From positions 9,956 through 73,955 of the forward strand of contig CAZZHI010000001.1 in assembly GCA_964654145.1 (NCBI GenBank): 64,000 nucleotides of DNA, given 5' to 3'. The stretch comes from an uncultured Candidatus Saccharibacteria bacterium (GTDB taxonomy: Bacteria; Patescibacteriota; Andersenbacteria; UBA10190). The notes beneath the pieces were generated by a model. It did not search any database and had not been told where the DNA came from. It was given only the letters and a program-made list of their open reading frames with translations. The position numbers were made by a program, and so were the translations under genes. Each line of letters begins with the position of its first letter. The first letter of the stretch is position 1. Shown here piece after piece: positions 1 through 64,000 of the stretch.

Positions 1-340
1 ACCTGATATATATGTATGCAATAAAGAGTTCTGGTCCCCAGCGCCTGCGATACGACCCTGTATCGCAATAGCAGCTATTAGGCCAAAAAACACTATATGA
101 ACAACGGACTTCTTTGATAGAGAAGGCGTCCTAAAACGCGCTTTTCTTAATTGTCGCTTTTGTAAAATACCTTACTCCTTTTTTAGGGGCTTAAGGTTTG
201 TTTTGCATGTTTATATATCTTTGTCAGTACCCACTGACACATAGAAAGCTATTGTAGAGGAGTGGGCGGTATAGTCAATCTTGACATTATTATACTTATG
301 TTGTTTTTAAGAATCTATCATTTATAGTACACTTGCCTCC

Positions 341-2443
341 ATGCATGGATCCCTAGCTGGCCTCAACGAGCAACAACAACAGGTCGTATTGGCCACGAAA
401 GGGCCCATATTAGTGCTTGCGGGGGCTGGATCGGGCAAAACGAGGGCATTAACGCATAGAATCGCATATCTTATAGAACAACGTATTGCAGCCCCTGAAG
501 AGATTCTCGCAGTTACCTTTACAAACAAGGCAGCTGCCGAAATGAAGCATAGAATCCGAGAATTGCTAGGCTCTTCCTTTACGGCCCCCCAGGCAGTAAG
601 CACCTTCCATAGCATGGGAGTAAAGCTTCTTCGAGAACAATCCCACTTCCACACACGGTCTCGAGGGTTCTCTATTTTGGATTCCAAAGACTCTGAAAAA
701 TTGGTCCGAAAGGCCCTCAAGGACGCAAATTACCCATTAAAAGAATGGAGCCCCACAACAATACGAGGAATGATTTCTCGCCTCAAACATGAATACGTTG
801 AAAACCCAGAGAGCCTAGGGGCGGAAAGCCCTGCGGAAGAGGTGCTGGCAGCTATTTTCCCCGTATACGAAAAAATGCTCGCAGAACACGACGCGTATGA
901 TTTTGACGACCTCTTACGCATTCCACTCCGCATTCTACGCTCTCATTCCAGCGTACGAGCGCTCTATCAGTCTCGATGGAGATTCATTTCGGTTGATGAA
1001 TACCAGGACACAAACCCAATCCAGGACGAAATTATTTCTCATCTCTTGGGGGCCGAAAAGAATATTTGCGTTGTGGGGGACGATTACCAATCCATTTATT
1101 CATGGCGAGGAGCAAGCGTAGACCACATCCTTCAATTCGAAAAACGCCACCCAGGATGCAAAACCATTCTTTTAACGCAGAACTATAGATCTACACCCAA
1201 CATCCTTGAAGCAGCAAATAGCGTTATTGCACATAATGTGGGGCAAAAACACAAAACCCTTTGGACGACCCGAAAAACAGGAAATGAAGTTTCCCTGTCA
1301 CTTCTACCCTCAGATAGAGGAGAAGCGGAATGGGTATGCAAGCAAATTCGAGACCATGTAAGGGATGGGGGATCCTTGAGCGATTGTGCCGTCCTCTATA
1401 GAACAAACGCGCAATCTCGCCTTATGGAAGAACAATTTTTAACACATAGAATGCCCTACACTATAGTAGGAGGTTTTCGGTTCTACGACAGAAAAGAAGT
1501 TAAAGATGCCCTCGCCATACTTTCTTTTTACCTATCCCCATCTTCCAGAATTCATTTCGAACGAATTGCGGATGCCCTCTTAAGCCGAGTTGGTCCAAAA
1601 ACAATAGATAGATGGGATAACGAAGCAAAGTCTGCCGGAGTGTCTATAGGGGAATATCTTGCGTACACAAACGATCGCGCAGACTTGCGAAAAATATTTG
1701 CTGCGTACCGCGAGGCAAAAGATTCTCAATATGAGCGAGTATCGGATTTGCTTCGATTCCTTATTACCAATACGGGCTACTTAGCTTCTTTAGAACATCT
1801 ACCTGACGAAAAAGATCGAACAGAAAATATAAACGAACTTTTAAACGTAGCTGCCGCATACACCACTACAGAGGCATTTTTGGAAGACACTGCACTTCTT
1901 TCCGATATAGACACGCTCAATGCAACGGATAGTAAAGTTACCTGTATGACACTCCATGCTTCAAAGGGGCTCGAATTTCCAAATGTGTTTATTATTGGGT
2001 GCGAAGAGGGCCTTTTACCGCACCAAAATAGCGTTTCTTCATCTGCGGACCTCGAGGAAGAACGACGACTTTTTTATGTCGGAATGACTCGTGCGCGAGA
2101 ACAATTAACCTTAAGCCATAGCTCATATCGCTTCCGAGGGGGAGAGATGACACCTCAAGCACCTTCTCGTTTTCTCGAGAATCTTCCACCAACCATATCT
2201 TCGTTTAAAGAGAACACTTTTAGTGCACATACACCTTTTAACAGCTTTTCTCCCACTAATGACATCGCGGACTTTCTTCACGAAGAACCAACGATGGTCC
2301 AACCAACTTCCGGATCATACGTCACTCATCCCAAATTCGGACGCGGCGTTATTATTGGAATTATGGGCGAAACCATTACCTGTGTTTTTGAAGGTCACGG
2401 AGTTAAAAATGTTCCCGCCAACTCCTGCTCAACTCAAACCTAG
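341..2443 (+). CDS. uvrD: UvrD/PcrA-family ATP-dependent DNA helicase
   Basis: The protein is 700 aa. It has a Walker A motif (AGAGSGKTRAL), a TFTNKAAAEM motif, a DEYQDTN Walker B / motif II, and the C-terminal GCEEGLLPH...RRLFYVGMTRAREQL helicase motifs. Confidence 0.9.
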   Translation: MHGSLAGLNEQQQQVVLATKGPILVLAGAGSGKTRALTHRIAYLIEQRIAAPEEILAVTFTNKAAAEMKHRIRELLGSSFTAPQAVSTFHSMGVKLLREQSHFHTRSRGFSILDSKDSEKLVRKALKDANYPLKEWSPTTIRGMISRLKHEYVENPESLGAESPAEEVLAAIFPVYEKMLAEHDAYDFDDLLRIPLRILRSHSSVRALYQSRWRFISVDEYQDTNPIQDEIISHLLGAEKNICVVGDDYQSIYSWRGASVDHILQFEKRHPGCKTILLTQNYRSTPNILEAANSVIAHNVGQKHKTLWTTRKTGNEVSLSLLPSDRGEAEWVCKQIRDHVRDGGSLSDCAVLYRTNAQSRLMEEQFLTHRMPYTIVGGFRFYDRKEVKDALAILSFYLSPSSRIHFERIADALLSRVGPKTIDRWDNEAKSAGVSIGEYLAYTNDRADLRKIFAAYREAKDSQYERVSDLLRFLITNTGYLASLEHLPDEKDRTENINELLNVAAAYTTTEAFLEDTALLSDIDTLNATDSKVTCMTLHASKGLEFPNVFIIGCEEGLLPHQNSVSSSADLEEERRLFYVGMTRAREQLTLSHSSYRFRGGEMTPQAPSRFLENLPPTISSFKENTFSAHTPFNSFSPTNDIADFLHEEPTMVQPTSGSYVTHPKFGRGVIIGIMGETITCVFEGHGVKNVPANSCSTQT

Positions 2444-2520
2444 TCACACATAAAAAGCGTTCAAGATTTTTTTAAAATACTTCCCATGACACGCTTCATG
2501 AAAATAGGTACAGTTGCTGT

Positions 2521-3345
2521 ATGGTAGGGCCCTTAGTTAATCCGGAAAACTTGCAGCATTTTTTATCGTCACATAACCTTCGTGCTGCTAAGTCTCTTGG
2601 GCAAAATTTTCTTGTATGCGAAGAGGTTATTGATTCTATACTAATTGGGTTAGAAGGAGGGCCAAAAAAATTAACAGAACTTGGGCCAGGGCTTGGCACT
2701 TTGACTCAAGGTCTTATAGCTTCCGGATATACGGTACGGGGAATAGAAAAGGATGATGATTTTGTAAAAGTTTTACCAAGTGTCCTGCCTCCAAAATTAC
2801 GAGATAACCTCACGATTATTCATGGCGACTTACAGGAAACTTCTTGGGAGTGGGGCACTCCTTGGCAGCTCGTGGGCAATATACCTTACAATATTTCCGG
2901 CATGATAATTCGCCTCTTAACAAAGCTACGAGAAGTCCCGCACTCTGCTATATTTCTTATGCAAAAAGAGGTGGCACACAGGATCGCACATGATGAAAAT
3001 TCCATGAGCCTTCTTGGGCTTGCAGTTGATCTTTGGGGAAGTGCGACCATACTTCTCAACGTACCCCCTTCTTGCTTTATGCCTGCGCCCGCCGTTCACT
3101 CTGCACTCGTACAAATACGCCCTCACCAAACCATGCTTTCAACGGAAAAACGTGAGGCAATTATTGCGTGCGCAAAACCATTCTTTCAAGCAAAAAGAAA
3201 ACAAATTGGGCACACCCTAAAAACAGCCTACAAGAAAGACTCTCAAGAGATCGAGCAAATCATGAACACCCTTAAACTATCTGCATCCCTACGCCCAGAA
3301 AATCTTTCCGCACACGACTACGAGCGCCTGTGTGATATACTGTAG
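2521..3345 (+). CDS. rsmA: 16S rRNA (adenine1518/1519-N6)-dimethyltransferase RsmA/KsgA
   Basis: It carries the SLGQNFLV motif, a SAM-binding ELGPGLGTLT motif and a GNIPYNIS motif, with a size of about 270 aa. This is inferred from established KsgA motifs. Confidence 0.85.
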   Translation: MVGPLVNPENLQHFLSSHNLRAAKSLGQNFLVCEEVIDSILIGLEGGPKKLTELGPGLGTLTQGLIASGYTVRGIEKDDDFVKVLPSVLPPKLRDNLTIIHGDLQETSWEWGTPWQLVGNIPYNISGMIIRLLTKLREVPHSAIFLMQKEVAHRIAHDENSMSLLGLAVDLWGSATILLNVPPSCFMPAPAVHSALVQIRPHQTMLSTEKREAIIACAKPFFQAKRKQIGHTLKTAYKKDSQEIEQIMNTLKLSASLRPENLSAHDYERLCDIL

Positions 3346-3348
3346 TAC

Positions 3349-4302
3349 ATGTCTCGCCGCGTCGTTATCGGCATCCTTATTCTTCTTATCCTAGGCGTCC
3401 TCGGGGGCGCTGTTGCTCTTATTATTTCACGGTCCAGACAGCAAACCACACCTACCCCAACCCTTACACCAAGCTCCTTCCCGCAAGCATCTTCAACCCC
3501 TCAAGTAGTGCAAGACCCGACAGGGGACCCTGATGCAGACGGACTCTCAAACGCAGATGAAGCACTTTGGGGAACAAACCCATCTAACGCAGACACAGAC
3601 TCTGATGGCTACAAAGATGGAGAAGAAATTGCCGCTTCCCATAACCCAACAATTCCAAGCCCGAACGACAAGCTTCCCGAAGGGTTCCAGCCAGGCCAAA
3701 ACGTAACTCCACTTACAAGTTCAGCGCCCGCAGCTCAAGGATTTGAATCGCTATTCTCAGATTCTGTTGACGTAACAGGCGGAAATAAAAACCTTAGCCA
3801 AGAGTATGCACGATCCGTGCCAGATAATAACAAAACGCCTGTAACCCTCAATCAATTCATTGAAGCTCAAACAATTACAACAGTTCTTCCAAAAGTAAAC
3901 GACTCCGCAATTATCCCAGACCAAGCGACCCCATTAGCTTTAAATTATTATATGGCCGTAGCGGGGAACCTTGATGCAATATCTGATGAAACCCTATTAT
4001 CCCTAGCTTTAACTAATTTCCTAGATAATCAAAACGCATCTGGATTTGAAACAATTGCTATAGGAGTTAAATCTTTCCAAACGAGACTACAAGCATTGCG
4101 AGTCCCGCCACAAGCAACCCAATACCATAAGCTCTTACTTGGATATTGTGAGTTACTTGCTGGCACCCTAAATCAAATAGGAGGATATCCGAACGATCAA
4201 GTTAAAGCCCTTGTAGCATTTAGACAGTTAGACGCAATAGATAGGCAATATTATCCACTAGTAATTCAGGAACGGGCACGACTTCTTGAATTAGCACAAT
4301 AA
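3349..4302 (+). CDS. Membrane-anchored hypothetical protein with a Pro/Thr-rich linker and a paired DxDxDG calcium-binding (EF-hand/dockerin-like) module
   Basis: It has an N-terminal TM helix (IGILILLILGVLGGAVALII), a TPTPTLTP linker, and DPDADGLSNADEALWG followed by NADTDSDGYKDGEEI. It is the first gene of a long co-directional operon. Confidence 0.6.
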   Translation: MSRRVVIGILILLILGVLGGAVALIISRSRQQTTPTPTLTPSSFPQASSTPQVVQDPTGDPDADGLSNADEALWGTNPSNADTDSDGYKDGEEIAASHNPTIPSPNDKLPEGFQPGQNVTPLTSSAPAAQGFESLFSDSVDVTGGNKNLSQEYARSVPDNNKTPVTLNQFIEAQTITTVLPKVNDSAIIPDQATPLALNYYMAVAGNLDAISDETLLSLALTNFLDNQNASGFETIAIGVKSFQTRLQALRVPPQATQYHKLLLGYCELLAGTLNQIGGYPNDQVKALVAFRQLDAIDRQYYPLVIQERARLLELAQ

Positions 4303-4309
4303 CAATTAT

Positions 4310-5080
4310 ATGAATCCTACAAATAAAATTGGAATACGAATTATAGGGATAACACTTATATGCTCCATTCTTCTTATCGGAATATGGAAAGCCGTTGAGT
4401 TTGGAATTTCTGCTTACAAAGCCCCGCAAGCGACTACAACGCCTACCCCTGTTGCATTGCTCCCAGAACCAACCCAAGACCCTACTATCCAACAAGAATT
4501 ATCAACTTTTGTAGATACGGCACAAGAATCACTTACGGGGTACACAAAAAAATATGTCGACTCATTGCCAGCAGATAGCACAAAAGAACAAGTGCTGGAT
4601 CAAAAAGCATTAGAAGCTTTCGTAGATGCAAACCGTGGCCCGCTGTTACCAGAACTTCCAGCTGGCACAATCCAAACTACAAGTGCGTCAGGGAAGAAAG
4701 CAATTCAAACATACCTCGACTCCATATCTCCGGTTCAAAATAAAGAAATTGCAACCGTAACAGGAGACATGATTACCGAGGCTTTAGCAAAACAACAAAG
4801 CAACGAGGAGCTCCAAGCAATTGTTCCTATTCGTGCCTCTATTGAGAAAAATTTAGAAATATTTAAAAGCGTAAAAACACCTAAAGAATCACTCGAACTT
4901 CACACAAAACTTATTCAAGCAACCCAGTCATTACTGAGCAGCATTCAACTACTCCAAGAAATGCGAAATGATCTTGTAGGGGGTCTTATTGGGCAAAAAA
5001 ATCTTGCAGACCTAAACGGAATATTCACAGAAGTATCGAACAATATTCTTGCCCTCGAAAGTAAATACGACATCAAGTAA
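4310..5080 (+). CDS. Membrane-anchored hypothetical protein
   Basis: It has an N-terminal TM helix (IGIRIIGITLICSILLIGIW) and a Thr/Pro linker. It lies 8 bp after the previous gene, and I recognise no family. Confidence 0.55.
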   Translation: MNPTNKIGIRIIGITLICSILLIGIWKAVEFGISAYKAPQATTTPTPVALLPEPTQDPTIQQELSTFVDTAQESLTGYTKKYVDSLPADSTKEQVLDQKALEAFVDANRGPLLPELPAGTIQTTSASGKKAIQTYLDSISPVQNKEIATVTGDMITEALAKQQSNEELQAIVPIRASIEKNLEIFKSVKTPKESLELHTKLIQATQSLLSSIQLLQEMRNDLVGGLIGQKNLADLNGIFTEVSNNILALESKYDIK

Positions 5081-5113
5081 AACGTGGTATAATCCTGTCA
5101 TACTTTAGGTCGT

Positions 5114-6664
5114 ATGCCTGTAACTATCTTTTATTTTTTTCGCCATACTTTTAGAGCAGTAGTTATCGCTCTTATTTTTTTCGGCATCACAGTATTTTCG
5201 CCATCTGCATACGCAGATCCGCATGCAGTATTTTATACTGACCGGGCCCAAGAACAGCTTTTTTACAACACCCTCGCTGCGCTTAATCAGGCAGATTTCG
5301 TAGAGCCAGTCTCAAATAATCAATACAGCCGTGCCGTCCTCCTTGCAAGAAGGTCCTCTACTGTAGCAAGAACAAGTCCGCAACCAGGAGATAGAACTTT
5401 TGTAGCGGAGCAAAATCCGGTTATTAATTCCACGAGAACAGATTTACCCGCAATCTTGAGCAGAGGTATAACCCTCGAAGGAAACGACCTCTGGACTGCA
5501 TACCTTATTAATCAATTCGCCCTTGAAACTACAACAAGACGATCAGAAGATGAACTTGCTCGTACACTCTGCGAACGAGGTTTGGGAAGAGTTCAGTGTA
5601 ATAGAAGACTAGGCCGCAGTCAGCAGCAGAATAAAGCATTTATAACACAACCAGCAACAGAGTCTGGAAAGCTCGATGTCGCCGTAAATTCTGCTCTTTC
5701 ATCTGGACTTGCTAGTGAAACAGCCTTGCGCCAAAAAATTGCGGATCCAAACAACACAACAAGCGACCCTGTATACCGAATACCTCGACCGAATTCTCCG
5801 GCCTTAGCCGGCCTCAATAAAAATATTCAAGGCAACCCCGACGCATTGAATTTTATGAGTATAGTAACGGGCAACGCATTAAACGATATAGAGATAGACC
5901 CTGATACCCTCGAAGAATTAACATTCGATAAAAATGGAATACCTAGCGTTCCGGAAAACACGTCTGCAAGCGAATATGTTCGCAAACTTAATCAAATATC
6001 AAGTTTGCCCTCAAAACTATATTCCGTTGGGCAAAAGGCATATCAACAAGCTGTTGCGTTTCAGCATTACACTCAAAACCCAACAGCAGTTGCAGACTAC
6101 AAGCTGGTTGCCGAATCTCCTAATGGAGATGGAGGGTTAATTGCAAACATCACAACTCCAGTAAGCGCAAAACTTGATACAATTAGCTCTCTTGCAGCCC
6201 TCCAAACAGCGGCAGCAACGAGCCAAAAAAGCGCAAACCCAGCCGCTATCGGAGACCCCGGAGATACGCGAATTATTGAGACTGACAAGGTCGCAATTCC
6301 GCCATCACCCGCACCAACCCCACCGCTCATATTTGTAACAAACCCATCATCAGGAACCCCGCAAGTTGCTGGTATTTCAACAGAGCTCTATAACTTATAT
6401 CGCGATTATTACGACAACCCTCCAGATACTGCCCTTTCGCCCAATGCAAACTTAATTAACCCCAATAGGGAAAGGGGTCTTCATGATGGATTATTAGCCC
6501 TAACGGATAATACATATCGAAAAGGAAATCTAGCAGACTCCTCCGAAATGTCATGTGCATTTTGTATTCAACTTGATCAAGTCTTAGAACGCTTCACAAT
6601 CTCGAACGTACTTTGCTCATTATTCCCTACGCTAAATGTTTGCGTAAATAATAAAACAATATGA
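5114..6664 (+). CDS. Secreted hypothetical protein with a Cys-containing C-terminus
   Basis: The signal-peptide-like N-terminus ends in SAYA|DP. The protein is 516 aa and hydrophilic, and its stop overlaps the next start (ATGA). Confidence 0.55.
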   Translation: MPVTIFYFFRHTFRAVVIALIFFGITVFSPSAYADPHAVFYTDRAQEQLFYNTLAALNQADFVEPVSNNQYSRAVLLARRSSTVARTSPQPGDRTFVAEQNPVINSTRTDLPAILSRGITLEGNDLWTAYLINQFALETTTRRSEDELARTLCERGLGRVQCNRRLGRSQQQNKAFITQPATESGKLDVAVNSALSSGLASETALRQKIADPNNTTSDPVYRIPRPNSPALAGLNKNIQGNPDALNFMSIVTGNALNDIEIDPDTLEELTFDKNGIPSVPENTSASEYVRKLNQISSLPSKLYSVGQKAYQQAVAFQHYTQNPTAVADYKLVAESPNGDGGLIANITTPVSAKLDTISSLAALQTAAATSQKSANPAAIGDPGDTRIIETDKVAIPPSPAPTPPLIFVTNPSSGTPQVAGISTELYNLYRDYYDNPPDTALSPNANLINPNRERGLHDGLLALTDNTYRKGNLADSSEMSCAFCIQLDQVLERFTISNVLCSLFPTLNVCVNNKTI

Positions 6665-8589
6665 AAATCACGCTCCGACATATTTCTGTATTAGGATTAT
6701 TCCTCTTACTATTTGCTGCAAATTCTGCTCATGCTGCGCCAATAACAATGTCTGGCTCCAAGGGACCCAATATTCAAATCACATCTTTTTCTAGTGCGGA
6801 ACTAACTCAAAAAGGATGTCTCCTCGTGACCGCCCAAGTAGGTGATTACAACACGTTAACATGGACATACGAAAGTACTCATGCGGGGCTTACATTTTTC
6901 ATCCCAAAAGACAACCTAGAGAAAGAGGAAATGAAATATACCGATGACGACGGCTTTGAAACGTTCCGAGATTGGTATACAAATACGTTTTCTTGCCCAC
7001 CCGACATATCGAGCAATATCATTGCAGCCGATACCGCGGCAAACAGTTCAAGCTGGTGGAACGACCCATTCGCCGCTGTTATTAATAATCTTTTTGACTT
7101 TGTTGATGCAACAATAAGCTGGCTCATGGAAGGGCTAACAAGCAAGCTATTTTTAACAATTCTTCAGCATGGCGTTTTTATTCAGAGCGATATCGTAAAA
7201 GCTGGCTGGCCTTTTATTCAGGGAATCACCAACCTTGGTTTTATTTTTGTGCTTCTCTATATAGCGCTTGCAACAACACTTCGCTTAGAGTCGGTTTCTA
7301 CTTCTGTCCAACGCTTATTACCCAAGCTTCTCATGGGAGCGCTTCTGGTAAATTTCAGCCTCGTTATTGGAGGACTCATAATCGATGCATCTCGCCTGGT
7401 TATGGCAATAGAGCTACGTTTTGTAGGAGGGGGGGAAGTTAGCGATGGCAAACTCATAAGCGAAATACTAGAACACTCGAAAACGATAGAAACCTCTAGC
7501 GCCACAATCCTAGGACAAACAAGTGAGGCAAAGGGATATGCGGGGATCGTACTTACAAGACTACAGAGCACCATCGTACGCCTTGCCCTTACATTAGGGT
7601 TATTAATTATTGCACTCAATCTCTTTGTCCGATACGTTGCACTCCTTATATTACTTATATTCTCACCCATAGCGTATCTCGCCATGGTCCTCCCGCAAAC
7701 AAAGGATTTTTCCATTAAATGGTGGAGCTATTTCATTAAATGGGTGCTCTATGGTCCGATCGTTTTATTTTTTATGATTATTATCACAAAAATAAGCACC
7801 GTTAACATTCCCGATGATGCCGGGATACTGCCACAAGTTGCTCAATTTTGCGTTGCTATAGCCTTGCTTTATGGGGGACATATCGCTGGCAAAAATGCGG
7901 CAGGGGCGGGCTCTAGTGCCGTAATGGGCTTTGCTGCAAAACATCCTCGCGCCGCCCTTGCTGTGGGAGGAGTACTTACAGGAGGGGTACTACCCGCACT
8001 TGGATTATTGGCGGCCGAGCGAGGGGCTCGTATGGCGGGAACAGGGGTTAAAAATGCTGGACGCGACATCTACAATGCAGCGGGGGCAAACCTGAAAAAT
8101 GCTCCCGTAATTAAACCTATTAGGGACTTCATGGGATATGGCCTACGAGACGACAAAGGTAACATAAAAACAGGCAAGTCTTCATGGGCTTCAGCAGGGG
8201 CAAACGCGCTTACGGAGAAATTTAATAGCTCTTTACAAAAAGATGTTACTAATATTAGAGAGCTAATGGACAATGAAACCGGACAACTTATGACTGCCCC
8301 ATCAGAAGAATTAGCACTTATGCCCTCACAGCTTAAAAAGGGTCATGTTGTAGGGGCCTTAGGTAATAATGAAAAGGAGCGGAATGCGAATATTGAAATT
8401 ATCATGAAAAGTGGATCGCAAGCACAAAGGATGGCGTTAGCACAGAACAAAGACCATATTGCTTCGCTTAGCTCAACGCAAATGGCACAACTACAGCAAA
8501 TTGTTCAAAAATCTGTGCCTGACGGAAAAGACAAGACAGCGGTTCTTGAAAGAATGATTAAAACAGTAGACGAATTAGATAAAAAATAA
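6661..8589 (+). CDS. Polytopic membrane protein, VirB6/TrbL-like candidate of the T4SS-like operon
   Basis: It has a signal peptide (MKITLRHISVLGLFLLLFAANSAHA), a periplasmic domain of about 170 aa, a block of at least 5 predicted TM helices (residues about 180-430), and a hydrophilic tail. This architecture and its position upstream of VirB3/VirB4-like genes resemble VirB6. The assignment is inferred from architecture, not from a motif. Confidence 0.4.
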   Translation: MKITLRHISVLGLFLLLFAANSAHAAPITMSGSKGPNIQITSFSSAELTQKGCLLVTAQVGDYNTLTWTYESTHAGLTFFIPKDNLEKEEMKYTDDDGFETFRDWYTNTFSCPPDISSNIIAADTAANSSSWWNDPFAAVINNLFDFVDATISWLMEGLTSKLFLTILQHGVFIQSDIVKAGWPFIQGITNLGFIFVLLYIALATTLRLESVSTSVQRLLPKLLMGALLVNFSLVIGGLIIDASRLVMAIELRFVGGGEVSDGKLISEILEHSKTIETSSATILGQTSEAKGYAGIVLTRLQSTIVRLALTLGLLIIALNLFVRYVALLILLIFSPIAYLAMVLPQTKDFSIKWWSYFIKWVLYGPIVLFFMIIITKISTVNIPDDAGILPQVAQFCVAIALLYGGHIAGKNAAGAGSSAVMGFAAKHPRAALAVGGVLTGGVLPALGLLAAERGARMAGTGVKNAGRDIYNAAGANLKNAPVIKPIRDFMGYGLRDDKGNIKTGKSSWASAGANALTEKFNSSLQKDVTNIRELMDNETGQLMTAPSEELALMPSQLKKGHVVGALGNNEKERNANIEIIMKSGSQAQRMALAQNKDHIASLSSTQMAQLQQIVQKSVPDGKDKTAVLERMIKTVDELDKK

Positions 8590-8592
8590 ACC

Positions 8593-9165
8593 ATGGATAC
8601 TATCGCACTTAAGACAATCCCTATTAATTCTCTCGTTCTTATCCCAGAACAAGAACGAGGTAGTTACATTCAGAAAATATTTACTCTTCACCAAAAGATG
8701 CAACTTATGTTGTTCTCCGACGACACAGGAGCGTTTATACGGGGAATAGCAAAAACGTACAACGTAAGCCCAGAGACAGCCCCTCATATTGCGTTTGCCA
8801 TCCTGGAAATCGCAATTGGCAAAAAGACCATAGCTCAACTTCCGTCTATTCTGTCTACAGAACTCCAATTACCGATCGATACTGCGCAAAAGATGGCAAC
8901 GGAAATAGAGCATGATGTACTAGCGCCAATTAAAGCAGAGCTCAACGATCAATCCAGTCAGCAAAAGGGGAGTAGCGTGCCATCGCGTACAACTGCACAG
9001 GCAGCATCTTCTGGTATGAAAAATGTTCTTAACCTCAAAGAAATAGCCGCAAAGCCGCCCCAAACACAATTACCCCCGAAGCCCATACAGCCGTCCCTAC
9101 CCCCACGGCGCCCAGTACCTCCCAAAATGCCACCATCCCCGATAGAGCCTATTCGTTTTACATAA
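8593..9165 (+). CDS. Hypothetical protein with a proline-rich C-terminus
   Basis: The ORF has a codon-like composition and a C-terminal PPKPIQPSLPPRRPVPPKMPPSP tract. It lies 4 bp after the upstream gene. Confidence 0.45.
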   Translation: MDTIALKTIPINSLVLIPEQERGSYIQKIFTLHQKMQLMLFSDDTGAFIRGIAKTYNVSPETAPHIAFAILEIAIGKKTIAQLPSILSTELQLPIDTAQKMATEIEHDVLAPIKAELNDQSSQQKGSSVPSRTTAQAASSGMKNVLNLKEIAAKPPQTQLPPKPIQPSLPPRRPVPPKMPPSPIEPIRFT

Positions 9166-9174
9166 TTAGTACCC

Positions 9175-9621
9175 ATGCGCTTTCAAGTACCACAATTTAC
9201 CGACATTGAAGATAAAATAGTTGGTCCATTTACACTAAGACAGTTCTTAACGTACGTAGTAGCAGTTATGCTCTTGGTTCCTGTATATATTTATTCCGAC
9301 TTATCACTCTTTATTACTATCGCAATCCCAGTTCTTGGTGTTGCGGCAGTGTTTGCGCACTTAAAAATATATGGAAAAACATTCACCCAAGTGCTCTTTG
9401 CATCCATCGCATACGCTTCAAAGGGGCAATTGTATATTTGGAGGAGGCAGAAAAACCAGCCCTTTAAAATTGTTGATCCAGAATGGGATATTGCAGCAGG
9501 CAATCGCACAAATTCTGCGCTCACGCGCCCCGCATCTTCTCTTGATGCTATTGCGCAGTCACTGGAAACAACAGGAAATATAAGCAAAGAGGATATTCCA
9601 GACCCTCTCATGGTACAATAG
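9175..9621 (+). CDS. Small 2-TM membrane protein, VirB3/PrgI-like
   Basis: An N-terminal FTDIEDKIVGPFTLRQFL segment is followed by two TM helices. It sits immediately upstream of the VirB4-like ATPase, as virB3/prgI genes do in Gram-positive-type conjugation systems. Confidence 0.5.
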   Translation: MRFQVPQFTDIEDKIVGPFTLRQFLTYVVAVMLLVPVYIYSDLSLFITIAIPVLGVAAVFAHLKIYGKTFTQVLFASIAYASKGQLYIWRRQKNQPFKIVDPEWDIAAGNRTNSALTRPASSLDAIAQSLETTGNISKEDIPDPLMVQ

Positions 9622-9627
9622 CAAGAT

Positions 9628-10329
9628 ATGGCGATGTTCGACATGATGGCACCTCGTTCAAAGGGGAAAGCGAGCCAAACTCTCATCAATATCTCTGAGT
9701 TACGAGATGGGATTGTTATATTAAAAGATAACACCATGCGCGCAGTGCTCATGATTTCTTCTGTAAACTTCGCACTGAAGTCTGAAGATGAGCAAAATGC
9801 TATCGTATATGCATATCAAGACTTTATTAACTCGTTAGATTTTCCAATTCAACTTACAATATCTTCCCGAAAGATGGACATCACGCCCTACCTGGAGGAG
9901 GTTAAGCACCTGCGCGACCTGCAAAAAAATGAGCTCCTTCATCTCCAGATGACGGAATATATTAACTTCGTCTCGGAACTCGTAAAAGGAAGTAATATTA
10001 TGACAAAAACATTTTTTGTAACTATTCCCTTCGCAGTAACACAAGATAAAAAAGAAGGATTCTTCTCCAGAATGACAAAAGGGGCAAAAGGAGCTGCCGG
10101 AAAGGGGAAAATGAACGATATTGAATTTGAACATAACAAAACTCAGCTTATGCATAGGGTAGAGCAGGTTGCAATTGGACTGCGAGGCATCGGGCTGCGA
10201 GTAGTGCCGCTAAAAACCCAGGAATTAATCGAGTTATTCTACAACTACTTCAACCCCTCCACCTCCCGAAACCAAAGATTGCGAAACGTAGACAAGCTCA
10301 CAGTTCAGGAAACAGATACACCCCTATGA
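9628..10329 (+). CDS. VirB4/CagE/TrbE-like N-terminal domain protein (first of two coupled ORFs)
   Basis: The ISELRDGIVILKDNTMRAVLMISSVNFALKSEDEQNAIVYAYQDFINSLDFPIQLTISSRK segment matches the VirB4 N-terminal-domain pattern. Its stop overlaps the next ATG (ATGA at 10326-10329). Confidence 0.55.
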   Translation: MAMFDMMAPRSKGKASQTLINISELRDGIVILKDNTMRAVLMISSVNFALKSEDEQNAIVYAYQDFINSLDFPIQLTISSRKMDITPYLEEVKHLRDLQKNELLHLQMTEYINFVSELVKGSNIMTKTFFVTIPFAVTQDKKEGFFSRMTKGAKGAAGKGKMNDIEFEHNKTQLMHRVEQVAIGLRGIGLRVVPLKTQELIELFYNYFNPSTSRNQRLRNVDKLTVQETDTPL

Positions 10330-12134
10330 AACTGCCATCTTTTTTTCAAAAAACTCCAGCTAAAAAAGAAACAAAAGATCCTGTTATTGAACAGTTCGAT
10401 AAAGGCGTTTCTTCGCTACGAGATATTATTGCCCCTTCTGCATTTAAGGTAAAAACAAAATCACTAGAAATCGATGGGAAATTTGCAACGACTGTTTTTG
10501 TTACCACATACCCTCGATACCTCGACACGAATTGGTTTGCATCGATCGTAAACTTTGACGTGGAGTTTGATGTTGCAATGTTTATTTACCCGCAAGACTC
10601 TGCAACAATTTTGAAAGAATTACGAAAAAGAATAACCCAGGTTTCTACCTCTATTTCTATGCAAGCTGAACAAGGAAAAGTTCGTGACCCTCAACTAGAG
10701 ACTGCATACCAGGATATTGAAGAGCTTCGTGATCGCCTCGTGCAGGGAACTGAACGCTTCTACCAATACGGGCTATACATAACCATGTATGCGAATAACG
10801 AAGAAGAGCTTGATGAAATATTGTCTCAAGTAGAGGTTTTACTAGAAGGAAGGCTCATTTACGCAAAACCAGCCCTATTCCAAATGGAACAAGGATTCAC
10901 CTCTACGCTACCGCTAGGGCACGATGGCCTTGTAGTAAACGTAAACATGAACACCTCGCCGCTTTCAACAAGCTTTCCGTTTGTAAGTTCCGATCTTACG
11001 AGCAACTCTGGTGTTCTATACGGAATCAACCTCCATAACAGCAGCTTGGTTCTATTCGACCGCTTCAGCCTAGAAAATGCCAACATGGTTATCTTTGCAA
11101 AATCCGGTGCCGGAAAAAGTTATACTGTAAAATTAGAAATTCTCAGAAGCCTCATGTTCGGTACAGAAATTATTGTCATCGACCCAGAACAAGAATACCG
11201 ATACTTGGCGGAAGCAGTCGGTGGAGCGTACCTCCAAATCGCCATCTCTTCTGACCATCGTATCAATCCATTCGACTTACCAGAACTAGGGGAGGATGAA
11301 AATCCCGAAGCCGTACTCCGAGAAAATATCACGAGGCTTATTGGGCTTATATCACTGATGGTTGAGGGGCTTTCCGCAGAAGAGCAATCAATCGTAGACG
11401 GAGCGCTTTGGGAAACCTACGCATTAAAAGATATTACGCGCGGTGCAAGGTGGACAAAACCAGAAGTTCCAACGCTTCAAGATTTCTACAACATTACAAA
11501 AGACATGGAAGGTGGGAAGAATGTAGCAACAAGATTGCAGCGATTCGTAGAGGGTACCTTTGCCGGAGTATTTAATAGGGCTACAAACATCGACCTCGAT
11601 CAACAGCTCATTGTATTTAATATTCGAGACATGGAAGAAGAGCTTCGCCCAATTGCCATGTACGTAGTTCTTGGCTTTATATGGAACAGAATTAGAAGCC
11701 AGCTCAAGCGAAGAATTCTCGTGGTAGACGAAGCCTGGATCATGATGCGAAACGAAGAGTCTGCGAAATTCTTGTTCTCCATGGCAAAACGAGCTCGAAA
11801 ATACTACCTGGGCGTAACTACGATCACACAAGATATTTCCGACTTTTTGGGCTCAAAATATGGCAAACCAATTGTTACAAACTCCTCAATCCAACTTCTC
11901 CTGCGCCAGTCTCCTGCGGCAATCGATGCTCTATCTGAATTGTTTTATCTCACAGACCACGAAAAGTTTCGCTTACTTGAGAGCGATGTGGGCGAGGGAA
12001 TATTTTTCGCAGGCCTTAAGCATGTTGCCATTAAGGTTGTCGCCAGCTATGCGGAAGACCAGGTAATTACATCCGACCCTCAGCAAATCCTTGCAATCGA
12101 AGCGGCCAAGAAAGAGCTTGGCGGCCAAGCGTAA
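10326..12134 (+). CDS. VirB4-family type IV secretion/conjugation ATPase (ATPase part)
   Basis: It has a Walker A (FAKSGAGKSYTV), a Walker B (RRILVVDEAWIMM) and TcpF/PrgJ-like N-terminal segments (IIAPSAFKV...TTYPRYLDTNWFASIV). Walker A lies at residue 257, which is too N-terminal for a complete VirB4 unless ORF 9628-10329 is part of the same protein. Confidence 0.75.
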   Translation: MKLPSFFQKTPAKKETKDPVIEQFDKGVSSLRDIIAPSAFKVKTKSLEIDGKFATTVFVTTYPRYLDTNWFASIVNFDVEFDVAMFIYPQDSATILKELRKRITQVSTSISMQAEQGKVRDPQLETAYQDIEELRDRLVQGTERFYQYGLYITMYANNEEELDEILSQVEVLLEGRLIYAKPALFQMEQGFTSTLPLGHDGLVVNVNMNTSPLSTSFPFVSSDLTSNSGVLYGINLHNSSLVLFDRFSLENANMVIFAKSGAGKSYTVKLEILRSLMFGTEIIVIDPEQEYRYLAEAVGGAYLQIAISSDHRINPFDLPELGEDENPEAVLRENITRLIGLISLMVEGLSAEEQSIVDGALWETYALKDITRGARWTKPEVPTLQDFYNITKDMEGGKNVATRLQRFVEGTFAGVFNRATNIDLDQQLIVFNIRDMEEELRPIAMYVVLGFIWNRIRSQLKRRILVVDEAWIMMRNEESAKFLFSMAKRARKYYLGVTTITQDISDFLGSKYGKPIVTNSSIQLLLRQSPAAIDALSELFYLTDHEKFRLLESDVGEGIFFAGLKHVAIKVVASYAEDQVITSDPQQILAIEAAKKELGGQA

Positions 12135-12143
12135 CCAATCTAT

Positions 12144-12623
12144 ATGGCAGCTTCTATTTCACAAACCGAGCAAATGCGATCAACCGCACTAAATACAGCA
12201 CGATATAGAAAACAGAATATTCAACAAGAAGTTCGAAAAGGCTTATTTCAATCAACCGCACCACAAGAAGAGCCCGAGACTGTCCCGGAACAATCTCAAT
12301 ATAAACAACGACTTGCGATGCTAAAAGCCGGATCAATAAAGCGCGCAAATACTGAGCTTGGAAGTAAGGCTGGAGCAACTGCTGGGAGCGCTATTGGATC
12401 AATCATACCCGTATTAGGTACAGGTATTGGATTTTTTCTAGGCCGATTTATAGGAAGAAAATTAGGAATCACTGGAATCATAATTATTTCTCTCATACTA
12501 TTAGCATTCTGTATGACGATATTTTTTATAATTTTCATAGGAGCACTTAAGGGGTATTGCGATACGTATGTCGGTACTGCTGTAGACTATATAACAATGC
12601 AAATATGTCCAAGCTTTCAATAA
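12144..12623 (+). CDS. Small membrane protein (hypothetical)
   Basis: It has a hydrophilic N-terminal half and a Gly-rich double TM segment (AGATAGSAIGSIIPVLGTGIGFFLG...ITGIIIISLILLAFCMTIFFIIFIG). Confidence 0.4.
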   Translation: MAASISQTEQMRSTALNTARYRKQNIQQEVRKGLFQSTAPQEEPETVPEQSQYKQRLAMLKAGSIKRANTELGSKAGATAGSAIGSIIPVLGTGIGFFLGRFIGRKLGITGIIIISLILLAFCMTIFFIIFIGALKGYCDTYVGTAVDYITMQICPSFQ

Positions 12624-13207
12624 TTTTTACATTTATACTTCTAATATTTTTCTGCGCTACCAGCCCCCTTGCTTTAAGGGCCCAAGAATCTGGCAGCACA
12701 GCCCAAACGAGCGGGTTTGGAAAATTTGAAGTAGGCCTGCCAGGGATTCCCAGCGACACAACAATCGATAGCTTTGCCAGCGATCCTGAACCCATCCTTA
12801 AATTTATTAACCTAGCCACAAATGCCGTAATTGCAATTTTAGTTATTATTGGCCTTATTAGTATCACTGTTGGCGGATACTTATATATGACAGCAGCTGG
12901 AAATGGGAAGCAAATTGAAACCGCAAAAGAAATAATAATTGCAGCATTGGCTGGAATATTTCTAGCCCTTATATCAGTTGTCATACTTAATACAATCAAC
13001 AACTACTTAGGGAAAGACGCGAAAGAACCTACGCTCGGGCCTGTGGAGGGCTCAGCGCTTGATAGCCCTTCGGGAGCAATGCAGAATTTTAATAGTGACG
13101 GTAATTCCTTCGAAAACTTTGAAGACTTCGATAGTTCTGGTGGATCTTTTGAAGACCTAGATAATCCCGACTCATTCGGAAGCCCAGATAACCTTCCTAC
13201 GCTCTAG
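12605..13207 (+). CDS. Secreted 2-TM hairpin protein with an acidic tail, VirB2/TrbC-like pilin candidate
   Basis: The track ORF starts at 12557, but the internal Met at 12605 gives a typical signal peptide (MSKLSIIFTFILLIFFCATSPLALRA|QE). This is followed by two hydrophobic helices separated by AAGNGKQIETAKE and a D/E/F-rich tail. Confidence 0.4.
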   Translation: MSKLSIIFTFILLIFFCATSPLALRAQESGSTAQTSGFGKFEVGLPGIPSDTTIDSFASDPEPILKFINLATNAVIAILVIIGLISITVGGYLYMTAAGNGKQIETAKEIIIAALAGIFLALISVVILNTINNYLGKDAKEPTLGPVEGSALDSPSGAMQNFNSDGNSFENFEDFDSSGGSFEDLDNPDSFGSPDNLPTL

Positions 13208-14420
13208 GAATACGATGAAGGGTGGGAAGTAAGCTGAGTGTAAAGAATGCCCACCATAGGGCAGAGAGATCATTTTTCCAGTAGATTGTATCAACAAGTC
13301 CAAATAACAGCATACACACCACGGCTAGAATGCTTGCTTGCTGATATATGTCTGCGTGTTTTATTGCCTGGCTCCACGCCCCTATAACAAAAGAATTTAA
13401 TGCAACAAAACTTACAAGCCCCAAAAGCCCCATATTAAGGTAAAAGGAAAGTATCCAGTTGTGCGGATCTCGAAATACGAATTCGTGTTGCAATACATAT
13501 AATCCGTTCCATAGACCAGCCCGCTGCTTACTAAAAAGCCCATGAAGCTCTGCTTGATACGCCTGTTCAAATTGCCCCAAGCCAACCCCTAGAAGAGGGT
13601 TTTTTTGGATAAGCCGTATTCCAATGTCCCATAACTGCAATCGAACCGTTACAGAATTTCCAAAAGATCTATCCGATAAAGGAAGAAGAATATAGTGCAA
13701 ACGCCCTGAAGCAAAAAACACTGCGCCTGCACACAAAACCGTAAGAAGTAGCCCCAATATCAATTTTTTTGCACTCACGGAGGGTACTGTGCGCCAAGAA
13801 AAGATGAGGCCACCTATAAGGCATCCAATTATTGCGGCCATAGCACCGAAAGACTGGGTTGCAATAATAGCAGTTAAAAGAAAAATTGCGCCTATTCCAT
13901 AAAAACGATCCCGCCCGCGTATCCAAAGCCATATAGATAAAACCGCTATTGGAGCAAGAAACAGCGCAAGAGAATTCGGAACATCGTACAACGCGGCAAT
14001 GCGTTCAAAGTTACGGATCTGAGATAGTCCGATCAGTGCAACAACCAAACCAGAACATACAAAAGAATAGAGTATTTCTTTACGCCCACGTTTAATCCCC
14101 ACAAGATACAGTAAAAAACTAAACATAATAGGAGTCACAATCCAACTTTTCAAAATACCCAAACTAGAGCGTAAAACAGGAGAATAAAAAGTTGCCAAAA
14201 GCGCAGCGACAACAAATAAAATGACCCACACTCTATACACAAAGGAAATGCCAAGCATGGCGCCCAAGAGATATTTTCGAAACCTTGGATTGCTAAGAGC
14301 AATAAGCAGAACGCTCCAAACCATAACCTCAAAAAGATTTGTAGGAATTCCAGCGATTGAAAACCTTACGACGTATAAAGGAAGCAGCCCCGCCAGAATT
14401 GTAATAAGCGTATATATCAT
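13197..14420 (-). CDS. Polytopic membrane protein, O-antigen ligase/polymerase (Wzy/WaaL-like) family candidate
   Basis: The protein is 407 aa with at least 10 TM helices and a large loop. It is the first minus-strand gene of a glycosyltransferase/flippase cluster. Confidence 0.4.
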   Translation of the reverse strand: MIYTLITILAGLLPLYVVRFSIAGIPTNLFEVMVWSVLLIALSNPRFRKYLLGAMLGISFVYRVWVILFVVAALLATFYSPVLRSSLGILKSWIVTPIMFSFLLYLVGIKRGRKEILYSFVCSGLVVALIGLSQIRNFERIAALYDVPNSLALFLAPIAVLSIWLWIRGRDRFYGIGAIFLLTAIIATQSFGAMAAIIGCLIGGLIFSWRTVPSVSAKKLILGLLLTVLCAGAVFFASGRLHYILLPLSDRSFGNSVTVRLQLWDIGIRLIQKNPLLGVGLGQFEQAYQAELHGLFSKQRAGLWNGLYVLQHEFVFRDPHNWILSFYLNMGLLGLVSFVALNSFVIGAWSQAIKHADIYQQASILAVVCMLLFGLVDTIYWKNDLSALWWAFFTLSLLPTLHRIPRA

Positions 14421-15724
14421 AGAGTAAGCGCTGCGAAGATAATGTACGGAATAAGGACGTGAGGATATAAGATGCTATTTACGAATTGAGCATGCACAAG
14501 CAGGGCAATAGTTGCCCAAACAAAGAAGAGAGAGTTGTAACTCCGCATAAAAAGCCAGCGCCGTATATGGAATACCACCCCCAAGAGCATGGGGGTAAAA
14601 AATAGAAGAGCTCCAACCATCCCGGTAGTCACCAGAATAGTAAAAATACTGTTGTCAGACCCTGCGCGCGAGTGTACAGAGAAACTAGATACGAGATTTT
14701 CATTTGCTGCAGCAAATTGATACGCATTATACCCGACACCGAACAACATATTTGGACTAACCAAAAATCTCCAGACAGATCGGTAAGACTCCGCCCTGAG
14801 TGCTATTGTTGGGTCATGAAAAAAAACTTGATATGCCCGTTCTCGAAGGAGGGTAATACTTCCGGAAAAAATAATAACTAACAACACACCTCCGGGCACA
14901 ATTGCTTTCTTCCAGTTTCCAGAAATCTTAGATGAAAATACCCAAATAATTCCGCAACATAAACCCGCAACCAAAAGAGCAAGATAAGAACTTCTAGACT
15001 CCGTTAAACCGATGGCTACAACCGCAAAAAACAACCAAAAAATTCGAGTGATTGCAGAAACTTTATGCGGCATCCAATACAAAAATATAGGGAGAAATAC
15101 TACAAAGAATATCCCCAAAAAATTAGGGTCGAGCCACGTTGAAACCATCCTATCAATATGCGGATCCCAACCGTTGTCCACAAATCCAGCAAGGCTGGGG
15201 AGAAAGAATAGCTGCACAAATCCAGCAACGAGCAATGCTCCATAGAGATACACGAACCCCTTTTTCATGCTAGAAAAAATACTGGGCAGAGAGGTTGCAA
15301 TAAGGGCTGCCGGGAGCAATGAAAGCACCACGGCAAGCCTGATCCAATACAGAAAAGAAATACGAATATCTACCATCTGGTATACCCCCACGTGAGCCAC
15401 AAGTACTGCTAACCCCCAAAGCAAAAACGGAGAGATAGCAATAGACGCTAAAAAAATCTTCTTAGTATAGAAAGGCAATTCTCCCCTTAATAGAGATACG
15501 AATAAGGATAATAAAAAGACAAGAACCGCAATATCACTCACCAAAAGACCACCCCCTTGCCCCTGCAGCGGGATGCGGATAAGTTGTCCTAAAAATAACG
15601 ATAGATAAACTCCGGTGATCGAAGCTTTCAGGGAAAATATCATCCCAAAGACACATGCCGCAACTAAGAGACCCGTGGTCGTAGCAATCGGTAAATACTC
15701 CGCAAGAATCTCTGAAGCTTCCAT
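14417..15724 (-). CDS. Polytopic membrane protein, O-antigen ligase/polymerase-like (paralog of the previous gene)
   Basis: The protein is 435 aa with multiple TM helices. The track start at 15724 overlaps the upstream GT2 gene by 61 nt. An internal Met (MIFSLKAS, about 15643) is an alternative start. Confidence 0.4.
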   Translation of the reverse strand: MEASEILAEYLPIATTTGLLVAACVFGMIFSLKASITGVYLSLFLGQLIRIPLQGQGGGLLVSDIAVLVFLLSLFVSLLRGELPFYTKKIFLASIAISPFLLWGLAVLVAHVGVYQMVDIRISFLYWIRLAVVLSLLPAALIATSLPSIFSSMKKGFVYLYGALLVAGFVQLFFLPSLAGFVDNGWDPHIDRMVSTWLDPNFLGIFFVVFLPIFLYWMPHKVSAITRIFWLFFAVVAIGLTESRSSYLALLVAGLCCGIIWVFSSKISGNWKKAIVPGGVLLVIIFSGSITLLRERAYQVFFHDPTIALRAESYRSVWRFLVSPNMLFGVGYNAYQFAAANENLVSSFSVHSRAGSDNSIFTILVTTGMVGALLFFTPMLLGVVFHIRRWLFMRSYNSLFFVWATIALLVHAQFVNSILYPHVLIPYIIFAALTL

Positions 15725-16434
15725 ATATAAATAGGGTAGTGCTTTTTATAGTACCTGTCAGCCGAGTCGTCGTATATCAGAGTCTTTTTCTTTTTATTTA
15801 ATTTACTACCCCCTCGCCGGTGGACTACTAATGCCCGAGGATCAAGCATAACAACACGTCCTTCTGCGCGAGCCCGATGACACAAATCGATGTCCTCCCA
15901 ATACAAGAAAAAGCCTTCATCAAACCCTCCCAATTTTTCAAAAAATTCCCTTGATATAAGAAGTGCTCCGCCAGAGACCCAACCAACAGAGACGGGCATA
16001 CGTGGCATTACGTTTCGATATGCATGCCTTGTTAGTAGATTGAATATTCCAGGCTCTTCGCCATAGGAATTTTTTTCAGGAACCATATAAGAATCGGAGA
16101 GCAACATTCCCACAATACCAACACGGGGAATAGCTTGCATCGTATGTGCAGCATACTCTATTGCACCACCAATAAGCTTTGCGTCTGGGTTCAAGAAAAG
16201 AACATATTCCGTGTTCAATAATCGCGCTGCCTTATTTGCAGCGTATCCGAACCCCAGATTCTCCCGCAGATCTTCGCAGGCACGCCCCAAGCGAGTAATC
16301 TCCGCAACCGTTCCGTCATTAGATGCACTATCCACAATCGCGATATCGGAAATACCCGCAGATAGAACACTCTCAATACAGGCGGCTATATCTTGCTCGT
16401 TATTATGCGTAACAATAGCAACTCCTATATTCAT
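15664..16434 (-). CDS. Family 2 glycosyltransferase (GT-A fold)
   Basis: It has VAIVTHNNEQDIAACIESV, DSASNDGT and DAK (DxD-like) motifs. The track ORF extends to 16563, but Met MNIGVAIV at 16434 avoids a 133-nt overlap with the upstream gene. Confidence 0.7.
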   Translation of the reverse strand: MNIGVAIVTHNNEQDIAACIESVLSAGISDIAIVDSASNDGTVAEITRLGRACEDLRENLGFGYAANKAARLLNTEYVLFLNPDAKLIGGAIEYAAHTMQAIPRVGIVGMLLSDSYMVPEKNSYGEEPGIFNLLTRHAYRNVMPRMPVSVGWVSGGALLISREFFEKLGGFDEGFFLYWEDIDLCHRARAEGRVVMLDPRALVVHRRGGSKLNKKKKTLIYDDSADRYYKKHYPIYIWKLQRFLRSIYRLLRPRVS

Positions 16435-17294
16435 AGAGCCATTTGTCCTAATTTTTTCATGCGAGCATCGCGCAAGGCCTGCACAATACCAGAGTGCCCA
16501 TTCCCCATAATTATATGATAGAAAATCCGTAGAGTGTTTTTCGCATACCAAAACATCCTCCAAGTAAACGGTGTTAGCCTTTCTAGCACATAGGCCCCGT
16601 TTCGTACCAAGTAATACAGCTTATCGGGCAAAAGCACCCCGATTGAATCATTATGAAGTACGGAGATATTAGGAATAATAGCGAGCACCCCTCCTATTGC
16701 TCGAACCCGCATACTTATAGCAACATCCTCCCAATACATGAAAAAATCTTCATAGAAGGGGATCTGCTGAGCGAATCCATACTCCAAAACCATACAACAA
16801 CCGTGAATATAAGGAATTACAAAGGGACTTCTTTCTTCTAAGCGCCCTACAACATCCGCCCTCCCAGAAAGAAGCGAAACGGCACCCCAAGAAGCTCCCG
16901 CCAGTACGGCATGCCCCCCTGACTCATCCCACCAAATCGCAATATCCCTTAAGGCGCTAGGGGACAGGATAAGGTCATTATTGAGAAGAACGCAGACATC
17001 AGCATCTTTTGCGCCTATAACCCCGGCATACTGTATTCCGGCCCGCAATCCCGACGCGTACCCGTTATTTCTAAAAGGGCGAACAACCTCAACTGGCACA
17101 AGGGGAGTGAAGGAGGCTGAAGAATGATCAACCACAATAATTTTTTCCGGATCACATCCAGCCGTAAGGGCCGCCTCTATTGCCACATCAGTCTTTTCCC
17201 TTGATCCAAAATGGACAAAAATAACGAATATATCCCTTTTCTGTGGAGAGCTTGTGGATAAATCTGTGGATAATGTCGTATTTTTTGTGAACAT
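16431..17294 (-). CDS. Family 2 glycosyltransferase
   Basis: It has IFVIFVHFGS, NNGYASG and NND motifs. Codons 7-17 coincide with a cluster of DnaA-box motifs (see findings). Confidence 0.65.
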   Translation of the reverse strand: MFTKNTTLSTDLSTSSPQKRDIFVIFVHFGSREKTDVAIEAALTAGCDPEKIIVVDHSSASFTPLVPVEVVRPFRNNGYASGLRAGIQYAGVIGAKDADVCVLLNNDLILSPSALRDIAIWWDESGGHAVLAGASWGAVSLLSGRADVVGRLEERSPFVIPYIHGCCMVLEYGFAQQIPFYEDFFMYWEDVAISMRVRAIGGVLAIIPNISVLHNDSIGVLLPDKLYYLVRNGAYVLERLTPFTWRMFWYAKNTLRIFYHIIMGNGHSGIVQALRDARMKKLGQMAL

Positions 17295-17333
17295 GATGCG
17301 TATTCTGTACTATTATAGCTTAATAGAGCATTT

Positions 17334-18242
17334 TTATTTCTTTTCGCTTTTCAACAGTTTGTTCGCATGGTGTACGCCATACCAAAATTCTCCCGCGTTT
17401 ATAATTGCAAAAATACGCGGAATATTAAGGATATCACCCCACTTCTCCATAAAGTACCGAGCAAGGCCCCTAATACCCAAGGCCCCGTATAGGGCGTGGC
17501 GCAGCCTACGAATCGAATTGGTGTTCACGCGATACTTTGCAGACCCAACTATCCGCTGCCTATGCAGAATATCTTTTGCAACGTAAAAATGTCGGTGCAG
17601 GGCAAGGGAGTTATGAAGTATATGCAGTATGAGCCCAAGGGAATCTAATCGCTTACCAAACTCTAGATCTTCCCATCCGTATTGAGAAAACTCTTCTGAA
17701 AATCTTTCACCTCCCAAAAAACTCCTTTTTACCGAAACAAATGATCCGTAGAAAAAATCTCTCCCTAGGCATGTCGTGCGGCCCAGCAATGCATCATAAT
17801 CATTTTGCTGTCCTCCATGAGTCATCCACTCCATAAGTGGCGTAGGAGCTATCCTGGGGTCCCAGACGATACATCCGAGAGCCGCTGCCTCTACTTCCGG
17901 ATGAATTGTATGGAAAGCCATATGCTCTTTCAAAGCGCCCTGACGAAGAATCATATCATCCGCTAAAAACAATATGATATCGGCTGTTGCATTAGTAATA
18001 CCAATATTACGAGCTTGCGCCCTACCTCCGCGAGAAGTCCGAATAATAAGAGGGGATTCCCACAAGCCTATCCAATCGTGCCCTCGAATAAGGCTTGCTA
18101 CATCTTCCGTTGAACCATCATCGACAAGAATTACCCGCGCACTCCATTGGCGTGGCATGTCCTGATCAAGGAGCGCAGGAAGGGCTACGCGCAACTTTTC
18201 GCATCCATTGTAAGTTGGGATAATAATATCGCACTTATTCAT
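17334..18242 (-). CDS. Family 2 glycosyltransferase
   Basis: It has CDIIIPTYNGCEKL...VILVDDGSTED...FLADDMI motifs. Confidence 0.75.
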   Translation of the reverse strand: MNKCDIIIPTYNGCEKLRVALPALLDQDMPRQWSARVILVDDGSTEDVASLIRGHDWIGLWESPLIIRTSRGGRAQARNIGITNATADIILFLADDMILRQGALKEHMAFHTIHPEVEAAALGCIVWDPRIAPTPLMEWMTHGGQQNDYDALLGRTTCLGRDFFYGSFVSVKRSFLGGERFSEEFSQYGWEDLEFGKRLDSLGLILHILHNSLALHRHFYVAKDILHRQRIVGSAKYRVNTNSIRRLRHALYGALGIRGLARYFMEKWGDILNIPRIFAIINAGEFWYGVHHANKLLKSEKK

Positions 18243-19675
18243 ATACTAGACACGCTACGTAGTATTCCGATTGTTCGCTTATCCCATAAGCCAAAAACAT
18301 ACCCCATTCCTCCATATAATACCGCCACAAAACAAACTCTTGCAGCTATATGAACCCCCGAGGGCAATATGTGCCCAACGTACGAAGCCACAAACGCTGC
18401 AGCTAAACCAAGACCTATCTGGAACACTGGCATACTCCAGCGAAGACGCATGTACACAATTCGAGCAGCAACCACCATAGCAACAAGCTCTGTCGCAACA
18501 GTTACCCAAGCGGCGGCTATTGCGCCATACAATGGAATAAATATCGCGTTGCAGACTAGATTGCCAATCAACAACGCAAGATATAACCAGACAAGTTTTC
18601 GCTGTTCAGAAAGCGCAATAAGCGCGAAACCAAAAATATTACCCACAAACATAATTGCGAGCGCTATAGATAAAATCTGGAGCAATGGAGCAGATTCTAA
18701 AAAATTGTGGCCAGCTATAAAGAAAATAAGCTGCTTAGGGAAAATAACAAGAACCGCGACAATAATACTTCCTCCATAGACAGAAAGCGTAAGCCCCTGG
18801 GAAACAAGTTCTTTCGCCTTATAAAAGTTTTGCGAAGTAATAGCAGCGCTTATATGGGGCAACAGGAGACCTCCTAGCATCGCGGGGAAAAAGAGGCCAT
18901 TTTCAATAATTTTATATGCTAGAGAATACCAGCCTACCTCCTGCTCCGATCTTAAAATAGACAAAATAATAATATCTATTCGAAAATAGAGAGCGTTTAA
19001 CACAAGCATAACTGCGAGAGGCCATGAAGACTTCATAATAGTTCGCCACGCCTCCACCGACACCCTAGGAATAAGACTTCTACGATGAGGGGCAAGAGCA
19101 TAATGAACGCCAAAGGCAATAAAGAGCCCCACCGCGAAAGACCCTGCGACTCCGACAAGATCGCCCACACCCTTACTTTGTGTATTAATAATTAAATATT
19201 GGAGAATTGCGACCTGAAAAACCCTCCCAACAAGATCTCCGACGGTCGCCTTCCAAACACACCCATAAGCCTGAAACACACCCATAAGGAGCTGACTTAA
19301 AGATTGCATAATAAGACCGAACGAGATTAAGAGAAAAATAACAGCAGAGCCCCGGAGTGACGGAATACCCAAAAACCCAAGCAAGCCAATTACGAACACT
19401 CCAAGAAGTAATGCAATCCTTAAAGAAGCGATGTGTTGAATAATAGAATTTTGCGTACCGCGCGATGATCCGATCTCTCTACTTGCCGTAAGATACAACC
19501 CGAAGTCAGCAATGAGCTGAAAAAATGTTCCGATAGTAAGAATAAAAGAGTATATTCCGAATTCTTGGACCGAAATAATGCGAACCGTAAGCGCAGTTGC
19601 TACCAAACCCAATAGAGTTACCGCAATACGACTCCATGCGGCAATTAATACATTAGAAAAAATTGAATGCCCCAT
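18239..19675 (-). CDS. MOP-superfamily polysaccharide/oligosaccharide flippase (Wzx-like; MurJ not excluded)
   Basis: The protein is 478 aa with about 12-14 TM helices. It lies next to the GT genes. Confidence 0.55.
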   Translation of the reverse strand: MGHSIFSNVLIAAWSRIAVTLLGLVATALTVRIISVQEFGIYSFILTIGTFFQLIADFGLYLTASREIGSSRGTQNSIIQHIASLRIALLLGVFVIGLLGFLGIPSLRGSAVIFLLISFGLIMQSLSQLLMGVFQAYGCVWKATVGDLVGRVFQVAILQYLIINTQSKGVGDLVGVAGSFAVGLFIAFGVHYALAPHRRSLIPRVSVEAWRTIMKSSWPLAVMLVLNALYFRIDIIILSILRSEQEVGWYSLAYKIIENGLFFPAMLGGLLLPHISAAITSQNFYKAKELVSQGLTLSVYGGSIIVAVLVIFPKQLIFFIAGHNFLESAPLLQILSIALAIMFVGNIFGFALIALSEQRKLVWLYLALLIGNLVCNAIFIPLYGAIAAAWVTVATELVAMVVAARIVYMRLRWSMPVFQIGLGLAAAFVASYVGHILPSGVHIAARVCFVAVLYGGMGYVFGLWDKRTIGILRSVSSI

Positions 19676-20146
19676 CTAAAGAAAAATTGGACGAATTACT
19701 ACTCGTCGCTTATCGCCATCGCCAGTACTTTCAGTTACAACTTCTTTTCTTCCCGCGAGCGCAGCATGAATAGTTCGACGATCCGTCGGACTCATAGGGG
19801 ACAGAGTAACGGGTCGACCAGTTTTTTGAGCTCTTCGGGCAGTCTCTTCTGCAAAGCCCAATAAACTACGTTCCCTTCGAAGGCGATATCCGTTCACGTC
19901 TACAATTACCCGAACATGATCATGGAGTTGCTTCCGCAACACACATCGAACGACATGCTGCAGAGCATTAAGAGTTGTGCCTTGCGTCCCTATCAACATA
20001 CTTCCTTCATCCCCAACAACCATAGAAATACGAAGGGTGTCGCCCCCAGAAAAATCACAATCCAACCGAATATGCTGCAAGCCCATTACCTCCATCAACC
20101 TTCGAACATGCTCTGCAATAAGTGCTTCTGCAGGATCTTCTGTCAT
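19676..20146 (-). CDS. jag: Jag/KhpB RNA-binding protein (KH + R3H domains)
   Basis: It has a KH-like segment (LIGTQGTTLNALQHVV) and an R3H segment (RPVTLSPMSPTDRRTIHAAL). It lies in its canonical position after yidC. Confidence 0.8.
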   Translation of the reverse strand: MTEDPAEALIAEHVRRLMEVMGLQHIRLDCDFSGGDTLRISMVVGDEGSMLIGTQGTTLNALQHVVRCVLRKQLHDHVRVIVDVNGYRLRRERSLLGFAEETARRAQKTGRPVTLSPMSPTDRRTIHAALAGRKEVVTESTGDGDKRRVVIRPIFL

Positions 20147-20179
20147 ATGTAAGCACCTTATGCAAAAAGAGGGAAAATA

Positions 20180-20941
20180 TCAAATGTTTGGAGGATTAGC
20201 CTCTAGGTGCAATGTCTTTTTTACAATAATTTGCTGAGCGATTCCAAATAACGTAGAAACTGTCCAATATAACGCGAGTGCCGCTGGCAAACGAAGGGCG
20301 ATAAAGATCGTCATAGCAGGGAATATGTAGGTCATATTTTTCTGCATTGATGCCATCATTTTTGCCGCCTCTTCATTTCCCGCAGGCTGGGACTGTTGCT
20401 GGGGAGCTAAATATTTCATTTGGATAAACTGAAATACCCCGGCTATCACACCTATAACAAGACTTGGGGTGCTAAGATTTACACCTAAAAACAAAAAGCT
20501 GAGTGATGTTGGCTTTTCTACAAAAGAATAAAGATAGTGATATATCTCAGGGGTTAAGCCAGAGAAAAATACTTGGTACAGAGCAATTAACACAGGGAGC
20601 TGAACAATGAGTGGCAGGCACCCGCTTGCCGGATTAATGCCAGCCTCGCGATACACCTTCATCGTTTCCTCTGCTTGCTTTGCTTTATCGTCTTTATGCT
20701 TTCTTTTTAACTCATCTAACCTGCCTTGTACCTGCTTCATTTTTTCCTGATTTTTCCTCATTGCAGTCGCTTGGTGTAAAAAGGAGGGGAGGAGCACAAG
20801 CCGAACAATGATAGTGACTGCAATAATAGCCCATCCAACACTATGGCCAGGCAAGACGTTCGTAACCCCGACTAAAAGATTTAATAAGGGGCGAAACAAA
20901 ACCTCTGTATAAAGAGCGCTAGGGAGTGATGTAATATTCAT
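20180..20941 (-). CDS. yidC: Membrane protein insertase YidC (short, Gram-positive-type)
   Basis: The protein is 253 aa with multiple TM helices. A GCLPLIVQLPVLIALY segment matches the YidC/Oxa1 conserved region. Its position in rnpA-yidD-yidC-jag is canonical. Confidence 0.85.
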   Translation of the reverse strand: MNITSLPSALYTEVLFRPLLNLLVGVTNVLPGHSVGWAIIAVTIIVRLVLLPSFLHQATAMRKNQEKMKQVQGRLDELKRKHKDDKAKQAEETMKVYREAGINPASGCLPLIVQLPVLIALYQVFFSGLTPEIYHYLYSFVEKPTSLSFLFLGVNLSTPSLVIGVIAGVFQFIQMKYLAPQQQSQPAGNEEAAKMMASMQKNMTYIFPAMTIFIALRLPAALALYWTVSTLFGIAQQIIVKKTLHLEANPPNI

Positions 20942-20959
20942 AATATATTTTTCTGGTAA

Positions 20960-21241
20960 TTAAGGACGCTTTACGGGGTCATAACCCCCTTTATGGAACG
21001 GGTGGCACCGAAGCACCCTTTTTACTCCGATACTAATTCCAGAAAGACCATATAGTGAGATTGCCTCTTTTGTATAGTCCGAGCAAGTTGGCTCAAACCT
21101 ACAAACCGGCCCAATAAATAGCTTTAACGGACCATGATCCGGCGAGAGTGTTTTTTGGTATACCCGTATACACAGTATACACAACGAACTTATTGCATTA
21201 ACCACACTCTCTTTAAAAGGCATGTGAAATTTCCCGGGCAA
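20960..21241 (-). CDS. yidD: Membrane protein insertion efficiency factor YidD
   Basis: It has a CRFEPTCSDY motif and is 93 aa. It overlaps the 3' end of rnpA, as is typical. Confidence 0.8.
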   Translation of the reverse strand: MPGKFHMPFKESVVNAISSLCILCIRVYQKTLSPDHGPLKLFIGPVCRFEPTCSDYTKEAISLYGLSGISIGVKRVLRCHPFHKGGYDPVKRP

Positions 21242-21533
21242 TATCCTGAACCTTCATAAAACGAATTTCGGGAGTTGTTGCCACTATTACAATATCTAAT
21301 TGCTCTTGTTTTATATCTAAAAACTTACAGGCGGCCCGTATTTTTCTCTGCACAGAATGTCTCACCACAGCGCTCTTATGAACTTTCTTCCCAGCAATAC
21401 AAGCAAAGCGAAGAGCGCCCACATTCGAGGGCGCTATATATACAGAAGCTATATTCGTTCGAATTCGAGCCCCCGTTGTAACCACCCTTTTAATATCAGA
21501 ATCAGCAGATAGACGATTCTTAAAAGGGAGCAT
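21213..21533 (-). CDS. rnpA: Ribonuclease P protein component RnpA
   Basis: The protein is 106 aa and basic, with a KKVHKSAVVRHSVQRKIRAA (RNR-motif-like) segment. It lies downstream of rpmH. Confidence 0.8.
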   Translation of the reverse strand: MLPFKNRLSADSDIKRVVTTGARIRTNIASVYIAPSNVGALRFACIAGKKVHKSAVVRHSVQRKIRAACKFLDIKQEQLDIVIVATTPEIRFMKVQDIAREISHAF

Positions 21534-21535
21534 TA

Positions 21536-21673
21536 TTACATTTTTGGAATAAGCCGAGCTCTGCCGCGCTTTCTCCTGCGCGCAAGAACGTTTGGACTTT
21601 TCCTTTTTCGGGCAAGAAATCCAAATCTTCGCGCCCGACGGCGCTTACTTGGTTGGTAGGTTCGTTTTGGCAT
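21536..21673 (-). CDS. rpmH: 50S ribosomal protein L34
   Basis: This ORF is not in the ORF track because it is under 60 aa. Reverse-strand translation of 21673 to 21536 gives MPKRTYQPSKRRRARRFGFLARKRKSPNVLARRRKRGRARLIPKM, which matches the L34 consensus (MKRTYQPSKxKRxRxHGFRARM...GRKVLxRRRAKGR). Confidence 0.85.
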   Translation of the reverse strand: MPKRTYQPSKRRRARRFGFLARKRKSPNVLARRRKRGRARLIPKM

Positions 21674-21786
21674 GTGATGATGATGACGTATTCATTAAAA
21701 CAAGTCAAGACCGGGGCTGTATTACAAACTTTCCACAAATTATCAACACCTTTTCCACACTTTGAGGCTTAAGCCCCTTTCTTAAC

Positions 21787-21795
21787 TGTGGATAA
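21787..21795. promoter_or_regulatory. Perfect DnaA box (TGTGGATAA) 3 bp upstream of the dnaA start codon
   Basis: The sequence reads ctgTGTGGATAAccATG. Two weaker boxes (tttccacaa at 21731-21739, ttttccaca at 21751-21759) lie upstream in the rpmH-dnaA spacer. Confidence 0.6.
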
Positions 21796-21797
21796 CC

Positions 21798-23222
21798 ATG
21801 ATACGCTATTTTTCGTATATGAAAGATGCTCAAATATGGAAAGTCGCACTCGATCAGCTTGAGCTTAAAGTAAGCCAGGGGAACTTCCTTACTTGGTTCC
21901 GGAATACTAGCATTAAAGAAAGGAATGGAAGCACATTACTCATAGAAACAAAAAACCCATTCGCATACGAATGGCTATCTAAAAAATATCGTCCTATTAT
22001 CCTAGAGACTCTTCAGGGTATTGATTCTAAAATTTCAGATGTTAAGTTTTGTATCGCATCAAAAAGCACAGAAAAAAGAATTATTAAAAAAAATATCCGT
22101 GTCATTGCCCAAAAAAACGCCTCCGCAAGCTCAATAGGTACATCTTTATCAGGAACACCCTCAAATACAGTCCAAGAATCATCAAAAGATCATCCATCAT
22201 CACTTCCATTTAATAAAAATTATACTTTCGACACATTCGTTGTTGGCACAAGTAATGAAATTGCCCACGCGGCTTGCCGCGCGGTTGCCGCACGCCCCGG
22301 GGAAGCGTATAACCCTCTCTTTATTTATGGGGGAGTAGGATTAGGTAAAACACACCTCCTCCAAGCTGTTGGTAATACTATAAAAGAAGCTAATCCAAAC
22401 TTTACTGTCCTATATGTTGCTTCGGAAAAATTCGCAAATGAATTCGTGGAATCCCTCCAAGAGCACACTACCCAACAATTTAAAAAAAGGTATAGAAATA
22501 TAGATGTTCTTATTATTGACGATGTTCAATTTTTTGCCGGTAAAGACAAAACACAAGAAGAGCTCTTTTATACATTTAACGCGCTTCATAGCCAAAACAA
22601 ACAACTTATCTTAAGTAGCGATCGACCACCTAGCGCAATCCCTACACTCCAGGAACGATTATCATCCAGACTTTCAGCTGGAATGATTGCTGATATTAAA
22701 AAACCAGATTACGAAACTCGCCTCGCAATACTTCAGGAAAAAAGAGACTTACGAAATATTCCAATAGACCAAGACGCATTAGTATTTATCGCTAAGAATA
22801 TTCAAAGTAATGTAAGGGAATTAGAGGGTGCCCTTAACAGAGTTGCGGCATACTGCGAACTCCATAAAGAACGAGCAACTGTAGAGTATACAAAACATAT
22901 CCTTAAAGACATTTTAGAAAAACCCCAAAGAAAAACTATAAACGTAGAAGATTTAATTGCCGCAGTTAGCTCTTACTATAACGTCCCCAACACTGAACTA
23001 AGGGGGAAGTCTAGAAAAAAAGAAATTGTGCGCCCCCGCCAAGTTGCTATGTACCTCCTCAGAAAAGAAAGTAGTATGTCGTTCCCATCTATTGGTAACC
23101 ACTTTAGTGGAAGAGACCACACTACAGCTATGCACGCTTGTGAAAAAATAGAAAAACTTATAGAGCACGATGAGGAACTCTCTCGAGAGATCGGCTTCCT
23201 CCGAGAAAGAATATATGCCTAG
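21798..23222 (+). CDS. dnaA: Chromosomal replication initiator DnaA
   Basis: It has an AAA+ Walker A (GGVGLGKTHLL), a Walker B (LIIDDVQF), and a C-terminal DNA-binding domain (VAMYLLRKESSMSFPSIGNHFSGRDHTTAMHA). Confidence 0.95.
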   Translation: MIRYFSYMKDAQIWKVALDQLELKVSQGNFLTWFRNTSIKERNGSTLLIETKNPFAYEWLSKKYRPIILETLQGIDSKISDVKFCIASKSTEKRIIKKNIRVIAQKNASASSIGTSLSGTPSNTVQESSKDHPSSLPFNKNYTFDTFVVGTSNEIAHAACRAVAARPGEAYNPLFIYGGVGLGKTHLLQAVGNTIKEANPNFTVLYVASEKFANEFVESLQEHTTQQFKKRYRNIDVLIIDDVQFFAGKDKTQEELFYTFNALHSQNKQLILSSDRPPSAIPTLQERLSSRLSAGMIADIKKPDYETRLAILQEKRDLRNIPIDQDALVFIAKNIQSNVRELEGALNRVAAYCELHKERATVEYTKHILKDILEKPQRKTINVEDLIAAVSSYYNVPNTELRGKSRKKEIVRPRQVAMYLLRKESSMSFPSIGNHFSGRDHTTAMHACEKIEKLIEHDEELSREIGFLRERIYA

Positions 23223-23462
23223 TGTGAGTAAATTGTGGGTAACCACACACCTAGTGAGGAAAACCTGTGTGCATATAATAAAGTTTTCCCAAACCATCCC
23301 CAGTTCCTATATTTTTCCACACAGAAAATCCACAGATCTACAAAAAATATCCACATCTTTTCCAATGAGCAAGTATCTGTGTAAAGCCTTTTTATCCCCT
23401 TATCCCCAGATTTTCTCCTTACTACAATAACGTATAACTAACTTTTATATTATTACGGCCTT
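23223..23462. other. Candidate oriC: dnaA-dnaN intergenic region with clustered DnaA-box-like motifs and an AT-rich unwinding stretch
   Basis: It contains tgtgggtaa (23234-23242), ttttccaca (23313-23321), aaatccaca (23326-23334), atatccaca (23347-23355), ttatcccct/ttatcccca (23392-23408), then acttttatattatta just before dnaN. Each motif is within 1-2 mismatches of TTATCCACA. Confidence 0.55.
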
Positions 23463-24569
23463 ATGAAATTCACATGTACGCAGGAAAACTTACTTCGAGG
23501 GGTCTCACAAGTTGCTCCAATAGCGGGTCGGAACGCTCAGCTTCCAATTCTGCAAAATATTCTTCTTCAGGTTCAAAATAATACACTAGCACTTACAACA
23601 ACTGATTTAGAGATAGGTATTAAAACTCAAATAGGTGGAAAGATGGAAGAAGATGGAAGTTGTGTTCTCCCTGCTAAAAGGTTTATGGAGTATGTTCAGC
23701 AACTTCCTAAGACAAACCCCATAACACTAGAAAAGAAGGAGGGTAAGGTTTTTGTTACCACAAAAGGATTTCGTGCTCAGTTTTTATCTGCTGATCCTGA
23801 AGAATACCCACTTCTTCCTGAAAATGTAAAAGATGACCCTATTACTATTAATGCAAAGATGTTTTGCGGCGCTATAAGTCAAACAATATTTTCTGCAACA
23901 CGGGAAGAGACAAGGCCTGAAATTAGGAGTGTGTATATAGTGTGGAAAGATGGAGGAATACACGTTGCTGCAACAGATAGTTTTCGACTCGCAGAGTATA
24001 CGGCCGCACTCCAGTCTTCTGATGATGGTGTGTCTCTTTTATTACCACTAGCTTCAGCCCAAGAGGTTGTTCGACTGTTTCATGAACAGGAGAGTATTCG
24101 TATCGCACTTTATGATAATTACGTTTCATTTGAAAGTGGTGGTATTGAGCTTACTTCGCGTCTTGTTGATGGTAAATATCCAAACTATGAAGATATTATC
24201 CCTACAAGTCATACAACAAAAATACAGATAGGTAGGGATGATTTATTACGAGCATTAAAAACACTATCCGTTTTTCTTCCAAAAGAATCACGTAGGGTCT
24301 CTTTGGAAATTCGTCCAGTAAAAGGTGAGGTTCTACTACGTGTTGCTGGGGGTGATGTGGGGCAGGGTGACGTTATTATTAGTGTTGAGGGTGAAGGTGA
24401 AGATGTGAATGTGTTGGTGAATATTCAATATCTTATAGATGGAATATCTCATTTTTCAGGAGATGTTTGTGAAGGGTTCTTTTTAGGGGCTTTTGATCCG
24501 GTTGTTTTTCGAAGGCAGAGTAAGGATGATGCGTATTTATATGTAATTATGCCAATTCAGGCCCAATAG
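23463..24569 (+). CDS. dnaN: DNA polymerase III beta sliding clamp DnaN
   Basis: The protein is 368 aa and starts MKFTCTQENLLRGVSQV. It has a three-domain beta-clamp size and pattern. Confidence 0.9.
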   Translation: MKFTCTQENLLRGVSQVAPIAGRNAQLPILQNILLQVQNNTLALTTTDLEIGIKTQIGGKMEEDGSCVLPAKRFMEYVQQLPKTNPITLEKKEGKVFVTTKGFRAQFLSADPEEYPLLPENVKDDPITINAKMFCGAISQTIFSATREETRPEIRSVYIVWKDGGIHVAATDSFRLAEYTAALQSSDDGVSLLLPLASAQEVVRLFHEQESIRIALYDNYVSFESGGIELTSRLVDGKYPNYEDIIPTSHTTKIQIGRDDLLRALKTLSVFLPKESRRVSLEIRPVKGEVLLRVAGGDVGQGDVIISVEGEGEDVNVLVNIQYLIDGISHFSGDVCEGFFLGAFDPVVFRRQSKDDAYLYVIMPIQAQ

Positions 24570-24570
24570 T

Positions 24571-25635
24571 ATGAAGGTTAAATCATTATCCGCGCATCAG
24601 TTTAGAAATTTTGCGCATTTTCAGCCAATAGTTTTTCCAGAAGCGCCACTTCTTGTTGTTTTGGCCCCAAATGCGAGCGGAAAAACTAATTTTTTAGAAG
24701 CGGTTGTTATGCTTTTGCGCGGGAAGTCCTTCCGAGCATCTGCGGAGGAGTGTGTTATGGCTGGATCGGACAATTTTATTGTTCGTGGTGATGTTGGGGG
24801 TAGTGAGGGGGATGTGGGACTTATGGTTTCTTACACTATCCCAACTCGAAGTATTAAAATACAAGAAAATAATACTCCTATTTCCCCGGTAACGTTTTTG
24901 GGTCATTATCCTCTTGTACTTTTTTTACCCGAAGATGCATTTCTTTTTAATCGTGGACCTGCTGGTCGAAGAAATTTTATTAACACCTCACTTGCTGGTA
25001 ATAGGCAATATCTTGCTAGTGTTGTTCAGTATCATAGGGCGCTTCGGCAGCGAAATTCTGCCCTAAAGAGTGCAAGTAAAATAGAGGATGTAGAAGTGTG
25101 GACTGATCTTTTAGTAGAGCATGCGAAGGTTATATGGGCGCACCGAGAGGTGTTTGGGAATTATCTTACAGAGAATACTCCAGTTATTTATAAGGATTTA
25201 TTTCAGGAGAGTCTTGATATAAAAGTCTCGTTTATTCCAGGAGTTGCTCAAGTAGATTCTTTTCGTGAATTACTTTCACAAGCTTGGGGGTATGAAAAAA
25301 GATATAAGTATACAATGTATGGCCCTCATCGAGATGATATTGTTGTGCATGTTAATAATAAGCCCGCGGAATCAGTTATGTCCCGAGGTCAGTTACGAGG
25401 ATTGGTTATATCTATGAAGGTTGCTGCCTATGGCTATATGAAGCAACTTTTAGGGCAAGACCCATTACTTTTATTTGATGAAGTATTAAGTGAATTGGAT
25501 CCTGATCGCCAAAAAAGCCTTCTACAACACCTACCTGCAACACAGACAATTCTTACATGTACAACAATTCCAGAAGAGGTTAAAAAAAGGGATAATGTAT
25601 TTGTTTTAGATGTTAGGCCTCTTGTCTCACCCTAG
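24571..25635 (+). CDS. recF: DNA replication/repair protein RecF
   Basis: It has a Walker A (APNASGKTNFLEAV) and an SMC-like C-terminal LLFDEVLSELD Walker B / D-loop. Confidence 0.9.
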   Translation: MKVKSLSAHQFRNFAHFQPIVFPEAPLLVVLAPNASGKTNFLEAVVMLLRGKSFRASAEECVMAGSDNFIVRGDVGGSEGDVGLMVSYTIPTRSIKIQENNTPISPVTFLGHYPLVLFLPEDAFLFNRGPAGRRNFINTSLAGNRQYLASVVQYHRALRQRNSALKSASKIEDVEVWTDLLVEHAKVIWAHREVFGNYLTENTPVIYKDLFQESLDIKVSFIPGVAQVDSFRELLSQAWGYEKRYKYTMYGPHRDDIVVHVNNKPAESVMSRGQLRGLVISMKVAAYGYMKQLLGQDPLLLFDEVLSELDPDRQKSLLQHLPATQTILTCTTIPEEVKKRDNVFVLDVRPLVSP

Positions 25636-25643
25636 CTATTTAT

Positions 25644-25919
25644 ATGGCACTTGAGCTAATTTCGGATTTATTTACCGACAGGGAGGGTATTATTGCTCCT
25701 CAGGATATCCAGTATAGTGTTGAGAGATTTTTACAAGACCAGCTTCACACTGAAAAAATTCGTTGTCGGGTAGTTGGAGCCTCTTTGGGGGTTGAGGTTA
25801 GGGTTGGTAGCCCTGCGCTCGCAGAAGCTGTTTTAATTCGAGAAGAGAGTGTGAGGCGAAATATTCAAAAAGGTTTAGGGTGTTCTCTTGGTGATATGAA
25901 GGTTATACTTGATGTGTAA
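25644..25919 (+). CDS. DUF721-like small protein that typically follows recF
   Basis: The protein is 91 aa and lies in the position usually occupied by DUF721/YaaA-like genes after recF. The family assignment is tentative. Confidence 0.4.
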   Translation: MALELISDLFTDREGIIAPQDIQYSVERFLQDQLHTEKIRCRVVGASLGVEVRVGSPALAEAVLIREESVRRNIQKGLGCSLGDMKVILDV

Positions 25920-25922
25920 TAT

Positions 25923-26630
25923 ATGAAACGAATTGTTATTGATATTGAAACAGTGGGGCGAGATTTTGAGTTATTTGATGAGATTACAAAAGCGGATGTA
26001 CGAGCAAGGCTAAAGGCGGATCCTGGTACCCCGGAATACGAAGAGGAACTCCAAGCGGCTACCCAAGAATTGCAATTCTCCCCTCTTTTAGGAGAGATTG
26101 TGGTTATTGGGGCTTACGATATTGATAAGGGTACGGGAGTTGTTTCGTTTCAGGCTCCCGAAAAAGAGATTGGGGATGTTGTTGAAGGTAGTATTACGTA
26201 CAAGCAGAGGACTGAAAAAAGCATGCTAGAGGCCTTTTGGGGCGGAATTGGTGAGTATGATGAGTGTATTACGTTTAATGGTAGGGGGTTTGATATTCCG
26301 TATATTATTGCGCGGTCTGGAATTAATAATGTTCACGTAACTAGGGATCTTATGAGTAATCGGTTTAATAATAAGTCGTGGGGCGGAATGCTTCATACAG
26401 ATCTTTATGATCAGTTGCGGTATTACGGGTCTGTGCAACGGGCTGGTAGCCTACACCTTTGGACGCAGGCTATGGGAATTGAAAGCCCTAAAGGGGGTTC
26501 AATCGCTGGTAAGGAGGTAGGTCAGGCGTTCCGTGATGGTAGGGGGTTTGAAATTGCGCAATATAATGCGCGGGATTTAATTGCAACAGCTGAGCTCTAC
26601 AAGCGTTGGAAAGAATACATGCAACCGTAG
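25923..26630 (+). CDS. RNase H-like fold predicted 3'-5' exonuclease
   Basis: It has VIDIETVG (DxE exonuclease motif I) and later acidic and aromatic motifs (YNARDL), and is 235 aa. Confidence 0.5.
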   Translation: MKRIVIDIETVGRDFELFDEITKADVRARLKADPGTPEYEEELQAATQELQFSPLLGEIVVIGAYDIDKGTGVVSFQAPEKEIGDVVEGSITYKQRTEKSMLEAFWGGIGEYDECITFNGRGFDIPYIIARSGINNVHVTRDLMSNRFNNKSWGGMLHTDLYDQLRYYGSVQRAGSLHLWTQAMGIESPKGGSIAGKEVGQAFRDGRGFEIAQYNARDLIATAELYKRWKEYMQP

Positions 26631-26646
26631 GTTTGCCTCTTGGGGC

Positions 26647-29475
26647 TTATTCAATAGTAATTGTGTGGGTTGATGATTGTGTGCTGTTTCCGGTTTTGTC
26701 GTATGCAACAGCATAGAGGCGGTATGTTCCTGGCCCTGGGGATGTTTGCCATGTAGAGTCATAGCGGTTTGGGTTTGATGAAGTTGGACTCGTGATGCGA
26801 ACTGCTCGTTGTGTACTCGTACTATCTTCTTTTGAGTACAGTACGTCTACAAAGTCGACTCCACTTGCGTCTGTTGCTGTTGTTTTAATAGTAAAGGGAA
26901 AGGCTGATTCCTTGATTTTGCTATTATTACCAGGTGTGTGAAGGGTGATTTTAGGGGCAGAGCTGTCAGGGTTGATTATAAATGTTCGATGAGCAACTCC
27001 AATAAGGCTATCTTCGGTGATCGCCTGTATGATAAGCGTTTTTCTACCCGAGAATGAAGAGGGGAATGAGAGGGAGGCTTCGTATGGCTCACCGGCTTTT
27101 CGGGAGGCTATTTCTTGCCCATCTACTAAGAAGCGCACAGTTTTTAGTGGGTGGCTAGATTCTATTTCTGCTACAATTTTTGTCGGACTTTCTTTTAGAA
27201 TTGTTTCACTTGGTGATGCAATCCTAACCTTTGGAAGCTCTTCACTACTCCCAATATTACAAGAAGGGGTTGGAAGTGATGTCACATATAGCGGTTCCGC
27301 AGGGTCATCTTTTTTCTCTTCGTTATGCTTTGCTGCCCATGCGGCAATCGCTGCTTCCCAGTTATTAAATTGAGGATCTGCTTCTGCCTGGGCTGGAGGT
27401 TGTCCATTTGGGTCTCCTTTTCGCGTGTAAAATAGGATGCTATGAATTTCTTTAAAGGTCCGTATTTGGCCAACGTTTATTGGGCAGTCTACTGTGTAGA
27501 GAGTTTGAGTTTCTGCTACCCATTTTCCCTTCACTTCAGGCATTTTTCCATCGATTATTCCATTTGGCGCAGGCTCTTGGGGTTCGGGGTTTGTAAATTG
27601 TTCAATTGGAGTTCCCTCTAGTGCTTTTTTCATAAAAGCATTCCAGATTGGGGCTGCGGTGTGGGCCCCTGCTGACTTACCGTTCATTGGGGAGTTGTCA
27701 TTATTTCCCGTCCAAACCCCTGCAACTAGGGATGGGGTGTAGCCAACGGTCCATCCGTCTCTAAAATCTTGAGTAGTTCCTGTTTTTGCCGCCGCCGGGC
27801 GTGCTCCTAGCTGAAGTGGGCTGTTTGTGCCGAATACAATCGATCGAGCATTGTTATCAGATAGTACATTCGTTACTGTTCTCGCAACTTGTGGATCGAG
27901 CGCTGATGTTCCTTGCACTGGATTTTTTTCTGCATCAAAGAGCGTCTCGTCTCCATGTTCTACTTTTAGGATTGCTCGAGGGGGGAGTTTTGTTCCCTCG
28001 TTTGCAAATACTCCATATGCGCTTGTTATATCGAGCAAACGCACCTCTCCTCCTCCAAGAACGAGCGATAAGCCATATCGATCTGGGTCTGTCAGTGTTG
28101 AGAGGCCCATCGCCTGCGCTAAGTTTATAGAATTCTTTACGCCAGCGAGGTATAAGGTTTTTACTGCAGGAATGTTAAACGAATTTCCTAAAGAAGACCG
28201 CATGGAGACAGGCCCTTTTTGGGAGAGGTCATAGTTTTTAGGAATGTACCCTTGGCCGAAATCTGTCTCAGCGTCTATGAGGATTGTTTCAGGCCTGTAG
28301 CCCTCTTGGAATGCCGCAGCATATATAAAAGGCTTGATAGATGACCCTGGGGATCGTAATCGAATCGCTACGTTTACGTTCCCATCAATTTCTTTATCGA
28401 AATAGTCCATTGAGCCAACCATCGCGAGAATATCTCCAGTCTTAGGGTTTATTGCAACCAGTGATGCATTTTTTGCGCCACCAGCTTTCAGGCGATCCCT
28501 GTAATTTTTCATCGCGTCTTCAGCGGCTTTTTGAAGGCGCATATCTAGCGATGTAATAACTTTTAACCCCCCTTGCCCAACAACCCGCTCTCCGTATTCC
28601 TGTTCAAGGAGCTCTTTTATATAAAAGACAAAATGAGGCGCTTGGATGTTTTCAGATGCGGCTTGGAATGAAAGGGTCTCTTTCTTCGCCTGTTCCGCTT
28701 CTTCTTTACTGATCATTCCAAGATCTGCCATGCGGCCAATAATATATTCTTGGCGAGACTTTAGATCATCCATGTGTGACCCGTAAGGGGAGTATCGCGT
28801 AGGCGCTTGGGGCATGGCTGCGAGCGTGGCGGCTTGAGCAATTGTAAGGTTCTGTGATGAAATTCCGAAGAATGTTTGAGCTGCCGCTTCTATCCCATAC
28901 GATCTGCTCCCGTAAGGAATGGCATTGAGGTACATTTCTAAAATCTCATCTTTTGAAAATCGTTGCTCAAGTTCTATCGCAAGCACAGCCTCTTTAACCT
29001 TTCGCTGAAGGGTTCTTTCTGGTGAGAGGATGGAATTTTTAATAAGCTGTTGCGTAATAGTGGAGCCTCCTTGAGCTCTTTGGCCGCTTAGGGGTTTTAA
29101 GATTACACCTCTAATTAAACCGCTCAACTTGATTCCTCGGTGCTCATAAAATTTGTCATCTTCTGCAGCAAGGGTTGCCTTTGCTACGTAGGATGAAATA
29201 TTCGAAAGTTTTACATATGTGCGTTTCGCCTCTCCTATTTCGTATAAGAGGTTTTTTCCAGTTGAGTCATATATTTTTGTGGACTCATTTATTGGGCCTT
29301 GTTGAATATTACTCGGATCTGGCAAATCTCGACTCCACCAAAGAACCGTTCCTGCGGATACAAGAAGTAATACCCCGGCCGCGGTAAGGGCTTTGGGAAT
29401 CATTTTTCTGGAAAACAGTCGGTGGAATAAAATGGCGCCAATATGAGTATGTCTATTGTATCGCCTTGTTGGCAT
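26647..29475 (-). CDS. Class A penicillin-binding protein (PBP1A: GT51 transglycosylase + transpeptidase) with a C-terminal Ig-like extension of about 250 aa
   Basis: It has an N-terminal TM helix, GT51 motifs (EDDKFYEHRGI, TITQQL), and transpeptidase motifs SxxK (GSSIKP) and KTG (KTGTT). A beta-rich tail with two repeated modules follows. Confidence 0.9.
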   Translation of the reverse strand: MPTRRYNRHTHIGAILFHRLFSRKMIPKALTAAGVLLLVSAGTVLWWSRDLPDPSNIQQGPINESTKIYDSTGKNLLYEIGEAKRTYVKLSNISSYVAKATLAAEDDKFYEHRGIKLSGLIRGVILKPLSGQRAQGGSTITQQLIKNSILSPERTLQRKVKEAVLAIELEQRFSKDEILEMYLNAIPYGSRSYGIEAAAQTFFGISSQNLTIAQAATLAAMPQAPTRYSPYGSHMDDLKSRQEYIIGRMADLGMISKEEAEQAKKETLSFQAASENIQAPHFVFYIKELLEQEYGERVVGQGGLKVITSLDMRLQKAAEDAMKNYRDRLKAGGAKNASLVAINPKTGDILAMVGSMDYFDKEIDGNVNVAIRLRSPGSSIKPFIYAAAFQEGYRPETILIDAETDFGQGYIPKNYDLSQKGPVSMRSSLGNSFNIPAVKTLYLAGVKNSINLAQAMGLSTLTDPDRYGLSLVLGGGEVRLLDITSAYGVFANEGTKLPPRAILKVEHGDETLFDAEKNPVQGTSALDPQVARTVTNVLSDNNARSIVFGTNSPLQLGARPAAAKTGTTQDFRDGWTVGYTPSLVAGVWTGNNDNSPMNGKSAGAHTAAPIWNAFMKKALEGTPIEQFTNPEPQEPAPNGIIDGKMPEVKGKWVAETQTLYTVDCPINVGQIRTFKEIHSILFYTRKGDPNGQPPAQAEADPQFNNWEAAIAAWAAKHNEEKKDDPAEPLYVTSLPTPSCNIGSSEELPKVRIASPSETILKESPTKIVAEIESSHPLKTVRFLVDGQEIASRKAGEPYEASLSFPSSFSGRKTLIIQAITEDSLIGVAHRTFIINPDSSAPKITLHTPGNNSKIKESAFPFTIKTTATDASGVDFVDVLYSKEDSTSTQRAVRITSPTSSNPNRYDSTWQTSPGPGTYRLYAVAYDKTGNSTQSSTHTITIE

Positions 29476-29518
29476 AGGGGTATTATAGCATGTCTTGGCA
29501 ACGTCTTTGTGTCAATGT

Positions 29519-30826
29519 CTATTTTTGACGAAATTTACTAGGGTTTACAAAGAAGCCTTTTAGGTCTCGGCGACCTAAGATCATGCCGTACTTCATGTGG
29601 GACCTATCAATAAGGGAAACTTCTGTTGTTATATGTTTTTTCCGAAGTATGAGCGATAGCGAGACTACCGGGCGAGTCTGCTTTCCTAGGGCTCCTCGTA
29701 CGCCTTTATGAAGAATGACCGGCTTATCAACGCCTAGCTTTTTAGCAATACTCTCATCGATAGTTGTTCTGTATGCTCCAGTGTCTACTTTTGCCAGAAG
29801 GGGAAATTGCTTGCCTTCATGATCCAAAATAATAACCTGCTCTTCTATTCCGAGGATTGTGTGCCCGGCAATTTCATCAAGTTCCTGCTCAACTTCTGCG
29901 CCAAATAAATGTTTTGCAAGTTGAATTTTCTTTTCAATGCCTTTTAGTTTTAGTCCCTCAACTCGTTGGAGACGCGATTTTAATGGAGCAAGATTTGCGA
30001 ACTGAATATCGAGTCCAGGCCGAGCGTTTACCTCGAGAACGAGAGGCCCATCTTCTCTGTCGATTGCTATATCTACTCCAACGTAATTAAGTCCGCATGC
30101 GAGCGATGCTCGAGAAGCAAGCAACAGTACATCGTCCCATTGCGGGATTTGCAAGCCCGCAATTCGTAGTCGGTTATGTGGCAAAATGTCTACTTGTTGG
30201 CGATGCTGTATTGCGGTTGTGGTGATACCGGTAGCTAAGTCTATGCCAACCCCGATTCCTCCCATATGGAGATTTGCGCGCCCTGCCGACTCCTCTGTTG
30301 GGAGGCGAAGCATGGCCATTACGGGCACCTGGTTATAGAGGATAATGCGAATATCTGGAATGCCTTTAATGCAGTATGGTTTTAAGTCGGCATGTATTTT
30401 AACTCTCTGTTCAAAAAAAGCTGTATCAGGAACATTCCCTTTTGAAAAATCTCCATCAAGGATGTCCATGATATGTTTTCGGAGGTCGGGGATAAAGACT
30501 TCGCTTTTATTTGCTTTTACCCAGTTCCCTTTTTTGTTTCTCCCAAAAATAACAACAATGCCCCCGCCCCCAGATGATGAATTCGGCTTAAGCACGAACG
30601 AGGAGGGGAGTTTCGTCCACCTGAAGTTTTTCAGTTCGGATCTATTTCTTACTATGGAAAATAAGCGGGGGGTGCCAAGACCATTTTTTTGAAGAGCCTT
30701 TTTTGTTGCCAGTTTGTTATTAGCAATACGTATGGATTCAGGGGAGTTTGCTTTTACTATATAGTCAACCATTCGGGAATTCATACCCAAAATATTTTTC
30801 CATTGCTTGTTGATCCACGCCGCCAT
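29519..30826 (-). CDS. RimK-like ATP-grasp ligase fused to a C-terminal retropepsin-like (Zn_protease/DUF785-type) domain
   Basis: The ATP-grasp part has FVLKPNSSSGGGGI, IRIILYN...LHMGG and VGVDIAIDREDGPLVLEVNARPGL. The C-terminal part has LLAKVDTGAYRTTIDESIAKKLG and is 435 aa. Confidence 0.6.
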   Translation of the reverse strand: MAAWINKQWKNILGMNSRMVDYIVKANSPESIRIANNKLATKKALQKNGLGTPRLFSIVRNRSELKNFRWTKLPSSFVLKPNSSSGGGGIVVIFGRNKKGNWVKANKSEVFIPDLRKHIMDILDGDFSKGNVPDTAFFEQRVKIHADLKPYCIKGIPDIRIILYNQVPVMAMLRLPTEESAGRANLHMGGIGVGIDLATGITTTAIQHRQQVDILPHNRLRIAGLQIPQWDDVLLLASRASLACGLNYVGVDIAIDREDGPLVLEVNARPGLDIQFANLAPLKSRLQRVEGLKLKGIEKKIQLAKHLFGAEVEQELDEIAGHTILGIEEQVIILDHEGKQFPLLAKVDTGAYRTTIDESIAKKLGVDKPVILHKGVRGALGKQTRPVVSLSLILRKKHITTEVSLIDRSHMKYGMILGRRDLKGFFVNPSKFRQK

Positions 30827-30844
30827 AATGTATGGAGTATGAAA

Positions 30845-32398
30845 TTATTGAATGTACTGAAGGAGCCGCCTAAAGCGAATATATTCTGTGAGTCGAAGCC
30901 CGCTCCAGCGTCCCAAAAGTATATTAATTGGGATTGCTAGCAATACAATTTCCGGATAAGACACAAATAGTGTTCGAACAATTTGCCAGCTTACGATAAA
31001 GTAGCAGCCAATAGAAAGTGCGAGTGTCCACGCAGTTACGGTTAATGCTTTTTTTGCGCCAGATTTAAACTGAAGCGCAATAAACTCCTCTGCTAGCAAT
31101 GTGAGAATTAAGATAGGGAATATAGAGAATGATGTTAGCGCGGTGTTGTCAGTAGCAACCCCTAATCCAAAGACGAGTAATATGGCCAAGCTTACGCCAG
31201 TAAGCACGAGAGCCATTCGGGGTAAGTAGAGAAGATGTAGTCTTCGCATAGCAAGTCTTGTTATGGTTCCTGACACTAAAATCGCGGAGAAGATGAGAAG
31301 CCCGTAGGGGAGGCCCATTACCAAAAAACTGAGAGTTGTCATCGCTGGGGTTACAAGTCCGAATGCCTTCATTCCAATCACTTGCCTTGAAAACGATAAG
31401 ATCGTTGCAATAACTGGAAGCATTAAAATAAGAGAAATACTGTTGATGGGAATTCCTTTATTTACGAGGTAATTGATTCCAAAAGACATAAAATTGGTAG
31501 GCCCTATATCCGCACTTGTTCGAGCGCTAAACTCTCCTAATAAGCGATGCCCAACAGAAGATGCGATGATTTTTTGTTTGGCAGCTTCTGCGGAAAGTGG
31601 CTCTAGGAGCATGCTTAGGGCGTCGGGTTTTGCCAGTAGGATATAGCTTGGCTGTAACTGATTAAATGCAAATTGAGCGGAAGGTGTGAGTACTCCAAAC
31701 GGAGTTTCTGATAAGATGATGATCCCTTTATCTCGCATCGCAAGATCATTAAACGATATATCGGAAACTTGTCTAATGTGTTGCGCTAATTTTGATAGAA
31801 CGTTTACCCCTACGCTTCCGGAGGTTTGTACAATGATAAGATTTGTTTTCTTGATGGCTTCTCGGGCATCAAGGAGCTGGCTCGTAAGAGCCTCTTCCGT
31901 AACAACTTCGGGGCTGTTTGTTTTTGCGCGAATGGGTATGAGGAGTACCTGTTCTTGGGCTGCCTGCTGTTCGCGGAGTGCTATTTGATCTTCGGGAAAA
32001 GCGTTGTCGATAACAAGCATTGTCACGTGACTAAAGATATGAATTTCTGTAGTGTCTTCGGCTATTGATCCGTCATCTGTTATAAGTGAAAGCCGTACGG
32101 TGTATGTGCCTGCGGATGTGTATGTGTGACTAACGTTTTCTCCGGTTACTCGCGTTCCGTCTCCAAAATTCCAAACAAACTCTTTTGCCGACGATCCTTC
32201 TTTGAGAGAGTAGTTTCCAATAGAAAAATCATTGGATTTACCACTAAACGAGTTGCGTATACCTTGGGCGATATAGACAACGTTTTCAGAAGCGGCTTCC
32301 TCTTGGGCTTGCGCAATATATGCCCCGCTTACTGATGCTGATATAAAGATTGTTAAAAATAGTGTAGTAATTTTTTTCATAGATATTATGTTGCGCAT
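30845..32398 (-). CDS. Secreted PKD-domain protein fused to a C-terminal multi-TM domain (7TM fused to an inactive-transglutaminase-like region candidate)
   Basis: It has a signal peptide (alternative start MKKITTLFL at 32380), a PKD signature (NFGDGTRVTGENVSHTYTSAGTYTVRLSLITDDGS), and about 7 TM helices in the last 220 aa. Confidence 0.55.
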   Translation of the reverse strand: MRNIISMKKITTLFLTIFISASVSGAYIAQAQEEAASENVVYIAQGIRNSFSGKSNDFSIGNYSLKEGSSAKEFVWNFGDGTRVTGENVSHTYTSAGTYTVRLSLITDDGSIAEDTTEIHIFSHVTMLVIDNAFPEDQIALREQQAAQEQVLLIPIRAKTNSPEVVTEEALTSQLLDAREAIKKTNLIIVQTSGSVGVNVLSKLAQHIRQVSDISFNDLAMRDKGIIILSETPFGVLTPSAQFAFNQLQPSYILLAKPDALSMLLEPLSAEAAKQKIIASSVGHRLLGEFSARTSADIGPTNFMSFGINYLVNKGIPINSISLILMLPVIATILSFSRQVIGMKAFGLVTPAMTTLSFLVMGLPYGLLIFSAILVSGTITRLAMRRLHLLYLPRMALVLTGVSLAILLVFGLGVATDNTALTSFSIFPILILTLLAEEFIALQFKSGAKKALTVTAWTLALSIGCYFIVSWQIVRTLFVSYPEIVLLAIPINILLGRWSGLRLTEYIRFRRLLQYIQ

Positions 32399-32841
32399 AA
32401 AGCTGCTGCTAAGGCATCTGCCGCATCGTCTGGGCGAGGGATGTCTGTTAGGCGCAGTTGTTGTTGTACTGCTCGCTGCATTTGTTCTTTTGAAGCTGAC
32501 CCATAGCCTGTAAGGCGAGATTTGATTTGGAGCGGAGTGAGTGTTTGGATCGCGATGTTATGAATTTGCAGTACATATAAAAGAACTCCGCGAATATGGG
32601 CTGTTGTGATTGCTGTTTTTACGTTTGTCCCAAAAAATATCTGCTCTACCACTGCAGCTACGGGTTTGTGTTCTCTGATTATCTGTGTGAGATCTGATGC
32701 AATACTGGCAAGACGATTTTCTAGAGTGTCTGTTGAAGGTGTTGTAATGCACCCGCAACTAATAAATTGGTTTTTTTGAGAAGTGTCTACAATCCCGTAA
32801 CCAGTTCGGGCAATACCCGGATCTAGCCCTAAAATGATCAT
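32386..32841 (-). CDS. ruvC: Crossover junction endodeoxyribonuclease RuvC
   Basis: It has ILGLDPGIARTGYGIV, catalytic acidic residues and an RNase H-like fold pattern, and is 151 aa. Confidence 0.85.
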   Translation of the reverse strand: MIILGLDPGIARTGYGIVDTSQKNQFISCGCITTPSTDTLENRLASIASDLTQIIREHKPVAAVVEQIFFGTNVKTAITTAHIRGVLLYVLQIHNIAIQTLTPLQIKSRLTGYGSASKEQMQRAVQQQLRLTDIPRPDDAADALAAALCAT

Positions 32842-32893
32842 ATGATATATTGTAGGCTATTGGTTCGTATTTGCATACCGCGTAATCTTGCCG

Positions 32894-33427
32894 CTAACAA
32901 TTTCCATAGATGTCGATATTCCCAAATTTGTAAAAATTTCCTTGCCCTATTATGACTTTAGAGTTCTCCATGCAGCTAATTGAGGGGGATGCATGATGAA
33001 AGGTTGTGTGAGTTATCGTGTTAATACTGTTATGCTCGAGAGTAATTCCATTCCAGTTCCTGTTGCGCTCATTGCTCTCGTTAGAGATAAGCAAAATAGA
33101 GTCTTCTTCCGTGCCCAGTGCTTGTAGTGATCCGAAAACTCGTATACCGGCATACTCATCGAAGGCTAATACGGTACCGGGAAGAAGTGTTAATTTCCCT
33201 TCATTTTTTATTGTTATTGTTTCGTGGACGGTTACAATGCCTTGGTTTGGCCCTATGGTAATATGCTCCGTAATGGTGGATGGGAGTATTGAGTTTTGTG
33301 GATGCGCAGGTGTGTGGAATGGTATGTCTTCTGGTTCTTTTGTGGACTGTATGAGGGAATCTATAGAAGAAAGCGCAAGTGCTGATACGAGTGCCGCAGC
33401 AATAACAATAGGGAAGATTGCTTTCAT
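32894..33427 (-). CDS. Secreted hypothetical protein
   Basis: It has a signal peptide (MKAIFPIVIAAALVSALALSS), is 177 aa, and I recognise no family. Confidence 0.45.
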   Translation of the reverse strand: MKAIFPIVIAAALVSALALSSIDSLIQSTKEPEDIPFHTPAHPQNSILPSTITEHITIGPNQGIVTVHETITIKNEGKLTLLPGTVLAFDEYAGIRVFGSLQALGTEEDSILLISNESNERNRNWNGITLEHNSINTITHTTFHHASPSISCMENSKVIIGQGNFYKFGNIDIYGNC

Positions 33428-33604
33428 ACGAATAGGTTATTGCTACGATACCACAATTCTCGTGTAGATAGCTGTAGACATGAGAAGGATAAGTGTCGAG
33501 GAGAAGCGTCGCACTTGCGTACCACAACAACCCGAACTGGGCACAGACCCCACAAAAGCAATGTCTACAGTTATCTAAAAGAGAACCCTCTATCCTAGCG
33601 CGTA

Positions 33605-34636
33605 TTGCCAAAATATGCAAGTATACAGATGACTATGGCTATCGAAGAGGCAAAAACTAGTATCGTTGCCGCAAGCGCAACATATGAGGATGAAACACTT
33701 GATTCTACCTTGCGTCCCAAGTTGCTCGATGATTTTACTGGGCAGTCTCATGTAAAAAAGAGCCTTCGTGTGTTCCTGGAGGCTGCGAAACAGAGGGGCG
33801 ATTCCTTGGAGCATGTGCTCCTAGCTGGCCCTCCTGGGCTCGGAAAGACGAGCCTTGCGTATATTATTGCTCGGGAGTTATCTTCCAATATTCGTGTGAC
33901 TGCTGGCCCTGTTCTTACAAAGGTTGCTGATTTGGCGGCAATTCTTACAAACTTACAAAAAGGTGATGTGTTATTTATCGATGAAATTCATCGTTTACAT
34001 AGGTCTATTGAGGAGGTTCTATATCCTGCAATGGAAAGCTACGCTCTCGATCTTGTTGTAGGGCAGGGCCCTGGGGCTAAAACACTGCGTATCGACCTTC
34101 CTGAATTCACGTTAATTGGAGCTACTACGAGGGTTGGAATGCTCGGGGCGCCTTTACGGGACAGGTTTGGGATGACGTATCGGTTAGAGTTTTATGATGT
34201 AGGGGAAATGAAGAGAATTCTTTCTCGCTCAGCTGAATTGTTGGGCTTAGCTATCGAGGATGCTGCGCTCACTGAGATTGCCGAACGGTGCAGGAGGACG
34301 CCTAGAATTGGCAACCGGCTTCTAAAGAGGGTGAGGGACGTAGCGCAGGTGGGTGGACACAGTGAGGTTACTGTGGATGTTGTGCGGCAAACGTTGTCTT
34401 TGTTAAATATTGATCCAAGGGGGCTTGATGCTTCTGATCGCCTCATACTCTCTACGATTATTGAAAAGTTCCAGGGTGGTCCGGTTGGCTTGCAGACTCT
34501 GGCAATGGTATGTGCGGAGGAGGAGCAAACAATCGAGGATGTTATTGAGCCATTTTTAATCCAGTGCGGGTTTATTGTTCGAACCCCGCGTGGTCGCGAA
34601 GTTACAGATGCCGGATATCAACACATGGAAAAGTAG
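33605..34636 (+). CDS. ruvB: Holliday junction branch migration ATPase RuvB
   Basis: It has a Walker A (GPPGLGKTSLA), a Walker B (LFIDEIHRL), and RuvB-type sensor and winged-helix regions. The true start may be one of the internal Mets (MTMAIEE). Confidence 0.9.
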   Translation: MPKYASIQMTMAIEEAKTSIVAASATYEDETLDSTLRPKLLDDFTGQSHVKKSLRVFLEAAKQRGDSLEHVLLAGPPGLGKTSLAYIIARELSSNIRVTAGPVLTKVADLAAILTNLQKGDVLFIDEIHRLHRSIEEVLYPAMESYALDLVVGQGPGAKTLRIDLPEFTLIGATTRVGMLGAPLRDRFGMTYRLEFYDVGEMKRILSRSAELLGLAIEDAALTEIAERCRRTPRIGNRLLKRVRDVAQVGGHSEVTVDVVRQTLSLLNIDPRGLDASDRLILSTIIEKFQGGPVGLQTLAMVCAEEEQTIEDVIEPFLIQCGFIVRTPRGREVTDAGYQHMEK

Positions 34637-35132
34637 CTGGGGGCCGTACGCAACAGCTGCAAATGCCATAACGGCATCTCGAATTATTTTTTTTGGAATA
34701 TTTATATATTTTCTTTCGAAGCACAATATTGAGGTTGCGCTTATTGCCTTTGTAGTAGCTTGGGGGCTTGATGCAATAGATGGTTTTGTTGCTCGGCGGA
34801 TGGGTGAGGAGAGTGTTTTTGGGTCCCAGCTCGATAAGCTTATAGATCGCATTATTATTATTGGAGCTGTTGTTTGCTTGATTCGGTATGAGTATTTGCC
34901 CGCAATTGCTCTTTTTCTGCTAGTAAAAGATATTGGACTTTCGGTGGCGCTGACTGTTCGCAAGCCTAACGCGCCCTTCCCCTCAGCCGGTATACAGGGT
35001 AAGGCTCTGAGTCTTTTTCAGGGGGTTGCTATACTGTGGCTTATTTTTGGATTACCGTTTCCTCAAATTATTGTCGGTGTAATAGGCCTCTGGGGAGCTT
35101 TTGTTGCTATTTATTACTTAAAGCGGTTGTAA
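34608..35132 (+). CDS. CDP-alcohol phosphatidyltransferase (PgsA-like)
   Basis: It has a DG(x)2AR(x)8G(x)3D-type motif (AWGLDAIDGFVARRMGEESVFGSQLDKLIDR) and multiple TM helices. The track start at 34575 overlaps ruvB, so I took the Met at 34608. Confidence 0.7.
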   Translation: MPDINTWKSSWGPYATAANAITASRIIFFGIFIYFLSKHNIEVALIAFVVAWGLDAIDGFVARRMGEESVFGSQLDKLIDRIIIIGAVVCLIRYEYLPAIALFLLVKDIGLSVALTVRKPNAPFPSAGIQGKALSLFQGVAILWLIFGLPFPQIIVGVIGLWGAFVAIYYLKRL

Positions 35133-35136
35133 GGAT

Positions 35137-36948
35137 ATGATGTTCGGCCCTATACCTCTTCTTTTTATAAGTTTTTGGCCAATTTTAAGGGGTGTTGCAG
35201 CACAGGAAGTTCCAAGGGTCGCCTTAAATGAAGTAATGTGGGCTAAGGCAGAGTATATAGAGTTAGTAAATTACGGTGACGAGGATATTAATCTAAGCGG
35301 CTGGCGTATTGTGCGGCAAAAGCCGGGAGATTCGGAGGAGGACATAGTGCTATTTGGTACTTCTGACGAAGTCTCCGCAAAGCAATATTTTCTTATTGAG
35401 TCAGCAGAGGATGCTACGAGCGTATCTGCAAATAAGATTAAGGGTTCCTTGGGTCTTATCGATGGCGGTGTACTGTTGCGTCTCTATAATTCCGAAGGAG
35501 TTGCAGTTGATACTATAAATCAATTAGGTTCGTGGTTTGCGGGCAAAAATGATGCTGTTGGAGCGTCTATGGAGCGAAACAATCCCTCGGATGACGGAAC
35601 GAGCTCATCGAGCTGGCACACTTCTATTGGGAATAGCAGGGGAAGAATCGGCACTCCTGCCGAAGAAAACAGTCCCAATAGCACGCCGTCCCCAACGCCA
35701 AGTAATACCCCCGCATCTTCTCCGAGCGCAACTCCTTCTACGGTCCCTAGTAGCGTGCCTTCCGTGCCTCCCATTTACTCTGATCGAGTGTATATTAATG
35801 AATTTATACCGAACCCCGCAGGAGATGATGCTGCGGGTGAATTTATTGAACTCTATAACGCTTCTTCGGCGCCGATTGATATATCTGGTTGGATTTTGGA
35901 TGATGTTGAGAACGGGGGCAGCGCTCCTTTTACTATTCCAGAGGGGGCAAGTATACCCGCGAACGGATACGCAGTATTTTCTCGAACCCAAACAAAAATA
36001 TCAATGAACAATGATAGTGATCATGTTAGGTTGGTAAGGCCGGATGGGGTAATTCAAAACGATATCGCGTATCAGGATTTAGGTGATGGTATTTCTTACA
36101 GTAGAGGTACGTCTGGGGATTTTCAAAAAACCTCAATTCCTACTATGGGCGCAGAAAATATTATTCAGACTCCTAAGGATTCTCCTGTAAAAGCAGAGGG
36201 CGGAGAGAGTGGGGAGGATGAAGAAAATTCCCCGACTATTTCTTATGATTTTTCTTCCAAAATATTTATTAATGAAATTTTGCCAAATCCCGAGGGTTCC
36301 GACATAGAACAAGAGTTTATTGAGTTAAAAAGCCACGATACGCAACATATTAATCTTGTGGGTTGGGCACTTGATGATGGAATTGATGGAAGTAGTCCGT
36401 ATAGATTTAGTGAAAAAGATTCTATTGCTCCCGGAAAATTTTTTGTTTTATTTCGTTCTAAAACAAAGCTCGCTCTTAATAATGATGTAGATAGTGTTCG
36501 TCTTATTGATCCGACCGGAAAAATTGTTTCTCATGTTGAGTATGGTGTTGGTATAGTAGAGGGTGCTTCTTATAGTAGGATTGAACGAGATCAGTTTGTT
36601 TGGACCCAAAAACCTACGCCGGGTATAGAGAATACTATTTATGTTCAATCAAAAGATAAGGATTCGCCCGAAAATGAAGTTATCAAAAAATCGACCCCTA
36701 AGCCAAAGGCCCAGTCTCGTGTTCGAGGTCTTGCCGTATCCGTGCCTCGAATATCTCCTTCGCCTACCCCCTTGCTTCCATGGGAGGATCTTACCAATAC
36801 GGCTAAGGCGACAAAAGATCCTAGTAGGGCTTCTTTGGGGAATTCTTTTGGCCCACGGCAAAAAATCTTTATATTCGGGTGGATGGTCGTTGGGTGCGCT
36901 CAATTTTTATCAGGATTATCTCGAAAAGAGGCAATTTGGCAGAAGTAA
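35137..36948 (+). CDS. Secreted protein with three lamin-tail-domain (LTD) repeats and a Ser/Pro/Thr linker
   Basis: Three LTD signatures are present: LNEVMWAKAEYIELVNYGDEDINLSGWRI, INEFIPNPAGDDAAGEFIELYNASSAPIDISGWILDD and INEILPNPEGSDIEQEFIELKSHDTQHINLVGWALDD. Confidence 0.7.
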   Translation: MMFGPIPLLFISFWPILRGVAAQEVPRVALNEVMWAKAEYIELVNYGDEDINLSGWRIVRQKPGDSEEDIVLFGTSDEVSAKQYFLIESAEDATSVSANKIKGSLGLIDGGVLLRLYNSEGVAVDTINQLGSWFAGKNDAVGASMERNNPSDDGTSSSSWHTSIGNSRGRIGTPAEENSPNSTPSPTPSNTPASSPSATPSTVPSSVPSVPPIYSDRVYINEFIPNPAGDDAAGEFIELYNASSAPIDISGWILDDVENGGSAPFTIPEGASIPANGYAVFSRTQTKISMNNDSDHVRLVRPDGVIQNDIAYQDLGDGISYSRGTSGDFQKTSIPTMGAENIIQTPKDSPVKAEGGESGEDEENSPTISYDFSSKIFINEILPNPEGSDIEQEFIELKSHDTQHINLVGWALDDGIDGSSPYRFSEKDSIAPGKFFVLFRSKTKLALNNDVDSVRLIDPTGKIVSHVEYGVGIVEGASYSRIERDQFVWTQKPTPGIENTIYVQSKDKDSPENEVIKKSTPKPKAQSRVRGLAVSVPRISPSPTPLLPWEDLTNTAKATKDPSRASLGNSFGPRQKIFIFGWMVVGCAQFLSGLSRKEAIWQK

Positions 36949-36972
36949 ATAAGGCAGTGTACCCTTACGAGC

Positions 36973-37992
36973 ATGAAACGAGTTGTTGTGCTGGGCGGGG
37001 GGAATGGGACTTCGCGTCTTCTTACTGCTTTAGGGGGGTTATTGCAGGATAAGACCATAGATTCTCTGTACGCCTTAGTGCATATGGCTGATGACGGAGG
37101 ATCCACCGGTAGGTTGCGCGAGCAGTATGATGTGGGTGCAATGGGGGATCTCACGAAGTGCCTTTTAGCTCTTAGTTCATTGCGTGGAGACATTCGAGGC
37201 GATAAGTTTTTACGAGCATTGGAATACAGATTTGAAAATGGCGATTTTGAGGGGCATACGCTCAGGAACGCCTTGCTTACTGCCTTAGAGCTTACCAGTG
37301 ACCTTGATGCTGCAATTGCAACCTTTGCGCGTATTATTCAGGCTCCCAAGCATACAGGGGTTATCCCAACGACCCTCAAGCCTCTTACGCAGCAAGTCGC
37401 GGTTGTTCGAGATGGGGCCCAAGAGCTTTTGGGCAGCGGGCAGCACTTTATTTCTTGGAATGTAGATGTGCAAAAGGACCCTAACTGGAAACCAGAAGAT
37501 ATTCGGGTCCTGTTTAAAGAGCAGGATGCTCAGCTTAATCCTCGTGCAAAAAATGCACTAGAAACAGCAACTCACATTATTATTGCTCCGGGGCATACGT
37601 ATGGATCTATTCTCCCTACACTTTCTTCTCTTTCGCTTGGCAATACCGATGCATTAAAAAATAGTAAAGCCCACATTACTGTTGTGATGACACTTCTTAC
37701 GACTCCATTACATACAGTTGGTTGGACCGGGGAGGATTTTGTGAGGGTATATGAGTCATATTTACATCGTCCTGTTGATGTCGTTATTGCTAACACGGGG
37801 AGAGTTGATATGGACCTTGTTCCTGGGCAGGCGTGGGTTAATTTTTCTTCTGATGCGCATTCGTATAAGCTTGAACGCGCAAATGTGGCAAGAAGGGTTG
37901 AGACTCCTCAGCAGGCCCACGATACTGTTCCGCGCGCAGTTCTTGTGCACGACGATCAAGAAATGAATCGAATATTTAGAGCGTATCTCTAA
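36973..37992 (+). CDS. YvcK/CofD-family (UPF0052, gluconeogenesis-factor-like) protein
   Basis: The N-terminus VVVLGGGNGTSRLLTALGG matches the YvcK-family N-terminal P-loop-like motif. The protein is 339 aa. Confidence 0.55.
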   Translation: MKRVVVLGGGNGTSRLLTALGGLLQDKTIDSLYALVHMADDGGSTGRLREQYDVGAMGDLTKCLLALSSLRGDIRGDKFLRALEYRFENGDFEGHTLRNALLTALELTSDLDAAIATFARIIQAPKHTGVIPTTLKPLTQQVAVVRDGAQELLGSGQHFISWNVDVQKDPNWKPEDIRVLFKEQDAQLNPRAKNALETATHIIIAPGHTYGSILPTLSSLSLGNTDALKNSKAHITVVMTLLTTPLHTVGWTGEDFVRVYESYLHRPVDVVIANTGRVDMDLVPGQAWVNFSSDAHSYKLERANVARRVETPQQAHDTVPRAVLVHDDQEMNRIFRAYL

Positions 37993-38021
37993 GAAAGAAG
38001 AGGGAAATACTATATACTTAC

Positions 38022-39710
38022 GTGTATATGGTGTTTGATCCTGTCTTATCGGAGGCTGAGCGAAATAAAGAGCTCGGTGCTCGGTTGTCTACATTCTCTC
38101 AAGGACAAGAAGAGCGTCTTGCTGAGCGTCGTGCAGAAGAGCTTGGTCTTCCGTATATAAATTTAGTTGTGTTTCCTATTGATTCTGACGTACTGGAAAG
38201 GGTTCCAAAAACAGATGCTCTTCGTGCACAAGCGGTTTTGTTTTACAAGCAGGGTGGAGATATTCGCCTTGCGGCGGTCGACCCTTCATCTAAGGAGGTG
38301 CAGGAGCTCGCAAAGCAAATTGAGACAAAGATAGGGTATGCGCCGCATTTATATGTAGTATCTTCTCGGAGCGTTGCGGCTGCAATTGCTCGATACAGGA
38401 GAGACTCAACGATAAATAATGCTCCTCAGGATGAATTGAGGATTAATCAAAAAGAGGCGGATGCATTTTCTACGGAACTTAAAAATCTAGAAGAGCTCGG
38501 GCTTCGTATTACTACGATGCCGCCGACTGAAATTTTAAGCGCTATCGTAATTAGTGCTGTTCGTCTCCGTGCTTCCGACATTCACGTTGAGCCAAAAGAA
38601 AAGCAGGCGCGTTTGCGTTTTCGTATTGATGGTGTCTTGCAGGATGTTGCTACGTTTGATCGAGAGGGTTGGTCCCTTCTTCTTTCTCGAGTTAAGGTTA
38701 TGGCGAAATTAAAGCTCAATGTTCGAGACGTGCCTCAGGACGGTAGTTTTGTATTACGAATAGGCGAAGAAACGTTCGATATGCGTCTTTCTACGTTGCC
38801 AGGGGGAACGGGGGAGAATATCGTTATTCGTTTGCTTGATAGAAGGGCTGAAGCGGTAGAACTGCCTGCTCTTGGTATGAAGACTCGGGATTTAGAGATT
38901 GTTCATCGCGAGCTAAAGCGCGTAAACGGAATGATATTAATAACAGGTCCTACCGGATCAGGAAAAACCACTACACTAGCCTCTTTTTTGCGAGAAGTAA
39001 ATAATTCTGATTTAAAAATTATTACCTTAGAGGATCCTATTGAGTATCGAATTACGGGAGTTGAGCAGACCCAAGTAGATGCTGATGCAGGGTACTCCTT
39101 TGCGTTGGGGTTGCGCTCTATTTTGCGCCAAGACCCAGACATGATTATGGTGGGTGAAATGCGTGATGTGGAAACCGCAGAGACTGCAGTACACGCTGCG
39201 CTAACTGGGCATTTAGTATTTTCAACACTTCATACAAACGATGCCGCGGGCGCAATTCCTCGACTTATTGATATGGGGATACGCCCCTACGTTCTTGCCC
39301 CGGCGCTGAATCTTGTGATTGCCCAGCGTCTTGTTCGAGTGGTTTGCAGCTCTTGTGCTCAGGAGTATAAGCCAGACGCTTCTCAAATAGCTCGAGCAAA
39401 AGAAGTAATGAAAGGTGTTCGAGAGGATATATTTAATCCAAGTGTTCTTGATGATACTTCTCTTATGTTTATGAGAGCTGTGGGTTGCGCCGCGTGCGGC
39501 AACACGGGGTATCATGGGCGCTTGGGCGCATTTGAGATATTCGCAGTTCAGGGAGAGATGAAAGATAAAATATTACAAGGCGCAAGTAGTGCGGATATTC
39601 AGGTTCTTGCGCAAAAAGACGGAATGACAACCATTGCCCAGGATGCGTATTTAAAAGTTATAGACAAAAAAACAACAATAGAAGAAGTGGAGCGAGTTTC
39701 TCAGGAATAA
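38022..39710 (+). CDS. GspE/PilB-family type II secretion / type IV pilus assembly ATPase
   Basis: It has a T2SSE N-domain, a Walker A (GPTGSGKTTTL), Asp-box and His-box motifs, and a C-terminal tetracysteine (CSSC...CAACGNTG). Confidence 0.85.
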   Translation: MYMVFDPVLSEAERNKELGARLSTFSQGQEERLAERRAEELGLPYINLVVFPIDSDVLERVPKTDALRAQAVLFYKQGGDIRLAAVDPSSKEVQELAKQIETKIGYAPHLYVVSSRSVAAAIARYRRDSTINNAPQDELRINQKEADAFSTELKNLEELGLRITTMPPTEILSAIVISAVRLRASDIHVEPKEKQARLRFRIDGVLQDVATFDREGWSLLLSRVKVMAKLKLNVRDVPQDGSFVLRIGEETFDMRLSTLPGGTGENIVIRLLDRRAEAVELPALGMKTRDLEIVHRELKRVNGMILITGPTGSGKTTTLASFLREVNNSDLKIITLEDPIEYRITGVEQTQVDADAGYSFALGLRSILRQDPDMIMVGEMRDVETAETAVHAALTGHLVFSTLHTNDAAGAIPRLIDMGIRPYVLAPALNLVIAQRLVRVVCSSCAQEYKPDASQIARAKEVMKGVREDIFNPSVLDDTSLMFMRAVGCAACGNTGYHGRLGAFEIFAVQGEMKDKILQGASSADIQVLAQKDGMTTIAQDAYLKVIDKKTTIEEVERVSQE

Positions 39711-39713
39711 TAC

Positions 39714-40865
39714 CTATTGAGTTCTGATTGGAAGAATGCTTTGTATTTTTGCGATTGTGCGCTTTTCTGCTTCATCGAGTGATGGGGCTGATATTGGGAA
39801 TGTGAGAAGGTTGCCTTCTTTTTGCGCAGCAAGTGTTTCCTGAATTTCCTTTGCGCGCTTTGTGAGGCCTTTTCCTAAAATCATGTACGCAGTATATTGC
39901 TTTGCCTCGTCTTCATAGAGGATGCACGCAGCATTATACCCGGAAATATTATTTGTTAATTCTTGGATAACGAGTGGAAGGTGGCGTGTAGTTGCTCCGC
40001 TTTCAGCAAGATCGAGTGTTCGTAATATGCTCCAAAAAATTTGACCATGTTCGTCGTGCCGAAGACGAGCATACGTTCTCCCTGCTAGTTTTAATAGAAA
40101 TAAAGGCTTTGTTTTTACTAATTGCTGAATGACGGTTTCCGTATTTGCGCGGTATTCCATGAGTTCTGCTGCTATTTGGAATGCGTGAGGAGTTGTTGAT
40201 GGCCTCTGAAACGACTCCGTTGCCCCTACAATGCCCGCATAGAGCGCGGTAGCTACATCCGCATCTATACTATCTGGGCCAAGCGCAGATATGATTTCAT
40301 GGGTTATTTCTGCAATAGATGATGCGGTAATGTCTACGATATTTACGGTCCCAAAATGCTCATTCGTGGGGCGGTGATCAATGTTTATAATAGGGGTATT
40401 ATAGAAAAAATCGGCATGGCTTGTGAAAAGTTTTCCGATATCCGCTAAATCAGATGCGCCAAATATCACAATGGCGTCGTATGGGAGCTGTTGAATATGG
40501 GCTTCTATAGAATCCGCGCCTATTTCTATGCCCTCTGGTAAAGAAAACTGAATTCGGATACCACCCTTGAGTTCTTGCTGTTGAATGTCTTGTATTGAGG
40601 AGACCCCAGCTAGGTCGATAATTACTTGAGGTTTAAACGTTGGCTGCATGGATACTTGTGACGATCCAGGGAGGAATTGCAGCTCTTGCGGGACATGGGA
40701 GGGACTAACGGAATGGATAGCTTTATGTTGCAGTTTTCCGAGTGCGAGGTTGAGAGCGATCATGGACGAAAAGGCATCAGTAGAAGTTTTTTCGGGTACG
40801 AGCAGGAGAATACTGGTTGCTTTGCTTAGAATAGATAGCGCTTGTTGTGTTTCTGGGAGGCTCAT
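39714..40865 (-). CDS. NrnA-like DHH/DHHA1 phosphoesterase homolog with apparently degenerate catalytic motifs
   Basis: The NIDHRPTNEHFGTVNIVDITASSIAEITHEI...YAGIVGATESF block aligns with B. subtilis NrnA KIDHHPNEDPYGDLLWVDTSASSVSEMIYEL...YAGIVGDTGRF. However DHH becomes DHR, the motif I DxD is absent, and GGGH becomes GATTRH. Confidence 0.55.
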   Translation of the reverse strand: MSLPETQQALSILSKATSILLLVPEKTSTDAFSSMIALNLALGKLQHKAIHSVSPSHVPQELQFLPGSSQVSMQPTFKPQVIIDLAGVSSIQDIQQQELKGGIRIQFSLPEGIEIGADSIEAHIQQLPYDAIVIFGASDLADIGKLFTSHADFFYNTPIINIDHRPTNEHFGTVNIVDITASSIAEITHEIISALGPDSIDADVATALYAGIVGATESFQRPSTTPHAFQIAAELMEYRANTETVIQQLVKTKPLFLLKLAGRTYARLRHDEHGQIFWSILRTLDLAESGATTRHLPLVIQELTNNISGYNAACILYEDEAKQYTAYMILGKGLTKRAKEIQETLAAQKEGNLLTFPISAPSLDEAEKRTIAKIQSILPIRTQ

Positions 40866-40987
40866 GAAAGATAAAAGATGGATATGTAATAAATCTTTTC
40901 ATCCTATATCGTTTATCGAATAAAAGAAACAGCTAGAATGTGGAAATGTATTTATAATTACGAAAAACTTGTTGTAGGATTGGCAGT

Positions 40988-41476
40988 ATGGAAGAAATTT
41001 CCCTGAACGGAACTCACGCAATAGCAAATTTGGCTCAGCTAGGCATTCTTGCTACCCGGCTATCTGAAGAGCTTTTACCAGGAGATGTTGTATTACTGTC
41101 CGGAGAGCTTGGAGCAGGAAAGACAACGTTTACTCAGTATCTTGGCAAAGCTCTTGGAATTACAGATCCTATCACTTCGCCTACATATACTTTAGTAGGA
41201 GAGTATGTAGTTACCGGTAGGGAGGGTATTAACCGGCTTATTCATATTGATCTGTATCGTACTGGCGGGGCTACTGTAAAGGGGCAATCAGCATTGAATA
41301 CTGATTATGTTCAAGATATTTTTACAACCGCAAAAGAGGGGCAGGCTGTTGTAATAGTTGAGTGGCCAGAATTTTTAGGGCTCAAGATTTCTAACCGGGT
41401 TTGGGATGTGAAAATAAAGAGCGGCAAAGAAGCTGAAAGTAGGATTATTACCGTCTTTATGCATACGACGGCATAG
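40988..41476 (+). CDS. tsaE: tRNA threonylcarbamoyladenosine biosynthesis protein TsaE (YjeE ATPase)
   Basis: It has a P-loop (LSGELGAGKTTFTQ) and is 162 aa. Confidence 0.8.
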   Translation: MEEISLNGTHAIANLAQLGILATRLSEELLPGDVVLLSGELGAGKTTFTQYLGKALGITDPITSPTYTLVGEYVVTGREGINRLIHIDLYRTGGATVKGQSALNTDYVQDIFTTAKEGQAVVIVEWPEFLGLKISNRVWDVKIKSGKEAESRIITVFMHTTA

Positions 41477-41490
41477 TCTACACTTACCAC

Positions 41491-44202
41491 ATGGCAAAAC
41501 GGCAGAAACTGGCAATTATAGATGCTCATGCGCTCATTCATCGGGCGTATCATGCATTGCCACCGATGACTACGACAGACGGTACTCCAACAAACGCAGT
41601 ATATGGCTTTACTACGATGTTGCTTAAAATGATGGCAACCTTAAAGCCAACCCATGTCATAGCCGCGTTCGACATGAAAGGGCCTACATTTCGACATGAA
41701 AAGTACGAAGATTATAAGGCTCATAGGAAAGCGCTCGATGACGACCTTATTGTTCAGTTTGATATTGTCCGTAAGGTAGCCCAGGCTTTTTCTATTCCCG
41801 TTTTAGAGAAAAGCGGATATGAGGCAGACGATATCATTGGCACTGTAGTGAAGCGCTTAAAAAAAGAAATTCCTATTGTGATTATTACTGGTGATATGGA
41901 CACATTACAGTTAGTTGAGGAGAATGTTTCCGTGTTTGCTCCCAAGCGCGGCATGGCCGATACGATACTGTATACCCCGGAGATTGTGCAGGAAGTATAT
42001 GGGTTTGCTCCAACTCTTATTCCTGATTACAAGGGTTTAGCTGGTGATTCTTCTGATAATATTAAGGGCGTTGCAGGCATTGGTACAAAAACAGCGAAAG
42101 AGTTGGTAGGGGCTTATGGCGCACTGGAAAATATTTTTAAACATGTGGACGATTTGCCTACGCGTGCAAAAACGAGACTCACGGGGCATGAGGATGATGC
42201 ACTCTTTAGTCGCGAGTTAGCAACGATTCACCAGGACGCTCCTATAGAAGTTTCGCTAGAAGATGCAGTATTTGATAATTATAATGAACGTAATGTTCGT
42301 GAAATATTTCGTGCTCTTGGATTTCGCACACTCCTTTCAAGAATTCCGGGATCCGATTCAGGAACTAGATCAACAATTCAGGATATAGATAAGGCGGATA
42401 TTCAGCTTCCGGAAGGGTATACTCTTGTTCAAACAACGGATGAGCAGAAAGATTTACGAGTAATATTAAAAGACGCTCGTGTTGTAGCTTTTGATACAGA
42501 GACAGATGGGTTGGGTCCACGAACGAGCCCAATTATAGGAATGAGCTTTGCTATGTATGACGAACAGGAAAAAGTGCGAGCTTGGTATGTGCCTATTGAT
42601 GCAGGAGGTTTAGTTGCTTGGAAGGATTTTTTTGAAGATGAGAGTATCTCAAAAACAGGGCACAACATAAAATATGATATGGAGGTTTTACTTCAATCGG
42701 GTATTACTCTAAGGGGTGTTGTATTTGATAGTATGATTGCAAGTTATCTCTTGCGCCCAGGGAGTCGCGCTCATGGTATGGATGATTTGGCACAGGAAAA
42801 ACTAGACTACACGCCAATTCCTATTACGGATTTAATCGGTTCTGGAAAAAACCAAAAAAGTATGAAGGATGTGCCTCTTGTAGAAATTGCCCGCTATGCC
42901 GCCGAGGATGCGGATGTGTCTCTTCGTCTCTACACAGTATTTTTAAAAGAGCTTCGTGACGAGAAGCTCCAAGATGTTTTGCTGGATATCGAAATTCCGT
43001 TAATAGAGGTCTTGGCTCATATTGAAAATACGGGAGTTGCAATCGATTTGCGCGTGCTCACTACTTTGCGGAAGAAGGTTGTTCAACGGATATCCGCCAT
43101 TGAACAGGAGATATGGTCAATGGCGGGAGAGAATTTTAATGTTAATTCACCCAAGCAGCTACAGGTGATTTTATTCGATCGTCTCAAGTTACCTACTGTT
43201 GGAATTAAAAAAACTCAAACGGGGTATTCTACTGCTGCCGGCGAGCTTGAGAAATTAGCTGGGACTCACGCAATTATCGCACTTCTTTCTGAATATAGGG
43301 AGATCTCTAAGCTTAAAAGTACGTATTTGGATCTTTTACCTCCTCTAATTAATAAGGATACTGGTAGGATTTATGCATCGTTTAATCAAACCGTTGCTGC
43401 AACGGGTCGCCTTTCTTCCTCTGATCCTAATTTGCAAAATATCCCAGTTCGAACTGAAATGGGCCAAGAGATTCGCAGTGCATTTATTGCAAAAAATGGG
43501 TCAGTATTTGTGAAAGCGGACTATTCTCAACTTGAGCTTCGTATTGCAGCTCATATGGCGCAAGATGCAAAAATGCTCTCAGCATTTAAAGCCGGGCAGG
43601 ATATTCATCGAGCAACCGCTGCTTCGGTATTTGGCATTTCTCCGGAAGAGGTAACTGATGATATGCGCCGCCAAGCGAAGACACTCAATTTTGGAGTGCT
43701 GTACGGGATGGGTTCCCAGAGTTTTGCTCGGGCGGCAAGTGTGAGTGTGGAAGAGGCACGATCTTTTATTGATCGATATAAAAAGGAATATAGCGGTATT
43801 GAGGCATTTGTTGAAAAAACTATCTCCTTTGCCCAAGAGCACGGATATGTAGAAACGATGTTTGGGCGCAAAAGGTATATGCCAGAACTTAATTCCAATA
43901 ATCCAGCTATTCGTGCTGCTGCTGAGCGTATGGCGTTTAATTTCCCTATTCAGGGGACGGAAGCAGACATTATTAAAAAGGCCATGATTCAGCTATATGC
44001 GCTTATTCGAGATACATACAAGGATAGCGCTATTGTTTTAACGGTTCATGATGAGTTGGTGTGCGAAGTCCCTCTTCACCAAGCTCATGATTTTGCCCTT
44101 GCAATGAAGGGTGTTATGGAGGGTATTGTGGTGCTTGATTCAATCTTGATGGTTGATGTCGGGACTGGGGCTAATTGGAACACTATTTCCGCGCTATCTT
44201 AA
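41491..44202 (+). CDS. polA: DNA polymerase I (5'-3' exo, 3'-5' exo-like and polymerase domains)
   Basis: It has the 5' nuclease N-terminus (KLAIIDAHALIHRAYHA), polymerase motif A (DYSQLELRIAAH), motif B (RRQAKTLNFGVLYGM) and motif C (VHDELV). Confidence 0.95.
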   Translation: MAKRQKLAIIDAHALIHRAYHALPPMTTTDGTPTNAVYGFTTMLLKMMATLKPTHVIAAFDMKGPTFRHEKYEDYKAHRKALDDDLIVQFDIVRKVAQAFSIPVLEKSGYEADDIIGTVVKRLKKEIPIVIITGDMDTLQLVEENVSVFAPKRGMADTILYTPEIVQEVYGFAPTLIPDYKGLAGDSSDNIKGVAGIGTKTAKELVGAYGALENIFKHVDDLPTRAKTRLTGHEDDALFSRELATIHQDAPIEVSLEDAVFDNYNERNVREIFRALGFRTLLSRIPGSDSGTRSTIQDIDKADIQLPEGYTLVQTTDEQKDLRVILKDARVVAFDTETDGLGPRTSPIIGMSFAMYDEQEKVRAWYVPIDAGGLVAWKDFFEDESISKTGHNIKYDMEVLLQSGITLRGVVFDSMIASYLLRPGSRAHGMDDLAQEKLDYTPIPITDLIGSGKNQKSMKDVPLVEIARYAAEDADVSLRLYTVFLKELRDEKLQDVLLDIEIPLIEVLAHIENTGVAIDLRVLTTLRKKVVQRISAIEQEIWSMAGENFNVNSPKQLQVILFDRLKLPTVGIKKTQTGYSTAAGELEKLAGTHAIIALLSEYREISKLKSTYLDLLPPLINKDTGRIYASFNQTVAATGRLSSSDPNLQNIPVRTEMGQEIRSAFIAKNGSVFVKADYSQLELRIAAHMAQDAKMLSAFKAGQDIHRATAASVFGISPEEVTDDMRRQAKTLNFGVLYGMGSQSFARAASVSVEEARSFIDRYKKEYSGIEAFVEKTISFAQEHGYVETMFGRKRYMPELNSNNPAIRAAAERMAFNFPIQGTEADIIKKAMIQLYALIRDTYKDSAIVLTVHDELVCEVPLHQAHDFALAMKGVMEGIVVLDSILMVDVGTGANWNTISALS

Positions 44203-44252
44203 ATGCAGTATACTAGAGAAATTATTTTAAACCTTAAGACGATTTAATTATC

Positions 44253-45455
44253 ATGCCTGAAGAATCTCCTCAATTACCGCCAAACGTCCCCCAAGGGGCT
44301 GCGAACACGCTATCACATACTCCGAAGCGAGGGAGTTCTAAAAAAATGATGTTTATTGTAGGCGGGGTAATTTTGCTCGGCGTTCTTATTGCTGCTTTTG
44401 GTGTGTATGCTGCAATGAAGTCGAAAAGTACCACAGGGACATATTTTGGACAGCTTCCTTTTTTGGGAGATAAATACGGACAGCTTCCTCTTGGCGGGGT
44501 TCGTGAAGGAGAATCTATAAACGTCCCAGATAAAGATGATTCTAAGGTTAATCGTGAGACGAGCGGACTTTCTGGGGTGTCTTGTGAAAATCCTAATAGG
44601 CGTGCTATTGGGGTGATGATGGCAGGGGACCCAATTAATCGTCCGATGTCTGGGTTCTCTAAAGCTGATATGGTTTTTGAATTACCGGTTCTTGTAAGTG
44701 GTGTAACAAGGCTTACGGGCGTGTATCAGTGTGGGGAGCCAAAAGATATCGGCTCTGTCCGCTCTGTTCGTCATGATTATTTATTCCTTCTTGAGGGTGT
44801 TGATGGAATTATGGCTCACTGGGGAGGAAGCTATCATGCGCTTAATCGAATTGCTGCTGGTGAATTCCAAACATTAAACGCTTTAACGAATCCTCATAAC
44901 GCATTCTTTAGAAAGAATAATCTTCCTGCGCCATATAATGGATTTACTACCTATGAGCGACTATGGAATGCGCTTGAAAAGTTAGGATACCGCACGACAA
45001 CTAACTTTAAGGGGTATGAATTTAAGGATGATATTGCAGCTGACCAGCGCCCTGCCGGCGGTACTCTTTCTATCGGATGGCCAGGAGCTTTTCGGGTAAG
45101 CTACGAATACAACAAAGAAACAAATCGATATGATCGATATTGGGCAGGTGTGAAGCAAGTTGATGCAGAGGATAACGCACAAGTTGCTCCAAGCTCAGTT
45201 GTTGTTATGAGGGCTACGAATACCTATGCCGATGGACCGGGCGGCTATAATGATGTTGCTATTGAGGGTAAAGGGGAAGCAACTGTGTATCAGGATGGAA
45301 AAGCTATTGTTGGCACGTGGACAAAAAATGAACTCGAAAAGAAAGATCCGCTTCGTTTCTTTAATGAAAAAGGAGACCCGATTATCTTTACTAGGGGGCA
45401 AGTGTGGATTACCGCAGTTGAGCCTACTGTCACGGTTACTTGGGAGCAAAAATGA
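44253..45455 (+). CDS. Membrane-anchored DUF3048-like protein (YerB-like)
   Basis: It has an N-terminal TM helix. The RAIGVMMAGDPINRPMSGFSKADMVFELPVLVSGVTRLTGVY segment matches the DUF3048 N-terminal signature. Confidence 0.5.
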   Translation: MPEESPQLPPNVPQGAANTLSHTPKRGSSKKMMFIVGGVILLGVLIAAFGVYAAMKSKSTTGTYFGQLPFLGDKYGQLPLGGVREGESINVPDKDDSKVNRETSGLSGVSCENPNRRAIGVMMAGDPINRPMSGFSKADMVFELPVLVSGVTRLTGVYQCGEPKDIGSVRSVRHDYLFLLEGVDGIMAHWGGSYHALNRIAAGEFQTLNALTNPHNAFFRKNNLPAPYNGFTTYERLWNALEKLGYRTTTNFKGYEFKDDIAADQRPAGGTLSIGWPGAFRVSYEYNKETNRYDRYWAGVKQVDAEDNAQVAPSSVVVMRATNTYADGPGGYNDVAIEGKGEATVYQDGKAIVGTWTKNELEKKDPLRFFNEKGDPIIFTRGQVWITAVEPTVTVTWEQK

Positions 45456-46381
45456 TTGAATATATCTTTGGTGACGACACTCTGACGGGAAGGGGCGTCA
45501 TTAAGGAGAAGGCTCGAGCACTTCGTGCAAATATACGATGGGTTGAAAAAGAAGATATTGAACGTGGCTCAGTTGAGTCGATTTTAGACTCCGCGCAAGG
45601 GTCCCTTCTTGGCGCAATTATTGTAGTGTTTCGTGATCCTTCGACTTATTCGGAGGATGTTCAAGAAATTATTCTGAAAAAAATAGAGCAGTCTGCTCCT
45701 GGGAATGTTGTGTTATGGGACCCTTTGGTTGATAGAAGGTTGGGATTTTATAAAAAAATAAAAAAACTTACATCAATTTCTGAATATAACCAACCCAAAA
45801 AAGACGACGATATGGTCCGCTGGACATCTTTATATATAAAGGAATACCGAAAAGATCTTCGTATGGATATTCAGGCAATTCGTGAGCTTGTTCGCCGTGT
45901 TGGGTGTGATGTTTGGGGAGTTGCGAGTGAATTGGATAAATTGTCCGCGATTTCTCAATCTATTGAGATTGCTGACGTCGTTCGTATAGTGCCTCAGCGC
46001 GAGCATGGGTATGAAAGCGCATTTCCTTTGCTCGAAGCGATCGCTCAAAAGCGTTCTCAGCGTGCGATTGCTATACTGGCCGATATGCAGAAGGAGGGTG
46101 CAACAGAGCGATTTATTCTTGCAATGCTAACATATCAATTTAGATTATTTTTGGCAGTGCGTATGGGGAAAGATTCTCGCTTTAGTGTTGATGATATTCA
46201 TAAAAAAACGGGGCTTCATCCTGTTGCAATTCAAAAAGCTATGGCCATTGCCTCAACATTATCAACCGCGGTAATTTTGGACATATTGGCAAGAGTTGCA
46301 GCTGCTGAAAAGTCTCTTATTACAACAACAATGGACGGAAGGTCCATTGTTACAATGCTTATTCTTGGGTTGTGTCGTTAA
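45452..46381 (+). CDS. holA: DNA polymerase III delta subunit HolA
   Basis: The N-terminus MIEYIFGDDTL matches the HolA start pattern (YLLYGEEEFL). The protein is about 310 aa and overlaps the upstream gene with ATGA. Confidence 0.55.
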   Translation: MIEYIFGDDTLTGRGVIKEKARALRANIRWVEKEDIERGSVESILDSAQGSLLGAIIVVFRDPSTYSEDVQEIILKKIEQSAPGNVVLWDPLVDRRLGFYKKIKKLTSISEYNQPKKDDDMVRWTSLYIKEYRKDLRMDIQAIRELVRRVGCDVWGVASELDKLSAISQSIEIADVVRIVPQREHGYESAFPLLEAIAQKRSQRAIAILADMQKEGATERFILAMLTYQFRLFLAVRMGKDSRFSVDDIHKKTGLHPVAIQKAMAIASTLSTAVILDILARVAAAEKSLITTTMDGRSIVTMLILGLCR

Positions 46382-46647
46382 GCTGAAATTGCTGCGGCAA
46401 CAGATTTTCGAAGGCGAGATTTTTTTCGAGCAGCTTTATTTGGGTGAATAATATTACGTTTTGCTGCTCGGTCTATAATACTTTCTGTTTTTGAAAGCTC
46501 TTGTTTTGCTAGGTCGTTATTCTTTGCTGTTAAAGCTTCACGAATAGTTTTTGTTGCAGCTTTCATTTTTCGGCGCCATATGTCATTTACCGCACGTCGG
46601 CGTGCGTTTGTTCGGAGGGCTTTCTTTCCTGCGGATAGTTGTGGCAT
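46378..46647 (-). CDS. rpsT: 30S ribosomal protein S20
   Basis: Translation gives MPQLSAGKKALRTNARRRAVNDIWRRKMKAATKTIREA... The basic N-terminus is typical of S20. The track ORF extends to 46683, but the Met at 46647 fits the family. Confidence 0.8.
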   Translation of the reverse strand: MPQLSAGKKALRTNARRRAVNDIWRRKMKAATKTIREALTAKNNDLAKQELSKTESIIDRAAKRNIIHPNKAARKKSRLRKSVAAAISA

Positions 46648-46736
46648 AAAAACAAGTATCGCAAAGAGGGGGAATAATGTCAACTAGAAGGTCTTAGTTT
46701 GACGTTTTGAGTCCTTAGGGGAAAAGGGAGGGAGGC

Positions 46737-47645
46737 TTACAGGAATATTTTTTTTGGCTTTATTGCAAGGGCGTTTGTTTCTCGGATCCCAATACCAAAT
46801 AAGTCTTTGCTCTCGTTGAGCAGAGCTATTGGGGTATTTTTAGGCATATTACTAGGGCTTACCCCTTCTTTCCCCTGTTTATATTTTGCGACATTGTCTT
46901 CGGGGCAAACAAGTTGAGGTATATGATTTGTGAGCTCTGCCATTGAAATGAGCACATTTTCTAGCCTGCTAGGAAGGTCTTTTACTAAAAATCCATTTGT
47001 ATCCGAAAATGCTCCTATTGCTGTTCTTGAAAGCTTGGAGCAGTATCCTCCAGTTTTTAGGAGTGTGCCAATATCGCGCGCAATAGACCGAATATATGTT
47101 CCTGTGCTGCACTTCACTGAAATATCTAGAATTGGATAGTTGTATGCGTGAAGAATGATCTCATGAATTATAACGGGGCGCGGCTCCCTCTCTACTACCT
47201 TTCCCTCCCGGGCATACTCATACATTTTTTTACCCTTAATCTTGATTGCTGCGTAGTGTGGTGGAATTTGCTCTGTTTGCTGTTTGATAAAGTTAAGTGC
47301 GGCTTCCACGTCTTTTTGTGTAGGTTGTTGGGGGGCGTTGGTTTTAGTGAGAGTGCCAGTACTGTCGTCTGTATCACTGGTTGCTCCTAGCGTTATTTCT
47401 GCTCGGTATGTTTTAGGGAGTAGGTGGAGTTCGTCTTGTAGTCGCGTCGCGTGCCCTAAAAGGATAATAAGTAGGCCTGTTGCAAAGGGGTCGAGGGTTC
47501 CGCTATGCCCCACCTTTGGCCGTTGGTCTGGGGTGGATACGGTAGCTATGTGGCGTCGGACAGCGTTTACTGCATCATGGGACGTAGCGCCCGCTTCTTT
47601 GTATACGAGCAGCCCGCCATGAGCTATGACTGTATTTTTCTCCAT
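46737..47645 (-). CDS. truB: tRNA pseudouridine(55) synthase TruB
   Basis: The catalytic motif GHSGTLDPFATGLLIILLG is present, and there is a C-terminal PUA-like domain. Confidence 0.85.
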   Translation of the reverse strand: MEKNTVIAHGGLLVYKEAGATSHDAVNAVRRHIATVSTPDQRPKVGHSGTLDPFATGLLIILLGHATRLQDELHLLPKTYRAEITLGATSDTDDSTGTLTKTNAPQQPTQKDVEAALNFIKQQTEQIPPHYAAIKIKGKKMYEYAREGKVVEREPRPVIIHEIILHAYNYPILDISVKCSTGTYIRSIARDIGTLLKTGGYCSKLSRTAIGAFSDTNGFLVKDLPSRLENVLISMAELTNHIPQLVCPEDNVAKYKQGKEGVSPSNMPKNTPIALLNESKDLFGIGIRETNALAIKPKKIFL

Positions 47646-47699
47646 AGATTGGTTACGATACAGGAATTGAGATTATTCAACAATTATTTCTTTTTGTAT

Positions 47700-48659
47700 A
47701 TGTCTAAAACAGCGCTTATAACAGGTATTACGGGGCAAGATGGTTCATACTTAACGGAGCTTCTTTTGGAGAAGGGGTATGATGTGTATGGTCTTGTGCA
47801 GAGGAGCGCAAATTATCAATTTGAGAATATTGAGCACCTGCTTCCTGATATTACTATTATTACGGGTGACTTGGCTGATTCTTCCTCTCTTATGCGAGCA
47901 GTCCAAGTATCAGGTCCTGATGAAGTGTATAATCTTGCAGCTCAGTCCTTTGTGAAGGCGAGTTGGGATATACCGGAGCTTACGGGAGATATTACGGGAG
48001 TAGGGGTTTCTCGAGTACTTGAGGCTGTACGCCTAGAGGCACCAAAGGCTCGCTTTTATCAAGCTAGTAGTAGTGAAATGTTTGGAAAGGTGCTCGCGGT
48101 TCCCCAAAATGAAGATACTCCGTTCTACCCTCGAAGTCCTTACGGAGTTTCAAAGGTGTACGGGCATTACGCTACTGTGAATTATAGGGAAAGTTTTGGA
48201 CTCTATGCATGTTCTGGCATTTTGTTTAATCACGAATCCCCTCGACGTGGAAGAGAGTTTGTAACTCGCAAGATAGCAATTTCGGTAGCAAGAATTAAAA
48301 AAGGTCTCGATTCTGCACTTAAAATGGGCAACATAGAAGCAAAGCGTGATTGGGGTTTTGCGGGAGATTATGTTCGAGCTATGTGGCTCATGCTCCAGCA
48401 GGATACGCCAGAAGATTTTGTTGTTGGGACCGGAGAAACACATTCTGTTAAGGAGTTTCTCGAACTTGCTTTTAGCCATGTAGGTCTAAACTGGCAGGAC
48501 TATGTAACAGAAGACCCCGAATTTATGAGGCCGGCGGAAGTAGATTTGTTGTTGGCTGACCCTACGCGCGCTCGAGAAAAGCTCGGCTGGACTACGGAGG
48601 TTTCCTTTCCTGAGCTTGTTTCCATGATGGTGGAAGCGGAGTTGAAGGCGCTCGCGTAA
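47700..48659 (+). CDS. gmd: GDP-mannose 4,6-dehydratase
   Basis: The real start is an internal Met (MSKTALITGITGQDGSYLTELLLEKGYDVYGL). The track ORF from 47505 overlaps truB and is out of context. The catalytic SxxxxxYxxxK region is present (SPYGVSKVYGHY). Confidence 0.85.
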   Translation: MSKTALITGITGQDGSYLTELLLEKGYDVYGLVQRSANYQFENIEHLLPDITIITGDLADSSSLMRAVQVSGPDEVYNLAAQSFVKASWDIPELTGDITGVGVSRVLEAVRLEAPKARFYQASSSEMFGKVLAVPQNEDTPFYPRSPYGVSKVYGHYATVNYRESFGLYACSGILFNHESPRRGREFVTRKIAISVARIKKGLDSALKMGNIEAKRDWGFAGDYVRAMWLMLQQDTPEDFVVGTGETHSVKEFLELAFSHVGLNWQDYVTEDPEFMRPAEVDLLLADPTRAREKLGWTTEVSFPELVSMMVEAELKALA

Positions 48660-49597
48660 TGGATAGTAGCTCTGTCATTATAACGGGCGGGGGTGGATTT
48701 GTAGGGAGGCATCTTATTGCGGAGCTTCAGCAAAAATCCTCATTTTCTCGCATTCTTGTTTTTGATACGCATGTTGAGCAGCTCCCCCTTGGCGTTGAGG
48801 GGTACGAGGTTGATATTACTAATCCTAAAACATATCAGCATATTCTTCGTGATAATAATCCGGCATGGATTATTCATCTTGCCGCAGTGAGCTCTGTCGG
48901 TTTTGCGATTGATCATCCAGATATTACAAAAACAGTAAATGTGTTCGCAACTGAACAACTGCTTGAAGTATCAAAAAAGCTTGGAAATGAAACTAAGTTT
49001 CTCATTATAAGCAGCGCGGATATTTATGGTCGTGTTGATTTGGAAATAGTTCCTGAATTACCACTTTCTGGTGCGCATCCTACTAACCCCTATGCACAGA
49101 GTAAGCTCGATATGGAGATGATGATTGAAGAAAAGTATAACGATCGATGCATTCGGGTTCGCCCATTTCCGCACATTGGTCCTGGGCAAAACAAGGGTTT
49201 TGTGACCGCTGATTTTGCATCCCAAATCGCGGCTATCGAGAAAGGGGATCAGGACCCAGTAGTTTCCGTTGGGAATTTGGATGCGAAGAGGGACTTTACA
49301 GATGTTCGTGATGTGGTGCGAGCGTATAATCTTTTACTCGAAAAGGGCCGCATGGGCGAGGTATACCATGTTGCGAGCTCGCAGGCTCACTCTATTTCGG
49401 ATGTGTTAGCAACAATGCTATCTATGAGTAGTGTTGCTATCGAAGTTTCTCAAGATGCTTCTCGAATGAGGCCTTCTGACACCCCTATTCTTATAGGGTC
49501 GGCTGAAAAAATATTCTTAGAAACAGCCTGGAAGCCAGAAATTTCATTTGAGACTTCCCTCAAAGATGTTTTGAATGACTGGCGAGGGCGATCTTAG
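48659..49597 (+). CDS. NAD-dependent epimerase/dehydratase partner of Gmd (GDP-6-deoxy-4-keto-mannose reductase Rmd- or GDP-fucose-synthase-like)
   Basis: It has a Rossmann motif (IITGGGGFVGRHL), a YxxxK motif (PYAQSKLDME), and is 312 aa. It lies immediately after gmd with a 1-nt overlap. Confidence 0.6.
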   Translation: MDSSSVIITGGGGFVGRHLIAELQQKSSFSRILVFDTHVEQLPLGVEGYEVDITNPKTYQHILRDNNPAWIIHLAAVSSVGFAIDHPDITKTVNVFATEQLLEVSKKLGNETKFLIISSADIYGRVDLEIVPELPLSGAHPTNPYAQSKLDMEMMIEEKYNDRCIRVRPFPHIGPGQNKGFVTADFASQIAAIEKGDQDPVVSVGNLDAKRDFTDVRDVVRAYNLLLEKGRMGEVYHVASSQAHSISDVLATMLSMSSVAIEVSQDASRMRPSDTPILIGSAEKIFLETAWKPEISFETSLKDVLNDWRGRS

Positions 49598-51453
49598 TTA
49601 GTTCTATACAGCGTGTATGGCCCATAGGACGCTACCGCGTTCCAGGTTGGCCGTATGATAAGTGATTTGAATACTATGTTCTCCTGAGGGCCTACGAGTA
49701 CGTAGCGAGGATCTTCGCCTTCTATAGTGTTGGTCATTTCTGCAAAGTAGCTTTTTATCTCCCTTTCTCTTTCCCAAGGCGTTCCTCCATGGCTCCATAT
49801 ATGGGCGGGGTATCCTAGGAAGATTGATCTTCCGGATAGTATTGCGGGAGAATTGTGTACAGGGGCTGTGAGGACGGGGATTTTGGGTGGAACAATTCTT
49901 TGTATCGCTCTAGCCATATATATGCCATTTTGATCCCATTCGAGCCATGTTGTTGCTGTTGGCAGTGTTAGTTTGTAGATATCGAGTATTCCAGCAAAAA
50001 TATGAATAAAGATGACCCCCAAAACTCCAAGACGTATCCAGATTCTTGGAGTTCGTTTTATGAGCGTTGCTGCGCACCATGCGATAATTGGAAGAATAAA
50101 AATAAGCCAAAATACAAATAGTTTGAAGTTGTCCCATGCCCATGGGGCAAATAAAAATGTGTCCGCAAGAATAAATAAGAATGTTCCCGCTCCTGTTAGC
50201 GCTTTTGCGCTTTTGGGTACTTTTTTGATACATAGGGCGGCAATACTTAAGGGGATGTATATTCCGGTATTTTGGATCCAGTAGACAATGTGATTTATTG
50301 TTCCAGCCATCCACCCCGGACCATATCTGAAAAAGGAACCTTCTACGGCGCTTCCGTTCATATAGAAGAAAAGTTCGGGTATTCCAATAAGGAGCGCAGA
50401 GCAAAAAAAGCGAACCCAAAAACTGCGAACCGGGTAGCATATAAGCATTGCAAGAATTGCTGCGGAGAGCGCGATACAGGCATGTGCATGAAAGAGTGGG
50501 AGCATTCCGGCGAGAAGGCCAGCAACTATTGGTGCGTACTGCCTCTTCATTCTCTTGGGGTGAATAAGAAGGAGTACCGATAATACGATAGGTATTCCAA
50601 ACAACATTGCTCGTTGTGGAAGAAGAAGGGATGTTACGGGGTTTAAAAAGTGAAAGCCATTTACGTCAGTTCCTACGCCCGAATAATCTCTTGTGGGCAG
50701 GTGCAAAAAGAATTCTCCGATTGAAGTTGTACTTGCTGCAATATCTGAGGGAAGTCGAATCCAGCCAAGTGCGGCGCCTCCAAATAAAAATAATGCGCAT
50801 GCAATAATGCCGGCCTGTTTAGATTCTCCATAATCTTTTCCAACGATATATATAAGAACCAGGAGGCAGGGAATTAATAATATTGCTGGTACATTTATGC
50901 TTGCTGCAAGCGATGATCCTAGGCTTACCATTGTTGCGCTAATAAGGTTTGCAAGAAAAGGATAGGTGAGCTTTTCGCCAGTAAATATAGGATCTTCCAT
51001 TGGCAGTGTGCCTTGTTCTGATAGCCCCATAATAATTGCGCCGTGCCACCCAATATCCCCGTATGCGTTTATAATCCCGGTGTATAAACCATCTGGTCGC
51101 TCTATAAGGAGTTTTGATCCGATAATGCTAAATAGAATTATTGATACAATAAAAATACCGCCTCCTATCCAATCTGTTTTCATGTTTCGCAATTGGTAGA
51201 AAATTTTGGGATGGAGTATCGATATGGCGATAGTGCAAAATAAGCCAAGTTGAATGGCAACGCTTAGGGGTGTTATTGGGACAATGTAAGCTGTCGCATA
51301 CGCAATAGTTCCATAGAGCGTTACGCCCAATACGCTCCCAACGCTATATGTAAGTATTTTTTCTCGAAATAGTTTAAGCCAGGATACCAGAGCAACGCCT
51401 GCAAATGCAGGAATCAGAAGTGTTATTGCAGCAATGAGCCATTGGTATACCAT
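49594..51453 (-). CDS. Large polytopic membrane protein, putative GT-C-type glycosyltransferase
   Basis: The protein is about 620 aa with more than 12 TM helices. The start was taken at Met MVYQWLIAAITLL (the track start 51516 overlaps the divergent gene). The family is not recognised with confidence. Confidence 0.4.
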   Translation of the reverse strand: MVYQWLIAAITLLIPAFAGVALVSWLKLFREKILTYSVGSVLGVTLYGTIAYATAYIVPITPLSVAIQLGLFCTIAISILHPKIFYQLRNMKTDWIGGGIFIVSIILFSIIGSKLLIERPDGLYTGIINAYGDIGWHGAIIMGLSEQGTLPMEDPIFTGEKLTYPFLANLISATMVSLGSSLAASINVPAILLIPCLLVLIYIVGKDYGESKQAGIIACALFLFGGAALGWIRLPSDIAASTTSIGEFFLHLPTRDYSGVGTDVNGFHFLNPVTSLLLPQRAMLFGIPIVLSVLLLIHPKRMKRQYAPIVAGLLAGMLPLFHAHACIALSAAILAMLICYPVRSFWVRFFCSALLIGIPELFFYMNGSAVEGSFFRYGPGWMAGTINHIVYWIQNTGIYIPLSIAALCIKKVPKSAKALTGAGTFLFILADTFLFAPWAWDNFKLFVFWLIFILPIIAWCAATLIKRTPRIWIRLGVLGVIFIHIFAGILDIYKLTLPTATTWLEWDQNGIYMARAIQRIVPPKIPVLTAPVHNSPAILSGRSIFLGYPAHIWSHGGTPWEREREIKSYFAEMTNTIEGEDPRYVLVGPQENIVFKSLIIRPTWNAVASYGPYTLYRTN

Positions 51454-51462
51454 ATACGTATT

Positions 51463-52869
51463 ATGAATAGTATAACCTTCTTTGGCGGAGCTGGAAGTGT
51501 CACGGGCAGTAAGCATCTTGTCGAAATTGCTGGGAAGAGAATCTTATTAGATTGTGGTACGTTCCAAGGGCTGCCAGATGTTCGTTCTCGAAATAGAGTA
51601 TTTTCCTTTCCTCCCGATTCTATCGATGCTGTAGTTATTTCTCATTCTCATTTGGATCATATTGGAATGCTCCCCCTTCTTGTAAAGCGTGGGTATGCCG
51701 GAAAAATTTTCTCTACCCCCGCTACGAAAGACGTTGCGTCTTACATGCTTTCGGATTCAGCTGCTATTGAAATGCAGGACGTTTTGTATCGCCAGAAGCA
51801 TCATTTTGGTTCTCCTGATGAGCGAGAGCCGTTATTTGTGTTAGAGGATGTTTCCACAACTTTGGATCGATTTATAACATTTCCGTATGCTCGGGAGGAT
51901 GATTCCTGGCATGAAATACTCCCAGGGGTTTCTTTGAAGTTTTATGACGCCGGGCATATTTTAGGGTCCTCTATTATCGTATTGCGTTACGAAGAAGATG
52001 GTGCTGTAAAGCATGTTGCGTATACAGGGGATGTTGGCCCTAAGGGCGTACCCCTTTTGCATGATCCAGAAGTTCCTAAGGAGGAAATACATACACTTCT
52101 TATGGAAAGTACATATGGAAACAGAAAGCATTCTCCTCTTGTTGAAGCTGAGGATCGATTAGTTGAAGAGATTATAAAAATCCACAAAAGAAAGGGAGTT
52201 ATTGTTGTACCAGCATTTTCTCTTGGTCGAACACAGATGTTGGTCTATACAATTCACAAGCTTGTTGACTCTGGGCGCATCCCTCGATTTCCAATTTTTG
52301 TAGATTCTCCGCTTGCTACCGATATTACGGATATATATCGGAACTATCATAAAGAATACGATAAAGAAGCGGGCACGGATTTTTCTCGTACAGGGGAGGT
52401 TCCTCTAGAGTTTCGAAATTTGGAATATATTCGATCTGCTGAAGAGTCAAAACGTCTAAATGGGAAGCCGGGACCTTTTATGATTATTTCCGCTTCCGGA
52501 ATGATGACTGCAGGCCGAGTAGTCCATCATCTTCGCAATACTATTACCGACCCTAAAAATGCAGTTTTTATAACTGGGTATCAAGCAATCGGTACAACAG
52601 GAAGAAAAATTTTAAGCGGAGCTGACCAAGTAGAGCTCCATGGGCAGTGGTATAAGATCGGGGCGGAGGTATTGTTGTTCAATGAATTTTCTGCGCATGC
52701 AGATGCGGAGCAGCTTACGGAACTGGCCTCTCGTATTCATGGGCTTTCTACAATAGCTCTTGTTCATGGGGAGGTACGGGAATCAGAGGCGCTTAAGGTA
52801 GCGTTGAAGCAGAAAAACGATCAGTGGGAAATTGTTTTATCTAGTGAGGGAAAATCTATTTCCATTTAG
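51463..52869 (+). CDS. MBL-fold beta-CASP family metallo-hydrolase (RNA-metabolising, RNase J/CPSF-like)
   Basis: The N-terminus is MNSITFFGGAGSVTGSKHL. It has the HxHxDH motif (ISHSHLDHIG) and a beta-CASP region with a C-terminal His motif (FSAHAD). Confidence 0.75.
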   Translation: MNSITFFGGAGSVTGSKHLVEIAGKRILLDCGTFQGLPDVRSRNRVFSFPPDSIDAVVISHSHLDHIGMLPLLVKRGYAGKIFSTPATKDVASYMLSDSAAIEMQDVLYRQKHHFGSPDEREPLFVLEDVSTTLDRFITFPYAREDDSWHEILPGVSLKFYDAGHILGSSIIVLRYEEDGAVKHVAYTGDVGPKGVPLLHDPEVPKEEIHTLLMESTYGNRKHSPLVEAEDRLVEEIIKIHKRKGVIVVPAFSLGRTQMLVYTIHKLVDSGRIPRFPIFVDSPLATDITDIYRNYHKEYDKEAGTDFSRTGEVPLEFRNLEYIRSAEESKRLNGKPGPFMIISASGMMTAGRVVHHLRNTITDPKNAVFITGYQAIGTTGRKILSGADQVELHGQWYKIGAEVLLFNEFSAHADAEQLTELASRIHGLSTIALVHGEVRESEALKVALKQKNDQWEIVLSSEGKSISI

Positions 52870-53086
52870 GATTGTCTGGGTGCCATTGGCTATTATGCTC
52901 CGCCGCTTTTCGAATAGCTTCTTCATGCTTTTCCATTCGTAAGGGCATACCTTTCCCAAACAGTGCATTTGCGAGTAGTAGCCCAACGATAAAGCCCGGT
53001 CCGAATCCTGTTACAAAATACACGAGAATAAACGCAGCTATCCTTACGATATCTGCGGATAGCTGTATGATGCTCGAGGTATCCAT
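52856..53086 (-). CDS. Small 2-TM membrane protein (hypothetical)
   Basis: The protein is 76 aa with a hydrophobic core (IVRIAAFILVYFVTGFGPGFIVGLLLANALFG) and a basic C-terminus. Confidence 0.35.
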   Translation of the reverse strand: MDTSSIIQLSADIVRIAAFILVYFVTGFGPGFIVGLLLANALFGKGMPLRMEKHEEAIRKAAEHNSQWHPDNPKWK

Positions 53087-53093
53087 ACTCGGA

Positions 53094-53207
53094 TTAATAT
53101 CTTAGCTTACTTGCTTGCATGAGGATAAATGTAATGACAAGCCCCAGCAGCATACCTACAATAAAAAAAGCTCCCCAGAGAATTGCATGATCAAGTAATG
53201 AGCTCAT
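53094..53207 (-). CDS. Hydrophobic miniprotein of 37 aa (below the ORF-track cutoff)
   Basis: Reverse translation gives MSSLLDHAILWGAFFIVGMLLGLVITFILMQASKLRY. It lies in tandem immediately upstream of the 76-aa membrane protein, with no convincing SD. Confidence 0.25.
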   Translation of the reverse strand: MSSLLDHAILWGAFFIVGMLLGLVITFILMQASKLRY

Positions 53208-53245
53208 ACTGCTATGGTACACAATAGAGTATACTTTTAGCTAGT

Positions 53246-53854
53246 ATGATCACTGATATATCGCGGCCTATTCACCCCCATATGGCAATCTATCCCCAGA
53301 ATCCAGCTGTAAGGATTACCACTATTCGGGAAGCCTCTTCCGGGAAAACGGCTCTTAGTGAGATTACGCTAGGCTCCCATACAGGGACACATATTGATGC
53401 TCCTTCCCATATTCATTTAGGGGGTAGGGGGGTAGATGTATATCCACTCGAGCAGCTCATTGGAGATGCTCAGCTGGTAGAAATTGACCCCTCTATTGAA
53501 ACTATTAATGGGCAGGATATACCTCCTACTTCCTGTGAGCGTGTTTTGTTAAAGACGAAAAACTCTCAAAACGATATAGATACATTCGAGGATTCATTTA
53601 CTGCGTTATCAGAAGATGGCGCCCAGGAACTCCTTCGTCGAAATATCCGCTTAATTGGAATAGACGGTTTTTCTATTAAAAAACGAGGGGTCGTTGATCG
53701 AGTGCATGAACTATTATTGGATGCGGGAGTCGTTGTAATAGAGGGGTTGTATTTGCGCCAGGCTGCTATCGGGGATTATCGGCTTATATGCTTACCTTTG
53801 CCAGTTGTTGGGGTTGATGGTGTGCCTGTTAGGGCAGTCCTTGATTCTCGATAA
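53246..53854 (+). CDS. Cyclase-family protein (kynurenine formamidase-like)
   Basis: It has the HxGTHxDxPxH motif (GSHTGTHIDAPSHIH) and is 202 aa. Confidence 0.7.
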   Translation: MITDISRPIHPHMAIYPQNPAVRITTIREASSGKTALSEITLGSHTGTHIDAPSHIHLGGRGVDVYPLEQLIGDAQLVEIDPSIETINGQDIPPTSCERVLLKTKNSQNDIDTFEDSFTALSEDGAQELLRRNIRLIGIDGFSIKKRGVVDRVHELLLDAGVVVIEGLYLRQAAIGDYRLICLPLPVVGVDGVPVRAVLDSR

Positions 53855-53876
53855 GAAATAGACTATCACTACTGAT

Positions 53877-55757
53877 ATGCACGTTGAACCTCTTATGTTA
53901 GGGGATCGAAAAATCGGTCCAGGGTATCCAGCATTTATTATTGCCGAAGCAGGAATAAATCATAATGGAAGTATTGAGCGCGCGTATGCGCTTATTGATG
54001 CTGCTAAGGATGCGGGGGCTGATGCTGTAAAGTTTCAAAAGCGAAATCTCGCTGAAACGTATCAAAAGAAAATTTTGGATAATCCAAATAGCGCTGAGCA
54101 AAAATATCAGTACTTAATTCCCCTTTTAAAAGAATTTGAACTTCCCGACTCTGCCTTTGTTGAAATGGAGCGCTATGCCGAGAAGAGAAATATTATATTT
54201 ATGGTAAATCCGTGGGATAAAAAAAGTGCGGATGCTATAGAAGAGTTGCTTCATGTGCCTTTGTATAAAGTTGGCTCTCCTGATTTTACAAATAACGAGC
54301 TATTGGAATATATTGCGAAAACAAAAAAACCCATGATTGTTTCTACTGGCATGGCGCAAGATGCTGAAATTGAAACTGGAATGGCATTCATTAAAACGCT
54401 CGGCGTTCCATTTGCTGTGTTGCATTGTAACAGTACATACCCTGCTCCCTTTGATGAAATTAATTTAAAGTATATGGACACCCTGACCAAATATGGTGTT
54501 CCTGTTGGGTACTCTGGTCATGAGCGTGGAATTGCCGTCTCTATTGGAGCCGTTGCTCGGGGCGCTTCTATTATTGAGCGACATATTACGGTTGATAAAA
54601 ATCTAGATGGCCCAGACCATAAGGCTTCATTGTTGCCTGATGAATTTAAGGAAATGGTTTCTGGTATTCGCGAGGTAGAGCGCGCAATTGGAAACCCTAT
54701 TAAAAAGCTTTCTCGGGGAGAAATTATGAATCGAGAATTATTGGCGAAAAGCATTGTTGCTAAGGTGTTTATTGCTGAAGGTGCGGTTATAACCCGAGAG
54801 ATGCTCACTACAAAAAGTCCCGCTAAAGGACTATCTCCTCAGAAAATGGATCAAATTGTGGGAACTGTGGCGTCTCGTGATATTCCGGAGGGTGACGCCT
54901 TAACTGAAGATGATCTAAGCGCTTCTGACATTGCCTCTACATTTTCCTCGGAGGATATTGCCTGGAAATGGGGGCCTGTTGTGAGATGGAAAGATTTTGA
55001 ATCGTATTTACCCTATAACCCTTCTTTGTTTGAGTTTCATTTGAGTGATAAAGATTTAGATGAAGCGATACCGAAGGGTACATTCTCTCAAGAAGTGATC
55101 GTTCATGCGCCAGAATACATGAAGCGTGTCTACTTAAACCCAGCATCGGAAGATGCTGATGAGCGCAAGGCGACAATTAAAATCCTTCAAAAGAGTGTGG
55201 ATATTGCTCGTTTATTGGGCGAATCTTTTGTTGGAACCCCAAAGTTTATTATCCATCCTGGCGGGATTACTCTTACGAAGTCCGATCACCCCAAACAGTT
55301 ACTCGAAATATTTGCCGACACCCTTTCGCAACTCAAGTCGGACGGAGTTGAAATATTGCCAGAAAATCTCCCCCCACGCCCATGGGTGTTTGGGGGTGAG
55401 TGGGTGACAAATATTTTTATGCTCGCAGGCGAAATTGAAGAATTCTTAAAATCCACTGGTTACAATATGTGTTTTGACACTTCTCATGCTGCACTTTCTT
55501 GTAATGCGTTTGGTGAAGATTTGCTAGCTATGATTACTCAGCTGCAACCATACATTCGACATTTGCATGTGGCGGACGGAAGTGGAACCGGTGAAGAGGG
55601 ACTTCAAATTGGTCAGGGTACGGTGGATTTTGGAACATTGCTAGCTCCGCTAGCTGGGTATAAACACACGATGGTTCCTGAAATTTGGCAGGGGCATTTA
55701 CATGGAGGAAAGGGATTTTTGCAGGCGATGGAGCATTTGAAGCCCTACTTGAAATAA
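53877..55757 (+). CDS. NeuB-family nonulosonic acid (sialic/pseudaminic/legionaminic acid) synthase fused to a C-terminal xylose-isomerase-like TIM-barrel (sugar phosphate isomerase/epimerase) domain
   Basis: The NeuB N-terminus is FIIAEAGINHNGSIERAYALIDAAKDAGADAVKFQ. It has HCNSTYPAPFDEINL and DKNLDGPDHKASL motifs and a SAF domain (IPEGDALTEDDL). About 270 extra residues follow, carrying IHPGG, LENLPP, FDTSHA and HLHVADG (AP_endonuc_2 / xylose isomerase-like). Confidence 0.8.
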   Translation: MHVEPLMLGDRKIGPGYPAFIIAEAGINHNGSIERAYALIDAAKDAGADAVKFQKRNLAETYQKKILDNPNSAEQKYQYLIPLLKEFELPDSAFVEMERYAEKRNIIFMVNPWDKKSADAIEELLHVPLYKVGSPDFTNNELLEYIAKTKKPMIVSTGMAQDAEIETGMAFIKTLGVPFAVLHCNSTYPAPFDEINLKYMDTLTKYGVPVGYSGHERGIAVSIGAVARGASIIERHITVDKNLDGPDHKASLLPDEFKEMVSGIREVERAIGNPIKKLSRGEIMNRELLAKSIVAKVFIAEGAVITREMLTTKSPAKGLSPQKMDQIVGTVASRDIPEGDALTEDDLSASDIASTFSSEDIAWKWGPVVRWKDFESYLPYNPSLFEFHLSDKDLDEAIPKGTFSQEVIVHAPEYMKRVYLNPASEDADERKATIKILQKSVDIARLLGESFVGTPKFIIHPGGITLTKSDHPKQLLEIFADTLSQLKSDGVEILPENLPPRPWVFGGEWVTNIFMLAGEIEEFLKSTGYNMCFDTSHAALSCNAFGEDLLAMITQLQPYIRHLHVADGSGTGEEGLQIGQGTVDFGTLLAPLAGYKHTMVPEIWQGHLHGGKGFLQAMEHLKPYLK

Positions 55758-55764
55758 CATACGC

Positions 55765-56562
55765 TTGATTTATATGATCCCTATTTACAAGTATCACGCT
55801 GAAGACTTTGATCGAGAACGTGCCTGGAACGACAGGTATCGTTCTATGTATTCAGGAGAAAAAAGTTTTGGCGAATATGAAAAACAATCTTTTTGGCAGC
55901 AACTTAAAGGCTATTTAAAAAAAGAGGGGAAGTATTTAGATGCGGGATGTGGAATTGGCGGATGGGTATTGTTTTTGAATGAGCAGGGCTTTCTTACTGA
56001 GGGAATTGATTCCAATTCGAGTGCAGTACGCGCTCTTACTGAATATGATCCTGATATTGTAGTAAGGATTGCAGGTACTGATGCTATTCCATACGGTAAC
56101 GAAACGTTTGACGGTATTATTTCTATTGGTTCATTGGAATATACAGAAGGGGCAATAGAAAAATCATTTCAAGAAATGTATCGCACGCTGAAAAAAGGCG
56201 GGTTCATTTGCGTGGAAGTTCCCCTCTTCAACACGATTCGAAAAGTTTTATACGTACCGCTTAAGCGCTTGGAGAGCTTTATGAAAAAATCCCAAGGAGT
56301 AACTCCTGATTTTGCGTACTACTTGTTTGATCGAAACGAGTTGGAGAACATGATTACGAATGCAGGTTTTACAATCGACACCGTAGCTGCTCACGATTTA
56401 CCGGATGCAAATAGTCATTTCGGGTTGTACGCAAACTGGCCGCTGCTCCGAGGCGAAAAGCCATACGAATTAAATGCGCTTGGAAGAGTTGTAAAAGCAA
56501 TCGCAAACAGCATTTCTCCGTGGATCGCTTCTGCTGGAGTTGTGGTTATTGCGAAAAAGTGA
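55765..56562 (+). CDS. Class I SAM-dependent methyltransferase
   Basis: Motif I is YLDAGCGIGGWV and motif II is GIISIGSLEY. The protein is 265 aa. Confidence 0.75.
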   Translation: MIYMIPIYKYHAEDFDRERAWNDRYRSMYSGEKSFGEYEKQSFWQQLKGYLKKEGKYLDAGCGIGGWVLFLNEQGFLTEGIDSNSSAVRALTEYDPDIVVRIAGTDAIPYGNETFDGIISIGSLEYTEGAIEKSFQEMYRTLKKGGFICVEVPLFNTIRKVLYVPLKRLESFMKKSQGVTPDFAYYLFDRNELENMITNAGFTIDTVAAHDLPDANSHFGLYANWPLLRGEKPYELNALGRVVKAIANSISPWIASAGVVVIAKK

Positions 56563-56683
56563 CCCGCAGGTCATCCCGGACTTGATCCGGGATCCACGTC
56601 GTGCTATTCCCCTCACCCCATCCCTCTCCCCAACTCAAAACCGCGCCTGTTGGCGCGGAGAAGGGAGAGGGCGATAGATTGAA
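56563..56683. terminator. Structured intergenic region between convergent genes: nested hairpins, candidate bidirectional terminator
   Basis: The hairpins are atcccgga-cttga-tccgggat (8-bp stem), ccgcgcc-tgtt-ggcgcgg (7-bp stem), and an outer pairing ccctctccc...gggagaggg. Confidence 0.4.
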
Positions 56684-57421
56684 TTACCACGCAGTCCAAC
56701 CACCATCTACTACCAGGTTTGAGCCAGTCATGTAGCTGGATGCATCAGATGCCAAAAATACGAGTGGCCCGCCCACTTCTTCCGGGTTCGCCATGCGACC
56801 CATAGGAGTTCGGGCGCCGTACGCATCAGTAAATTCTTTTCCATGGCCATGGAGTACTCCGCCGAGTGTAAGGGTGTTTGCACGTATTCCTTTATCTCCG
56901 TATGTTGTTGCAAGGAATTTCGTGAGCATTACAACGCCGCCTTTGGTCAAGAAGTAATCAACGGGCTTCTGGGTTCCATTCGGATAAATGCGCTGGTCAG
57001 GACCCGTTACTCCGTAAATGGAAGATATGTTAATGATGTTACCGGACCCTGCTTCAAGCATGTGTCGTACAGCTTCCTGCGCAACGAGCGTATAGCCAAG
57101 TAGGTTCACGTCGAGGCTCTGCCTGATGAGTTCTTCCGGATAGTTCTCAAACAGCTTTGTGTTCTGGGCTGCGTCGGGCTCAAACTTCGGATCAATTGCG
57201 GCGTTGTTAATGACAATGTCTATCTTGCCGTGCATCTCTTTCGCTTTTGTAAATGCAGCAGCTATAGATGATGCATTTGTTACGTCCATTTGAACGTCCG
57301 CATCTTCGCCCCTGTCTGTAATAATTACCGTTGCACCTGCTTCTTGTAATGCCTTAATAAAGTATCCACCGAGGAAACCTTTTCCGCCGGTTATAAGTAC
57401 GATTTTGTTTGTGAGTTCCAT
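56684..57421 (-). CDS. Short-chain dehydrogenase/reductase (SDR)
   Basis: It has TGGKGFLGG, NNAAI and YxxxK (YFLTK) motifs, and is 245 aa. Confidence 0.8.
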   Translation of the reverse strand: MELTNKIVLITGGKGFLGGYFIKALQEAGATVIITDRGEDADVQMDVTNASSIAAAFTKAKEMHGKIDIVINNAAIDPKFEPDAAQNTKLFENYPEELIRQSLDVNLLGYTLVAQEAVRHMLEAGSGNIINISSIYGVTGPDQRIYPNGTQKPVDYFLTKGGVVMLTKFLATTYGDKGIRANTLTLGGVLHGHGKEFTDAYGARTPMGRMANPEEVGGPLVFLASDASSYMTGSNLVVDGGWTAW

Positions 57422-57425
57422 AGCG

Positions 57426-58364
57426 CTAGTCTACCTTGGGCCACTTCGCTGGGTCAATTTGGTTCGTATCGGAAATTGCGAGCGGTAAAAGTTCTTGGAG
57501 AATATCTGGCGCCAATTGCCCTGTATTTGCGGCCTCAATTGCGCTTTGGAGGTGGTGCGGTTTTGTTGTACCGATCAACACCGTGGAAACGGCCGGATTG
57601 GAAATGGCGAATCGAATCGCGAGGGTTGGTAGGTCTATGCCAGCTTGCTGGGCAATGGTCGCTGCTTTATCGCTTATTTCTTGCAAGGCGGCGAGGCTAG
57701 GATGTAGCTTTTCTCGCACATTTGTGAGAGCGCCTTTTAGGAGTACTGAACGATTAATAATTCCTACATTGGCTGTTTGAGCTTGAGGGAGGACTGCTTG
57801 GGCCATACGCTGATCTGCAATGCTGTATGCCACCTGCATCGTTTCAAAAAAGCCTGTGTTGAGTGCAGCCAAGGCCGCCGCCTCTCCTCTGATTGCTACT
57901 CCTGCGTGAAGAATTTTTTGCTCATCTTGAAGCTTTTGGAATATTTCTATTATGGCAGAAAAATCAGTGTAATCTTCCAATTCATTGTGAAATTGTACGA
58001 GTTGTAATACTTCTTGGCCCAGATTTTTTCGGCTCATATCTATTTCTTCGCGGATGCGCTGCTCGAGTTCAGCGGGGGAAAGTGTGGGTTCGTTTTTTAA
58101 AAACTGTCCGCATTTGGTTCCGATAACAACGTTCGGATTTTGAGTGATATTGGATTTTCCAATACGCTCTTCTGCAAGTCCGTATCCCCGAGCCGTGTCG
58201 ATGTAGGTGATGCCCATCTCTACCGCAGTTTTTAAAATTGTAATCGCCTCCTGTTCACTGGGCAGTGAAACAGGACCGATGCCATAAGGAATTCCAATCT
58301 CTACGGTTCCAAGGCCGATTTTGGATACATTAAGTCCGGTTTTTCCTAATAGCGTTGTGTTCAT
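57426..58364 (-). CDS. Aldo/keto reductase
   Basis: It has GLGTVEIG...IDTARGYG AKR signature motifs, and is 312 aa. Confidence 0.8.
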   Translation of the reverse strand: MNTTLLGKTGLNVSKIGLGTVEIGIPYGIGPVSLPSEQEAITILKTAVEMGITYIDTARGYGLAEERIGKSNITQNPNVVIGTKCGQFLKNEPTLSPAELEQRIREEIDMSRKNLGQEVLQLVQFHNELEDYTDFSAIIEIFQKLQDEQKILHAGVAIRGEAAALAALNTGFFETMQVAYSIADQRMAQAVLPQAQTANVGIINRSVLLKGALTNVREKLHPSLAALQEISDKAATIAQQAGIDLPTLAIRFAISNPAVSTVLIGTTKPHHLQSAIEAANTGQLAPDILQELLPLAISDTNQIDPAKWPKVD

Positions 58365-58831
58365 ATGAGAAGTTTCTTGTGTATTTTTATTACTACTTTA
58401 TTGAGGTTATTGTAGGATCCAGTACGAATTTTTGGCATATGAGGTTCTTGTGGAAAGAATATTGCAAAATCCCCCTTTTGCATTATGTACACGCTATATT
58501 CGTTGGGCGGCGTAAAAAGCTGGTAATCTTTTTCGGTATCAAACGATGTTTTTTCCGTTAGTGTTGCTAGCGGTGCAAAACCAATAAGTTCTGCGCCCTC
58601 AATGCAGTAATGAATATCAATATACTGAGCATGAACTTCAAATACCCCTTCTTGCTCAGAGACTGCTGGTATACGCATGACATTCGCATATAAATCTCGG
58701 CCAATAATTTCATGTTCCCCATGCGGGACTGTTGCTGCATGTTCTTGAATCCAGGCGAAGGCCTGTTGCCATACAGGGCTGGTAAGTCCGTTTTCTTGCA
58801 ATGCTTGGTTGGTATATTCCCCAAAAATCAT
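58361..58831 (-). CDS. YhcH/YjgK/YiaL (DUF386, NanQ-like) family protein
   Basis: It aligns well with E. coli YhcH. ANVMRIPAVSEQEGVFEVHAQYIDIHYCIEG matches [30 protein letters not shown]. The EKDYQL and FPQEPHMP blocks match EDDYQL and MPGEPHKP. Confidence 0.75.
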   Translation of the reverse strand: MIFGEYTNQALQENGLTSPVWQQAFAWIQEHAATVPHGEHEIIGRDLYANVMRIPAVSEQEGVFEVHAQYIDIHYCIEGAELIGFAPLATLTEKTSFDTEKDYQLFTPPNEYSVYIMQKGDFAIFFPQEPHMPKIRTGSYNNLNKVVIKIHKKLLI

Positions 58832-58853
58832 GAGTTCAGTGTATCATAGGCGT

Positions 58854-59645
58854 ATGAATACCAATCCCAAAAACACCCCAGTAGAAGTTGCGGCTATTAT
58901 TCCTGCCCGTGCAGGTCAACAGAGCGTCCCGTATAAGAATTTACAAGTTTTAGGAGGTAAAACCCTCTTGCAATGGGCGATTGAGGTCGCATTTGAGGCA
59001 GAGGCGATCGATGTAGTTATTGTTTCAACGGAAGATGAGAGAGTGAAGGAGGAGGCGGAAAGATTTGGCGCATTAGTCGCTCCTCGGCCAGCAGAGTTCT
59101 CTCAGCCTAGTAGTGGAGATGCGGGCTTTTACCAGCATGCGGTGAAGTGGATGGAAGAAGAGCATGGGTGGACCCCAGAATATTTGGTTAACCTACGACC
59201 GACTAGTCCACTACGATTTGCTTCAGACATTGATAAGATGGTTGAACACATAAAAAGTTCAGATGCGGATGGACTCAAGAGTATTATTCCAACGCCGCTT
59301 CATCCATATAAAATGTGGCAATTGGATGGATCCGCAGAAATAGGATCTTCTGGAAAATTACTCCCCGTGTTTGATAATGAATTTCGACAAAAACATGGGC
59401 CTGATCAGCCACGGCAAAAAATTCAAGAAATGTTCCCTGTGTTTTTTCAGGATGGGCAAGTAGATATTACTCGCAGAAAATTTGTCTTACGTCCCGAGGC
59501 GTTGGAGTTACAAAATATATGGGGTGAAAATCTTCATGGGTTTGTTCTTGATCCTCGAACAAGTACCGACTTGGATGAGCCGGAAGACTTTTTGCGCGCG
59601 GAAAAAATATACAAAGACATGCAGTCAGAGCGCGGAGAGGCGTAA
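58854..59645 (+). CDS. Acylneuraminate cytidylyltransferase family (CMP-nonulosonic acid synthetase, NeuA/PseF/LegF-like)
   Basis: The N-terminal motif is AAIIPARAGQQSVPYKNLQVLGGKTLLQWAI (compare IPARGGSKGIPRKNI). The start was taken at Met MNTNPKN, because the track start at 58809 overlaps the divergent yhcH-like gene. Confidence 0.7.
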   Translation: MNTNPKNTPVEVAAIIPARAGQQSVPYKNLQVLGGKTLLQWAIEVAFEAEAIDVVIVSTEDERVKEEAERFGALVAPRPAEFSQPSSGDAGFYQHAVKWMEEEHGWTPEYLVNLRPTSPLRFASDIDKMVEHIKSSDADGLKSIIPTPLHPYKMWQLDGSAEIGSSGKLLPVFDNEFRQKHGPDQPRQKIQEMFPVFFQDGQVDITRRKFVLRPEALELQNIWGENLHGFVLDPRTSTDLDEPEDFLRAEKIYKDMQSERGEA

Positions 59646-59715
59646 TGAGCTTTTAGCTGCTAACTTATACGCCGCGCCGACCTAACAGCTACAAGCTAAA
59701 ACCTATAAGCTAACT

Positions 59716-60036
59716 CTATTTAAGTTCGTCCTGGAGCTTCTTTAAGCCTTCTGGACCTTCTTTTGCTGCGTTCTCAACCTTTTTTCGCATTCCTTCGGGG
59801 AGGCGCGACATAATGCCCTGCATTAAATCCTCTGCGCTTACGGTTGTTTTCCCTGCTTTTCGTGCCTGCTCTTCTGCTGCTTGTTCTAATTCCCGTTTAA
59901 CTCTTTGCTTCATGATCCCTGGAACAGGGGCTTGGCCCACTGCTTGTGCAAGCGCTTTTGTTGCAGATGCTTCCCATGGAAGCGTTTCTTGGTCTGCACT
60001 ATCTTTGGATGATTTTTTTTGCCAGAATGAAAACAT
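59716..60036 (-). CDS. Small PCP_red-like domain protein (stand-alone homolog of the ChlB/BchB C-terminal domain)
   Basis: The start is at the internal Met MFSFWQKK. The LPWEASATKALAQAVGQAPVPGIMKQRVKRELEQAAEEQARKAGKTTVSAEDL segment fits the PCP_red pattern, recalled from memory. Confidence 0.4.
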   Translation of the reverse strand: MFSFWQKKSSKDSADQETLPWEASATKALAQAVGQAPVPGIMKQRVKRELEQAAEEQARKAGKTTVSAEDLMQGIMSRLPEGMRKKVENAAKEGPEGLKKLQDELK

Positions 60037-60736
60037 GTCCACAGTGTATACCGTATCGATTCGACACAGCAAGCGTGCAAAAAAGATGTTGCTCCATGTG
60101 CACCCCACGGGAGAGGTAGAGCTAGTGTTGCCTCGCTGGGTTAGTAAGGCTGTAGGGACTTCATTTCTAAAGGAGCGCCATGATTGGATTATTCAGATGC
60201 TTTCAAGCCAGGTGTCTCGTCAGGGGGTGCAACAGCCTCTTTTGCTCATAGATGGCGCCGATATGCCCTGCTTCGGAGATTCCCTTACGCTTTCTCTTGA
60301 AATAGATTCGAAACGAAAAAAAACATTTATCCATGCTTCTGGCTCTGATCTGATTGTGCGAGCCCCAGGTATGGCGAGTGCGGCTGCCTCTATTGGGAGC
60401 TGGTATAAAAAAGAGGCACAAGCATACTATAGTGCTCAGGGGGGCGAGTATGCGAAAATTCTGGGCTTCTCAGGTTTAACGATTCGTGCGAGGAATATGA
60501 AAACGCAGTGGGGAAGCTGCAGTCAAAAGGCAAAAGTCCTTACGTTTAATTGGAGATTGGCTTTAGGGCCGGAGCCCGTTGCTCGATACGTTGCTGCTCA
60601 TGAGGTTGCTCATCTTCTTCATCCAAATCATTCGCCTGTTTTTTGGTCCACGGTTCTGAAACTCTACCCTGAGTACGAAGAGCATCGAGCGTGGCTTCGG
60701 AAGTATGGGGGAGGTTTATATATTGCAAAAAGTTAG
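60035..60736 (+). CDS. DUF45/YgjP-like (M48/SprT-related) zinc metallopeptidase
   Basis: WGSCSQKAKVLTFNWRLALGPEPVARYVAAHEVAHLLHPNHSPVFW carries HExxH plus the conserved WGSC. The start was taken at MSTVYTV (60035), since the track start at 59813 is upstream and out of family. Confidence 0.7.
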   Translation: MSTVYTVSIRHSKRAKKMLLHVHPTGEVELVLPRWVSKAVGTSFLKERHDWIIQMLSSQVSRQGVQQPLLLIDGADMPCFGDSLTLSLEIDSKRKKTFIHASGSDLIVRAPGMASAAASIGSWYKKEAQAYYSAQGGEYAKILGFSGLTIRARNMKTQWGSCSQKAKVLTFNWRLALGPEPVARYVAAHEVAHLLHPNHSPVFWSTVLKLYPEYEEHRAWLRKYGGGLYIAKS

Positions 60737-60740
60737 TACG

Positions 60741-60790
60741 AATACAAAAACTCCCAGCCATATAATGATGTGTTGGGAGTTTTTGTATTC
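60741..60790. terminator. Inverted repeat between convergent genes (aaaaactccca...tgggagttttt), candidate bidirectional terminator
   Basis: The arms are 11 nt, perfect, flanked by A and T runs, with a 17-19-nt loop. They lie between the DUF45 stop (60736) and the stop of the minus-strand miniprotein (60803). Confidence 0.4.
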
Positions 60791-60802
60791 TTAAAACAAT
60801 TA

Positions 60803-60937
60803 TTACATTGTTCCTTCTGGAGCGCTCTCCGTGCCTTCTGTGCTTGGAGCCGCAGGAGTTGCTGCACACATTGCGCATAACCCTTCTTCGTTCAATTCAA
60901 CGTTTTCTGTTCCGCATCCTTTGCATGTTCCCATCAT
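60803..60937 (-). CDS. Unannotated 44-aa zinc-ribbon miniprotein (CxxC...CxxC) with a strong Shine-Dalgarno sequence
   Basis: The reverse strand reads GGAGGTGAtttct ATG ATG..., giving MMGTCKGCGTENVELNEEGLCAMCAATPAAPSTEGTESAPEGTM. Two CxxC pairs are 15 residues apart. Confidence 0.5.
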   Translation of the reverse strand: MMGTCKGCGTENVELNEEGLCAMCAATPAAPSTEGTESAPEGTM

Positions 60938-61005
60938 AGAAATCACCTCCTTCTTCAAGAGTTATATTTTAGGTTCTCATTTTTAGCATACCCCGAAAAA
61001 GATGC

Positions 61006-61034
61006 TTGCGTAAAACGTTTATATGATGTATATT
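61006..61034 (+). promoter_or_regulatory. Sigma70-like promoter candidate (TTGCGT, 17 nt, TATATT)
   Basis: The -35 element is at 61006-61011, the spacer is 17 nt, and the -10 element is at 61029-61034. The predicted TSS at about 61041-61043 coincides with the ATG at 61043, so the 74-aa ORF would be leaderless. Alternatively the promoter drives efp with a leader of about 240 nt. Confidence 0.35.
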
Positions 61035-61042
61035 GCATTCTT

Positions 61043-61267
61043 ATGATACCGACGAGTGAAATGAGGGAACTGTTTTCCGCCATAGCATTAATTGGCGGCT
61101 TTAGTGTTGCTGGTCTTTTTGTATCTGGCGGGTTGAAGGATATTTCCTTTCATTCTCCGGCAGAACCTAGCTATCGAGCAGGAGTAGGAATGAAGCATGT
61201 TACCTTTGTCGCAAGCCCGGTTGTTCATATAGCACTTCCCGAGCACAATATATTTACCTCTTATTAA
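61043..61267 (+). CDS. Possible small membrane protein (74 aa), leaderless candidate
   Basis: It has a hydrophobic segment (LFSAIALIGGFSVAGLFVSGGL). Its ATG sits at the predicted TSS of the promoter candidate. No family is recognised, and it could be spurious. Confidence 0.25.
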   Translation: MIPTSEMRELFSAIALIGGFSVAGLFVSGGLKDISFHSPAEPSYRAGVGMKHVTFVASPVVHIALPEHNIFTSY

Positions 61268-61281
61268 TCTAATCTCTTTGT

Positions 61282-61845
61282 ATGCTTGTATTTAATGATA
61301 TTCAAAAAGGAAAAGGAAAAATTATCGTATTAGATGGTGAGCCATATACTATTGTTTCCGCTGAATTTTTGAGAAAGCAGCAGCGTCGCCCTGTTATTAA
61401 CACGATTTTAAAACATCTAAAAACCAACCAAACAAAAGAGCATACATTTCAGCAGTCAGATCGAGTAGAGGAGGCAGATATTGAACGATCCCCGTATCAG
61501 TATCTTTTTGAGCAGGCTGGGAAGTATGTATTTATGAATGGTCAGACCTATGAGCAGATCGAGGTACCTGCCGATATTGTCGGTGATGTTGCTCGATTCT
61601 TACTTGAAGGCGAAGAGGCTCAGATTATGCTTTTTGAGGGCAATCCTGTATCTGTAGAGCTCCCTATTAAAATTGATCGAAAGGTTATTGATGCTCCGCC
61701 TGGCGTGAGGGGAGATACTTCCAGTAACGTGACTAAGGAGATCGTAATTGAAGGTAATGTCCGTATGCGAGCGCCACTTTTCATTAAAGAGGGTGATAGT
61801 ATCCGAGTTGATACTCGAACAGGCGAATATTTAGAGCGTGCTTAG
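61282..61845 (+). CDS. efp: Elongation factor P (EF-P) with a divergent beta3-beta4 loop
   Basis: NDIQKGKGKIIVLDGEPYTIVSAEFLRKQQRRPVINTILKHLKT aligns with E. coli [40 protein letters not shown]. The protein is 187 aa, and the C-terminal OB-domain pattern is present. Confidence 0.6.
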   Translation: MLVFNDIQKGKGKIIVLDGEPYTIVSAEFLRKQQRRPVINTILKHLKTNQTKEHTFQQSDRVEEADIERSPYQYLFEQAGKYVFMNGQTYEQIEVPADIVGDVARFLLEGEEAQIMLFEGNPVSVELPIKIDRKVIDAPPGVRGDTSSNVTKEIVIEGNVRMRAPLFIKEGDSIRVDTRTGEYLERA

Positions 61846-62651
61846 CTACTCGCGCTTGTGTATCTGGAGAGGCCTGCTCGCCACGCAATATTAGCAATAA
61901 AAAGGAATACTGCAGCTATGCATGTTGCAATTATTCCCATTGGTAGATGAGCTTTATTTGTAAGTATTTGCGCGGGCACAAACACCACGAATGCTACAGG
62001 GATTATATACGTTAAAATAAGCCTCGGAATTCTCGGAAATATATTCATAGGTACGGTAAGCGGCTCTGTATACAGATTCATAAGCCCCCAAAGGGCTTCA
62101 AGCCGTTCGAAGAAGAAGGCCGCAGAGGCTGTGGTGATAAGAATGCTATAAAAAGTAATAAGGCCCATTAGGCTTACCCATAGGAAGAGAGGTCCATTTG
62201 AGGCTGTAATACTGATCGATCCGGATGCTATAAGGGTTCCAAAGAGCAGTAGTCCTGCTATTACATTGCCGATGATATAAATATTTACAGTACGAAATGC
62301 CATATACAGTTGGGATGGAAGGGGCTTTGTGAGAATGTAATCAAACGTTCCCTTTTGAATAAATCCGGGGAATTCAGCGATATTTCTACTTATAGTAATA
62401 TCAAGGATACCTTCGAATATACGCGAGAGGGCTAAAATAAGGATCACTTCTTCTTTTGTCCACCCATAAATTGCATCAGTGTTTTGGAATATTACGGATA
62501 TAGAAAAGAGAAACGTGAATAGCCAGAGGAATTGTCGAATAATCCCGAGGACAAAATTGCTTCGAAATTCCATTTCTCGCATGATGCTGATCTTTGCAAG
62601 GGACCACCATACACGAAGTAAGCGCAGGGATTTGTTATCCTGGGGGAGCAT
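61842..62651 (-). CDS. ABC-2 family transporter permease
   Basis: The protein is 269 aa with 6 TM helices, which is typical of ABC-2 exporter permeases. It overlaps the neighbouring permease by 17 nt. Confidence 0.6.
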   Translation of the reverse strand: MLPQDNKSLRLLRVWWSLAKISIMREMEFRSNFVLGIIRQFLWLFTFLFSISVIFQNTDAIYGWTKEEVILILALSRIFEGILDITISRNIAEFPGFIQKGTFDYILTKPLPSQLYMAFRTVNIYIIGNVIAGLLLFGTLIASGSISITASNGPLFLWVSLMGLITFYSILITTASAAFFFERLEALWGLMNLYTEPLTVPMNIFPRIPRLILTYIIPVAFVVFVPAQILTNKAHLPMGIIATCIAAVFLFIANIAWRAGLSRYTSASS

Positions 62652-63435
62652 ATTTTTTCAATCCTTGCCTCCATTCAACCGATACTATTATGAACAATAA
62701 TAGTATCCATGCTAATTGAATAAGGATTATTTTAAACGATTCTTGCATAGTGATTTGCCCGCTTAATAATTCTGCTGGGGCAGAGATAATATATCGATAT
62801 GGCAGGAAGCTAAATGCGTCATGTACTGCTGGCGGAAGAAAACTGTATGGGATTAAAACTCCAGAAGCTACTTGGTAGAGGAGGTCTTGAAAGCGACGAA
62901 TCTGAAGAGCATCTTCTAGCCAAAACGCAATAAGTCCAAGCGATATATCTAGGAGGAAGGCAATGCACATTGCTAAAAAAATACTTAGAAGAGCAATTGG
63001 TATTAGGTTTGGCGATAACAGCGCTCCTTCAAAAAATCTATAAAATAGCACTATAGATATAATGAGTATCGGCAGTGGGATCATGAGCCGTAATAATTTT
63101 TCTACAATGTTTGTTACTATGTGCCCCCAAAAAAGAGAAAAGGGCTTTAACAGGTGTTTTGCTAGCTCCCCAGTCAATATTTCTTGAGCGATATAGTAGC
63201 CACTCCAGGCTAATGTTGCCGTGCTAAGGAAGGAAACAAAGATATAATACACGAGGGTGACGTGAGCATTTTTAGGGTCTCCTGAACTTATTGCAACTGC
63301 ATACCATAGGGCCATGGATACGAGCGGTGATATGGTAACTGCGAGTGTCCAGAGGGTAATGTCTGCTCGATATTGAAGAAGCTTGGACCATTCCATGCTT
63401 GCTAGGCGAAATATTTTTTGAACAAAAGACGTCAT
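62635..63435 (-). CDS. ABC-2 family transporter permease
   Basis: The protein is 266 aa with 6 TM helices. It lies between the ATPase and the second permease. Confidence 0.6.
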   Translation of the reverse strand: MTSFVQKIFRLASMEWSKLLQYRADITLWTLAVTISPLVSMALWYAVAISSGDPKNAHVTLVYYIFVSFLSTATLAWSGYYIAQEILTGELAKHLLKPFSLFWGHIVTNIVEKLLRLMIPLPILIISIVLFYRFFEGALLSPNLIPIALLSIFLAMCIAFLLDISLGLIAFWLEDALQIRRFQDLLYQVASGVLIPYSFLPPAVHDAFSFLPYRYIISAPAELLSGQITMQESFKIILIQLAWILLLFIIVSVEWRQGLKKYAPPG

Positions 63436-64000
63436 GCTTTTTTCGTAAATAATTCATGAACAACATCCTCTAGGCTGGGGTCTTCAATGGAAATATCTTC
63501 CACCGGAAATTGTTCGAGTAGGGATGCAGCAATGGCGGCAGTGGATTCTCTTGGAACCTGTATGCTAGCTTTTACGCCATTTTCCATCACAATTTTTCCG
63601 AACTTTTTTAAGTCATTTTCTTGAACATCTTTTGTGAACGTAAGAATTATTCTTTTATGCTTCACGTGTTCTCGTATTAATTTTTCTGTGTCGCCGTCAT
63701 ATTGAATTGATCCATGGTCAATGATGATCAGTCTTTTACATAATTCTCGAACGTCATCTAGGTAATGGCTGGTCAGTAGAATGGTCGCATTACGTGATTT
63801 GTTGTATCGAACAATAAACTCTCGAATCTGCTTTTGAACTATGACGTCCAGGCCTATGGTCGGCTCATCGAGGAAAAGTATTCGAGGTTTATATATGAGG
63901 GCTGCTGCTAATTCTCCTCGCATTCGTTGACCAAGGGAAAGTTTGCGTACTTGGGTGCCCATAATGGGGCCAAGGTCTAAAAGTTCGACAATTTCATCGC
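63432..64000 (-). CDS. ABC transporter ATP-binding protein (C-terminal part; N-terminus lies beyond the window)
   Basis: It has an ABC signature (LSLGQRMR) and a Walker B/D-loop (ILFLDEPTIGLD). The reading frame stays open upstream of the listed Met to the window edge (…DEIVELLDLGPIMGTQ…), so Walker A is outside the window. Confidence 0.8.
   Translation of the reverse strand, partial: DEIVELLDLGPIMGTQVRKLSLGQRMRGELAAALIYKPRILFLDEPTIGLDVIVQKQIREFIVRYNKSRNATILLTSHYLDDVRELCKRLIIIDHGSIQYDGDTEKLIREHVKHKRIILTFTKDVQENDLKKFGKIVMENGVKASIQVPRESTAAIAASLLEQFPVEDISIEDPSLEDVVHELFTKKA

Follow-up and report, generated by a model that had tools for sequence, protein, structure and literature searches.

A two-gene module of CPR bacteria pairing an ATP-grasp ligase-retropepsin fusion with a 7TM_transglut protein

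Rlo and Rim systems

The rloABC genes of Pseudomonas aeruginosa encode an envelope-stress system that has been characterised both genetically and structurally (Lormand et al. 2025, mBio, PMC12239564), with roles in cell shape and in the tolerance of hypo-osmotic stress and of beta-lactams. When the RloA proteases are lost, deletion of rloB or rloC acts as a suppressor; the genetics also indicates a cleavage step in the periplasm and separates the functions of Rlo from those of Rim. A link to peptidoglycan has been suggested by the same authors for the Rlo phenotypes. RloA cleaves runs of at least eight Glu residues; its polyglutamate-binding basic residues are K46, R114 and R137, of which R114 and R137 are required for polyglutamate cleavage. 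Matches to RloB were reported to be 96% proteobacterial (PMC12239564).

RimK and RimB have been described by Little et al. in 2016 (PMC4741518) and in 2025 (PMC11957791). RimB binds RimK and stimulates the synthesis of poly-alpha-Glu, and a RimB-RimK hybrid, RimBK, is active (PMC11957791). Given that rloABC (PMC12239564) and RimB/RimBK (PMC11957791) were characterised in 2025, the statement that the locus described here has no known function, made in the original prediction, is outdated. The literature searched contains no link of this module to Patescibacteria and no mention of its Pfam names.

The locus and its two proteins

Two open reading frames between the genes for RuvC and a class A PBP had been predicted in the window, the 64-kb stretch of DNA that was analysed as a whole; both are recovered at the same coordinates and on the minus strand by an ORF check, and Pfam agrees on the flanking genes (Table 1). 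The motifs quoted with the prediction, FVLKPNSSSGGGGI, LEVNARPGL and LLAKVDTGAYRTTID, all occur in the 435-residue fusion protein. The gene for the 7TM protein probably spans 30845-32380 rather than starting at 32398, since Met7 (ATG at 32380) is near-invariant in the alignment of homologues, opens a signal peptide of the canonical MKK... form, and serves as the start in database gene calls (511 aa). This ATG lies 5 nt past the ruvC stop codon (TAA, 32388-32386), and the intergenic gaps across ruvC, the 7TM gene and the ligase gene are 5-18 nt.

Table 1. Features of the module and its flanking genes
Feature	Coordinates	Strand	Residues and basis
ruvC, conserved upstream neighbour (context)	32386..32841	(-)	PF02075, E 8.4e-40
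7TM-protein gene	30845-32398	(-)	517 aa from first start; ORF call and Pfam
Signal peptide and probable true start Met7 of 7TM protein	32282..32380	(-)	Met7 conservation, database gene calls, hydropathy
PKD domain, extracytoplasmic	32033..32281	(-)	residues 40-122; PF18911/PF00801
Flavodoxin/Rossmann-like alpha/beta domain, extracytoplasmic	31523..32032	(-)	residues 123-292
7TM_transglut block with basic cytoplasmic loops and C-tail	30848..31501	(-)	residues 300-517
Ligase-retropepsin fusion gene	29519-30826	(-)	435 aa; ORF call and Pfam
RloC-type ATP-grasp ligase domain	29903..30826	(-)	residues 1-308 of 435-aa fusion
Acidic linker GAEVEQELDEIAGH, between ligase and peptidase	29861..29902	(-)	residues 309-322
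RimB/RloA-type retropepsin domain, cytoplasmic	29522..29860	(-)	residues 323-435 of fusion
Class A PBP, downstream neighbour (context)	26647..29475	(-)	Pfam: transglycosylase, transpeptidase, Big_7

By its profile matches, the ligase domain is of the RloC/ATPgrasp_ST type and not of the RimK type. ATPgrasp_ST (PF14397) matches fusion residues 19-290 with an E-value of 1.7e-65 and 221.5 bits (cut-off 31.4), and TIGR02291 ("alpha-L-glutamate ligase-like") scores 258.4 bits, which is under its equivalog cut-off of 314.2. The RimK-family model TIGR00768 reaches only 53.7 bits against a cut-off of 143.4, and the match to PF08443 is confined to 38 residues (236-273). The operon rloA-rloB-rloC on plasmid 5 of Legionella adelaidensis (L085) served as the reference for comparison. 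The ligase domain is 35% identical to its RloC over 312 residues (E 1e-63), and the 314-residue RloC is aligned over its full length, with the alignment closing at the RloC C-terminus. The ATP/Mg motifs K80-P-x4-GGGG, RANLHMGG, D252 and E265-x-N267-x2-PG are invariant among 35 homologues.

The peptidase is fused to the ligase, as had been proposed, and PF05618 (Zn_protease/RimB-like) matches fusion residues 360-430 (E 1.8e-10), with weaker matches to other members of the retropepsin clan. The NCBIfam models for RloA3, RloA2, RloA and RimB match this domain weakly, and a profile of it matches PDB entries 9g58 and 9g59 as well as Ddi1. K346-x-D348-T-G-A, R385-P and D407-R408 are invariant in the 35 homologues, and K-x-D[TS]GA is present in 81/81 complete CPR fusions. 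In alignments with 9g58/9g59 and with Legionella RloA, K346, D348, R385 and R408 correspond to RloA K46, D48, R114 and R137. The spacing from the Asp to the RP motif is 37 residues here, as compared to about 66-73 in RloA/RimB-type and Moranbacteria forms; because the flap region is some 30 residues shorter than in RloA/RimB, the specificity of the peptidase could differ. The fusion protein has neither a signal peptide nor a transmembrane segment by hydropathy over its 435 residues. Therefore, the peptidase is predicted to be cytoplasmic, unlike the secreted RloA, a point that the original prediction had not raised. A second retropepsin gene was not found within the window.

The ligase and peptidase are joined by an acidic linker with the motif LFGGE[IV]EEE[ILV]EE[IL]SG[KR]K, which is kept across 79 CPR fusion proteins. 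Self-cleavage at this site is unlikely, given that the linker has at most three contiguous Glu residues and that RimB requires a run of at least six and RloA of at least eight. The linker could possibly serve as a pseudo-substrate or as a docking helix.

Pfam and hydropathy bear out the predicted layout of the second protein, namely a signal peptide, a PKD domain, a region of about 170 residues and a 7TM block. 7TM_transglut (PF14402) matches residues 301-512 (E 5.3e-30, 105.1 bits against a cut-off of 25), alignment with the NCBIfam RloB model is confined to positions 312-507, and the block is 30% identical to residues 313-503 of Legionella RloB (E 8e-23). Motifs common to the CPR 7TM block and RloB are FPxLIL..E(437), LPR(394), PE(483) and GLRxxExxRF. 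Hydropathy gives the signal peptide (hydrophobic residues 10-28) and seven transmembrane segments in an N-out/C-in topology that obeys the positive-inside rule, such that the basic loops are cytoplasmic. The 7TM part of the structure model is of low confidence (pLDDT 50-68). With ATPgrasp_ST, PF05618 and 7TM_transglut all matching the two proteins, the profile matches agree with the Legionella comparison in assigning the pair to the ATP-grasp/7TM_transglut/retropepsin system that had been predicted.

The cytoplasmic C-tail of the 7TM protein was considered as a RimK-style Glu-Glu acceptor on account of the ...EE to ...EEEEE ends of five divergent representatives; this is unsupported, as the tails are basic in all 84 loci. 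No obvious Glu-rich acceptor was found in the window or in the 7TM C-tail.

The PKD domain on the 7TM protein, which had also been predicted, is matched by PKD_4/PKD at residues 64-119 with an E-value of 1.2e-14 (PF18911, 54.5 bits; PF00801, 39.5 bits) and by the PKD domains of collagenase ColH in the PDB (E 1.6e-13). It is modelled with pLDDT above 87 in the full-length model and carries the WxFGDG motif, with W76, G79, D80 and G81 conserved in the alignment. The adjoining domain of about 170 residues had been proposed to be transglutaminase-like. This is refuted by a confident structure model, which gives only generic flavodoxin/Rossmann-like matches; the ectodomain lacks the alpha+beta papain-like core of transglutaminases, and the inactive-transglutaminase domain PF14400, which is periplasmic in RloB, is absent from the 7TM protein. 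Homologue alignments reveal no conserved catalytic residues in the ectodomain. A search of representatives with the full-length profile is dominated by giant multi-PKD proteins.

Gene pairing in CPR genomes

The CPR loci were collected by a genome scan with a single TM5 peptide pattern, so that the counts concern the matched genomes alone, and comprise 81 non-duplicate loci, of which 77 have enough flank for synteny to be counted. In 76/77 the fusion gene comes immediately after the 7TM gene, which upholds the co-occurrence that the original prediction had put up for checking, and ruvC lies directly upstream of the 7TM gene in 71/77. The pair spans genomes of the Andersenbacteria, Kerfeldbacteria, Moranbacteria and the Parcubacteria group, at 38-88% identity. 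In 46 CPR loci, those of Moranbacteria included, the 7TM protein is without any outer domain (a bare 7TM protein has about 215 aa), so that what is conserved as the partner is the 7TM block itself; the Moranbacteria form of the fusion protein has 468 aa.

The conserved unit consists of ruvC, the 7TM gene and the fusion gene. PBP1A is adjacent in 24/32 loci that have the complete ectodomain architecture and in 0/44 of the bare-7TM loci. It was rejected as a member of the module, given that its adjacency is specific to Andersenbacteria, in which synteny extends all the way from ruvB to dnaA. Within the window, the 43-nt gap between the ligase gene and PBP1A holds a promoter-like element (TTGACA-22 nt-TGcTATAAT, its end lying 6 nt upstream of the ATG), so that PBP1A may be transcribed from a promoter of its own; the element shows no clear conservation in sequences L001 or L003. 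An operon from ruvC to PBP1A, as originally described, is therefore not established. At least 23 loci outside the Andersenbacteria have one to three additional ATP-grasp genes of the cyanophycin-synthetase/GshB-like kind immediately downstream of the fusion gene, an arrangement that fits with peptide assembly, and the clade of the window has no extra ligase gene.

A possible mechanism and its alternatives

The explanation that we favour, and hold to be about evenly balanced between right and wrong, is that the module is a streamlined two-gene Rlo-type system, in which an acidic peptide, probably poly-alpha-glutamate, would be produced and trimmed on the cytoplasmic side of the 7TM protein, which would pass the product or a signal to the envelope. 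The identities of the ligase, the peptidase and the 7TM protein, the pairing in 76/77 loci and the Rlo and Rim literature are counted in its favour; the sub-threshold TIGR02291 score, the short flap, the low pLDDT of the 7TM part and the lack of an obvious acceptor are counted against it. From sequence we infer glutamate as the substrate, export by the 7TM protein and a role in the envelope. The RloC-type domain would use ATP to join amino acids, L-glutamate in alpha-linkage being the most likely, into an oligo- or poly-alpha-glutamate that is either free or on an acceptor. The retropepsin domain would probably dimerise upon oligomerisation of the ligase, limit chain length by cutting acidic chains internally, and probably stimulate ligase turnover, as RimB does for RimK. 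The fusion protein would act where the 7TM_transglut protein faces the cytoplasm. The basic loops and C-tail of the 7TM_transglut protein, which are strongly conserved, might dock the ligase, perhaps via the acidic linker helix, or else bind the anionic product, and its membrane-embedded conserved Glu and Pro residues might pass the product or a signal outward. In Andersenbacteria, the PKD domain and the non-catalytic flavodoxin-like domain would replace the inactive transglutaminase of RloB, probably as a binding module located at the cell wall. Because the peptidase is cytoplasmic here and a periplasmic cleavage step is indicated in Pseudomonas, the logic of the system may differ if trimming precedes export.

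A function closer to that of RimK and RimB would have the fusion protein add poly-Glu tails to a protein of the cytoplasm, for instance ribosomal protein S6, and trim them, with nothing exported and the 7TM protein only a sensor or anchor that regulates the ligase. A peptidase without a signal peptide on a cytoplasmic ligase does recall RimB and RimBK, and the polyglutamate-binding residues are conserved; however, the ligase is of the RloC/ATPgrasp_ST type by the TIGR00768 and PF08443 results given above. Haloarchaeal fusions of a RimK-type ligase to a retropepsin exist without a 7TM neighbour, but the near-obligate pairing with 7TM_transglut in CPR genomes is a hallmark of rlo and not of rim, and Pseudomonas genetics separates the two functions, so that this explanation appears unlikely. 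Equally doubtful is envelope peptide assembly, in which the ligase, with extra ATP-grasp ligases elsewhere in CPR, would build a short peptide or modify a peptidoglycan or lipid-linked precursor, to be flipped or presented by the 7TM protein and matured by the retropepsin, the polymer not being poly-glutamate. The extra ligase genes downstream of the fusion argue for it but are missing from the window's clade. The adjacent PBP1A of Andersenbacteria would also fit, as would the peptidoglycan link suggested by Lormand et al. (PMC12239564), but that adjacency is lineage-specific and PBP1A has its own promoter-like site; moreover, the peptidase keeps the exact basic residues for polyglutamate binding, and the ectodomain has no conserved catalytic residues.

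That the genes are merely unrelated neighbours held together by lineage-wide synteny near the replication origin is extremely improbable. Adjacency within Andersenbacteria alone would prove little, given the ruvB-to-dnaA synteny, but the pair remains adjacent with different flanks, as in the bare-7TM Moranbacteria loci without PBP1A, and in Gammaproteobacteria these three domains are likewise encoded together in an operon.

A bolder extension of the Rlo-type explanation, which we consider rather improbable, is that a bare 7TM protein and the fusion protein constitute the Rlo machinery in its minimal form. In that case, the 7TM_transglut block would act as a translocase, not recognised as such before, for an acidic peptide made by the ligase (poly-alpha-glutamate), taking it across the membrane to the cell wall. 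The outer domain, whether an inactive transglutaminase, a PKD and flavodoxin-like pair or missing altogether, would be an interchangeable adaptor, and the fusion's acidic linker helix, which is conserved, would either attach to the basic C-tail of the 7TM protein or, as a pseudo-substrate, gate the peptidase.

The roles of RloB and RloC matter, given that in Pseudomonas the Rlo system is connected with cell shape, biofilm formation and tolerance of antibiotics. CPR bacteria, with genomes of about 1 Mb, keep of this system the 7TM block and one cytoplasmic ligase-peptidase protein, which shows that it can do without the transglutaminase-like domain and a secreted peptidase and that the one constant partner of the ligase is the 7TM block. 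The CPR module contradicts the view of rlo as essentially a gammaproteobacterial invention. Its small, fused proteins are handy for biochemistry and structure work, and the conserved acidic linker and the basic tail of the 7TM protein are candidates for the sites of contact.

Comparison with known systems

Poly-gamma-glutamate synthesis (PgsB/CapB ligase, with the membrane partners PgsC/A) and cyanophycin synthetase also make poly-amino-acids by means of ATP-dependent amide ligases, and the Pgs ligase works with small membrane proteins for export. This is an analogy only: the Pgs ligase and the membrane proteins are unrelated to those of the CPR module, the linkage chemistry differs, and the common ground is the ATP-grasp fold. 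Haloarchaeal proteins of the "RimK/LysX family" (Salinirubellus WP_338918009.1, L086) share the order of ligase then retropepsin and the K-DTGA, RP and DR motifs, but have a RimK-type ligase (PF08443, 84 bits) and no 7TM_transglut gene nearby.

As in the RimK-RimB pair, a cytoplasmic ATP-grasp protein of the alpha-L-glutamate-ligase type is combined with a cytoplasmic retropepsin of a kind that cuts poly-Glu, and RimBK provides a precedent both for a single polypeptide and for stimulation of the ligase by the peptidase. The order differs, with the peptidase before the ligase in RimBK and after it here, the CPR ligase is outside the RimK family by its TIGR00768 score, and rim loci are without a 7TM partner. 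Ribosomal protein S6, with its acidic C-terminus, is the substrate in Rim systems, and no S6 gene is found within the window.

A system of ATP-grasp ligase, 7TM-inactive-transglutaminase protein and peptidase was reportedly predicted by Iyer et al. 2009 (Mol Biosyst 5:1636; cited in PMC12096838), and PF14397, PF14402 and PF05618 are said to have been defined from that work. The same Pfam families are found here, but without PF14400 and with the peptidase fused. With rloABC the module shares all three families (an ATPgrasp_ST/TIGR02291 ligase, a 7TM_transglut block and a PF05618 retropepsin), adjacent and co-directional genes, the K-x-DTG motif and two polyglutamate-binding arginines of the retropepsin, and the 7TM motifs FPxxIL..E, LPR, PE and RLxExxRF. 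RloA is a separate and secreted protein, and that of Legionella has a signal peptide when read from an upstream in-frame Met, whereas the CPR peptidase sits on the C-terminus of the ligase in the cytoplasm, with a shortened flap in the window's clade. RloB has an inactive transglutaminase where PKD and flavodoxin-like domains are found here and no domain in Moranbacteria. The hosts are uncultivated CPR bacteria and not Proteobacteria, and the conserved neighbour is ruvC. Judged by these features, the two-gene module is a streamlined variant of rloABC that is related to RimK/RimB and to the RimBK hybrid.

Conservation and genomic context of the gene pair

Both open reading frames were confirmed on the minus strand, and profile matches to PF14397, PF14402 and PF05618 uphold the original prediction's assignment to an ATP-grasp/7TM/retropepsin system. 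Near-identical and related proteins carry the name Candidatus Andersenbacteria, a Patescibacteria/CPR lineage, and each of the two architectures is represented by at least 120 clusters at the 90% identity level. When 1.84 billion representatives were searched with a profile, multi-PKD giants swamped the matches, yet at the 50% cluster level the family still showed about 35 full-length representatives, and two without PKD; a Candidatus Peregrinibacteria protein sits in the cluster of one representative. Five divergent PKD-7TM proteins of alignment A4 (P0388, P0378, P0365, P0361 and P0379) have C-termini of EE to EEEEE, and the cluster of one member of this subset includes a Peregrinibacteria protein.

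A scan of species-representative genomes gave 80 loci, which were combined with four from earlier look-ups (L001-L004); after removal of three duplicates, 81 loci were analysed with HMMs built from our own alignments. The fusion gene directly follows the 7TM gene in 76 of the 77 CPR loci with enough flank, the sole exception having an 880-nt gap, so that the predicted synteny of the pair extends to other genomes. Likewise, ruvC directly precedes the 7TM gene in 71/77. The "full" architecture of PKD (missing in two), alpha/beta domain and 7TM block occurs at 35 loci, and a bare 7TM protein of ~215-235 aa at 46 (Moranbacteria and others); the identity of the Moranbacteria 7TM and fusion proteins was confirmed by Pfam and NCBIfam. 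From these counts, what is conserved is the 7TM block together with the fusion; the ectodomain varies among loci, and the link to PBP1A is lineage-specific.

In the window, RuvC and the class A PBP lie on either side of the pair, and relatives at 55-58% identity show the order ruvC, PKD-7TM, ligase-peptidase, PBP1A and, further on, recF, dnaN, dnaA. The proposal of an operon reaching to PBP1A holds only in part: PBP1A flanks the module, but co-transcription is unproven, given that PBP1A directly follows the fusion in 24/32 "full" loci versus 0/44 bare-7TM loci, and that the 43-nt gap from fusion stop to PBP1A ATG holds a promoter-like element (TTGACA-22 nt-TGcTATAAT-acccct-ATG). Both hexamers are perfect and the -10 is extended, but the spacer is 22 nt long; the element ends 6 nt before the ATG; no clear conservation was seen in relatives L001 and L003. 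As judged from the gap sequence, PBP1A may have its own promoter, from which a leaderless mRNA could possibly arise.

ruvC lies upstream of the 7TM gene across CPR lineages that differ in everything downstream (scan loci L005-L084). The GC skew of the window switches sign near 24 kb, beside dnaN and recF, and a 474-aa ORF holds the position of dnaA in related loci; the module is therefore within ~10 kb of a probable replication origin. Two secreted proteins are encoded nearby: one of 177 aa, with a weak beta-helix match in its L001 counterpart, and a Ser/Pro-rich one of 603 aa, with LTD domains in its counterparts and also PKD in L003. In many Moranbacteria loci, similar ORFs with PKD domains precede ruvC. 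Several TPA metagenome assemblies that carry the CPR-type locus bear labels that look unreliable: Saccharibacteria, Gammaproteobacteria, Bdellovibrionales or Bathyarchaeia (L007-L012, L035, L037, L046, L050 and others).

Coordinates of features in the window and in comparison loci
Feature	Sequence	Coordinates (strand)
7TM gene, longest ORF (517 aa)	window	30845-32398 (-)
Start region of longest ORF, overlapping ruvC by 13 nt	window	32380-32398
Met7 ATG, 5 nt past ruvC stop	window	32380
Fusion gene (435 aa)	window	29519-30826 (-)
Acidic linker	window	29861-29902
Fusion-PBP1A gap	window	29476-29518 (-)
Region of GC skew change (near 24 kb)	window	~21800-25600
474-aa ORF	window	21798-23222
dnaN	window	23463-24569
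recF	window	24571-25635
177-aa secreted protein	window	32894-33427
603-aa secreted protein	window	35137-36948
Example of ruvC upstream of 7TM gene	L044	3443-6093
Extra ATP-grasp ligase genes	L044	6044-7117
Extra ATP-grasp ligase genes	L037	6603-9190
Extra ATP-grasp ligase genes	L038	6614-8554
Ligase-retropepsin gene, Salinirubellus plasmid	L086	2461-3810

The fusion protein and its 7TM partner

The Pfam family ATPgrasp_ST (PF14397) matches residues 19-290 of the fusion protein (E 1.7e-65), which scores 258 bits on the NCBIfam model TIGR02291, "alpha-L-glutamate ligase-like protein", under the cut-off of 314. The ligase is 35% identical to Legionella RloC over 312 residues (E 1e-63), and the alignment stops at residue 308, the C-terminus of RloC itself. 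The ATP-grasp motifs (K80 and Gly-rich loop, RANLHMGG, D252, E265-x-N267) are invariant in 35 homologues and line up with RimK structures; hydropathy detected no hydrophobic segment in the protein. Past residue 308 begins an acidic linker, GAEVEQELDEIAG in the window and GGE[IV]EEE[ILV]EE[IL]SG in most CPR lineages, which may serve as a helix that docks with the basic 7TM tail, or as a pseudo-substrate of the peptidase. Across the fusion genes of the window and L001-L084, the conserved acidic motif LFGGE[IV]EEE[ILV]EE[IL]SG[KR]K looks amphipathic. A role as peptidase substrate was dropped, as the linker is a poor one under known cleavage rules.

The C-terminus matches the Zn_protease/RimB-like family PF05618 (residues 360-430, E 1.8e-10), with weaker Pfam matches to the retropepsin clan and weak NCBIfam matches to RloA3, RloA2, RloA and RimB models. 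K346-x-D348-T-G-A, R385-P and D407-R408 are invariant and align with PDB 9g58/9g59, Legionella RloA and a haloarchaeal fusion; K-x-D[TS]GA is found in 81/81 complete CPR fusions. The RloA residues K46, D48, R114 and R137 serve in catalysis and polyglutamate binding, and function is lost with R114A or R137A (PMC12239564). The D-to-RP spacing is 37 aa in the window's clade, versus 68-73 in Moranbacteria and ~66-68 in RloA-type proteins, indicating a shorter flap region.

The 7TM protein has PKD at residues 64-119 and 7TM_transglut (PF14402) at 301-512 (E 5.3e-30) by Pfam, and the NCBIfam RloB model covers only 319-514. By hydropathy, the protein has a signal peptide plus seven TM segments, and since K and R abound in the C-tail and in each of the three inside loops, its topology is N-out/C-in. 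Met7 varies hardly at all among homologues, and database gene calls begin there; the true start is thus probably Met7, giving a protein of 511 aa. The C-tail was dropped as a Glu-Glu acceptor because tails end in basic residues in 84/84 fetched loci.

A transglutaminase-like middle domain, as originally predicted, was not borne out. The window's protein gave no score on PF14400, versus 152.6 bits for the RloB of a Legionella plasmid rlo operon as positive control, and 0/10 divergent family members had a transglutaminase Pfam match. The full-length AF2 model has pLDDT >90 for PKD and residues 124-287 (50-68 for the TM part), and the middle domain modelled separately (pLDDT 91.5, pTM 0.88) folds into an alternating beta-alpha-beta sandwich. 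Since catalytic-type residues are not conserved in it across the wider family and PF14400 did not score, we take it to be a binding or scaffold domain with no catalytic role, in place of the inactive transglutaminase.

Proposed function and relation to Rlo and Rim systems

The module is best read as an Rlo-type system cut down to two proteins. In this reading, the cytoplasmic ligase is active and, by family, probably glutamate-specific, and the peptidase fused to it is active too, with a specificity for acidic chains. The fusion would act at the inner face of the 7TM partner, which would pass product or signal outward. Because the peptidase is inside the cell, trimming in CPR would precede export, as in RimK-RimB. 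In a rival reading, the module may instead build a defined peptide, not poly-Glu; for this speak the extra cyanophycin-synthetase/GshB-like ATP-grasp genes that at least 23 non-Andersenbacteria loci carry downstream of the fusion. These stand-alone ligases number one to three per locus in Moranbacteria and other CPR lineages and look like GshB and the ATP-grasp module of cyanophycin synthetase; the window's clade lacks them.

The function, originally called unknown, is now partly known from work on P. aeruginosa. There, the rloA product is a secreted retropepsin that cleaves stretches of at least eight Glu, the rloB product joins an inactive transglutaminase to a 7TM region, and the rloC product is an ATP-grasp protein of the cytoplasm; hypo-osmotic lethality of a triple protease mutant is suppressed by loss of rloB or rloC (PMC12239564). 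This suppression would fit RloB and RloC together making something that needs extracytoplasmic cleavage, a reading of ours that goes beyond what those authors claim.

A published figure puts 96% of RloB matches in Proteobacteria, and it has been suggested that rlo arose from rim within Gammaproteobacteria (PMC12239564); among the papers searched, none ties the ligase-retropepsin/7TM module to Patescibacteria. The pair extends the Rlo-type system to CPR bacteria and defines its minimal conserved core. In haloarchaea, tblastn of plasmids found ligases of RimK type that carry a retropepsin at the C-terminus and have no 7TM neighbour (the Salinirubellus plasmid gene and matches H4-H10), annotated just as "RimK/LysX family". 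The published RimB-RimK hybrid, which is active, has an N-terminal peptidase (PMC11957791), the opposite domain order to these haloarchaeal proteins. RloB shares basic loops, a basic tail and membrane-embedded Glu/Pro residues with the window's 7TM protein, whereas RloA is secreted and the window's peptidase is inside the cell, fused to the ligase.

Follow-up and report, generated by a model that had tools for sequence, protein, structure and literature searches.

Genes at the locus

We analysed a 64 kb stretch of genomic DNA, referred to below as the window. The region 53246-59645 contains an atypical nonulosonic-acid-type (sialic-acid-like) cluster centred on a genuine fusion of a NeuB synthase and a xylose-isomerase-like domain. 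The gene list of the original prediction, from the cyclase to the cytidylyltransferase, was borne out by profile matches in its open reading frames, orientations and families. The features of the cluster and of the region upstream are as follows.

47700..48659, plus strand, gmd, GDP-mannose 4,6-dehydratase (TIGR01472, 440 bits, equivalog cutoff 415; PF16363, 427 bits)
48659..49597, plus strand, Rmd-like extended SDR, 312 aa (PDB matches and reciprocal best matches)
49594..51516, minus strand, polytopic membrane protein, 640 aa (12-13 hydrophobic segments)
51442-52869, beta-CASP RNase J-like gene, between the three upstream genes and the cluster
53246..53854, plus strand, cyclase-family metal hydrolase, arylformamidase-like (PF04199, 69.8 bits; TIGR03035, 121 bits, cutoff 223)
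53877-55757, plus strand, NeuB/xylose-isomerase-like TIM-barrel fusion, 626 aa (Pfam matches)
53877..54917, plus strand, NeuB and SAF part of the fusion, aa 1-347, PEP-condensing nonulosonate synthase (PF03102, SAF)
54954..55757, plus strand, xylose-isomerase-like TIM-barrel domain of the fusion, aa ~360-626 (Endonuclease IV/MJ1311-like metal-ligand set)
55765..56562, plus strand, class I SAM methyltransferase (Methyltransf_23, 56.6 bits)
56641..56658, no strand assigned, G+C-rich hairpin CCGCGCC-AACA-GGCGCGG (terminator scan)
56684..57421, minus strand, classical SDR, PtmA/PRK09186-like (adh_short_C2, 146 bits; PRK09186, 167 bits)
57426..58364, minus strand, aldo-keto reductase (PF00248, 134 bits)
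58361..58831, minus strand, YhcH/YjgK/YiaL (DUF386) protein, NanQ-like (PF04074, 130 bits; NF040884, 110 bits, cutoff 160)
58809..59645, plus strand, CTP_transf_3 cytidylyltransferase, CMP-sugar synthetase (PF02348, 67.8 bits)

An Andersenbacteria-type MAG encodes a fusion protein 97% identical to that of the window, and the locus shares synteny with that of Candidatus Andersenbacteria RIFCSPHIGHO2_12_FULL_45_11b. The lineage is thus Patescibacteria, in line with the original suggestion that it might be CPR-like. A CPR-like lineage had been described as not known for sialic-acid-like sugars, and a literature search found no work on such sugars in this lineage.

The cyclase gene ends 22 nt upstream of the fusion gene, and the methyltransferase gene begins 8 nt past the fusion stop codon. 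The methyltransferase and SDR genes are convergent, and the 121-nt gap separating them contains the hairpin, which is probably a bidirectional terminator. The SDR scores 127 bits on the FlagModPtmA model, under its cutoff, and the closest PDB relatives of the aldo-keto reductase are L-galactose dehydrogenases (~72 bits). The best model for the cytidylyltransferase is PseF (77 bits, cutoff 206); translation probably begins at the ATG at 58830 or at that at 58854.

The genes flanking the fusion, from the cyclase to the cytidylyltransferase, are syntenic across Candidatus Andersenbacteria. The cyclase is found at most Andersenbacteria loci but is missing from one of them (L012) and from every other phylum, and synteny of the PtmA-like SDR is likewise limited to Andersenbacteria. 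Methyltransf_23 genes adjoin the fusion or cytidylyltransferase genes in Sulfurimonas, Campylobacter concisus, Desulforhopalus and Bacteroidota too. The methyltransferase, the reductases and the YhcH-like protein had been noted as present instead of the usual precursor enzymes. Of these, the methyltransferase recurs with the fusion in other phyla, whereas the SDR, the aldo-keto reductase and YhcH, like the cyclase, are additions specific to Andersenbacteria and lie outside the defining part.

Upstream of the cluster, gmd, the Rmd-like gene and the membrane protein gene form a group that is syntenic in Andersenbacteria. The mechanically defined gmd reading frame begins at 47505, and its start is probably the methionine of MSKTALITG at 47700. 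The top PDB matches of the Rmd-like SDR are 2pk3, a GDP-6-deoxy-D-lyxo-4-hexulose reductase (196 bits), and 6x3b (166 bits). It is predicted to be a GDP-4-keto-6-deoxy-D-mannose 4-reductase forming GDP-D-rhamnose or its C4 epimer. The membrane protein had been described as GT-C-like. Its 12-13 hydrophobic segments agree with a membrane protein, but the GT-C assignment is unverified, as searches of Pfam and NCBIfam gave no match. It may be involved in glycan handling, and its membership of the system is uncertain.

A scan of ~48 reading frames of the window yielded no members of the NeuC (Epimerase_2), PseB, PseC or DegT families, in agreement with the original prediction. No aminotransferase was found in the window or in minimal cassettes elsewhere, and none of the genes in the window was identified as a glycosyltransferase for the CMP-sugar.

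The fusion protein

Profile search of the fusion gene confirmed both domains. The NeuB domain (PF03102) occupies aa 39-275 (267 bits) and is followed by an SAF domain at aa 291-347 (43.5 bits), and the AP_endonuc_2 domain (PF01261) occupies aa 406-623 (84.5 bits, cutoff 31.1). A search for further instances of the fusion produced more than 120 homologues with identities of 60-87% and a further 120 with ~40% identity to the protein of the window, all of the same length and domain composition.

The fusion could in principle be an artefact of assembly, or of a frameshift joining two separate genes. Indeed, unfused pairs of NeuB+SAF and TIM-barrel genes occur at two loci (L064, L093), and one actinobacterial copy (L061) is split into several reading frames. 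However, the stop and start codons of the paired genes overlap, a Rosetta-stone case that speaks for the fusion. The reading frame in the window is uninterrupted, and assemblies from NCBI, JGI, ENA, Logan and Tara, including those of cultured isolates, contain over 240 independent proteins with the full length of 620-650 aa. Further, pLDDT in the AlphaFold model is 90 overall and 95 in the C-terminal domain, and the model is confident across the linker. The comparative data thus rule out an artefact, to which we assign a negligible chance: the fusion is real and conserved.

The synthase domain scores 344 bits on the NeuB_NnaB model and 234 bits on the PseI model, both under the respective cutoffs. 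That the NeuB/LegI-type model outscores PseI fits a D-manno-configured substrate. The domain is 30% identical to the Neisseria enzyme NmeNeuB (1xuu; Foldseek E-value 3e-29). The metal ligands H215 and H236 are invariant, as are E24 and E234. The fusion has D136 where NmeNeuB has E134, and S314 where it has R314. In canonical NeuB, Arg314 is the sole conserved catalytic residue of the SAF domain (PMC8208679). Of the 307 fusion proteins examined, almost all have Ser or Ala at this position. These residues are compatible with a substrate that would lack the 2-acetamido group.

Distribution and gene neighbourhoods

The fusion family comprises 678 clusters at 50% identity from at least eight bacterial phyla and giant-virus MAGs. 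Its carriers include Campylobacter concisus, Sulfurimonas, Sulfurospirillum, Leptospirales, Desulforhopalus, Bacteroidota and Nocardioides. Thus the fusion is neither CPR-specific nor a peculiarity of the window's lineage.

A cytidylyltransferase homologue is encoded beside or near the fusion at most loci, and directly adjacent to it in nine of ten genome loci sampled across phyla. It adjoins the fusion in Kiritimatiellae, Chloroflexota, Sulfurimonas, Acidobacteriota, Nocardioides, C. concisus, Leptospirales, Desulforhopalus, Bacteroidota and viral contigs. The two genes form the core of most loci, and the window belongs to a 630-aa subclass that is linked to gmd and Rmd-like genes. In most lineages of this subclass a gene of the GDP-mannose-4,6-dehydratase family (gmd or an Rmd-like reductase) adjoins the fusion, and the stop codon of one gene often overlaps the start codon of the next. 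The gene order is manC-gmd-fcl-SDR311-fusion-CTPt-MTase in C. concisus, PMI-fusion-gmd-manC-CTPt in Sulfurospirillum, and fusion-gmd-MTase-CTPt in Sulfurimonas. In Leptospirales, Desulforhopalus, Bacteroidota and one JGI contig, an SDR31x gene and the start of the fusion share 8 nt, and in contigs from Tara and IMG/VR, giant-virus MAGs among them, a gmd-family gene lies directly upstream of the fusion. The Rmd-like SDR of the window is the reciprocal best match of the SDRs overlapping the fusion start in C. concisus, Leptospirales, Desulforhopalus and Bacteroidota; like it, the Leptospirales protein best matches the Rmd structures 2pk3 and 6x3b.

By our own tally, the link to gmd or Rmd-like genes holds in about 16 of 19 short-class lineages and in one of eight of the long class, which contains a CBS domain. 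At several loci gmd occurs without an Rmd-like gene, and the CBS-containing class usually has neither. Hence the sugar used by the synthase may differ between subclasses.

Since such genes adjoin the fusion in most lineages of the 630-aa class, gmd and the Rmd-like gene of the window (47700-49597), originally described only as lying ahead of the cluster, probably supply its precursor. However, they lie 3.6 kb from the fusion, separated from it by the membrane protein and RNase J genes, and could serve a separate D-rhamnose glycan. Moreover, gmd is frequent in glycan clusters, so that some co-localisation is expected by chance.

One possibility, which we regard as unlikely, is a Kdn-type pathway. 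The synthase would use mannose or mannose-6-phosphate, the TIM-barrel domain would be a 9-phosphate phosphatase or a GDP-mannose hydrolase, and gmd and the Rmd-like gene would provide the same glycan with a separate GDP-6-deoxyhexose. Consistent with this, the two genes are not contiguous with the fusion in the window, and at loci of the CBS-containing class (L016, L021, L022, L075) the cytidylyltransferase is often the sole neighbour, so that the pathway there must draw on a common metabolite. Phosphoester hydrolysis is compatible with an Endonuclease IV-like metal centre, and in the known animal and Bacteroides pathways a NeuB-family synthase is paired with a phosphatase. The pairing of NanS with NanP has been described (PMC8208679). 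On the other hand, many unrelated lineages have an Rmd-like or gmd-family gene that overlaps the start codon of the fusion, and the GDP-mannose genes found between the fusion and the cytidylyltransferase would be hard to explain if they served another sugar. No HAD phosphatase is conserved near the fusion.

A conventional cluster for legionaminic, pseudaminic or N-acetylneuraminic acid, with NeuC or the PseB/C/H/G or LegB/C/H/G enzymes encoded elsewhere and an accessory or regulatory C-terminal domain, is very improbable. Admittedly, the window covers no more than 64 kb of the genome, the SDR is similar to PtmA from the legionaminic-acid modification locus of Campylobacter, and DegT aminotransferases lie 2-6 kb away at some related loci. 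However, no NeuC/LegG (Epimerase_2) or PseG-type gene adjoins the fusion in any of ~30 annotated contexts, and the conserved neighbour is an SDR of the GDP-mannose type, not LegB or PseB. The sub-cutoff scores of the synthase on the curated NeuB and PseI models and its lack of Arg314 also argue against such a cluster.

The sialic-acid-type transferases encoded near the fusion elsewhere are Maf (Sulfurimonas), MptE-like/WaaZ-like glycosyltransferases, a KpsS/C-like glycosyltransferase and a GT29 sialyltransferase. These neighbours suggest that the product serves as a donor of the sialic-acid-like kind.

A candidate GDP-mannose-based pathway

We give about an even chance to a route that is based on GDP-mannose rather than on amino sugars and leads to a CMP-activated, amino-free 3,9-dideoxy nonulosonic sugar. 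Firstly, Gmd, with its homology above the curated cutoff, would make GDP-4-keto-6-deoxy-D-mannose. Secondly, the Rmd-like SDR, given its strong similarity to solved Rmd enzymes, would reduce it to a GDP-6-deoxyhexose, most simply GDP-D-rhamnose. The TIM-barrel domain is then proposed to act on the nucleotide sugar and to supply the free 6-deoxy-aldose to the N-terminal domain, a role suggested by elimination and by the fusion itself. The NeuB domain would condense this presumed substrate with phosphoenolpyruvate, a chemistry predicted by homology, to form an amino-free 3,9-dideoxy-non-2-ulosonic acid ('9-deoxy-Kdn'). The YhcH-like protein is possibly an anomerase that speeds anomerisation and readies the sugar for CMP activation, and the cytidylyltransferase, judged by homology, would make the CMP-sugar. 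Finally, the methyltransferase probably methylates the sugar. The PtmA-like SDR is a putative tailoring oxidoreductase, the aldo-keto reductase a putative tailoring or free-sugar oxidoreductase, and with the cyclase-family hydrolase they may provide lineage-specific tailoring. The product may thus be a methylated or reduced nonulosonic acid.

The TIM-barrel domain of the window's class retains eight of nine Endonuclease IV zinc positions (H410, H460, E496, D534, H537, H564, E574, E602). In the long class H460 and E496 are replaced by Asn and Gln, which argues against a trinuclear hydrolase site strictly conserved throughout the family. With the same precursor route, the domain could instead act as a sugar isomerase or epimerase, or as a keto-sugar enolate enzyme; it would then reset the configuration of the free sugar or of a keto intermediate, with GDP removed by an unlinked enzyme. 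The canonical Glu/Asp/His/Glu ligands of such enzymes (E496, D534, H564, E602) are kept in the window's class. However, two thirds of diverse members of the family have Gln in place of E496, and in epimerases such as D-psicose 3-epimerase this position is a catalytic base. The invariant His, Asp and Glu residues of the domain (H388, D393, H410, H537, E574, H607) exceed the needs of an epimerase. Besides, NeuB-type synthases need a free aldose, and the minimal cassettes contain no other conserved gene for removal of the nucleotide. We therefore consider such an activity doubtful.

In the preferred GDP-mannose-based route, the TIM-barrel domain would fill the place that NeuC, LegG or PseG has in the known pathways.

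Gene content of the cluster and its surroundings

Open reading frames were mapped over 46-64 kb of the window and then scanned against Pfam and NCBIfam. The genes originally predicted at 53246-59645 were recovered at the same coordinates; they are given here with the genes that precede them.

47700-48659, +, gmd, GDP-mannose 4,6-dehydratase family
48659-49597, +, extended SDR, 312 aa
upstream of the cluster, polytopic membrane protein, 640 aa, no family match in Pfam or NCBIfam
51442-52869, beta-CASP RNase J-like gene
53246-53854, +, cyclase-family protein (PF04199, 69.8 bits)
53877-55757, +, 626-aa fusion: NeuB, aa 39-275 (PF03102, 267.4 bits, cutoff 22.1); SAF, aa 291-347 (PF08666, 43.5 bits, cutoff 21); AP_endonuc_2/xylose-isomerase-like TIM barrel, aa 406-623 (PF01261, 84.5 bits, cutoff 31.1)
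55765-56562, +, class I methyltransferase (Methyltransf_23, 56.6 bits)
56641-56658, G+C-rich hairpin between the two convergent operons
56684-57421, -, classical SDR (adh_short_C2, 146 bits)
57426-58364, -, aldo-keto reductase (PF00248, 134 bits)
58361-58831, -, YhcH/DUF386 protein (PF04074, 130 bits)
58809-59645, +, CTP_transf_3 cytidylyltransferase (PF02348, 67.8 bits, cutoff 22.6)

The gmd ORF (47505-48659, the true start being probably at 47700) scores 440.3 bits on the equivalog model TIGR01472, above the cutoff of 415. The closest characterised relatives of the adjoining SDR at 48659-49597 are Rmd enzymes, which makes it a candidate member of this family: the top PDB matches are 2pk3 (196 bits) and 6x3b (166 bits), compared with about 77 bits for Gmd, and its alignment contains the motifs GGGGFVG and YAQSK (the Rmd pattern is TGxxGxxG and YxxxK). 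Thus gmd, an rmd/fcl-like gene and a membrane protein gene do precede the cluster, as had been predicted, but the RNase J-like gene, which the prediction omitted, lies between them and the cluster.

The gene at 58809-59645 is a putative CMP-nonulosonate synthetase, judging by its PF02348 score above the gathering cutoff and its adjacency to the synthase; on the PseF equivalog model it scores 77 bits against a cutoff of 206. It is divergent from the YhcH gene, and the two start codons stand back to back within the tetranucleotide CATG at 58829-58832. The promoters should then lie inside coding sequence, or else the cytidylyltransferase starts at the next ATG, 58854. In related loci the gap between these genes is only 7-40 nt. 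The nearest solved relatives of the aldo-keto reductase are L-galactose dehydrogenases.

No NeuC, PseB, PseC/DegT or PseG family members were found among the approximately 48 window ORFs scanned, in agreement with the earlier remark that the usual precursor enzymes are missing. The LegC aminotransferase, LegH acetyltransferase and LegG 2-epimerase are absent from the same ORFs, and none of them is conserved in related contexts. No HAD-type 9-phosphate phosphatase was observed in the window cluster, and none is conserved beside the fusion elsewhere; in the related locus L070, a KdsC-like Hydrolase_3 gene adjoins KdsA, not the fusion. No CMP-sugar transferase of the Maf/MptE-like kind was found in the window. 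Rfam and tRNA scans of the window gave no matches.

A second glycan cluster (13197-19675, -) encodes a Wzx-type flippase, two Wzy_C/O-antigen-ligase-like proteins, two GT2 glycosyltransferases and a 287-aa ORF without a family. It could contain a CMP-sugar transferase; no MptE/Maf-like gene was found in it. The genes dnaA, dnaN and recF stand in a row at 21798-25635 and the GC skew changes its sign near 24 kb, so the window spans the region of the chromosomal replication origin. A VirB4/TraC-like type IV secretion ATPase gene (9628-12134, +) is split into overlapping ORFs 9628-10329 and 10326-12134. Of a gene pair at 29519-32398 (-), one member encodes an ATP-grasp protein of the 'sugar-transfer associated' type that also has a Zn-protease domain, and the other a membrane protein with PKD and 7TM-transglutaminase domains. 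The region 35137-39710 (+) encodes a 603-aa protein that contains three lamin-tail (LTD) domains, together with a CofD-family protein and an ATPase of the type II/IV secretion (pilus) kind.

The fusion and its neighbours in other genomes

The predicted fusion of a NeuB synthase with a xylose-isomerase-like domain stands: both domains score above their Pfam gathering cutoffs, and there are hundreds of collinear homologues. A search of 5.8 billion proteins yielded more than 120 proteins of about 626 aa with 60-87% identity to the fusion, all having the same three domains; those with source names are all labelled Candidatus Andersenbacteria or Patescibacteria. The order gmd, Rmd-like SDR, membrane protein, RNase J, cyclase, fusion, methyltransferase, SDR, aldo-keto reductase, YhcH, cytidylyltransferase is syntenic in about 15 Andersenbacteria-type MAGs among the GTDB species representatives, with 97% identity in the best match. 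AlphaFold2 models the whole fusion with pLDDT 90.2, and residues 355-626 alone with pLDDT 94.9 (pTM 0.93). The N-terminal half superposes on NeuB of N. meningitidis and PseI of C. jejuni (Foldseek to 1xuu, E 3e-29). Given the domain scores, the collinear homologues, the synteny and the confident models, the C-terminal region does match a TIM barrel and the gene is not a product of misjoined ORFs; a frameshift or misassembly joining two genes is ruled out by the homologues and the models.

The source lineage belongs to the Parcubacteria group of Patescibacteria, in line with the earlier suggestion that it might be CPR-like. The fusion is not restricted to CPR and occurs in other phyla. Full-length matches with 36-41% identity were found in Kiritimatiellae, Chloroflexota, Sulfurimonas, Acidobacteriota, uncultured Actinomycetota, and in the cultured Nocardioides furvisabuli and N. 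lacusdianchii. A second search, seeded with the Sulfurimonas protein, gave at least 120 further fusions among the matches listed; the named sources include Sulfurospirillum arsenophilum, Campylobacter concisus, Arcobacteraceae, Leptospirales, Desulforhopalus singaporensis, Bacteroidota and Tara Oceans assemblies. The fusion is also present in IMG/VR, including three giant-virus MAGs with 22-27% G+C. In these (GVMAG-M-3300020182-21, -3300020169-51 and -3300020185-18; loci L086-L088), the genes upstream of the fusion are gmd and a gene for a 548-aa protein of the gmd family that is extended by 200 aa at its N-terminus. In one Actinomycetota contig (CAVPUL010000005, locus L061), the homologue is broken into several overlapping ORFs and may be a pseudogene or a sequencing error. 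The family is real and widespread, and not specific to this genome.

With the C-terminal domain as the query, 678 clusters were found among 1.84 billion 50%-identity representatives, 369 of them at E ≤ 1e-10. They fall into four architecture groups: NeuB-SAF-TIM of about 630 aa (the short class, to which the window protein belongs), CBS-NeuB-SAF-TIM of about 750 aa (the long, or CBS, class), stand-alone TIM proteins of about 270 aa, one of which was checked and directly follows an unfused NeuB-SAF gene, and fragments. This TIM subfamily is thus a partner of NeuB almost exclusively.

Public annotations name the fusion only as 'N-acetylneuraminate synthase family protein' or 'SpsE/sugar phosphate isomerase'. 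We found in the literature no account of the fusion or its product, none of nonulosonic acids in Patescibacteria, and nothing on 9-deoxy-Kdn, on a nonulosonic acid from GDP-D-rhamnose, or on an N-acetylneuraminate synthase of C. concisus. A phylogeny of 13,941 NeuB sequences (PMC8208679) does not mention the fusion.

The commonest neighbour of the fusion is the CTP_transf_3 cytidylyltransferase gene, which is directly adjacent in nine of ten genome loci taken across phyla and is missing from the flanks in three IMG/VR lineages. The second conserved partner in the short class is a GDP-mannose-4,6-dehydratase-family gene. By our tally, a gmd or Rmd-like gene stands beside the fusion in about 16 of 19 short-class lineages, compared with one of eight in the CBS class.

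Gene orders at fusion loci of other lineages (CTPt, cytidylyltransferase; MTase, methyltransferase; SDR311, fusion-coupled SDR)
C. concisus: manC-gmd-fcl-SDR311-fusion-CTPt-MTase-wzx-MptE-like
Leptospirales, Desulforhopalus, Bacteroidota, JGI contig: SDR of 313-316 aa, its stop overlapping the fusion start by 8 nt, then CTPt
Sulfurospirillum: PMI-fusion-gmd-manC-CTPt
Sulfurimonas: Maf / fusion-gmd-MTase-CTPt
Tara contig and most IMG/VR loci: gmd-family gene immediately upstream of the fusion

Near the SDR-fusion-CTPt cassette, a Methyltransf_23 gene and an MptE-like transferase gene occur in Desulforhopalus and Bacteroidota but not in Leptospirales; the JGI contig has a methyltransferase gene nearby and no annotated MptE-like gene. 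The SDR at 48659-49597 and the fusion-coupled SDRs of other lineages are each other's best matches (94-128 bits; the score of the window's SDR to gmd is 85 bits), and the Leptospirales fusion-coupled SDR likewise has the solved Rmd enzymes 2pk3 and 6x3b as its best matches.

No NeuC/LegG or PseG gene was found in any annotated context of the fusion. DegT aminotransferase genes occur in only some related loci, 2-6 kb from the fusion; as DegT is found neither in the window nor in most minimal cassettes, an aminated (perosamine-type) variant was rejected. Near the fusions, the glycosyltransferases fall into sialic-acid or Kdo types (Maf, MptE-like/WaaZ-like, KpsS/C-like, GT29). In Nocardioides, a cytidylyltransferase and a GT4 enzyme are annotated as neighbours, in high-GC sequence with noisy ORF calling.

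Several loci have additional genes. In ENA contig ERZ3421942 NODE_405 (locus L072), whose fusion protein P0224 is also in the Tara Oceans collection, the fusion is surrounded by genes for a GT29 sialyltransferase, GT47, a DHDPS/NanA-like protein, a sulfotransferase, APS kinase and a PhyH dioxygenase, which points to a sulfated or hydroxylated sugar variant in a eukaryote-like or viral context. The PhyH and DHDPS-like genes recur in two further loci, L068 and L079. In Desulforhopalus singaporensis (L069), two STT3/PglB-type oligosaccharyltransferase genes adjoin the cassette, a hint that the sugar may end on N-linked protein glycans. Long-class proteins (loci L016, L021-L026, L073-L075; proteins P0266, P0290) have an N-terminal CBS pair, and their genes are usually linked to the cytidylyltransferase alone.

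Conserved residues of the synthase and TIM domains

Conservation was analysed in 76 fusions sharing less than 60% identity, and the Arg314 position was checked in 307 fusions. The metal ligands H215 and H236 and the catalytic E24 and E234 of the NeuB domain are invariant in the 76 diverse fusions. By its PF03102 and SAF domains and these residues, the protein is assigned to the NeuB/nonulosonic acid synthase family. It has about 30% identity over 341 residues to N. meningitidis NeuB (1xuu) and the same two-domain fold, and it retains His215/His236 and Glu25/Glu234 of that enzyme, but it has an extra 270-aa C-terminal domain, and Glu134 is replaced by Asp136. The latter change is also known in archaeal, eukaryotic and 29% of environmental synthases (PMC8208679).

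The second replacement concerns Arg314, the only catalytic residue of the SAF domain conserved in canonical NeuB (PMC8208679). In the window protein it is Ser314 (..TTKSPAKG..), and Ser or Ala occupies this position in nearly every one of the 307 fusions. Within the short class, Lys317 is invariant. PDB entries 4ipi and 4ipj are mutants at Arg314. This arginine presumably contacts the substrate in NeuB, and its loss would then fit a sugar lacking the 2-acetamido group. The synthase scores 343.9 bits on TIGR03569 (N-acetylneuraminate synthase, cutoff 399.65) and 234.1 bits on TIGR03586 (PseI, cutoff 340.25). Because of these sub-cutoff scores, the missing Arg314 and the absence of NeuC, PseBCGH and LegBCGH genes among the window ORFs scanned, a canonical Neu5Ac, Pse or Leg cluster was rejected as the best reading.

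The C-terminal part of the fusion belongs to PF01261 both by its score above the gathering cutoff and by its TIM-barrel fold. Residues E386, H388, D393, H410, D534, H537, H564, D567, E574, E602 and H607 are invariant in the 76 diverse fusions. The zinc ligands of Endonuclease IV are His69, His109, Glu145, Asp179, His182, His216, Asp229, His231 and Glu261. In the correspondence that we assume from the MJ1311 alignment and the Endonuclease IV motifs, the window domain fills eight of these nine positions (H410, H460, E496, D534, H537, H564, E574, E602), the equivalent of His231 being missing. The short class conserves H460 and E496, where the CBS class has Asn/Gln. As the long class is usually linked to the cytidylyltransferase alone, it may use a different substrate.

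The Glu-Asp-His-Glu site of D-tagatose/D-psicose 3-epimerases is present in the window's class as E496/D534/H564/E602, and E496 is Gln in 51 of the 76 diverse members. Instead of releasing the sugar, the TIM barrel could act as an isomerase or epimerase, or as a keto-sugar enolate enzyme; the fold does not separate these roles. On the other side, NeuB-type synthases require a free aldose, and as the minimal cassettes have no other candidate for releasing or preparing it, this is most likely done by the fused TIM barrel. A third function, that of a 9-phosphate phosphatase, is disfavoured for the window's class, as a 6-deoxy precursor has no 6-phosphate, and is retained as a rival for the CBS class.

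Candidate pathway and known systems

Homology identifies gmd, shows the adjoining SDR to be Rmd-like, places the synthase and the cytidylyltransferase in their families and gives the fold. The most likely pathway is the following. Gmd and the Rmd-like reductase would make a GDP-6-deoxyhexose, most simply GDP-D-rhamnose. The fused TIM barrel would release or prepare the free sugar beside the synthase active site, replacing NeuC, LegG or PseG. Condensation with PEP would give an amino-free 3,9-dideoxy-nonulosonate, which the cytidylyltransferase would activate and the methyltransferase, a gene recurring with the fusion in several phyla, would methylate. Steps specific to Andersenbacteria may involve the YhcH-like protein (a possible anomerase), the PtmA-like SDR, the aldo-keto reductase and the cyclase-family hydrolase. 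What the synthase takes as its substrate, what the TIM domain catalyses and every tailoring step are our inferences.

A weak point is that the gmd/Rmd-like pair lies 3.6 kb from the fusion in the window. The fusion could make Kdn from mannose, mannose-6-phosphate or GDP-mannose, with gmd and Rmd serving a separate rhamnose-type sugar; this Kdn-type route suits the CBS class better than the window's class. The release pathway in its complete form, with the TIM barrel as a third kind of nucleotide-sugar-releasing enzyme (metal-dependent, Endonuclease IV-like, equivalent to NeuC/LegG/PseG) and with an amino-free 3,9-dideoxy-nonulosonate (9-deoxy-Kdn), methylated here and displayed from candidate phyla to C. 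concisus and giant viruses, is a tentative proposal, to which we give somewhat less than an even chance.

Flagella, capsules, S-layers and viral particles carry nonulosonic acids (sialic, legionaminic and pseudaminic acids, Kdn) as decorations, and these sugars influence how hosts are recognised, how immunity is evaded and how phages attach. To our knowledge, all known bacterial routes involve either release by NeuC-type or PseG-type enzymes, or a phosphorylated sugar and a HAD phosphatase. A widespread family of synthases that have a TIM barrel fused to them, and a GDP-mannose dehydratase and reductase coupled to them, would open a further way into this class of sugars and probably yield a new one; the probable chemistry of the family is of interest to glycobiologists. 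Surveys scoring 'sialic acid capacity' by NeuB matches would mis-assign hundreds of lineages, among them a Campylobacter associated with humans, giant viruses, and ultra-small Patescibacteria, whose biosynthetic genes are very few. Since cultured carriers exist, the question is directly testable.

Among related TIM-barrel proteins, MJ1311 of Methanocaldococcus jannaschii (3wqo, 'D-tagatose 3-epimerase-like protein') is a stand-alone protein, found in the literature in a single paper, on AP endonucleases, and Endonuclease IV acts on DNA, whereas the domain described here is almost always fused to, or encoded beside, a NeuB synthase. The window's gmd and adjoining Rmd-like SDR resemble the GDP-D-rhamnose pathway (Gmd and Rmd; Aneurinibacillus thermoaerophilus, 2pk3; Pseudomonas aeruginosa, 6x3b). 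However, in the known systems glycosyltransferases consume GDP-D-rhamnose directly, whereas the Rmd-like gene is translationally coupled to the nonulosonate synthase fusion in several phyla.

The logic of the proposed pathway is closest to that of the GDP-linked legionaminic acid pathway and of Kdn synthesis, although the cluster lacks defining features of both, LegC/H/G in the former and the HAD phosphatase in the latter. In the C. jejuni legionaminic pathway (LegB, LegC, LegH, LegG, LegI, LegF), a GDP-linked hexose undergoes 4,6-dehydration; after release, a NeuB-family synthase joins the free 6-deoxy-D-manno-type sugar to PEP, and the product is CMP-activated. The overall logic is shared, as are a PtmA-like SDR and methyltransferases as modifiers. 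However, there is no aminotransferase or N-acetyltransferase here, so 5,7-diamino groups are not expected; the dehydratase is Gmd, acting on GDP-mannose and followed by the Rmd-like reductase; the fused TIM barrel stands in place of a NeuC-family hydrolysing 2-epimerase; and the synthase lacks Arg314. With the Kdn pathway, the candidate pathway has in common the amino-free sugar, the NeuB-family synthase, the mannose-type precursor and CMP activation, and O-methylated Kdn is known in rhizobia. The Kdn route, as in the Kdn-9-phosphate synthase/phosphatase of Bacteroides thetaiotaomicron, uses mannose-6-phosphate and a HAD phosphatase, whereas here the linked genes, gmd and the Rmd-like gene, would provide 6-deoxygenation and the partner of the synthase is a TIM barrel.
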